Positions 1 through 32,488 of a stretch of 32,488 nt of DNA are shown piece by piece. Source of the DNA: Chrysochromulina tobinii (taxonomy: Eukaryota); contig JWZX01002352.1 in NCBI GenBank assembly GCA_001275005.1, positions 1-32,488 on the forward strand, written 5' to 3'. The translations under genes were made by a program, and so were the position numbers. The notes under the pieces were generated by a model. That model had not been told where the DNA came from. It saw nothing but the letters and a program-made list of their open reading frames with translations, and did not search any database. Position 1 is the first letter of the stretch; the number at the start of each line of letters is the position of its first letter.

Positions 1-1209
1 AAGCCGCTGCCGTCAGGGCTCGTCGAGGCATCACGCAAACCTCCCGTGCTGCCCGGCTACAACCGGCGCCTTGAGAATACGGATGGTTCCCCCAACCAGT
101 TCGACTACGGCGACAACCACCGCCAGACGGCAGAGTGGCGCACGAAGACTGCCAACTGGGCCGAGGCGCGAGCGGCGGCTGATCGGTGGGCGGCGGTGGA
201 GACAGCTGCAACGGCACTAGCAGCGGAAGTGATGGAGCCAGCGGCCAAGGCGGCAGCTGAGGCGGCGGCGGCGGCGGCGGCGCGTGCCAAGGCGCGGGCG
301 CGGGAGGGCATCACCCGCGCCCACGTCAAGAAGGTTGAGATGCACGGCAAGGACATATGTGACGGCGCCGCCGTGCTGATCGCACACGCGATCAACGCGG
401 CGATCACATCGGGGGCGCTGCTCGACCCGGGCACCCGTGAGCTGGTCCTCTACCTCGCCGATCTGCTACGTGCACCGGCGACGCCCAAGGAGCTCAAGGA
501 TGGCTGGGAGGCGCCAACAAAGTACTTTTTTGGCTTCATGGACACTGCCAAGTTTACCAAGAGCCGCGTCCCCACAGCCGAGGCGCGTGGCTGGGACTGC
601 AATAAGAAGCACTTCTACGTTGGCCGCTGCGCCGACGCCCAACGCGCCACTGAGGTCGGCCCGCTCGAGACGGCTAGCATGTTCTGTGCGTGCGACGCAT
701 GCCTGCTCTTTGATTTTGGAAACTGCGAGATGAAGGCCCACAGGGGCCAGATGGTCTCCGTTAGGGTGCCTCTGAAGAAGGGAGAGGTGGCGCGTACAAA
801 CCAGATCGATGACCTCAACGAGTGGAGCAAAATGCTCAAGCCGGGCATGGTGGTGGCCGTGCGTGCCGCTGCGCACGAGCTCGAGATCGAGGGCCCTTAC
901 TGGCTGCTGCTCGTTGACTCCGAGGCTTTTGAGTTGCCAGAGGACATGGTGCACACAACCGATGAGTTTGAGGCGGGTTGGCTTGTCGTGCGCGGCCGCT
1001 GGTACTCGTTGGTGCAGAAGAGCCCGCGTGGGTACAAGCTGAAGGAGGTGAACAAGCTGGTGCTGGTCAATGCGATGATCCGCCTGCCCAACGTCATCTT
1101 TTCTGGCGGATCCGTGGGCAAGGCGCCGCGTGCGTCACGCAGTGGCTTGAATGTGCTTGAGGATGACATGCATAACCTGCTCATGAGCAGTGTGGGTGGC
1201 GAAGTCTGA
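1..1209 (+). CDS. Putative DNA transposase, C-terminal part (5' end lies outside the window)
   Basis: Frame 1 is open from base 1 to TGA 1207-1209. Motifs TDGSPNQF and HGKDICDG resemble the SDGxxxQF/Y and HGKxxCDG catalytic-Asp motifs of eukaryotic DD(D/E), Sola-like transposases. A Cys cluster (CACDAC..C) and a small beta domain follow. Recognised from memory; no search was run. Confidence 0.6.
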   Translation, partial: KPLPSGLVEASRKPPVLPGYNRRLENTDGSPNQFDYGDNHRQTAEWRTKTANWAEARAAADRWAAVETAATALAAEVMEPAAKAAAEAAAAAAARAKARAREGITRAHVKKVEMHGKDICDGAAVLIAHAINAAITSGALLDPGTRELVLYLADLLRAPATPKELKDGWEAPTKYFFGFMDTAKFTKSRVPTAEARGWDCNKKHFYVGRCADAQRATEVGPLETASMFCACDACLLFDFGNCEMKAHRGQMVSVRVPLKKGEVARTNQIDDLNEWSKMLKPGMVVAVRAAAHELEIEGPYWLLLVDSEAFELPEDMVHTTDEFEAGWLVVRGRWYSLVQKSPRGYKLKEVNKLVLVNAMIRLPNVIFSGGSVGKAPRASRSGLNVLEDDMHNLLMSSVGGEV

Positions 1210-1672
1210 GTATAACGCAGAAGTTATGAAAGTACAAAAACTTTTACTACGCATGGACAATACTCGGTTACTCGCCCAACGTGGTTTATTTCCGGTTCGG
1301 GCGGTACCGGCCTTTGCCTATCGCTATCCCATCCCATTTACCCCCCAAAAAATTTTCGCCTGCGGCGGGCACTTTTCACTACAGTGAATTTTTTGCTACA
1401 CATATTGGGAGCGCCACCCTGTTTCTCGTCTCAAGCGGCGAGACCGCGGCGCGTCGGGTCGCCCGTCGTGCGCGCGTTGAACGTCAACGTGTTCGCCCCA
1501 CACCCGTTTGCGCGGGGTCGCGGGGGAGTTGGCATCCTGGGTCCGGTCGGCGGGTCGGGTTCGAAAGCGCCCAGTGAGAGGGTGGGGGGTAGCTTTTCCG
1601 GACGGTCGTCGGTCCGGAACTTTTACCGTTTCACGCCCATTTGCATAACATTCCTGTCTGACACTTCGTTAA
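1..1672 (+). mobile_element. Probable 3' end of a DNA transposon; right boundary uncertain (about 1386 or about 1668)
   Basis: The transposase-like ORF is followed by noncoding DNA with AAAATTTTCGCCTGCGGCG, a CACTACAGTG palindrome-like motif ending at 1386, a hairpin TTCCGGAC-N8-GTCCGGAA (about 1596-1619) and TTAA at 1669-1672. No partner TIR is seen in the window. Confidence 0.35.
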
Positions 1673-2118
1673 CCGTTTCATCGGCAACGACGTGCTGCGC
1701 GGGTGCCGGCTCGGCTTCAGCCACACCTGTGTGAGCCTGTGTTACTTCGGCCCCCGCCCGGCCCATGGTCCCACCACATGGTCCCACCGCACCAGCTCCA
1801 TAAACCTCCATCGTGTTCTGACCTCCATGCACACCTTCAAGGACCTGACTACCTGACACGTCTCAAAGTGCCTCGACCCTCGTCTTCCCTGCACTCAGTT
1901 TGAAATCAGGGTATGAGGAATGGGTGCAAATCCAGATATTAATCCCTCCCCTACCCCTCTTGGCTAAAACTCCGTCATCATCAGCTGAAACACGCTTGAA
2001 TCTAGCTGGGATCATTCTCGATGAGCGCCGCTTTTTCATGTTTTTGTCTAGAATCTCCGTTGAGATTGTCCGCGTGCCTATTTGTCGACTTCTGCCGCCG
2101 ACACGCTTCGAAGGACGG

Positions 2119-3746
2119 ATGGCGTCTCGCGCGGACCCGGCGGTTGAAGTCGCGGCGGTGGTGACGGATGAGTCGGACACACTCATTCATGATGTTGTCG
2201 ATGACGACACAGCTCTCGTCGTGGTGCCCGCCACCATGGATGACGCGGCGGCGACGTCGGAGTCGAACCAGCGGAAAAAGGTCAACCAGCGCTGGGTGCT
2301 CTCCGATGAGGCCAAGCGAGCTCTCGAGGCGGTGTATAATGAGCGGCGCTTCCCGACGCTTGCCATGCGCGAGGAGCTCGCGCAGGAACTCGGTGGCTCG
2401 CTCCGGCAAGTTCAAGTCTGGTTCCAGAACCGACGGCAACGCGACCACCGGCCTGACGACGAGGCCACCCTGAGTACCGGTACGACCGCGATGGCCGTGG
2501 GCGGGAGCGTGCAGCCAATGTGGGGGTTTATGCCCGGGCATCCGTACCCGCTAGGCGCGATCCCGATGCCCTCCATGCAGGCCCACCCGTTGGGGACTCT
2601 CCCAATGTTCCCACCGTCTGCGGGCGGTGCCTCGGCCTTCAGCGTGCAGCACGGTCCACAGTACCCGGGGGGGTTGACGCCTGGGCCGGGCGGCTCGCCG
2701 CCGCAGCTGTCCCATCCGATCCTCTCCATGAACAACCATCTCTACCAGGCGCTTGCGCAGCGCCCGCCGTCGACGGCAGCAGGTTGGACTGCACAACAGA
2801 GGTCGACAGCTGCCCTCAGGAGCCCGCAGCCTTCGCATCCCCAGTGCCTACACCCGCCTTCAGTGATGGCGTCGCTCCCGCCGCTCCCGCCGCTCCCCTC
2901 GCTCTCCTCGCTCGCCCCACAGCTGCCGGGGCAGCCTCGTACCGCGCTCGGTACAGCGCTCGCCTCCCCACTGCTGAGCGGCGCGCATGCCCAACACGGC
3001 GCTCATGCCCAGCACGGCGCTCAGTCGACGCCCGCGCCTAACGCCTCCCCTGCCATGGTCAGCAGAGGCGGCAGCTGCAGCTGCACCGTTTCGGGCGCCG
3101 TTTCGGGCGCCGGCGCCGCGCGCGGCGCCGCCGAGGTTGCCGCCGGAGACACGTGCATGCTCAACACGGCGCTCAACGACGGAGGCGGCACGGGAGGCGG
3201 CACGGGAGGCGCCTTGGTGGGCACGGGAGGCGCCTTGGTGGGCACGGGAGGCGCCTTGGTGGGCACGGGAGGCGGCACGGGAGGCGCACGCGCGCTGTAC
3301 CGGTCTGGTGCCCACCAAGGCGCGTCGCCGCCCATCGGCTCGAGCGCCGTGTCGGGCACCCGCGCTCCCGCGCCCGCGTCCACCGGCGCCGTGTCGGGCG
3401 CGCCCTCGGCGCCCGTGCAGCCCTTTGACCCTCTGCCCTCCGTCGCGCCGTCCTCGAGCGCGCTGCCGACGCTGCCGGCGCTGCCGACGCTCGGCACGGC
3501 GCTCGGCACGGCAGCTGGCGCGCTCGCATCGGGCGCCGTGTCGGGCATGGACCATCTCGCGGGCGCGCCTGCGCTGAGTGGCTCCATACAGCACTATCTC
3601 GACCAACTCAGCCGCGTGCAGAGGGAGGCACAGCAGCTCACCACGGCGCTTGGGCGCGTGGTCGCTCAGGTAGCCTCCGCGACGGACCCGGCCCATGCAC
3701 ACATGTACCAGCAGCAGCAGCAATTGAAGCAATACCACTCGTACTG

Positions 3747-3800
<54 letters not shown>

Positions 3801-4926
3801 GCTCGCGCCGCCCTTCCAACCCGTCGGCGCAGCTCCCCGCAGCTACAGCAGCGGCAGCGCCAGCGGCAGCGCGCCCAGCATGGCGCCCGGCAACTTTTCT
3901 ACCGGTGCCTCCCCTCTTCTTCCCACACGCAGCTCCGTCAGTGCTTCGCCGAATCTCCTGAGCAGCTCGCTGTTTGCTCCGCCAAGCATTCCTCCCCACA
4001 GCTGCCTCCCAAGCCCCAAGCCCTCGTCCCTGCTTTCCCACAGCTGCCTCCCAAGCCCGAAGCCCTCGTCCGTGCTTTCCCACAGCTGCCTCCCAAGCCC
4101 GAAGCCCTCGTCCCTGCTCTCTACTGAGGCTGGGAAGGCGGCAGGTAGCGCCGTGGCGGGCGTCTCGGGGGTCGGCGGCGCCTCTGCAAGCGCCTACGCC
4201 GTCCTGGGCGCCGCCGTGGTGGGCGCGTGGATGTCGCCCGCTACCGACTGCGCGCCGTCACCCGCCATAGCCGCCGACCTGTGGGAAACGAATCGGGCGG
4301 TGCCCGCTCCGGCGCTCCGTGCGCACGCGAGGCCGGACCAGGCGGCGCCGTCATGGGCGCCCGTCATGAGAGGCGCCGTCATGGGCGGTGCCGCCGGCTG
4401 GGCGGCGCCGCGCCCAGAACGGCGCTTGTGCGCAGCCCCCGCCCCCCCCACCGCCGCCGCCGGCTCTGAGGACCACGGAGACGACGAGGAGGATTCGTCA
4501 AGGAAGGACCAAGTTTCGTCAACCAACGTCCCGAGAGCCGCGGGAGATCGCATCCGCAAGAGTGACCTCTCGGCGGGAGATCGCATCCGCAAGAGTGACT
4601 CCGACCTCTCGGCCACCGGACTGACGCCACTGCTCACACCCAACTTCCATGATGATGTGATGGCCGCGTTTGCGTCCAACGAGGCGGCCGCGCCTCGCGC
4701 GCCGGCCGTCCTTCTGGGCGCCCCTCGCGCCGTTCTGGGCGCCCCTCGCGCCGCCTGGGCCGCAGCGCCCATCACGGCGCCCTTCGCCCCTGACGGTCGC
4801 GTGGATCCCTCGAGCAAGTTCAAGCGAAAGCGCGCGAGTCTAGAGAGCCTCGGTCTGCCGCCTCCGACGCGCGGCTCCTGCCCTCCTCCGGCGGCTAGTG
4901 ATTCCTCCGGCGGGTCCGGCGAGTGA
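2119..4926 (+). CDS. Homeodomain transcription factor with a long low-complexity, polyQ-containing tail
   Basis: First ATG of the long ORF is at 2119. Homeodomain RWVLSDEAKRALEAVYNERRFPTLAMREELAQELGGSLRQVQVWFQNRRQR (WFQNRR helix 3, Q50). Q17 tract; KFKRKR NLS-like motif near the C-terminus; no intron needed. Confidence 0.85.
3181..3288 (+). repeat. Coding minisatellite, 21-nt unit (GTGGALV) x3 with flanking GGCACGGGAGGC units
   Basis: GGCACGGGAGGCGCCTTGGTG is repeated in tandem. Confidence 0.9.
3748..3798 (+). repeat. (CAG)17 polyglutamine microsatellite
   Basis: Uninterrupted CAG run in frame with the homeodomain ORF. Confidence 0.95.
3996..4117 (+). repeat. Coding 42-nt tandem repeat x3 (HSCLPSPKPSSLLS)
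   Basis: CACAGCTGCCTCCCAAGCCC(C/G)AAGCCCTCGTCC occurs three times at 42-nt spacing. Confidence 0.9.
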
Positions 4927-6164
4927 GCTCCGCTGGCGTTGTATGAGCTCTGGCCTCTGCTTCTACCTACTGTACGTACAGGCACAATTCACATGTGTTA
5001 GCCATATACTGCGCACGTTTTGGTATCAGCGGGCGTTGTGCTTGAGTGCATACCGATCCCGTAGTGTGCGTGTTCTACCATCAGGTTACCGGCATTAGAG
5101 GGTGGGTTCTAGCGCTGGCGCTAGATTGGTTGTCTTCCAGAGCGAACAACGTTAACTAGGGCGGCAGGCGCAACACCTCGACCCGTACTGTCGAGCTCGG
5201 TGCGCCGGCGGGCGGGTGAAACTAACATGCATGCATGCATGAATATACAGAAGCATACTGTCCTTGCCAAATCTGGCGAAGCAAGATCCGTTATTATTGC
5301 GTGACGTGTCGCATATCTCTTGAGACGTCGCTCCAAGCGCGTCGCGCATTCTGGTCAGCGGCTCCGCCGCGTTTGTCGTGCACAGAGAAGACTGCATGGA
5401 ATACGAATTCGAATACTCCTCGCGTCGAGTTATAGTTTGTAAGCATTCATCATGTGCATGATTCATGTGAGCGGTGGTCGATTATGGCTGAAAATTGCAA
5501 ATTGTCTCGTCGAATTCGACTCGAGATCTTTATTAGTAATCTAGACGTCTCTATAATTTGTGAATTGTCTATAAGGACTCAGAGGACAGAGGTCAGAGCG
5601 TCGGCCTTCGGCCAGCTCTCGGGGCTGTTCTATCTAAACATCCCTAAGTGTGTGAAGCACAAAGAAGACATAACAATATACAGCTATACACTCGAAGTAG
5701 GTTTCGACTTCGCATCTCGCATTATTCTCGCTTGTATGGTCCATGGAGAGCGGTCGCGTCGAGATTCTACATCGTCTTTGGGACATGGCGGCTTGGCGGA
5801 GGTCCGGTCGCCGACCAGTCGTGAATATAAACAATGAACCGCTCAGTGAGTTTCCTCTCTGTCTCACGGACGCACGACGGGTCCGCCACCCACGCAGGGG
5901 CGAAAGACCAGGTTGGAGATTTCTTCATATATATTATTTGTTTTGGGAACGGAAGGAAAGCTCAAGCACCTGTGTTTTTTACTTGGTTTTTCAAAAAGAC
6001 AGGGGTTTTTTAAAGACACCGCTCACCGGGGGGAGCCGGTAAGGCCGGGGTGGGGGTGCGCCATGATCGCGACCTACAGCTTGCGTAGACTTATGAACAC
6101 AAAACGCCTCTCGGAAAGGTTGAGGAAGTGTCCACACTTTTTCCCGCAAGATCCACACTCGCTC

Positions 6165-6794
6165 ATGCTTTCCATCATGGCTATGACCTCGGCGGCATTC
6201 GTTCCCGTCATGACACCGGTTCGACCGGCGCCTTTCGCGACGCGGACTCTGGCACCAGAGATGAATGCGGCCTTCCTCGCTTTGGACGCCATCGAGCCGG
6301 CAGTCTCCTCATACGTCAACATCTGGGTGCCTCTCTTCGAGAGCGCCAAGGCGTCGGGTCTCGCACCCGACTTCCTCCTGCACTGGGGGCACGGCGCCGC
6401 AATGGCCACGGTGCTCTTTGCCATGGGTGGCTTCGGCGCCTTCCTTGGCTGGCAGATCCGCTTCGGCAAGGGCGAGGAGGTGTACTCACTGACTCTGGGT
6501 GAGACCGTCCGCGAGCTGCACCCCAAGCTCATGGGCGCTATGCTCTTCTTTTTCCTTCTTGGCGGCCAGGGCGGGCTGGTGCTGCTCGCGACCGGCGGCC
6601 AGCCAATCCTCCAGTCGGCGCACTCGTCCACGGCCGTCATCGGCCTGTCGCTATTGCTGGCGCAGGCGGCGATCGGCGTCACCATGAAGGACTCTGAGCT
6701 CGGCCGTACGGTGCATGCATACCTTGGTACCGGCACGCTGCTCGCCCTCGTGGTGCACGCCTACTTCGGGCTCAACCTCGGCCAATCCTTCTAA
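6165..6794 (+). CDS. Plastid-targeted DUF4079-like (cytochrome b561-like) membrane protein
   Basis: ATG at 6165. Signal-like MLSIMAMTSAAF followed by a transit-like segment (ASAF-type motif of complex plastids). Four hydrophobic helices with conserved His residues: HWGHG, LHPKL, SAHS, HAYLG. Confidence 0.75.
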   Translation: MLSIMAMTSAAFVPVMTPVRPAPFATRTLAPEMNAAFLALDAIEPAVSSYVNIWVPLFESAKASGLAPDFLLHWGHGAAMATVLFAMGGFGAFLGWQIRFGKGEEVYSLTLGETVRELHPKLMGAMLFFFLLGGQGGLVLLATGGQPILQSAHSSTAVIGLSLLLAQAAIGVTMKDSELGRTVHAYLGTGTLLALVVHAYFGLNLGQSF

Positions 6795-7290
6795 GGCCCC
6801 GGGCGCGCGCTGCTGGCTTGGCTTCTGTGGGTAGGTGACCCCTAGGTGTTCCACAGCCACAGGGCAGCATCACTGGCATATGGTCCATACGACGGTGGAC
6901 GTGAGGTCGCATTGGGGTGGCAAGAGACAAGGATTGACTGTGAGGTGGCACTTATCACACTCACGGGAGGGGGCGGAGGCTGCCCCGACGGCAGGCAAGA
7001 GCAAGCTGTTCAGCTTGTTCCAGCATATCGGCTCGGCCTGCTGTGTAATTGCTAGCCACATGTGGGTGGGTGAGTACTTGGGGTGGTGCGTCGATCTTTA
7101 GAAGAGCTCAGACGATTTCGAAGGCGGGGACGAAGAGATGCCGTAGACTGTGGGACCTCATCCCCACCTTAACTCTGAGACTTCGCGTACACCAACTCGG
7201 CGCGAAAGCTTGCCGCGTAAACGTGCCGATGCGACACGAGGGACACTCTCCCTCAGACTGTCGACGTCCGTTCGAGTGATCGCGCAGACG

Positions 7291-8007
7291 ATGAAGGCAC
7301 CGCCCCCTGCAGGCGACTTTGCGGACACCTTATGCGGTGGAGATCCTGGGCCGTGTGGGTGCTGCATCTCCGATCGCCGAGTGGGTTGCGTGTCCGTGCT
7401 CGTTTCGTGGTGCATCCCGGGTGTCGTTGTTGCCCAACTCTTCCAGCGCGTCACACGGATACCCGACTCGTTTGCCATCATCGCCATCTTCTTGTTCGGC
7501 ACAACCATCACCAACATCCTTCTAAACTCGCTCTGTGGCGATCAATCCAGCCTCTTTGGGCTGCCTGGCTTGCTTACGCGACCCTTCTGGCCGAGCTTGT
7601 GTCCCGTCGGCCAAAAGTGCGCACCGGACAACGACGGCGCGAGTGGCGACGACGCGGAGGACGGCGGTCGATCCGACGTATGCATCTTCAACGACTGGCT
7701 CGCGTTCACGTCCGGGCTGGTCCTCTTGAGTCTCTTCTTGGTGGTCCGAGCGCGCGTGCGGGAGCAGTATCGCATCGCGCCGTGTTGCTGCGGTGTCCTC
7801 GAGGACTGCTTCCATGCCCTGTGGTGCTTGCCGTGTGCGGCGAGCCAGCTGATGCGCCACGTCAGCACGCACGAGGCCACCGAGTACAGCCTCTTTTCGG
7901 CCGACGGCACGAAGACGTTGGACCCACCGCTGCGGGACGCGAGGGGTGCTGAGGCGTCGCCGGCGCGCGCAGCCTCGATTCGCGCTGAAGCCTCGATGCG
8001 TGTCTAG
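7291..8007 (+). CDS. PLAC8-family Cys-rich membrane protein
   Basis: N-terminal CGCC..SWCIPGVVVAQ and C-terminal RARVREQYRI..EDCFHALWCLPCAASQLMRHV are the two PLAC8 signature blocks, separated by transmembrane segments. Confidence 0.8.
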   Translation: MKAPPPAGDFADTLCGGDPGPCGCCISDRRVGCVSVLVSWCIPGVVVAQLFQRVTRIPDSFAIIAIFLFGTTITNILLNSLCGDQSSLFGLPGLLTRPFWPSLCPVGQKCAPDNDGASGDDAEDGGRSDVCIFNDWLAFTSGLVLLSLFLVVRARVREQYRIAPCCCGVLEDCFHALWCLPCAASQLMRHVSTHEATEYSLFSADGTKTLDPPLRDARGAEASPARAASIRAEASMRV

Positions 8008-8221
8008 CGCGTACGTGCGGCTGAGAATAACTTTGCAGCCGGTAGCTTGACTGAAATAAACTGAACATAAAAATTCTGCACACGCCGCCGTGGAAATCTG
8101 GCCCCAATCTGCATCTATCTCGCTGCCTCGGTCCAGATCTCCCGCGCGTCTCCCGCAGCAGCGCGCTGAGCCAGCACGGCCATAAGACCGCGACGGGTCG
8201 GGCACGGGGGACCCGGCATGA

Positions 8222-11200
8222 TTACGCCGCCGCTGTCCCCCCGCTCTCCTGCCGTGCCGTCGGCGTCGTCGGCGCTGCGTCATCCTCGTCGTCGGCTTGG
8301 TCGTCGGCTTGGTCGTCGGCACGATCCCTCTTGGCTTGGTCGATCCGAGCAAAGCGCCTCGCCATAAACCCTCTTGGCGGGCTGAGCACGGCTGCTGCAC
8401 CTGACTCCGAGGCAGCTGCTGCACGTGTCGCCGCGCCAGCAGCGCCGCCGAGTGCCGCTGCTGCTGCTACCGGCTGCGCGCCGTGCCGTGCGCCCACGGC
8501 CTCCGCCTCCTCGATCTCCCGGAGCTCCGTGAGCGCTCGATACGGCGCGCTCGGTACGGCGCGCACCGCCTCCTCGATCTCCCGGAGCTCCGTGAGCGCT
8601 CGATACGGCGCGCTCGGTACGGCGCCCACCGCCTCCTCGATCTCCCGGAGCTCCCTCAGCGCCACCGACAGCTGCGCATGCAACTGCGCCTCCGCGACCC
8701 GCCAGGCGGAGCCTTCGAGGGCATGGGCGCTCAGGACGGCGCTCAGGGCGGCCTGCATGCCTGCGTCCTTGTCCCTCTGCGCGCGCCGCGCGCGCCGTAC
8801 CGAGCGCCCGAACAGGAGGGCGAGCGCGAGCGCGCCGAGCCGGGCGCCGCCGCTCAGTGCGCCCAACGCGACGCCGAGCAGCTGCCACGCCCACGACAGC
8901 GCCCACCATGCCCAGCGCGCCGCCTCGAGCAGCGCCGCCTCGAGCGCGCACGCGGGCGCGGAGCCGGCGAAGCAGAGGGTGCTGACGACGACGTAGGCGG
9001 CGGCGGCGAGGAGGGTGCCGACGCTGGCTGTGAGCGCGGCCATGCGTGCGAGGGAGAGGGCGGACGCGAGGATGACGTGGCCCATCCCAAACAGGAGCGC
9101 CGTCGTGAGCGCGAGCAGCACCGCGCACGTGAGCTGCCACGTGAGCAATCTCGTCTCGAGCTCGGCCACCCGTTCGCTCAGTTTCGTCAACTCGTGGGCA
9201 TGCAGCGCGCTCAACGCGGCCTCGCGCTCACGATGGCGCTCCGCCGCCGCCGCCAGCTGCGCCGCGTGTGTGCGCGTCTGCAAGGAGAGCGCCACGTCGG
9301 CAGCCATCCGCGCATAGTCCGGCTTCGATTCCGCATCGGCTTCCGTAACGACTTCAAGCTCATGCGCCACATTGGCGTGCACGGGAGCCGCCGTCGGTTG
9401 GCTGGAAGCCGAGTCGGCATGGGAAGGCTTGGAGGCTGTGGAAGGTGAGGGAGGGGTCCCTAATAAGGAAGGGGAGGCTGTGGAAGTGGCGGCCGCTCCG
9501 CACGACGAGAGCTCCGTGTCACCGCTAGCCGTGTCTCCCTCTGCAGGGCAAGCACCAGGCTGGCCGCCTACCGCCGCTGCTCCCGCCGCCGTCGAGGGCA
9601 ACGGCTCACAAAACTCGGCCACGTCAGGCACCTCGTTCGCCACGTGGAGCATCAACCGTGCCAAGCGCGCGCCGTTGCGGGCGCATGCATCGGCTGCGCG
9701 CGCGTAGAGGCGCTCAACAGAGCGCTCATCCAATCGCATCAGCTCCTCAATCCGTTTCCGTAACGACTTCCCATCGTTACCGGTCAGGCCACTCGAAGAC
9801 ACCGTCGACCCGAGAGCGCCGTCATGAGCACCGCCGGCTCTGGCGGCGGCGGTGGCGGCTTCAACGACCGCACGCATGCGCGGCGGCTCTGCGCCGGCGC
9901 CACGCTGGTCGACGCCCAGGACGGCACCACGCTGGCGCACGATGAGCCTGGCGAACTCGGGCATCCAAAACAGCCCAACGGGCCGGCGGGAGGCATTGTA
10001 CAGCTTGGCGCGCTCCTCGAGCTCACGTTCAAACGCGGCGACCATCTGCGGGTCTGTGAGCGGCAAGAATGGGTACAGGTTGCCCCGCATGCGATCGCGC
10101 ATCTTGCCCGCGGCAAACGGGTTCGGCGTGCCCCTCTGCGCGTCGCACGGGATCCGCTCGTCGAAGATCATGGCGTCCATGGCCTCCCGAGTCGCCTTGT
10201 ACAGGGCCGTGGGCTCGCTGATGCCGGCGCGTCGTTGACGCGCGACGACGTCGGCCAACGCGTCCATGAAGCAATTGGACGTGAGGATGATGAAGGCACC
10301 TGTGGGGAAGAGAGAGCGTCGTGGTGAGCATATGCATGCCGGGTCGGGGGCTGATGAGGATGATGGGCGCACCGGCGGTGCGCGCGTGCTCGCTCACGCA
10401 CGCGCCCTCAGCTGTCTTACGGCTGAACTCGACGAAGCCCCGATGGTCGATCGCGTTCACCAGGGCGGACGTCATAAAGTCCGCACGCGCCTCCTCGATT
10501 TCGTCAAAGAGCACAACGGGCGCTGGCCGCGCGCACGGGTCCGCGGCCGTGGCCGTTGAGAGGGCCCACGAGGACCAGGAGGCGTCCCCGCCACCCCCAC
10601 CGGCGCCTGCACCGCCGCCGCCCGCGCCCGCGCCGCCCGCGCCGCCCGCGCCCGCGCCTGCGCCTGCGCCGCCACCGCCCGTGCAGCCGACACGCCCGGC
10701 GAAGAGCGCGGCGAACGCACCCTCGCCCTTGACACCGCACGGCGGCGAGACGAGCTTCCACATATCCTCATCCGTCTTGTAGTTCTGCATGCTGAAGCGC
10801 TGAAAGGCCGGAGGCGAAGTGCGACCATGCTGCGCGAGCGCCACAAGCTCCGCAAGCATCGTCTTCCCCGTTCCAGGGAAGCCGTAGAAGAAGAAGACGT
10901 GCGCATCTTGGCCGCCGTCTGCACCACTCGCGATGCCGCGCAGCCGCTGCACCACCTCGGAGACGACGCTCTGCTGGCCCGCGATCCTGTCGAAGACGCT
11001 CAGGTCAGGCCACGTGGAAGCCGCCGAGCCGTCATCGACGCCGACGTGCTGCTGCGCCGGCTGCGCCGACTGCTGCTGCTGCCGCCCGTGGCGCGACTCG
11101 AGCTGCTCGCGCATGCGTGCACCGAAGCGCTCCGTCGGCTCTTCTCCGAGCACAACGGCGACCGCCGAGCGCAGCAGGTGCGGCAGCAGGCGCGGTTGAG

Positions 11201-11744
11201 CGCGTTGCGCGGCACTGAGCCACGGCGCCGCCTCTCCTTTTGCGGAGGAGAGAAGCCTGTGCCGTGGCCCGCTCCGCTTGTCGGGCTGCGCCAGAGCCTC
11301 GGCGCCCCAGCTCGTCGAGAGCGCGAAGAGCACGAGCCGGCAGTCGACGTCCAGCCTCGTGTCGTGCGCGGCGGTCGCGTGCGTGCACTTTGCCTGCTGG
11401 AAGAAGCGCGTCGCGAGCGTGCCCACGGCCGCGGCCGGCGCAAGCTGCGCCTCGCGGATGAGCACGAGAGTCCACAGGCCCTGGCGCTCGCGCAGGACAG
11501 CGCCCACGTCGTCGACGAGCGATGGGCACCCGCCTACGTTCACAGCACACGACAGCTCGCGCCACCCGGCCATCGGTGAGGTGAGGTGCTGCAGCTCGTG
11601 GAGCCGCAGCCAGCACTGCAGGGCCGCCGCGTGCGCAGAGGCGTTGCCGGCGAGCACGACGTGTCCCGAGGTTCTTGGTTCGCCGCTCACCCAGCGCTGG
11701 AGCGGGAAGTCGGTCGAGTGCACGAGTGCGAGGGCCTCGCACAT
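8222..11744 (-). CDS. ClpB-D2/torsin-like AAA+ ATPase with C-terminal coiled coil and transmembrane segments; exons 11744-10373 and 10299-8222 (about 1149 aa; start uncertain)
   Basis: Shows IAGQ, Walker A GFPGTGKT and Walker B VVLFDEIEEA. Sensor-1 FIILTSN and PFLPL are restored by splicing a 73-nt GT-AG intron (10372-10300) that joins ORFs 10029..12017 and 8222..10372 in frame. Confidence 0.75.
8503..8654 (-). repeat. Coding 60-nt tandem repeat (ELREIEEAVxAVPSAPYRALT) x2.5
   Basis: CGCCTCCTCGATCTCCCGGAGCTCC recurs three times at 60-nt spacing. Confidence 0.9.
10300..10372 (-). other. Spliceosomal intron (73 nt): exon-duplicate plus shared 3' module
   Basis: Minus strand reads GTGCGCCCATCATCCTCA...GCATGCATATGCTCACCACGACGCTCTCTCTTCCCCACAG | GTGCCTTCATCATCCTCA, and splicing restores the frame. 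Confidence 0.85.
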
Positions 11745-12145
11745 CGCGACTCTTCCCGCCACAGGGGGAGGTGTGAACGGAGTTGGTGTGTTGTAGTGTG
11801 GCCATGCAAATGAATGCGCGGAGCTCGCCGTTTCTCCGCGACGGGCTGCATGCTGACGCTTCCATTCGATCGCTTCAATCCTCTTCAACTGTAGCCCTTG
11901 TAGATCCCCGCCGTACCCCGCTTTTCTCGGCCCACGGGCCCACGCAGCAAGAATCATCACCGGGCTGCACTTATCAAGCAATCGGTAGCACCCGCCCTTT
12001 CCTTTCTCCCGACACATCCAATCCGGACCTTGCCCTCGCCTCTTTCAGATGCAGCTGCACACTGCATCCGCTCACGGCTCCGCTCCGCCCAGCCTCCCTG
12101 GTGCTCCGGCCTCCGCCGCCGCACACGCAAGTGTGAAGTGATCAT

Positions 12146-12164
12146 TAAGTAAGTAAGTAAGTAA
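12146..12164 (+). repeat. (TAAG)4 microsatellite
   Basis: TTAAGTAAGTAAGTAAGTA. Confidence 0.8.
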
Positions 12165-12614
12165 AACATGCCAACAGGCAGCGTACACGTGGCGAGGGGA
12201 CCGTCCCCAGTGATCATCGGAACCCAGTGAAGTTAGATCGCGACGAGCACCAGAAGTAAAATATATTTGGTTATACATGTGAGATATATGGTTCGAGTCG
12301 CCCACAAACACCAGGCAGGCTCGGAGGATGCAGGATCACACCAAATCACACCAACCACGCCTACGCTTGCACGACTCTCAGCTCTTGAGTATCATTTTTG
12401 TTGAGCTTGTGCACGGCTGTTGAGCGAGCATAGACGTCAACAGATAGTCTCAACACGTCAACAGACGTCGCCTACAGCTCAAGAATGTCCATCTTTCGAT
12501 CTAACTTCGGCCTAAAGGCTCATAAAAGGCTCAGCTGGAGAATTTCGCCATGCCAAATGTACCGTGACATGCGTGGCACTGCTGTGGCATCATGCGTCTT
12601 GCGTGACACAATTC

Positions 12615-13514
12615 CTAGGGTGCATCGATGCACTCATAGGCCTTGCCAAAGTGGATTGAATCTGCGCAACGCTCACGAACATGCTGAATTCTCGAGTAGC
12701 ATTTCGAGTGGTAGTAGTAATATTCAACTGTTGTGATCTCCGTGGGATATTCCGGCAAGTCGCGATGAGCTCTCGGGACTTTGCCGCCGTCCAAAAGCTC
12801 TTTGATACGTGCAGCGATCACATTCAGGCGCGTCTCCTTCTCAACATGATGCCCAGGGTCGCGCCCCTGTGGGTTCCAGCGAAGAACAATCACGTGCGGG
12901 AAGAAGCCATCTTGCACGTACCCATTTTGGCGATAGAGGAACGTCAGCGCCTCGTGCATATCTGTCATCCAGGTAGCGTCGCACTCTTGGAGGCGATCAG
13001 GATGGCCGCCATCTTCATCGCATTCCCAAATTACACACCTTGCTGGGCGGTGACTAAGCCATAGCATATCTGGCCGGCGGCCTTTGTTCACATCGCAACT
13101 TTTTTTGTGTGTGCCAAACATCGTGTCATCGATGCTTGAAGGCAGGTGGCCGGCTCCCAGCTGTTCAAGCTTCGAGAGCAGAGCAGCACGCATGATGAGC
13201 TCGATCCGTTGGGGAGCATTCGAGCTGCACTTGGCACATACGTGGATGTTTGCGTTGCGACGCTGCTGACTCAGGCGGCTACCATCACAGTGTGTGTGCG
13301 CGATACATGAAAACGGGGATCCGGAGCCAAGCTTGCGACCCTTCTCATAAGTGCTGCTTTTGCCGCTCTTGCCGCTCCTGCCACTCTTGCCACTCTTGCC
13401 GCTTTTGCCGCTCTTGCCACGCGTCCCAACAAGGCCGTTTTCACATCTGCATTTCCCCTCCACGTCTCTCTTCTGCTTGCATCGCCGGCAGCTGGGCAGC
13501 GCGGGGCCCCGCAT
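12615..13514 (-). CDS. Zn-finger plus Vsr/EDxH-type (PD-(D/E)xK-like) endonuclease resembling giant-virus MIGE-type proteins
   Basis: First ATG at 13514 (299 aa), intronless. N-terminal CRRC..CRC and CIAH..C..CAKC, plus a (GKS)n linker. C-terminal RRPD..VIWECDEDGGH...ECD...VIVLRWNP...VEYYYY matches the RPD/ExDExxH/IRFNPD pattern recalled for NCLDV and algal endonucleases. Lower GC than neighbouring genes. Confidence 0.65.
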   Translation of the reverse strand: MRGPALPSCRRCKQKRDVEGKCRCENGLVGTRGKSGKSGKSGKSGRSGKSGKSSTYEKGRKLGSGSPFSCIAHTHCDGSRLSQQRRNANIHVCAKCSSNAPQRIELIMRAALLSKLEQLGAGHLPSSIDDTMFGTHKKSCDVNKGRRPDMLWLSHRPARCVIWECDEDGGHPDRLQECDATWMTDMHEALTFLYRQNGYVQDGFFPHVIVLRWNPQGRDPGHHVEKETRLNVIAARIKELLDGGKVPRAHRDLPEYPTEITTVEYYYYHSKCYSRIQHVRERCADSIHFGKAYECIDAP

Positions 13515-13705
13515 TAGGATGTACAGAGATCCCAATGGAACAAGTATGCATGCGGATAAAAAATGGACCACTCACTCACGAGTGGCGCGTGAGAGAGTGA
13601 ATTTTGAATTGAATCCTCAACACACATTCACATTCACACACTTCGTGTGCCTCCTGCTCTCGTAGGAGCCACAGCGTCTGTAAAGAGAGACGTGTGCCAC
13701 TGAAA

Positions 13706-14391
13706 ATGGCGATGACCGAGCTCGAAGCCGCTTACGCCAGGCGCAAGAGCCACCTCATCACTAGTCTCGAGCACGGCATCTTCCTCGGAATGGGCGCGGC
13801 GGCGGCAGACTCCGGCTTGCTCAGCCACAACAGAATCACCCACATACTGAATGTGGCCGACGACGTGCCAAGGTCTGCTGCCACCGAGGGCCTGGTGTAC
13901 TGCTGTCTCAACGTTGGAGATTTCGGCGCGGACGCTGGCATCTCACGTGTGTTTGACGCTGCACTCGCGTTTGTGCGTCCAGCTATCGACTCTGGTGGTG
14001 TCGTGCTCGTTCACTGCGCGAATGGCTCCAATCGATCACCGACGGTGGCCATTGCGCTGCTCATGCAGCTGCGGGATTGGCCGCTCGCTACCGCGTACGC
14101 CCATGTCGCCAGCCGGCGACTAGTGCAGCCGCTCGCCGATAACCGTCGCGAGCTACTGCGCTTCGAGGTGGCGCTGCGCGGCGTGGCCAGCATGGAGGAG
14201 GGCTCCGGAGGCAAGTTGGTGCCCCTTGCTCTTGACTCTAGTGCCGCGCCGCTGACAGCACGAGCAACGCCGCCGCAACCATCGTCGCCGCCGCCGCCTT
14301 CGCTACCGCCTTCGCCTTCGCCTTCGCCATCGCCATCGCCGCCGCCTTCGCCGCCGCCTTCGCCGCCGAACAAAGCCACCGCAACGTTTCT

Positions 14392-14424
<33 letters not shown>

Positions 14425-15367
14425 GCCGCCGCTACCACGCAGCACCTTGGAGGCGGCGATGGCGGGACGGATGGAGGAAGTGGTCACTTGGCTCGACGAT
14501 TGGCTTGAGTGCGGCGATGCTAAGCTCGACTCGAGCGGTGATGTCGTCTCGGAGTGCGCCGCGGTCAAAGCGAAGGACGCCCTCGAAGGCAGCCAGGGCT
14601 GCGTCTCGGCGTGGTTTCACATGGACTCTCGAGTGGAGGCGCGCTGCCAAGAGTGCCGAGAGATGACGTTACTCATTGCTGCCTCGATGGGCGGCCAGAA
14701 GGCTCTGGTGGCCCGCCTCCTTGAGTGCTGTCGGAGTGCGCCCGCGCGCCTCAAGATGACGGGAATGCGCGATGCTGACGGGTACACGGCGCTCATGTGG
14801 GCGGCGGAGCGGGGCGAGTTCGGTGTGGTGGCTGCGCTGCTCAAGGCGGGGGCACTCACAGATCCGCCGTGGCCGTCGGGGGCTGAGTTACAAGAATCAC
14901 CTTCGTCTGAGGCACCATTGTCGTCGGAGGCCAAGGCAGTTTCGACTGAGGGGACCTACCCCCTTATTTCGACGGAGACAGCCCTCACGATTGCGTGCAA
15001 GCTCGGTCACGCTTCGATTGTGTTTGCGCTCGTGCGCGCCGGGGCGAGCACGAGCGCTGTCGACGGGGACGGCGCGTCTGCCCTCGAGTGCGTCGCGCGG
15101 CAAGGGCACGTGGCCGCTGCTAAGGCCTTGATTAGCAAGCAGCAGCTCTCGTCACATGACCCGCACGCGCTTGGTGCCCTGATCGTCGCGGCGATGCGGG
15201 GGCACGGCGCGATGGTGGAGCTCTTGCTGCTGAGTGGGCTCGAGGCCGACGCGCTTGATGGTAACGGGCTATCTGCGCGCTCGGCTGCGCGGATGGAGGG
15301 GCGAGAGGAAGTCCTCGCGGTGATCGATGGCGTCGACCGTCTGAAGCGTGCTGAAGCTTCAAGCTAA
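13706..15367 (+). CDS. Dual-specificity phosphatase with Pro-rich linker and ankyrin repeats
   Basis: Shows IFLG, ITHILNVA and the catalytic VLVHCANGSNRS (HCx5R). Poly-Pro/Ser-Pro run at about 14266-14435. Ankyrin motifs TALMWAAERG, TALTIACKLGH, ARQGH and AAMRGH. Confidence 0.85.
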
Positions 15368-15526
15368 AGGCGAGCGAGTCGCCGAGCGGAGATGAAGAAG
15401 CGACGTGAATAGTGATTTTGTTCCGTTTATCGTGGGTCCCTCGACGACGCGAAGTTGGCGACTATCTCAGACTACTTTTACAATCATACAATGTACCATG
15501 CAGGTCGATCCCGAATCAGACGAAAC

Positions 15527-15588
15527 TTTCCCGCGCGCCCGCAAAGCGCGGACGGCGTTTCCCGCGCGCCCGCAAAGCGCGGACGGCG
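15527..15588 (+). repeat. 31-nt direct tandem repeat x2 upstream of the EF-hand gene
   Basis: TTTCCCGCGCGCCCGCAAAGCGCGGACGGCG occurs twice, identical. Confidence 0.9.
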
Positions 15589-15715
15589 CGGCGCGCGCGC
15601 CGCTCGCGCAAAGTTTACCGGCAAAATGAAACAGAGCCGGCTTTCTGTTTTTTTCGTCGCGCCGTGGGCCTGGGACTTTGGTTGTTCTCGCGGACGTGTC
15701 GAACGATCTCGATAC

Positions 15716-16123
15716 ATGAGTTCCACTACGTTGCTCGACGCCTCGTGGCCCAACAAGACATCTCGGCACGTCCCACCGGTGGCGGCCAATAGCCTGACCG
15801 GGTTCCTTGGCACGTGGGAGCGCAACGTGCTGAGATCCTCGCAGCAGTCAGGCACACTCGGCGCGCAAATGGGCCAGATTTGGAAGTCGAGCCCAGCAAA
15901 TTTCATGACGCTTCCTGTCGCGGTGCAGATGGTGGACGTCGACAAGAGCGGAACCATCGACCGCGAAGAGTTCCGTAGACTGTTGGCGATGAGTGGGTCG
16001 AGCGTGAATTCAGACGCACTCTTCAACAAGTTGGACAAGGACGGTGATGAAACCTTGACCAGGGAGGAGATTGCTCAGCTGCTCGACGTGAGGCGGAGTT
16101 TCATGAAGGCTCGCAATCCATAA
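15716..16123 (+). CDS. Small protein with two EF-hands (Ca2+-binding)
   Basis: ATG at 15716; canonical loops DVDKSGTIDREE and DKDGDETLTREE. Confidence 0.8.
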   Translation: MSSTTLLDASWPNKTSRHVPPVAANSLTGFLGTWERNVLRSSQQSGTLGAQMGQIWKSSPANFMTLPVAVQMVDVDKSGTIDREEFRRLLAMSGSSVNSDALFNKLDKDGDETLTREEIAQLLDVRRSFMKARNP

Positions 16124-16807
16124 GCGTTGTACGGACGCCACAGCAGCGCCTGTGCGCTTGCGCGGCATAGAAGCATTGATGCAACATCGGTTGCTTGACA
16201 AAGCAACGCAAAGAAAGGTGGGAAAACACGCTTGCTCCGCACTCCGCACTCATGTTCAAGTGTCACGGACAGACGAGAGACGGAGCGCCTCACGCTGCGA
16301 GGAAGGACCGTCGGAGACCATGCAAGTCCCAATCGCAACGCCGTCGGTATAGCAGTGTCACGCGCAAGGTCAAGCGGCCTAGATAGGGTCGCTCTTTCCT
16401 CTCTTTCTTATGTCCGATCATGCCTGTACTGCCAGTGTGAGCGCCGTTTTGCGTATTGGTGATCCTTACTGTCTTAGGTCTTCAAGGTCGAAGGCTCGTG
16501 CCGCGTGCGTATGCACTCGGGGCTCCGGGGCGCGCGCGCGGGCCGCGGCGCGCCCCGCGCTAAGCCTATAAAGCCTAAGGGTCGCCTTGCTCGAACATTA
16601 GTTACTTGTCCTGCCATAATTGCCTGACTGTCTATGTCTCTCTGTTGTTCAGTTGGCAAATAAAAACTTCTCTGTTTCTGCCTGTAACGTGCGACTGCGT
16701 TTCGTCAAGCATTTCGCTTTCGGGCAATTTGGCGCTCCGCCGATTGTGCAGCCGATATGCACGTCACCATGCAAGGGCACGGGCGCCCACTACGATCGAA
16801 CATCCAT

Positions 16808-18179
16808 ATGTGGTCATGCGCAGTGGTGCTGGTCCTGCTTGCGCCCGAGGTGAACGCGCAGCAGCCGCCGTCTTTCGTCTCAGGAGGTTCTGTCAAGGTC
16901 GACGGTCCTCCTCCGCCTACACCCATCCCCATGAATCCGGGAGCCCGTCACTCGCACGATGCCGAGATAAATCTTGTGCAGCCGCGGCATGCCCACAAAC
17001 CGCCGCGACACAGAGCGCACGACAATGGCCTAGCGCAGCGCTACCTCGGGACGGCTGGCAATGCCGCCATGAGCGGGAACTGGCGGCTGTGCGCCGACAG
17101 CTACCTCGCGGCTTACTGGGCATGCACCGACGACTGGGAGTATCGGTACATTTGCTGGTCGGGCTACACGTCAGTGCTGCGCGAGGGCAACATCCAGGTG
17201 GCTGCGAGCGACGTGCAGCTGCTCGACGAGGTCGCGTCCGACTCGAGGGCGCCTTCACACCACCGGGTGCAGGCCTTCTTCACACGCGGTTTCGTCGCGC
17301 ACTCGATGCTCAGAGACGACCAAGCGAGCGCGGCCGGGTATGCGAGCGCCGTCCGGGAGGGCGTCAAGGCGCTCGCCGACCTCGCCGCCCGCACCAGTGC
17401 CGAAGGGAAGAGCGCCGTACTGAGCGCCGATGCGAGCATCCTCATGGCCACGTCGGCCGGGTACGTGGCGCCGCGCGGCCCGAGAGAGTGCTCACCACGG
17501 CGCCCCGTCTCCCAGCACGCAAGGGCTCACGACGGCGCCCTCTCCCCACAGGTACGTGCACATGCTGACGAGCAAACTGCTGCACGACCTTCTGGACTAC
17601 GCCGAGGATAATCTCGCGCTGGTGAAGCATGCAATGGCCGAGCAGAGGCGGCTGGGCGAGCTCTCGCGCCCAGGACAGCGCGACGTGCACGACTATGACG
17701 AGGACGAGGAGGGGGAGGGTATGACTTCCTAATGACTTCCTAATGACTTCCTAATGACTTCCTAATGACTATGACGAGGACGAGGAGGGGGCCTTGGCCG
17801 GCATGCAAGTGCTCACCACGGCGCCCCCTCCCCACAGGTACCAAGATCGCCGCCTTGGCCGGCATCGCGCGTCATCACCATGGAGGGCCGCTACGCGCCG
17901 TCGTGGGCGCCACCCGCGACGGGCTGCCCCGATCGGCTCCACGAGGGTCGTGCCCCGCCGCCGTGAGCGCCGCCTTGAGCGCCCAAGACGGCGCGAACCC
18001 CGCAGGCGCCTACGACACGCCGTTGGTGCACACGTCGGCGGCGCTCGAGTTTCGTCACACGTACTATGAGATCGCGCTGCGCAAGCGCGACGAGCTGCGC
18101 GCTGCGCAAGCGCGCCGTCGCAAGCGCCTCGCCGCTGCCGCGATGGGCACGGGCGACGGCGACGACGACGGCGACGACG

Positions 18180-18212
<33 letters not shown>

Positions 18213-18603
18213 TCATCGTCGGCGACGGTGGCGGCGGCGGCGGCGTCGTGGCGAGCGCCGTGACGGCAGATGAAGCTGGCGGCCTGAGCGAGCCGCCAGA
18301 CGCCGTGCTGAGCGCCTCCGCCTCTGGGTACGTGGGCACCCTCGCCTTCGAGCAGCCGCTGCATGCAAGTGCTCACTACGGCGCCCTTCTCTCCCCACAG
18401 GTACGCGGGCACCCTCGCCTTCGAGCAGCCGCTGCCGATGCCGCAGTCGTCGTCACGGGAGTGCCACGTGCACTCGTGCGTGCTCACGGAGCGCGACCAC
18501 GAGTGCCTTCACAGCCGGAGCTGTGAATGGCCGTTAGGCCATCTAAGGCCTGTGGGGGAACAGTTTGTGGCGCCGCGGAAGGTGCGTGAATGGCGGGTCA
18601 AAA

Positions 18604-18635
<32 letters not shown>

Positions 18636-20318
18636 AGCGGCAGTGAGGACGACGTCAGCGACGAGGAGGACGACGTCAGCGACGAGGAGGACGATGAGGA
18701 AGGGGTCGTGGTTGCCAGCCTCGAGCCCGAGCTGAGCCCGGGGGCTTTTTGGCGCCAGCACGTAGGCGCGTACAAGCCCGTCATCGTGCGCGGCGGCGCG
18801 CGCGCCGCCATGGGCGCCCAGCCGTGGGATGACGCCTTCCTAATCGAGCACTGCGCCCTCGCGGATGGGAAGCCGTGGTACGCTAATGACTTCCTAATGA
18901 TTTCCTAATGACTTCCTAATGACTTACTAATCGAGCACTGCGCCCTCGGAAGCCATGGAACGCTGATTGCCACTCATGGGCTCTGGTGATACCCTTGATT
19001 GCCTTCCTCATCGGGTACGCTCTCATCGAGAAGAAAAACCGCATGCAAGTGCTCACCGCGCCCCCCTCCCCACAGGCACGCTCTCATCGTGAAGCAGAAC
19101 CGCATCACACACAACGACCGTCACCCCCTGATGACCGGCTGGACCTTTTGCGACTTCCTCAAGCGCTACAACCGACCCGAGCATGAGAATATGTTGTACA
19201 CGGTCACGCCACTCTCGGAGGCCGGCAGTACGCTACGTCGCTTCCTTTGGCTGCCCGAGCCACTCAGGTGCTCCCACTACTGATGACCTCCCTTGCCTAA
19301 TTAGGTGATACCCTTGATGACCTCCCACTACTTATGACTACTGATGACCTCCCTGATGGCCCCATGATTGCATTTGATGGCCACTCCGATTGCGGCTGAT
19401 GACCACGGGTGGGCGCAGGTGCGCTGAGCTGTATGAGAGCTTGCACGAGGCGCGTCTGTGGATGAGCGCAGGCAACACAACCTCCTCCATCCACTTTGAC
19501 ACCCATGAGAACTACATGCTCCAGCTCGATGGGTCCAAGGACGTGTACATGTACTGCTCGAGCCCAACGGCCGCCTTCCATGCTGATTGCCTCCCTCATT
19601 GCATACAGCTCGAGCCCAACGGCCGCCTTCCATGCTGATTGCCTCCCTCATTGCATGCTGATTGCCTCCCTCATTGCATACTGCTCGAGCCCAACGGCCG
19701 CCTTCCATGCTGATTGCCTCCCTCATTGCATGCTGATTGCTTCCCTCATTGCATACTGCTCGAGCCCAACGGCCGCCTTCCATCTCTCTTCCCTCTCCGT
19801 TCATACCTTTGCCCAATTAGGTGCTGAGATGCGCCTGCCCCTCTTGCCTAATTAGGTGGCACCCCAACGAGTCGCGCAAGCTCTACCTCGACTTCCACAA
19901 CAAGTTCGGCCTCTCGCCCCTCAACGCCGACCGCGTCGACCTCGAACGCTATCCCGAGTTTGCCGCCACGGCGCCGATGCACATGAAAGTGCATGCGGGC
20001 GACGCATTCTACATCCCCGAGGGTCATTGGCATCTCATCATCTCGCACGGGCCGCGCAACGTCGCCGTCGCGCTCGAGTTCGCGCCCTTTGCGCTCGGCG
20101 AGCAGCAGCACTGGCCAGCCCCGGTGACCGAGCGGTACCACTGGCCAGGGCTCTTCTGGGCTGAGTCGGTGCTCATCAGGTATGCGATGCGCGAGCGCTA
20201 CGGCGCCGAGCACTACCACGCGGCCAAGCGCGGCCGGCCCATCACGTGCGAAGAGCTCGTCCCCACTGTCCCCCTCTCTGAGCTCGGATGGCTGGGCTCG
20301 CACGAGCACGCTTCCTAA
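16808..20318 (+). CDS. Signal-peptide-bearing JmjC/cupin-like 2OG-Fe(II) oxygenase with 7 exons: 16808-17460, 17552-17718, 17838-18327, 18401-18877, 19076-19267, 19419-19550, 19856-20318 (857 aa)
   Basis: Six GT-AG introns join the ORF fragments into 2574 nt in one frame. Signal peptide MWSCAVVLVLLAPEVNA; KPVIVRG; LWMS..SIHFDTHEN (HxD); GSK; GDAFYIPEGHWH (distal His). Confidence 0.85.
17461..17551 (+). other. JmjC intron 1 (91 nt) with two tandem copies of the 3' module
   Basis: GTACGTGG...GTGCTCACCACGGCGCCCCGTCTCCCAG-CACGCAAGGGCTCACGACGGCGCCCTCTCCCCACAG | GTACGTGC. Confidence 0.85.
17719..17837 (+). other. JmjC intron 2 (119 nt): 11-mer repeats, exon copies and 3' module
   Basis: GT, (ATGACTTCCTA)4, a copy of the upstream exon, a copy of the downstream exon, then GCATGCAAGTGCTCACCACGGCGCCCCCTCCCCACAG. 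Confidence 0.85.
18328..18400 (+). other. JmjC intron 3 (73 nt): exon-duplicate plus 3' module
   Basis: The first 35 nt equal the first 35 nt of the next exon with 1 mismatch, followed by the module. Confidence 0.9.
18878..19075 (+). other. JmjC intron 4 (198 nt): 11-mer repeats, copies of both flanking exons and 3' module
   Basis: GT...CCCCACAG; splicing gives KPW|HALIVKQNR. Confidence 0.85.
19268..19418 (+). other. JmjC intron 5 (151 nt) rich in TGATGACC-type repeats
   Basis: AG|GTGCTC...GCTGATGACCACGGGTGGGCGCAG|GT; splicing gives EPLR|CAELYESL. Confidence 0.8.
19551..19855 (+). other. JmjC intron 6 (305 nt) with tandem ~52-74 nt units
   Basis: GCTCGAGCCCAACGGCCGCCTTCCAT x4 interleaved with GCTGATTGCCTCCCTCATTGCAT. 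Ends CTTGCCTAATTAG; splicing gives DVYM|WHPNES. Confidence 0.8.
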
Positions 20319-20693
20319 AGTTTCACCTAGTGTACCTAGCTGCTGATAGAATCAAATGTTGAGAAAATGCGGCCGCGAATACTGTATTGGTTATACCCGG
20401 CGCGCCCGCCGCCCGGCAAACGTCGAATAAAAAGTGCACTTATCATGGCACTTAATTTATGTAAGTCACTTATCCGATCCTATCAACCTAATTGTAAATT
20501 GAAGCAACCAACTAACAAAGCTCCAACGGGCTGGGTGTAGCACTTTCCATCACTCTGTTTGGGCCCACTCTCAGTGTGGATAGCATGGGAAAGCAAGAAG
20601 CCGTTCTGCATGCATCGCCGCCGTTTTAATTTTGCGATGACGTTCGGGAATCGTCAGCGAGTGTTAATTGTTGTGTGTTTGCGGTCGCGACAA

Positions 20694-21617
20694 ATGGCGC
20701 CAGAGAAGAACGCGGGCTCGCTCGCCGCAGCCGATGCCCTGCTTCGTTCGCAGCTCCGCCGCGTGGATGAGGGCGTCCGTCAGTCTGGAAATGGCATGCT
20801 AGTGTACCAAGGGAGCATTCTCAGCGAGAGCATGGGCAGGCCTTTACCAAGCCGACCCTTGTCTGCCCGCCCGACTGGCCCCAGTGCGTGGGTGCGGCCC
20901 GGACTGGGAGACGACTCGAGCCCGGGGATCCAGCGCCCAGTCTCCGCACGGAACAGCCGCTTCCCCAATGGCGGCGCCTTCACGGCCATCGAGCGCAAGA
21001 AGCTGCACACGCAGGCGCTGCAACGGCTGCAGAACGACCCGGAGTTTGAGCATCATGAGCATGCGATCACGCCCAACGCCTTTCTGGGCGCGAGCCGCTT
21101 CAGGCAGCTCCTGCCTCCGTCGTCACGGCCTGAATCCACGAGCGTCGCGGGCGCCGTGGCGGCCACCTTCTCGAGCCAGAGCCCGGTAAAGAGCCCGGCG
21201 CCTCGGTTGGCGCCATGGCGGGGCCTCCAAGGGGGCCTCGAGCCTCCACCTCCGCCTTGGCCGCCACCCTCGATGAGTCATTGGGGCCCGAAGGGCGGGA
21301 CGACGACGATGCAATCCGACTTTGTCGACTGGCAACAAGTGTTGCGCCCGTCCGAGAGAGGTGGGCGACCGGTGCGACGACCGGCGGGGTTGTCGCTGAC
21401 GATGGCCTACCCCAATAACGTCCAGGCGCGCCACAAGCTATTCGTGGGTGTGGCGGCCGAGGGCGTCAGGGCGATGCATATAGACCGAACGACGGAGACG
21501 CGCGAGGCATATGGACCAAAGCGGCTCTCGCCACGGCCGTTACCACGGCCGCGCCCGGGCGCCGTCACGGGCGCACCAGTCTGGTATGGTATCCAGAAGA
21601 GTGACCTGTGCTGGTGA
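20694..21617 (+). CDS. Hypothetical Pro/Arg-rich protein, possibly ciliary or microtubule-associated
   Basis: ATG at 20694 follows an AT-rich intergenic region. Contains RPLSAR/RPVSAR motifs and TTMQSDF / TTETREAY motifs reminiscent of Mn repeats (inference). Confidence 0.6.
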   Translation: MAPEKNAGSLAAADALLRSQLRRVDEGVRQSGNGMLVYQGSILSESMGRPLPSRPLSARPTGPSAWVRPGLGDDSSPGIQRPVSARNSRFPNGGAFTAIERKKLHTQALQRLQNDPEFEHHEHAITPNAFLGASRFRQLLPPSSRPESTSVAGAVAATFSSQSPVKSPAPRLAPWRGLQGGLEPPPPPWPPPSMSHWGPKGGTTTMQSDFVDWQQVLRPSERGGRPVRRPAGLSLTMAYPNNVQARHKLFVGVAAEGVRAMHIDRTTETREAYGPKRLSPRPLPRPRPGAVTGAPVWYGIQKSDLCW

Positions 21618-21900
21618 GACCCTCGTGGTGAGACCCTGAGTGCCGTTCTTCCGTGTCGAGACAATTACTCAAATATTTTTTGTTGTTGAGTGTCGACCGC
21701 TGTCCCTCTCGGCTGCCTCGTTGTGTGCAGCCTCGGCTGCCTCTCCGCTAGTCGGAGGCGCCTGCGGCAAACCACCCTTCATTTGCTCAATTGAGCGGTG
21801 TCTTGGACTCTTGGTTGTCGTTTCTAATCAAAACCGTGGGCTGTGAAGAAACTGTGAATGCGCCGCTCGGCGCGTCGCGTCGGTCGGGAGAAGCTGCTCA

Positions 21901-24900
21901 ATGGCTCTATCCTACGCGTCGGCGCTCTTGGCCTCGGCTGCTGCGCTGCTCGAAATATCCGACCGTACGCTGCGCGTTCAGCCCGACATCGAATTTGAGC
22001 TTACGGCGCGCGGCGGCACCGGTTGCATCGAGTGGGTCTCCGAGGACAAAAAACTTGCCAAGGTCGTCGGCCAGAAGTGCGAAGGTGACGGCGAGCTCAC
22101 GAAGTGCGAGGGTGACAGCGAGCTCACCTGCAAGACGTGCTGCGAGGGCGCCGCATCAGTTGCGCGCGTGCGCACGATCGCGCCGCCTCCCGGCAAGACG
22201 CAGCGTTGGTTCACCTTCATCCACGCGAACGCGCTCGACGGCAAGCACGACACCATCTTCTGCGAGGTGAACGTGGCGCCGCTGGACCAGCTGCGCGTGG
22301 TGACGACGGTGCGCCAGGAGCTGCATGCGCACGAGCTGCAGTGGCTGCAGCTCTCGGCCTACGACGCTCTGCCCACCATCTATCTTCACGGCGGCTCATC
22401 CCTGGGCAACGTCTTCTCGCCCCCGGCACTCGAGGCGCTCGACGTGCAGTGGCACTTCCACCCCGAGCGCCTTCTGCAGCCGGTGCCGCCGAATGAGACG
22501 CGGCAGCAGCTGGACGGCGCGCTCGCCAAAGCCGGTGACAACTGGCAGCGCTACCACCGCCTCGCGGTCGTCGCGGGGAGCAACACAGAGGCACACCCGC
22601 TCGAGGTGCGCGTGAGTGCGTCGGTGGCGCTGTCGGGTGGCGGGCGACTCCACACGTCGGAGACGCTGACGATCCAACCGAGTGACTTGCGGCTGGTGCC
22701 GCTGGGGCGCGTGGCACTCGCGCCCACGATGCAAGTGCAATTCAAGCTCCTCACGTGCGATCGCGCTGGCACATGCCAGAAAAAGCCACACGACAGCGTG
22801 GGGCGGGCACCCGATTGGAGCGTGTCACCGACGAAGACCGCGAATGTGCGCATGGCCTCTTGATGGCCACTGATGGCCTCTTGATTGCCTCTTGATTGCC
22901 TCTTGATTGCCTCTTGATTGCCTCTTGATTGTGAATGTGCGCACGCCGAGGCTCACGACGGCGCCTCGCCCCCTCCGCGACGCCTTCGCCATCCCGCCCC
23001 CTTTCCAATCCCCCGTAACCGCCTCCCCGTAACCGCCTTCCCGTAACCACCTCCCCGTAACCGCCGCCACCTAACCGCCACTCGTAACCGCCTCTCGGGA
23101 GCGCAGGTGACGGCGCAAGGGCTCGTGACGGCGCTCGAGTCGGGGAATGCGAGTGTGCGCCTGTACCAGCCGCTCTTCAACGGCAGCATTCCCCTGCTCG
23201 TCTCGCCACCCGCCGCCGTCGTGATGGCGCTGCTCGAAGCCTCCTCTTCCAAATTAGGCGCGGACCTGAACATCCTAATTAGGATCCGCGACGCCTCTTC
23301 CAAATTAGGCGAGGGGCTGAGCGCGCTCGAGGCAGCGCCTGCGCACAGAGCGGCGCCCGACGGCTCGTACCTTCTGCTGCATCGGCCAGGCGCGCCGCGG
23401 CTGCTGCTGCGCACGCACCTGATGAGCCGCGCGCGCGTGGGGGCCGATGCGCAGGGGGGCGCCCAACACGACGCGCCCGCGGGGGGGCACTTGCTGGGCG
23501 GCGGCGGCGGCGGCGGCACGGTGAACCATTCGGTGCCGTTGCTGCTGCCTAGCGACGGCACTAAGACGCCCATCGGGAAGCTCAAGCACCATCTGCCTCA
23601 GCTCAACGCTCGTGACGTGGCGGCCGACAGCGCCGGCGCTTCGTCAGCTTCGTCAGCTTCGTCAGCTTCGTCAGCCGTGGTGGAGCTGCGGGAGGTGGAA
23701 GCGTACCGGTGCGGGAGTGAGTGCACCCTAGAGCGATGTGCACAGGATGGGACGTGCAGGGGCGGTCGCGCGCCGCACCCGGTCTGCCTGTGCCACGAGC
23801 TACGCACGCTGGCGCCGGGCTCTGTGGACCTGCGCGGGAAAATCGAGGCATCGCCGTCGGACGCCCAGCACGACGCGGTGGGCGAGGCGTCGCAATGGGG
23901 GGCACTCGAATCAGTGCTCAGGCTGCGTGTGCTCGAGCCTCTCGAGCTGAAGCCGGCCGCTGCACGCGTGCCGTGGGCGTGTGAGGCGTCCTCGAGTGCA
24001 CGCACGCCCGCCCTCGCACTGCCGCAGCTCAGCGGCGGATCGGGGGTGGCCGCGTGGGCGGTGAGCCCCGGCGACGCGGCGACGCTCGCCACGGCGCCCT
24101 TGGGAGCCACCCCGCTGCTCGTGGTACGACCTGCGCTGCTCACGCTGACGGCGGCCCGAGCCGGAGGGCAAGGTACGCGTCGTCGTCGTCGGACGCGTCA
24201 TACATCTCCACGAGTGCTACTGTCGACGTCGTGCGCGTGGCGTGGCTCGAAATTCATGTGCCCTCCGAAGACGTCGTTCTGGACGCGGACTTCAATGTGA
24301 CGGTCGCGCTGCTCGGTGTGAACGGCCACCCTCTCGCCCTCGACACGTGCGGCGCGCTGCGCTTGAGCTACGAGCTCCTCCACCGAGCAGCCGACTCCCC
24401 CTCCGCCGCCGCCTCCGCCGCCTCCGCCTCCCCCTCCGCCTCTGCCTCCGAGCAGCTCGTACCGGTAACGGCCGTTGGCTCGGCGGGGACGGCGGCAGCG
24501 GGGGAGGTGGCCGTTGCTGCCATGGGCGACCTGCAGTGCCTGCCGCAGTGCCCCAACGGCACCGTCGTGGGCGCCGTCGAGGGCGCCTCGTGCGTGACGC
24601 TCCGGCTGCGCGCGGTTGTCGTCGGGCGCGTCGCCTTGCGTGTGAGGGTCGCGTCTGGATGCGCCGCCGACGCCGCCGACCCCTCCCTCGTCGCCAGCGC
24701 GGAGCGCGTACTTAACGTCTTCGCCCCGCCCCCCGTGCATCAAGTCCAACTGTGCGTGAGCGACGACGACGCGCCGTTCTCGTACGTGCCGCTCCTCCCC
24801 TTGCCACCCACCGTGCGTGCCGCCGCGCTCGCGCACAACCCCGTCTTCGAACCAGCGGCCGGCCAGGCCGACAATCTCGTCGTCGGCGAGATTGTCAACC

Positions 24901-26315
24901 TCGTGAGCTGGGGGCTTCATTTTGAGGTGCGCTGCCGCCGGCGTCACGCGCAAGTGGCCAAGCTGCTGCCTAGCATGCAAGTGCTCACAACGGCGCCATT
25001 TCCCTCGTCCTCAGGTGCGCTGCCGCCGGCCTCACGTGCAAATGGCCAAGCTGCTGCTCAACTATTCCGTCGGACTGCCTCCCCTCGAAGTGGGACTTCA
25101 CGTCACCTGCGGCGACGTGCTTCGCGTCGATGCCGAGGGCGGCAGCCTCGCTATACAGGTGGGCGAGACGGCAGCGCATCCGCTCGTTGGGGCGTGGCGG
25201 GGCGCCCATGTCAGCGCGACGCCCACCGCCGAGGACGCCGACGCCCAGATTGCGATTGAGATTGCGGAGGCGGCGGCGGACGCGGCGGCGGACGGCCTCG
25301 CCCCCCTGCAGCCAAATCGAATGCTCTCCCTCCGAGGCGTGCGCTCCGGCCTCGTGCGCCTCGCCCTACGCGTAGAGCCGCCAAGCGACGCGAGACGCCT
25401 CGACGACGTTTCGTCAGTTTCGGCAGTTTCGGCAGTTTCAGCAGTTTCGTCAGCTTCGTCAGTTTCGTCAGTTTCGTCAGCCGGTGGGGTCGCCTCGGGG
25501 TCCACGCGCCGTGGCGAGCGCCCCCGCAGCCCGCTGGCGACGTGCGCAAGCACAGCGTCGGTGCGGGTACGCGTGGGCAGTCTGGCGCTGGTGTGCCCGT
25601 CGACGAGCGTGCTCGTGGGCGCGTCGGTCGTGTGTTACGCGCTGCATGCCGCCTCGGGTGTCGCGCAGCCACCGGACGCCGCCCTTCTCGCCACCGCTAC
25701 GTTTGAATGGTCGCTCGTCGACGGCGCCCACGACGGCGCGTCGTCGTCGGCCGTGCTTCGTGTGGAGCCCATGGCTGCCTCTGCCTTCGCCGTGCGCCTC
25801 GTCGCGCTCAGCGAGGGTACGGTCACGCTGCGTGTGCACATGCGGAGGCCGGCCAGTGGCGACGAGGCGAGGCACGAGGCGAGGCACGAGGCGTCCCTTC
25901 GCGTGAACGTGCTCCGACCCCTCGTGACCCTTCTCAGCCCGTCGATCGCAAGCGCAGCGCTCGGTACGGCGCCACTCCTCGTGCCGCCCGGTACGGCGCT
26001 TCCCCTCGCGGCCGCCAGCGCTGCGCTCGGTACGGCGCGCGCGCTCTCGTTCTCCCTGTGCGCCGGCGGCGCCGGCGAGGGCGCTCGGGACGGCGCCGAT
26101 GAGGACGCTCGGGACGGCGCCGCGCACGTCGAGGGCTCCACCCTGCACAGCGGCGATCGCCTCGGTCCGCTGTGCGTGCTCGCGACGACGCGCGCCGTCG
26201 TGGGCGATCCCGAGGAGGCGCCCGTCGTGCAGTCGCTGCGTCTCCATATGGAAGTCGTCGCCGTTGCCCAGCTTGGCTGGGCGTATGCCATCAGCGACGG
26301 CACCGACGGCACCGA

Positions 26316-26346
<31 letters not shown>

Positions 26347-27597
26347 CTGGCCGCAGGCGCGATTGCATTCGATGGCATGCTCCACGCGCACTTGCCAACG
26401 GTCCTCTGTGCCCGAGCGTTCGATAGCCTCGGGCGCGCGCTGCTCGGTACGGCGCTCCCCTCCGGCTGGCTGAAGCTGGGGAGCTTGCATGCTGGAGCGG
26501 TACGCGTCAAGCGCATCGGACGAAGCTGCGTGACCGTTTCACTGCATGCAAATGCTCACCACGACGCCCTCTCCCCACAGGTACGCGTCAAGCGCATCGG
26601 ACGAAGCTGCGTGGTCGTTTCAGCCGTTGGCGCGTGGCGGGAGCGGATGCGTGGCGAGGACGGCGACGACGACGCTGCCCGCGCGGCGAACCACACCGAC
26701 TTGACGAACCACACCGACTTGACGAACCACACCGACTTGACGAACCACACCGACTTCGCGGCGGCCGAGGAGGCGGAGGAGGCGGAGGAGGCGGACATGG
26801 AAACTCTCCCTCCGCTGGCCATTTTGGATGCAGTCGCTGCATTGCCCAATGCATCCAGTAGCCTCGCCGCGCACGCGTTCATTCCTCTGTCCCTCGCGCA
26901 CCCCTTGGGCGCTGCTGGTGGCTGGGAGGTCATCCGCAGCGCCTCCGCCACCTTCGCTGCCGCCTCGTACACCGGCGCCGAGGCCGCCGCCGTCCCCGCT
27001 AGGGGAGCCGACGCCACCAACGGCCATGCCGCTGCCGCTAACGCCGAGGCCGGTGCTCGAGACGGCGCGACGGCGCTCGAGACGGCGCCAAGCGACGTCA
27101 CGACCCTCGGCGACCGATTCGACTGGCGGTCGGTCGGCACAGCGGCCCGCGCGGCCATGGCGCACGTGCTGCCCGAGACGGCGCTCCCATTCCTCGAGCT
27201 CGAGCTGCCTACTCTGCCGCTGCCGTCGGTGGATGCGAGCATCCTCGCGCTCTCGGCCGTGCTCGGTCTCGTCCTGATCGGCATGTACCAGCTCTCCTTC
27301 TCGGCGCGGCCGAAGCCGAAGCCCGTCAATGTGCGTGATGACCTCTGATGACCTCTGATGACCTCTGATGACCTCTGATGACCTCTGATGACCTCTGATG
27401 ACCTCTGATGACCTCTGATGGCCACTGATGACCGATGATGACCGAGGATGACCGAGGATGACCGAGGATGACCGCTGATGACCGCTGATGACCAATCTTG
27501 ATTCCCCCCTCCTCAGGTGCGCGAGCTGGGGAAAGAGCTGCGTGGGCCTCAGTCGCCCAAGCACGTCTTCTCGCCCAACCCCAAGCCGCTGGGCTGA
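21901..27597 (+). CDS. NUP210: Nuclear pore membrane glycoprotein gp210-like; exons about 21901-22845, 23107-24926 (unresolved frame change near 24120-24270), 25015-26499, 26581-27330, 27517-27597
   Basis: Signal peptide; FELTARGGTGCIEWVS; CEVNVAPLDQLRVVTTVRQEL..LQLSAYD..GNVFS..W resembles the gp210 N-terminus. Ig-like repeats (VTAQGLVTAL, LSGGSGVAAW, AFDSLGR), a single C-terminal TM helix (ILALSAVLGLVLIGMY) and a short basic/SP cytoplasmic tail; about 1690 aa. Confidence 0.75.
22846..23106 (+). other. Nup210 intron (261 nt) with (TTGATTGCCTC)n, a degenerate internal module and (CCGTAACCGCCTCC)n
   Basis: AAT|GTGCGC...GCGCAG|GTG, phase 0; splicing gives KTAN|VTAQGLVTAL. Confidence 0.8.
24927..25014 (+). 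other. Nup210 intron (88 nt): exon-duplicate plus 3' module
   Basis: The first 43 nt match the next exon with 3 mismatches, followed by GCATGCAAGTGCTCACAACGGCGCCATTTCCCTCGTCCTCAG. Joins ORFs 24054..25259 and 24922..27348. Confidence 0.85.
26500..26580 (+). other. Nup210 intron (81 nt, 3n, stop-free): exon-duplicate plus 3' module
   Basis: The first 42 nt match the next exon with 2 mismatches, followed by GCATGCAAATGCTCACCACGACGCCCTCTCCCCACAG. Confidence 0.8.
26689..26756 (+). repeat. Coding 18-nt repeat x4 (NHTDLT)
   Basis: AACCACACCGACTTGACG in tandem. Confidence 0.9.
27331..27516 (+). other. Nup210 last intron (186 nt), almost entirely (TGATGACCTC)n-type 10-mers
   Basis: AAT|GTGCGT, about 15 10-mer units, then CCCCCCTCCTCAG|GTGCGC. 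The last exon has 26 codons plus TGA at 27595-27597. Confidence 0.8.
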
Positions 27598-27615
27598 AGA
27601 GGGTTCGCTCTCCTG

Positions 27616-27667
27616 AACTGGTCCTGTGAACTGGTCCTGTGAACTGGTCCTGTGAACTGGTCCTGTG
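27616..27667 (+). repeat. 13-nt tandem repeat x4 in the presumed 3' UTR
   Basis: (AACTGGTCCTGTG)4. Confidence 0.9.
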
Positions 27668-27978
27668 CGACCTTTTGGCGCTCTTGTCTCAATAGACACC
27701 TCTCGCGCAGCCGCGGCGGAGAGCGCGTGAGCAGCGGGTGGTGAGAGGCGCGCCCCTCCCGCCCCCTGGCGGTCTGGCCACATGCTTTATTACGAATTCA
27801 ACGAATTCATTTTCATGATGTTTTATTTTTGGACAACATGGGAAAATGGGAAGTTCTCGGAAACTCACGCGCAATAATTAACGAGACAGCAATTGTCCAA
27901 CGTTTTCGTGTGGGAAATTGGTGAAAGCAAGCGCTTGCGTCGGAGACCCCACCCGCTTGCTTTGACAACGCGGTTGGC

Positions 27979-28407
27979 ATGGAGAATCCCACCACCAGAT
28001 CGAGCGCAGCGCTCGAAAGTCATCTGGATTGGTTGCGCAGCGAGCGCGCTGCCTTTGAGCAGCACCAGGCCCGTGGCGGGCTACTGCTGGCAGCGGGCGA
28101 CTTTGCCGTGGGCAGCGACGCCTTCGCCGACGTGGGGGAGGAAATGCACTTCGAGCGGGGGATGAGCCTGGGAGATGAAAACCCTATTGATGACGACGTT
28201 CCTGTGTACCGTTCACTCTCTGTTGCCAGGGGTCCCGAACCGGCGGCGACGATTCCTGGGCCGCCAGCGATGAGCGCCCCTCCTGCCTCAGATGCGCATT
28301 CGTCATGGGCCGCGCAGAAGCGGCCCCCGCTGCTGCGGCGCCAGAACGCCTTCGTGAGTCGCAATCCAGACTGGATGGACGACTTGGATCAGGTATCGGG
28401 CAGTTGA
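27979..28407 (+). CDS. Small hypothetical protein
   Basis: ATG-initiated 142-aa ORF between AT-rich spacers with protein-like composition (DDDVPVYRSL, PPLLRRQNAF). Confidence 0.6.
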   Translation: MENPTTRSSAALESHLDWLRSERAAFEQHQARGGLLLAAGDFAVGSDAFADVGEEMHFERGMSLGDENPIDDDVPVYRSLSVARGPEPAATIPGPPAMSAPPASDAHSSWAAQKRPPLLRRQNAFVSRNPDWMDDLDQVSGS

Positions 28408-28863
28408 CTCCCCTCAACTTCATGCGCCGCCACGGGGTGAGACTCTCGATGTGCATCATGTACAAACTCAGACGAGTCTCCCCTAGAGGTCTCCACAGAG
28501 ACCAGACACCACAGTCATCAAGTCTAGGCTTGAGTGATCTGGAATGATATGAACATAAACACGCACAGTATCTCTCGTGGTGCCGTGAGCTCAAGTCTCT
28601 CATTGTTATACGACTAGACATCAACGTGTCTATTGACTATTGAGACGCCAATTCGCGCACCGTAATTCGATTGTGAGCGACGCGCGGGACGCCTCGCGGA
28701 CTGCGTCGACTTATGTTCGACCGGCTCGCCGCCCCCCCCGCGCGGCCGGCAGCCGTGAGCGCGTGGCCTCGCGCGGCGCCGCTCAAGGCCGCCGGGGGGG
28801 GCTTAGGTAGCCGGGCGGGGGATGATACACCCTTACGCGCACCGGCGGCCTTCGGCGGCCGGC

Positions 28864-29703
28864 TCAGACGTCTAGCGTCGAATAGTCGTTTCGGAGGGCG
28901 TCCCGTTTGGCCCGCCGCAAGTCTCTCGGTCGCGGCGTCGCTCCCGTGACGGCCAGGTGCGCAAAGTGCACCGGGCAGGGCACGCCAAACTGCTCTGTCA
29001 CGAGCGCTGCGGTCCAATCCGTCTCAGGGAGTCTACAAAAGGCGCGCAACCTTCCTCGAGGATCGCCCAACACCAGCCGGCCGTTGGTCGCGTCCTCGGC
29101 GACGGCCTGCTCGGCGCGAGCGTGCTCGAGCTCGTGAGCGTTCTCGTGGGCGTTCAGCCAGCCAAGCCCTCGAGGCACCATCGCCCAGCTGCCACCTGTC
29201 AGCCGATAGCTAGCCACCACCCCTCCGGCGTCGTCCGCGGTCAGTCGCAGCCAGCAGCTGCCGCGGTAGTCGGGCAGCGGCAGTTTTCCCGCGACAAAGG
29301 GCACCGCAGCGTGCTGAGAAGCAAAGACGAGACTGACTCCGCCGTCCGCCTGACCCTCAATGACCAACTTCACCCACGAGCGCTCGTCTGCGTAAGCATA
29401 CAGCCCAGCCTGCTCGCCGGATGTGCGGGGCTGTACGGACAGCTGCGCTTCCCACTCGCGCGGCGGCGGGGTATCCATGCTGAGCAGCCGAACGATATTT
29501 TGCGGCGGGCCAACATCTGGCCAGCCGCGCTGCACACGAGCTTCACGCGTCGTCCAGCTGCTGCCACTGGAGGCATGGCAAGTTGCCTGACGTGCGCCGC
29601 ACGAGCACAGCATGCTGAGCTCGGGATTGATCACGTTGAAATCGATCGGTCTCACCCATCCGGTCGCATCCATGGTCGCCTGAGGAGCGAGCACCGCGTC
29701 CAT
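28864..29703 (-). CDS. Concanavalin-A-like / DUF1349-like beta-sandwich protein
   Basis: EQAGLYAYADERSWVKLVIE and CWLRLTAD..VVASYRLTGGSW resemble the QAGL..W.K..E and WLRL.R..Y...G..W motifs of this fold. Confidence 0.65.
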   Translation of the reverse strand: MDAVLAPQATMDATGWVRPIDFNVINPELSMLCSCGARQATCHASSGSSWTTREARVQRGWPDVGPPQNIVRLLSMDTPPPREWEAQLSVQPRTSGEQAGLYAYADERSWVKLVIEGQADGGVSLVFASQHAAVPFVAGKLPLPDYRGSCWLRLTADDAGGVVASYRLTGGSWAMVPRGLGWLNAHENAHELEHARAEQAVAEDATNGRLVLGDPRGRLRAFCRLPETDWTAALVTEQFGVPCPVHFAHLAVTGATPRPRDLRRAKRDALRNDYSTLDV

Positions 29704-29868
29704 GATTGAGGTGACCGCTTTTTCTCAAGTCCTGGGTCCCAGCGTCCCACCACCTCAGGTTTGGCCTGCTGGTACACGAGGGTCTCAGGAACACAGATCG
29801 CGCGGCGTGATCGCCACTCCTGACAGAACCCGGGCATGAACAAGCGGCGTCTTCATTATCCGATCTCT

Positions 29869-30954
29869 TTAACTGTGGAGCAGCTTCAGCACCTCCTCAG
29901 CACAAGGCGCGTCGCAACGATGACTCTCACAGAGCGTGCGCGCGGTGCTGCCGTCGACGGCACGCGCCTCGGCCGGAGCGCCTCGGGCCAGCAGCAGCGC
30001 GGCCACACCCGCCGGGTCACATTTGAATCCTTCCTCGACGCGCGCCGCGGCCAGAGCCAGGTCGATGCAGCATGCATGCAAAGCCGTTCGACCCTCCGCA
30101 TCGATGGCGTCGGCGCGCGCGCCGGCGTCGAGAAGGAGTGTGCAGAGGTCCAGGCGCCCCTGATTCGCCGCGAGCATGAGCGCCGTCCGCCCCGTCTCGT
30201 GCCGTGCGTCTACGGGAGCGCCTGTGAATAGGATCGTTTGAACGAGTTTCGTCGAGATCCGTTCCGGTCGTAGGCATGAGATGTGGACGGCGAGGCAGAG
30301 GGCGTTCATGCGGTGCTCGTCGAGCGCCTCGCCATTCGCGTGCCGCAGCGCCTCGCGCACCGCGCGCATGTCCTCGCTCTCAGGCTCAGCATCCTCGCAC
30401 TGACCGATAGCCGAGAGCAGAGCGCCAACCGCCGCCGGCTCGGGTGGGTCTGGCAGCAGCTCGACAGCCGGTGGTTTCAGGCCACGCTCGATTGCCACGC
30501 TCACATAGAAGCGGCACTCGGCCACCGCCGCCCGCTCGCCGGCCGTGTCGCCGGCGCGGTGACATGCCTCGAGCAGACGCCCGGCCACCTTGGCGGCGAG
30601 CACGGGCGCTGAGAAGCAGGCCGAGCCGAGGGAGAGGCCTTCGAGGAGGCGCGTACGGGCCGCCGCAAGCTCTTGGTTGAGGATCTCGCAGTCGTCGCGT
30701 GTGAAGTGTGCACCCACCTCGGCGGCGGCGAGCTTGAGGTGGCAGAGGCCGAGGTTGGAGAGCAGCGGTAGCCGATTCTCATCCAGGACGGCCTCTGCGA
30801 GCGCAGCCTCGTAAGCGACGACTGCGTCTGAGATGTTGCCAGTGCGGAAGAGCTCGTTGGCCTCGTGGCGTTTGAGCTGCTCGTTCACAGTGAGCGAGAT
30901 GCGCTGCTGGTACGTCATGTCGGCTTTTTCGGCTTTCGTCGCCATTGACGCCAT
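29869..30954 (-). CDS. TPR plus ankyrin repeat protein
   Basis: TPR-like ANELFRTGNISDAVVAYEAAL and LLSNLGLCHLKL; ankyrin GRTALMLAANQGRLDLCTLLLDAGA and GRTALHAC. Confidence 0.85.
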   Translation of the reverse strand: MASMATKAEKADMTYQQRISLTVNEQLKRHEANELFRTGNISDAVVAYEAALAEAVLDENRLPLLSNLGLCHLKLAAAEVGAHFTRDDCEILNQELAAARTRLLEGLSLGSACFSAPVLAAKVAGRLLEACHRAGDTAGERAAVAECRFYVSVAIERGLKPPAVELLPDPPEPAAVGALLSAIGQCEDAEPESEDMRAVREALRHANGEALDEHRMNALCLAVHISCLRPERISTKLVQTILFTGAPVDARHETGRTALMLAANQGRLDLCTLLLDAGARADAIDAEGRTALHACCIDLALAAARVEEGFKCDPAGVAALLLARGAPAEARAVDGSTARTLCESHRCDAPCAEEVLKLLHS

Positions 30955-31074
30955 AGTTCTACTTGTAGGGACGTGTCACTTGGAAAAGGCGAGCACCTCG
31001 CGAACTTTTGTATTTTAGGTGGACTCGTATCGTCTTTCCGCGTACCAGGCGTCAGAGCTCGTGAAAGCTGCAAG

Positions 31075-31764
31075 TCAGCTGCGCCTGCGCCGCCGAGCCT
31101 CCCCAGTGACGCGTCGCCACCAATGCCGACGCCACCACTGCGAGCCCACGATGGTCTTTGGCGGACAAGTGATTGCATCGTTGAGCCGCTCGTGGATTTC
31201 CCACTCCTCATCATGCATCTCGGGCAAGTACCCGACGAGGAGATGGCACAAATGGAGAGGCTCCAGGCCGGATGAGATCTTGGCCTCGAGGATCTCAAGC
31301 GCGGCGAGATTGATGCGCACTTTGCTACCGGCGCGAGATCGCTCGTCCGTGCACTGCCCGCGTTTCGCATCGACACGCACCAGTAGCACCGGGGCGTGCG
31401 CACGGCTCGAGCGACAGGAACCCTTGAGGATGAAGGTGGCGTTCTTGTCATCAGACGTGAATTCAAATGAGAGCCGTGCGGCGCCCAACGTCGCGCGACC
31501 TCGTGCGATGGTGTCTCGACTCGTCTCCGTGCGTATGTGCTCCTCGATGCGGAGCCGCGCGAGACGCTTCCCGGCTCTGGTAAGTCTGCCTCGTGTTGCG
31601 GTGTCCAGTCCAAACTCATCCCTTTGCAATCGTTCGCGGAAGCCAGCTTCGACCGCAAGGCGCGCGGCAACGTCCGATGCGCGTTGGAAAACGTTGCGAT
31701 CGGAACAATCGGAGCTCAGCAGCGCGGGCAGCGACGCCAGGTGCGCTCGAAGCCGGTCGTCCAT
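31075..31764 (-). CDS. Hypothetical protein (start uncertain; first ATG at 31764)
   Basis: Protein-like ORF, tandem with the TPR-ankyrin gene; no recognisable domain. Confidence 0.45.
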   Translation of the reverse strand: MDDRLRAHLASLPALLSSDCSDRNVFQRASDVAARLAVEAGFRERLQRDEFGLDTATRGRLTRAGKRLARLRIEEHIRTETSRDTIARGRATLGAARLSFEFTSDDKNATFILKGSCRSSRAHAPVLLVRVDAKRGQCTDERSRAGSKVRINLAALEILEAKISSGLEPLHLCHLLVGYLPEMHDEEWEIHERLNDAITCPPKTIVGSQWWRRHWWRRVTGEARRRRRS

Positions 31765-31930
31765 GTGGAGCTCGATTTGTGGAAATGCGTGCGGAGGGAG
31801 CAAAAGACGAGCAAAGTATGCCACGACAACTGATGCGTCACATAAAATGCGAGCAGCCGGTTTTGGCACTGAAATGTAAAGCCTTCACGGGCGTTTGCGG
31901 AATCGAAATTCACTTTTTGTTCGATTGCTC

Positions 31931-32488
31931 ATGCCACCCGCGCCGACCCCGCCCAACTCCGCGCCCGCGCGCAGCCGAACGCCGTCGGCCACGCGGAGCC
32001 GGCCCTCGTCCTCGGCCTCGGCGCCGCTCGTTGATTCGATGGGCCGCCGGCTGCAGCCCGTTGAGAAGAAGGCGCCGCCGAAGAAGAAGGAGGTCGACCA
32101 GGTCGCCGTGCTCAAGGAACGGCTCGCCAAGGGGCACCGGCTGAACGACGAGGAGCTCGCGCAGCTCGAGCTCGCGGCGGTCGCGCGCTGGCACGATCTG
32201 CAGCGAGAGGACGAAGCGGAGGCGCAAAAGGCGCGCGAGCGCGCGGCAGAGTTCGAGAGGCAGCGTGAGCAGCAGATACAAGCGGAGCTCCGGCAGCTGA
32301 AGAGCGTGGCGACTGCGGAGCGCGTCAACCCGAGGCGCGCGGACCGCACGGTCTCCGACGAGCTGCGCGAGCTGCGTGAGCTCCGCGACGCCGCTGCGCG
32401 TGACCGGGAGATGCTCGACGAGGCGGTCTCGCGTGAGCTCGAGGAGCTGCGGCAGTGGCAGGGGCAGCGCGCGAGCCAACGGCAGGGG
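31931..32488 (+). CDS. Coiled-coil hypothetical protein, truncated at the window end
   Basis: ATG at 31931 with the frame open to the end (MPPAPTPPNS...EKKAPPKKKEVDQVAVLKERL...EAQKARERAAEFERQREQQ...). It is absent from the ORF track because there is no stop in the window. Confidence 0.7.
   Translation, partial: MPPAPTPPNSAPARSRTPSATRSRPSSSASAPLVDSMGRRLQPVEKKAPPKKKEVDQVAVLKERLAKGHRLNDEELAQLELAAVARWHDLQREDEAEAQKARERAAEFERQREQQIQAELRQLKSVATAERVNPRRADRTVSDELRELRELRDAAARDREMLDEAVSRELEELRQWQGQRASQRQG

Follow-up and report, generated by a model that had tools for sequence, protein, structure and literature searches.

A splice-acceptor module joined to duplicated exon sequence in introns of Chrysochromulina tobinii

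Results

Seven introns in the window, which is the whole 32,488-nt stretch of contig JWZX01002352.1, share a ~40-nt splice-acceptor module as their 3' end, and in the family to which this module belongs the 5' half of the intron usually duplicates the first bases of the downstream exon as a direct repeat, which donates the GT. Because the duplicate supplies the donor, splicing restores the coding sequence. These introns probably arise by templated insertion, in which a staggered break is filled with a copy of the 3' end of an intron already present, and templated insertion is likely an ongoing route to new introns in this freshwater alga.

Within the window a 25-mer of the module is found at six places with three or fewer mismatches, compared with none in 100 shuffled sequences, and the copy in the AAA+ gene lies on the minus strand at 10339 with three mismatches to the 24-nt core. 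All nine copies named in the original prediction align, including the 5'-truncated copy at 17488-17515 and the AG-less copy at 22941-22975. The description of a recurring sequence that ends seven introns is borne out, with RNA evidence for splicing that is firm for three introns and weak for two, and with the reading frame as the evidence for the other two. One detail has to be corrected, in that the copy at 19041-19075 belongs to an intron of 198 nt and not to one of 61 nt. As for the gene names, JmjC/cupin is backed, AAA is just a below-cutoff match and Nup210 is the earlier reader's own label; a Pfam search with the first exon of the Nup210-labelled gene gave no match. The features are:

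10300..10372, minus strand: 73-nt GT-AG intron of the AAA+-like gene; 18-nt exon duplicate (15 identical), linker, module 10300-10339
17461..17551, plus strand: 91-nt intron of the JmjC gene; 7-nt duplicate, truncated module 17488-17515, second module 17515-17551
17719..17837, plus strand: 119-nt composite intron of the JmjC gene; 11-nt tandem repeat, exon copies, module 17801-17837
18328..18400, plus strand: 73-nt intron of the JmjC gene; 35-nt exon duplicate (34 identical), joined without linker to module 18361-18400
18878..19075, plus strand: 198-nt intron of the JmjC gene; 30-nt exon duplicate 19015-19044 (26 identical), module 19041-19075
22941..22975, plus strand: degenerate AG-less module copy within an intron predicted from the frame (22846-23106)
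24927..25014, plus strand: 88-nt intron of the Nup210-labelled gene; 43-nt exon duplicate (40 identical), module 24973-25014
26500..26580, plus strand: 81-nt intron of the Nup210-labelled gene; 42-nt exon duplicate (40 identical), module 26544-26580
19268..19418, plus strand: comparison intron not ending in the module; second family, 10-11-nt repeats, spliced in 4/4 RNA runs
19551..19855, plus strand: comparison intron not ending in the module; repeated exon copies, second-family repeats, spliced in 4/4 RNA runs

Among the four RNA runs, the intron at 18878-19075, whose duplicate and module overlap by GCAT, is spliced in all four, the intron at 17461-17551 in three (unbroken in DNA run X1), the intron at 26500-26580 in two and the intron at 18328-18400 in one (unbroken in DNA), while an 88-nt skip at 24927-25014 appears in one run on a contig that is ~2% divergent from the window. 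The introns at 10300-10372 and 17719-17837 are predicted from the open frame, RNA cover being low there and neither being among the joints listed: excision of the former lengthens the AAA+-like ORF from 662 to 1240 aa, and the 874-aa JmjC frame requires excision of the latter. The former is also present in a DNA contig. The composite intron contains a copy of the upstream exon end at 17767-17791 and a copy of the downstream exon at 17791-17804, which runs into the module. Some RNA-library contigs are unspliced through or into the JmjC introns, reflecting either retention or DNA.

A metagenome scan for the module identified 154 distinct copies at many unrelated genes, and recapture gives an estimate of ~544 exact-core loci per genome (range 264-1353). 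The acceptor is present in 121 of the 154 copies and the acceptor tract is absent in 33. When a duplicate was accepted only above the 99th percentile of mismatched-locus controls, an exon-start duplicate of 12-50 nt was found in 92 of the 121 acceptor copies, leaving 29 with no significant duplicate; it begins with GT in 79 and with GC in 6, that is, with one or the other in 85/92, and it is perfect in 27. Duplicate lengths in the 83 simple cases are broadly distributed over 13-50 nt, and 0-29 nt of foreign linker follow the duplicate. Thus, the 5' halves are locus-specific exon copies and the introns are not alike end to end. At junctions with no linker, 2-9 nt of microhomology with the core occurs in seven of ten non-tandem cases; 20 of 91 targets have no base in common with the module upstream of the GT. 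The original prediction that the 5' half comes from the host gene holds as far as its source is concerned, but this half is itself a long target-site duplication (TSD), so that the contrast drawn with TSD-making introners fails.

It has to be considered whether such repeats could be assembly artefacts, and we regard this as close to negligible. Assemblers can collapse or duplicate repeats longer than 31 nt, which touches the joint at 26500-26580, where a 34-nt perfect repeat makes assembler collapse possible. Nevertheless, independent DNA-run contigs show 0 differences through three of the introns, orthologous loci agree across different assemblies, and the duplicates have diverged, with a median identity of 95% and with third codon positions accounting for 43 of the 77 differences.

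The module itself is best conserved at the branch-point-like GCTCAC. Among the 42 copies retrieved with the 3' half alone, GCATGC is 76-93% conserved, above the adjacent AA, and conservation falls just upstream; this sharp 5' edge would fit a defined element end or a selected splicing motif equally well. The longest end-to-end inverted match in the 121 copies is 2-5 nt, no more than in shuffled sequences, and the longest direct match between the ends is likewise 2-5 nt, the same as shuffled. The sole palindrome at the module 5' edge measures 6-8 nt, and folds of four modules and the core, made with RNA rather than DNA parameters, gave z values from -1.25 to 0.26, none beyond shuffles. Both the lack of terminal inverted repeats (TIRs) and the restriction of similarity to the 3' half are therefore upheld, by the end-match test in the 121 copies and by the locus-specific 5' halves. 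The claim that the module is always in sense orientation stands for all seven window introns and for 216 of 223 same-locus pairs, which lie on one strand, but at one locus (L060) the core is opposite to a neighbouring intron. Several AG-less cores sit between direct repeats, and one locus (L134) is a mirror form in which the acceptor is drawn from a 20-nt duplicate. An in-frame bias of AG-less copies was considered and is not convincing (10 of 21 clear repeats). Copying of the acceptor from the upstream exon of the target was rejected as well, the 3' junction match being in no excess over controls, and so was a small-RNA origin, all 12 Rfam matches being below the gathering score and none lying on a module.

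Another finding of this study is that the family is polymorphic between strains. Locus L098 carries an insert of 81 nt whose 33-nt duplicate is perfect, and the corresponding locus of another strain, L011, lacks it. This is the one clean presence/absence case among five cross-strain pairs; modules are common to both strains in three or four of the five. Among 115 independent introns, the tract of this insert is identical only to that of an intron ~470 nt away in the same gene, with which it also has 8 flank bases in common. A deletion between the repeats would yield the same empty site in L011. With its spliced introns, its recurring copies and a site that is empty in another strain, the module is supported as intron-generating and introner-like.

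Likeness between neighbouring copies was tested in 57 same-contig pairs falling into 21 groups, the L098 pair being one group. Ten pairs have at least 4 nt of flank in common against 1.6 expected (p 0.0002), 11 have an identical core variant against 2.0 (p 0.0006), and five have an identical tract start against 1.0 (p 0.005). Most of the pairs have no special likeness, 47 of the 57 having fewer than 4 flank bases in common, and an earlier test for local similarity, based on mismatches in the core, gave no significant result (p 0.13). Between contigs, flank sharing occurs in 28 of 20,705 pairs compared with 0.75 in shifted controls, and the tract is identical in 0.1% of pairs.

These data bear on the possibility that the introns date from long ago, with the module serving as a splice signal of unusual length used throughout the species. 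The exon duplicate would then be the relic of an intron loss that was aborted after spliced mRNA or cDNA had templated replacement of the 5' half. Such a history predicts exactly an exon copy followed by an old 3' half, and it agrees with GCTCAC being best conserved and with most modules being common to the strains, the empty site then being a loss. We nevertheless consider it very improbable, since at least four window introns lack the module at their 3' end, flanks upstream of the core are common to unrelated genes, the polymorphic insert equals its neighbour base for base, and cores without an acceptor occur between direct repeats. In addition, a homologue of 672 aa that extends across the JmjC intron sites is encoded on a contig of 2,077 nt, which has no room for introns, although this may be a transcript record. 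The same window introns and the same empty site indicate that the module is not merely a genome-wide splice consensus, a reading that would have refuted the original prediction.

Discussion

The origin of new spliceosomal introns has long been an open question, with transposons currently given the credit for bursts of gain. In the templated insertion that we favour, an event would start when an exon suffers a staggered nick or break, after which repair synthesis would change template at a few matching bases, copy the linker, core and tract through the CAG of an existing intron, often one of the same gene, and resume 13-50 bases upstream of its departure point, giving the arrangement X-insert-X. 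Where X begins with GT, the spliceosome would take out one X together with the insert and leave the protein unchanged, so that such events would survive in exons; other outcomes would persist within introns or UTRs, or where they keep the frame. Every new intron could then become a template for the next. The anatomy, the splicing of three window introns, the one empty site, the common flanks and the excess likeness of neighbouring modules are observations, and the template switch, the copying and the upstream resumption are the steps that we infer as likely. More tentatively, and with somewhat less than even confidence, we speculate that introns breed introns with no dedicated transposase. A repair polymerase, or a reverse transcriptase that is borrowed, would copy the branch-point/acceptor end of a neighbour into a break, perhaps from pre-mRNA of the same gene, and the 5' splice site would be donated by the long duplication that repair leaves. 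If true, this would be a chain-reaction path to mass intron gain that is invisible to screens for whole-intron similarity.

Alternatively, and as the main rival, the module could be a non-autonomous transposon of very small size whose ends are defined. It would be mobilized either by target-primed reverse transcription (SINE-like) or by a Replitron-1-like HUH transposase, an enzyme that would make the variable duplication and sometimes carry flank of the parent copy. The sharp 5' boundary, the CCCACAG that ends 92 of the 121 copies and the ~500 exact-core copies agree with this, and the duplication edge is fixed at the 3' end of the element and variable at its 5' end, which is the geometry of target-primed insertion. 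Variable TSDs are described for that process (PMC8557442), and Replitron-1 insertions in Chlamydomonas reinhardtii, which spread by copy-and-paste, are alike in having one fixed end, a fuzzy end with parent flank and variable TSDs (bioRxiv 2022.12.15.520654; PMC10288648). The last two traits are both seen here, the flank being that of a putative parent copy. Yet we think this alternative, in either version, less likely than templated insertion. The module has no terminal direct or inverted repeats, apparently no stable hairpin (z ~0 in RNA-parameter folds) and no A-rich tail, ending instead in a pyrimidine tract and CAG, and it has no small-RNA head, with no Rfam match at gathering score. The rarity of tract identity between contigs also counts against it, and the same-gene bias and the AG-less and mirror forms would be unexpected from few masters. 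Replitron-1 measures 0.9-3.6 kb, has terminal direct repeats of 6 bp, targets RG, has no reported role in making introns, and is described as under-represented in coding sequence and introns (PMC9977147). The single Replitron-like fragment listed for C. tobinii in the PMC10288648 supplement is described there as an incomplete single copy.

Templated insertion in this family also has to be compared with other known routes of intron gain. The introners of Symbiodinium and those of classes 4/5 and 6/8/10 in Polarella glacialis likewise carry the 3' splice site, take the donor from where the target duplication begins, and leave the mRNA unchanged (bioRxiv 2020.10.14.339549; bioRxiv 2022.06.06.494994, Fig. 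2B). In the descriptions given there, the Polarella classes have fixed TSDs of 3-8 nt and Symbiodinium adds inverted repeats, whereas the family here duplicates a variable 13-50 nt, about half the intron, and has no TIR. The introner of a marine Chrysochromulina (Gozashti et al. 2022, Fig. 2C) is of the same genus, has no TIRs and takes one splice site from the duplication; in contrast to our module, it is described with a TSD of 4 bp and with the roles of the splice sites exchanged, the donor being carried and the acceptor recruited. A 17-mer of the module has no match in the examined portion of the supplement text of that study. Set against TIR/MITE-type introners in general, the family lacks both TIRs and a short fixed TSD, but carries one splice site and takes the other from the TSD. 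With introners in the broad sense it has in common many unrelated genes, splicing and recent activity, seen in presence/absence between strains and in the 27 perfect duplicates among 92, but not end-to-end similarity; those of Micromonas pusilla similarly show sense-strand bias, strain presence/absence and proposed intron-to-intron spread, and are described as whole introns alike end to end (PMC3879977), whereas here the 3' half alone is alike. Intron gains by double-strand-break repair in Daphnia and by tandem genomic duplication likewise leave direct repeats at the flanks and obtain a splice site from exon duplication, but with unrelated filler, or with both sites from a duplicated AGGT, in the account of PMC3443670. 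In our family an intron 3' end that recurs in hundreds of copies serves as the filler, and the acceptor comes from the module and not from the duplicated segment. Thus, the proposal of an undescribed mechanism has to be narrowed: a carried acceptor with a TSD-derived donor is known from Symbiodinium and Polarella, and the long variable duplication, the parent flank and the local copying appear to be undescribed. A search of the freely readable literature found no description of a family with long variable repeats and local copying.

With hundreds of copies, strain polymorphism and a culturable host, the mechanism is directly testable, and each site carries a built-in record, in which the age of the insertion can be read from the duplicate and its parent traced through the flank. 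C. tobinii is scored at 0 introner families in the supplement of a survey of 8,716 genomes (PMC12130899). If the surveyed assembly carries the family, as we infer, half-intron families would be a blind spot and recent intron gain would be undercounted.

Error-prone synthesis of the exon copy was rejected as a general rule, A/T-for-G/C differences numbering 44 against 37 between copies. The hint had come from a single JmjC site at which a conserved Glu persists in the intron copy but is Val in the exon; another homologue has other exon residues in common, which counts against such a rule. Exon copies are also frequent in the second acceptor family, in which 4 of 18 cases passed a control that is inflated by shared repeats. 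Among viral contigs there is one match, at a contig end.

Results

Module introns in the window and their splicing

The shared intron 3' end, a module of about 40 nt with GCATGC, a branch-point-like GCTCAC, a pyrimidine tract and CAG, is real, spliced, recently active and intron-generating. All nine copies named in the original prediction align, and the conserved 25-nt core, at up to 3 mismatches, occurs at six window sites versus none in 100 shuffles; the AAA+ copy on the minus strand is recovered at 3 mismatches against the 24-mer core. Removal of six GT-AG introns gives the JmjC gene an open frame of 874 codons, which is broken if any single one is kept, and alignments of the spliced protein to homologues span the junctions in conserved parts. 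The AAA+-like frame grows from 662 to 1240 aa once 10300-10372 is removed. The predicted location of the module at spliced 3' ends of RNA is firm for three introns and weak for two, whereas two others have no joint among those listed from four RNA runs.

Introns ending in the module
10300-10372, minus, AAA+-like gene: no RNA joint among those listed
17461-17551, plus, JmjC gene: joined by contigs of 3 of 4 RNA runs
17719-17837, plus, JmjC gene: no RNA joint among those listed
18328-18400, plus, JmjC gene: joined by contigs of 1 of 4 RNA runs
18878-19075, plus, JmjC gene: joined by contigs of 4 of 4 RNA runs
24927-25014, plus, Nup210-like gene: weak joint, single contig
26500-26580, plus, Nup210-like gene: weak joint, 2 RNA runs

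The last two joints are weak because one comes from a contig about 2% divergent and the other spans a perfect repeat of 34 nt. The introns at 10300, 17461 and 18328 are continuous in one DNA run. In the Nup210-like gene the reading frame changes at about 23980-24298 with no obvious intron, which may reflect an indel of one base, an intron that escaped notice or an error of assembly.

Exon duplication at the intron start

The 5' half of these introns is host-derived, as proposed, but the proposal overlooked that these introns begin with a copy of the beginning of the following exon. The duplicates measure 18, 7, 35, 43 and 42 nt in five window introns; an inner unit of intron 18878-19075, at 19015, is a 30-nt exon duplicate, and intron 17719-17837 is a composite with copies of both flanking exons.

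We scanned the metagenome collection in 4 of its 64 parts. The scan yielded 136 loci, from which about 2,300 stretches were estimated, with 171 exact matches; with duplicates and short flanks dropped, the set comprised 154 distinct copies, 121 of which possess both AG and a pyrimidine tract. Of these 121, 92 have the exon start repeated upstream at a level above the 99th percentile of controls (median 25 nt, 95% identical, 27 perfect), with an implied intron length of 57-95 nt in 88; the 83 simple cases have a duplicate of 13-50 nt and, after it, 0-29 foreign bases. Of 77 differences between the intron copy and the exon copy, 43 lie at third codon positions, and A/T-for-G/C differences show no overall imbalance, a pattern consistent with subsequent decay across a range of ages. 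Recapture (7 repeated among 91 culture-type loci) puts the number of exact-core loci in a genome at about 544, within a range of 264-1353, if the culture-type assemblies represent one strain, a premise suggested by pairs among them that are 99.7-100% identical. The window gene at 6165-6791 encodes a protein that clusters at 90% identity with one from Chrysochromulina parva, which makes the C. parva/tobinii group the likely home of the organism.

Among five aligned cross-strain pairs, L098 carries an 81-nt insert absent from L011, in which the module follows a perfect 33-nt duplicate and six foreign bases. Compared with L063, L025 shows one more tandem unit; L131 carries a 42-nt duplication and a short acceptor tail that L060 lacks, and in two pairs the modules are common to both strains. 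A single pair of strains fits gain or loss alike, because repeats permit exact deletion. In L060 the core at 601-624 lies on the strand opposite to a neighbouring intron and, by eye, the gene of that intron may take its stop and final codons from the core's reverse complement.

Discussion

The introner-like character first proposed holds as to behaviour, but TIRs, a fixed TSD and end-to-end similarity are all lacking. Dinoflagellate introners likewise recruit their donor from a target duplication, fixed and short in theirs (bioRxiv 2020.10.14.339549; bioRxiv 2022.06.06.494994) and variable, 13-50 nt, here, while an introner family of marine Chrysochromulina has 4-bp TSDs (bioRxiv 2022.06.06.494994) and a splice-site arrangement that is the reverse of ours. 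A 2025 survey gives zero introner families for C. tobinii (PMC12130899), and no account of the module family was found in the literature searched.

The duplicate-insert-duplicate pattern, we infer, probably reflects insertion templated by existing introns, through nick-and-copy or template switching, which accounts best for variable duplicates, variable ends, short microhomology and neighbour-biased templates. Existing introns, often nearby ones, would serve as template, and splicing would select events in which a copied CAG is followed by a duplicate beginning with GT. The tract of the L098 insert is identical, among 115 independent introns, only to that of one intron, which lies in the same gene at a distance of about 470 nt. 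Of 57 same-contig pairs, 10 have a common flank upstream of the core (1.6 by permutation), 11 the same minor core variant (2.0) and 5 the same tract start (1.0); the majority show no such likeness. At 7 of 10 linker-free, non-tandem junctions there is microhomology of 2-9 nt.

A long upstream flank is common to 28 of 20,705 between-contig pairs (0.75 in controls), many being a subfamily joined to a second repeat family, with isolated cases including L048/L076 (24 nt) and L111/L132 (13 nt). No acceptor is present in 33 copies, several of which sit between direct repeats. Remodelling of old introns fits poorly with flanks common to unrelated genes and with acceptor-less cores, and is very improbable. 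One locus (L134) is a mirror case, with donor carried and acceptor duplicated; in this comparison 2 of 8 cleared the control.

In 42 copies identified independently of GCATGC, the 5' edge at this palindrome is sharp, which counts against a process that is random throughout. The alternative, a short dedicated element mobilized by an HUH enzyme or through target-primed reverse transcription, is credible, if distinctly less likely than copying from existing introns: insertions of Replitron-1 have variable TSDs and a fuzzy end derived from the parent copy (bioRxiv 2022.12.15.520654), but module copies have no terminal repeats and C. tobinii is listed with a single Replitron-like fragment (PMC10288648).

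Many loci hold introns of a second family, which are built from 10-11-nt tandem repeats that have branch-point-like cores and which often end in CATCAG or CTCAG; in about 10 loci these repeats run straight into the module's 5' end. Exon copies are frequent in this second acceptor family, 4 of 18 lying above an inflated threshold.

Second-family stretches in the window
17721-17770
18883-18931
19268-19418
19551-19855
22855-22931
27336-27493

The self-complementary motif CTAATTAG unites branch point and AG; it lies at 19299, 19815, 19850, 23252, 23277 and 23303, serves as acceptor at 19855 and terminates two module introns among the loci (L016, L135). Around it, 23245-23310 is a short exon duplication that, by eye, may be a 51-nt in-frame GC-AG intron.

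At one end (2880-3060) of L137, a contig of a viral collection, a 687-aa ORF is accompanied by a full module together with 10-nt repeats and a stretch that is duplicated; this contig end is probably chimeric and possibly a real insertion. Between genes, at 12146-12198, lies a short run of TAAG repeats whose summed DNA depth is very high; it is probably the end of another repeat family. The partial cysteine-rich ORF at 1-1209 had no Pfam match; it may resemble algal transposon proteins. An intronless gene at 13706-15367 fuses a dual-specificity phosphatase domain to ankyrin repeats. Coding sequence contains many perfect in-frame tandem duplications (3199-3274, 3995-4118, 8503-8662, 26687-26756), which suggests a general tendency to short duplications.

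Follow-up and report, generated by a model that had tools for sequence, protein, structure and literature searches.

How spliceosomal introns arise is a long-standing question, and until now mass gain has been attributed to introners that resemble transposons and make short, fixed duplications. The nearest published arrangement is that of the introner-like elements of Symbiodinium and Polarella glacialis (classes 4/5 and 6/8/10), in which the duplication provides the donor and the element the acceptor (10.1101/2020.10.14.339549; PMC9860276, preprint 10.1101/2022.06.06.494994). Their duplications are fixed at 4 or 8 nt, whereas those described here vary from 13 to 47 nt and make up about half of the intron. 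The Symbiodinium example has terminal inverted repeats, whereas none were found in five regions tested for the module shared by the present introns, copies of which can derive from a neighbour.

A further introner comes from Chrysochromulina sp. (family 5 of a TARA MAG) and is described with a 4-bp duplication and no terminal inverted repeats (PMC9860276). It resembles the module family in its genus, in having no terminal inverted repeats and in taking a splice site from the duplication, but there the element supplies the 5′ site and a 3′ site is co-opted, opposite to the arrangement found here. It may be related to the full-length parent form of our module (the L006 type, see below). The survey that reported it requires similarity to start no more than 10 intronic bases from both boundaries (PMC9860276). 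Another survey, in its main text, mentions neither Chrysochromulina nor haptophytes, and leaves ~72% of elements unclassified (PMC12130899).

Intron gain by break repair and by tandem duplication has been reviewed (PMC3443670). In break-repair gain, as in module introns, the insert lies between direct repeats at the splice sites and is read as staggered-break repair; the repeats there are 3–8 nt long (PMC5647799, PMC9169325), with one 16/18 case (PMC2809761). Such gain has so far rested on few cases (five unambiguous events in the review) with filler mostly of unknown origin (PMC3443670), whereas the filler here is one recognisable intron end in more than 100 sampled copies. Tandem genomic duplication, in the same account, also lets a duplicated exon give a splice site and splicing restore the mRNA; however, a duplicated AGGT forms both sites there with no foreign sequence, whereas the branch site, tract and AG of module introns (~40 nt) come from the module. 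In mouse cells, paired nicks are reported to give tandem duplications, of which those made by polymerase theta are microhomology-associated with occasional in-cis templated inserts (PMC5730883). That work is like our proposal in the duplication between staggered nicks, the microhomology and the occasional in-cis insert, but unlike it in the engineered breaks, the mouse cells and the absence of intron formation and of a self-propagating template. Duplication-free intron proliferation is described in fungi (PMC8469720). Within the full-text literature covered, no description of introns with 13–47-nt exon copies was found; the supplements of introner papers, where families are tabulated by species, may hold a related Chrysochromulina family.

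The intron at 18328 and its host gene

The window is the whole stretch of DNA analysed here, 32,488 nt of Chrysochromulina tobinii contig JWZX01002352.1. One protein from an intronless gene of the window shares a 90% cluster with a member named Chrysochromulina parva, consistent with a Chrysochromulina haptophyte as host. An earlier note on it had claimed that an intron starting at 18328 begins with a near-identical copy of the next exon's start. The features of this locus are as follows.

16757..20318, plus strand: host gene with seven predicted exons, 874 aa and a C-terminal Cupin_8 (JmjC-like) domain, based on reading frame and Pfam
18328..18400, plus strand: predicted spliceosomal intron, GT...AG, 73 nt; the frame is restored only by its removal
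18328..18362, plus strand: intron-side copy of the next exon's first 35 nt, 34/35 identical, providing the GT donor; alleles vary here
18361..18400, plus strand: shared module (family D12), whose first GC overlaps the end of the exon copy
18401..18435, plus strand: exon-side copy of the duplication, matching 18328–18362 and predicted to stay in the mRNA

The two copies, spaced 73 nt apart, match at 34 of 35 positions, or 35 of 36 counting a shared preceding G. Alignment also confirmed the other matches claimed, at 24927 (40/43), 26500 (40/42) and 10372 (15/18). The ~40-nt module between the copies starts with GCATGC, contains CTCAC and ends with CCCACAG; it comprises a 25-nt core, CTCAC as a branch-site-like motif, a variable pyrimidine tract and CCCACAG as the acceptor. 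The putative branch A of this intron is at 18375. The architecture proposed earlier, with a module ending in AG set between two copies that each start with GT, is supported.

Removal of six introns from 16757–20318 gave 874 stop-free codons, and retention of any single one produced a premature stop. When the 18328 intron was retained, the stop fell at codon 520 and truncated the protein ahead of the Cupin_8 domain, which lies in the last exon. The earlier expectation that splicing restores the original message agrees with this exactly restored reading frame.

We compared the locus with contigs from DNA and RNA runs. One short-read contig from DNA run X5, perhaps from the same culture as the window, equals 18260–18600 with zero differences. 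Among words sampled from 17001–27000, fractions of 0.93–0.95 were present in twelve DNA runs and 0.24–0.32 in six RNA runs. An RNA contig begins at 18400, where the DNA contig runs through, a weak hint of splicing at 18328; among the contigs of three RNA runs no joint across this intron was seen (no contig in X13, only other module copies in X14), and such lack of cover does not count as evidence. Elsewhere in the gene, RNA contig X15 record 22 joined 18876 to 19856 over 325 nt, exactly the predicted exon total. RNA contigs of three runs had a piece edge 16 letters from 19090, i.e. at 19075, indicating that the module AG serves as the acceptor there.

At the 18328 site, the translations of all 15 members listed for a 25-member protein cluster run on into the intron, with variants mostly confined to the intron copy; alleles that share this intron already show differences within it. 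One record, P0145, carries only one copy here, bearing a valine variant otherwise seen only in intron copies. We considered P0145 as an ancestral empty allele and rejected this, given that intron-copy valine and the additional absence of a segment between direct repeats in intron 2; it is read as a secondary deletion or an assembly collapse. Gene-caller translations of the module (MQVLTTAP, HASAHHGA and ACKCSPRR, P0145–P0160) are possible markers of unspliced gene models.

Module introns in the window and across metagenome loci

The earlier note had suggested aligning intron starts with downstream exon starts. A GT...AG scan of this kind across the window returned the cited sites and a fifth at 19015 (26/30), besides tandem-repeat noise, and gave 0 hits on each of five codon-block shuffles of the window. 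The other module introns are as follows.

24927..25014, plus strand: 88-nt intron with a 43-nt exon copy (40/43) and module 24973–25014; retention breaks the frame
26500..26580, plus strand: 81-nt predicted intron with a 42-nt exon copy (40/42) and module 26544–26580, based on alignment
10300..10372, minus strand: intron end with an 18-nt exon copy (15/18) and module 10339–10300; donor at 10372 or 10420
17461..17551, plus strand: intron with a 7-nt exon copy at the donor and two tandem 5′-truncated modules; RNA contigs of two runs end at 17467
17719..17837, plus strand: composite intron with 11-nt tandem repeats, a 25-nt upstream-exon copy, a 14-nt downstream-exon copy and module 17801–17837
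18878..19075, plus strand: composite intron with the same 11-nt repeats as 17719..17837, a 22-nt upstream-exon copy and module 19041–19075; skipped in RNA contigs
19015, plus strand: internal 30-nt copy of the next exon (26/30) within the 18878..19075 intron

The 24927..25014 intron is identical in another assembly (L118). At 26500, the insert is in frame and stop-free, so the frame does not force splicing. The claim that the duplication supplies the GT donor held at 18328 but not at every site: the upstream GT at 10420 also keeps the frame, so the 10372 copy may not be the donor, and the RNA contig uses the donor at 18878, which makes the 19015 copy internal. Pfam did not discriminate between 10372 and 10420; should 10420 be the donor, the end of an older intron would have received the exon copy and module as an addition. 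The minus-strand gene at 10420–10300 is of the AAA family by weak Pfam matches (AAA, AAA_2 and Torsin), with two in-frame donors in its intron. At 19090, the window has T and all four runs compared have A, with which the 19015 match rises from 26/30 to 27/30.

The composite introns contain 12–25-nt copies of both flanking exons. Their 11-nt repeat and a 14-nt motif are each present in two introns of the host gene and in zero other loci counted. A second intron type, with 10–11-nt tandem repeats and branch-site-like words, was seen at 27330–27516, 22855–22930, 19551–19855, 17719–17766 and 18884–18930, and repeats akin to these are also present in many of the loci retrieved, as well as in the 5′ portion of the parent intron. 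Module introns are concentrated in few genes of the window, where intronless-looking genes (2137–4926, 7291–8007, 13706–15367 and 6165–6794) lie beside intron-rich ones; the intronless-looking set includes a homeodomain, PLAC8, a dual-specificity phosphatase with ankyrin repeats and PF13301. An open frame of at least 402 codons at 1–1209 (plus strand), cut by the window start, is cysteine/histidine-rich and has no Pfam match. We take it to resemble the end of a DNA transposase, with a terminal-repeat-like stretch following at 1330–1370.

A 25-letter core pattern was searched against 5/64 parts of a metagenome collection, which gave 134 loci and an estimated ~1900 stretches overall. After context deduplication, the 155 core matches became 140 distinct copies, a sample biased to exact-core copies, of which 110 had a pyrimidine-rich YAG and full flanks and were treated as clean. 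Where two loci were orthologous, the second member of the pair was excluded (thirteen loci) from the allele/core-edge, same-locus-pair, linker, orientation and parent/mirror counts. In the parts of the collection searched, the module recurs in introns of unrelated genes. In run X2, contig depth summed across the module was ~56,600 versus 60–80 for unique DNA; depth is not a copy number, and this value suggests hundreds of copies. Introns made of a duplication and the module are a widespread family in the Chrysochromulina alga. The viral contigs held one module match in an intron-like context (L135, 1501–1560), probably host DNA.

A duplication was called when the match exceeded the 99th percentile of 1085 permuted pairs. 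By this measure, 88 of the 110 clean copies carry a 13–47-nt duplication of the next exon just 5′ of the module, versus 0.6% of the permuted pairs, and they share with break-repair gain the direct repeats at the splice junctions. The duplication starts within 3 nt of the splice junction in 76 of the 88; these anchored duplications begin with GT (69), GC (5) or other letters (2), and imply introns of 55–118 nt (66–94 nt in 74). Lengths spanned 16–47 nt even in the 26 near-perfect cases, as the earlier proposal of variable duplications required, with no mode at short values, and the match fell smoothly from ~0.95 to background by position 37. The recent origin also proposed applies to some copies (20 of 76 duplications are perfect, and one insertion is polymorphic) but not to all: the pooled mismatch is 5.0% (113/2278), and the 18328 alleles differ inside the intron.

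The 5′ side of the module is variable. Most copies have a gap of 0–21 nt there, and upstream of the core no consensus extends beyond ~4 nt in the whole set. In duplication-type copies, module similarity starts 23–50 nt (75 nt in one) after the GT, so these introns fail the two-boundary filter of the published survey as described (PMC9860276). The core 5′ edge itself is well kept: of 59 copies detected independently of the exact pattern, 44 have no more than 2 mismatches in the first 10 nt. Duplication length and linker length were negatively correlated (rho −0.56), which may be an alignment-trimming effect.

Across 121 loci, 217 cores lay on the index strand (index copies included) versus 1 on the opposite strand. 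The copy at L042 is antisense to the adjacent gene and possibly sense to a convergent one. At L042 590–700, this module and its 18-nt duplication run antisense to a minus-strand gene at its 3′ end, and the reverse strand of the module has a donor-like GTGAGC; the translation of this gene presumably resembles the C-terminus of a family A DNA polymerase. No terminal inverted repeat joined the ends of the module or parent in the five regions tested. No tRNA was found in 8 loci, and Rfam gave no match over the module or parent beyond chance level. The module 3′ end is CCCACAG, with no poly(A) or simple-repeat tail. Folding of the module, intron and parent gave z values of −0.74 to +0.24.

Parent forms, partial inserts and an insertion polymorphism

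In a minority of copies (L006, L087 and L126), the sequence upstream of the core is constant and begins with a GT of its own, so that these introns are complete at ~70 nt. The module therefore represents the 3′ half of such a parent, and in the other copies host sequence has taken the place of the 5′ half. The L006 parent is 69 nt long, with its own GT and a 6-nt upstream match, and the parent donor had 13 matches. Only in the parent form does similarity reach near both intron boundaries.

Outside the clean set are 30 copies, 25 of them with flanks, and 17 of these 25 have a duplication. In 7 of the 17, the duplication begins in the last 2–4 bases of the core, so that the insert ends within the module at a short shared word and lacks an AG. 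In L107, the one clear mirror case, the 5′ end of the parent is joined to a 23/24 copy of the end of the upstream exon, which provides the AG. Three other mirror candidates were set aside: L102 (19/20), because its flank is an intron motif shared with L052; L052 itself (29/31), being a tandem unit; and L126 (15/20), being weak. Tandem units of exon copy plus module occur as 10 same-locus pairs.

One insertion is polymorphic. L072 carries an 81-nt insert with a 34/34 duplication, absent from L007 and L033, which are 97.9% identical and have a single copy at the empty site with no intron remnant. The earlier note had called for a search for intron-less alleles, and here one is found. The simpler reading of the difference is a gain in L072, while loss, or collapse in L007 and L033, is possible. 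Among 154 modules with 135 distinct tracts, the 17-nt tract and 7-nt linker of this insert matched only an intron 524 nt downstream and its orthologue.

Linkers of at least 7 nt were common to 3 of 62 same-locus pairs versus 21 of 11,699 other pairs (Fisher p 2.6e-4, pairs not independent). Whole-module edit distance was not smaller in same-locus pairs (p 0.13), and the shared exon prefix averaged 2.17 nt in same-locus and 2.16 nt in other pairs (p 0.60). These two null results indicate that local templating and exon-side microhomology are not general. A same-contig excess (p 2e-7, 40 pairs) was discarded as support for local templating, being confounded by strain and repeated pairs.

Origin of the module introns

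The footprint points to templated repair or reverse transcription and not to transposition; this is introner-like gain with the donor taken from the duplication. With a probability of roughly 0.55, we propose that the module introns are templated insertions, guided by microhomology at staggered breaks and then sieved by splicing. The 3′ end of DNA at such a break, or of a stalled nascent strand, would pair over a few bases with the end of an intron already present and copy ~40–55 nt of it. The extended end would then rejoin its own locus 13–47 nt behind its departure point, leaving the long duplication. As template, the DNA of another family member or its unspliced transcript is likely, and this member would sometimes lie in the same gene. 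Insertion as such is predicted to take no account of splicing; inserts with the module AG and a GT-type start, totalling at least ~66 nt, would be spliced out exactly and persist in exons. A new intron of this kind would end in AG followed by GT and could itself act as a template, so that a half-intron would spread without an element-encoded enzyme.

This proposal of templated repair builds on the observed anatomy, family size, continuous duplication lengths, empty allele, neighbour-matched insert and AG-less partial inserts; the break, the polymerase, the choice between DNA and RNA template and the role of selection are what we infer. Templated repair is favoured by the inserts ending inside the module, the mirror form, the local patchworks of exon sequence and the neighbour donor, and the duplications starting in the last 2–4 core bases of seven copies argue for module-internal microhomology. 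Against it, the well-kept core 5′ edge suits a defined element, and the near-uniform orientation suits an RNA template as well as selection. A stronger version, which we hold only tentatively, is self-templating, transposase-free mass intron gain, in which module-ending introns are copied into staggered breaks, often in the same gene, the duplication gives the donor and the products serve as templates again.

The earlier note had named staggered nicking with target-primed synthesis or break repair, rather than DDE transposition. Its rejection of a fixed-length DDE footprint stands, with break repair the likelier of its other two options. In target-primed reverse transcription, the main rival, a non-LTR reverse transcriptase would use a nick to prime on the 3′ terminus of an intron RNA that had been excised and debranched (or of a SINE-like parent RNA), make a 5′-truncated copy and leave a duplication set by a second nick 13–47 nt away. 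A precise RNA 3′ end and a variable 5′ end are expected of this process, and here the precise end is the RNA 3′ end (AG) and the variable end the 5′ one; the near-uniform orientation also agrees, but all three features (a 3′ end flush with AG, a variable 5′ end and a single orientation) are predicted by selection for splicing as well. SINE and non-LTR insertions likewise have variable-length duplications, a fixed 3′ end and a variable 5′ end, but 17 of the 25 further copies end elsewhere or in tandem units. The existence of a full-length parent with its 13 donor matches fits this route, introns excised from the same gene could account for neighbour copying, and non-LTR-derived introners make up 5% of classified cases (PMC12130899). 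We nevertheless consider it rather unlikely: there is no tail and no tRNA or Rfam head, copies extend at least 14 nt beyond the putative branch A, no partner element turned up in the contigs and loci covered, and the inserts ending in the module, the mirror case and the local exon patchworks could be explained only with priming at internal sites or additional template jumps.

If old introns underwent plain tandem duplication or unequal crossing-over, an intron end would be doubled together with the exon start and the original 5′ part later lost, so that introns were rebuilt and not gained. The tandem units agree with this, P0145 looks like a reciprocal deletion, and 6 of the 76 anchored duplications follow an intron-like 3′ end; 10372 may be a case of rebuilding. 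However, the other 70 do not by the pattern used, the L007/L033 empty site has no intron remnant, and the process covers expansion and loss after a first insertion but not the arrival of the module; as the whole origin we regard it as improbable. A non-autonomous DDE (MITE-like) introner, as in Symbiodinium, Polarella or Aureococcus, would share the recruitment of the element as 3′ site and the duplication as 5′ site (10.1101/2020.10.14.339549; PMC9860276), but the duplications there are fixed at 3–8 nt whereas the continuous 13–47-nt range here excludes a transposase footprint, and no inverted repeat joins the module ends in five regions tested; we regard this origin as highly improbable. An assembly artefact or a retained coding duplication is less credible still. 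The data are short reads, the 18328 joint was not seen in RNA, P0145 has a single copy and the 26500 insert is in frame; yet a raw-read contig spans both copies, which differ, the 15 listed allelic proteins come from separate contigs that carry the intron with their own variants, and retention truncates the protein before the Cupin_8 domain.

In this module family the filler is identifiable, the copies are numerous, their ages range from polymorphic to ~5% diverged, and donors are traceable. Break repair and reverse transcription are therefore directly testable against each other in a cultured alga. As a two-ended similarity filter excludes half-introners, similar families may be unseen in other genomes. 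The proposed mechanism would be a large-scale route to new introns without a transposase and, if its self-templating version is true, introns would breed from neighbouring introns by ordinary repair, invisible to current introner surveys.
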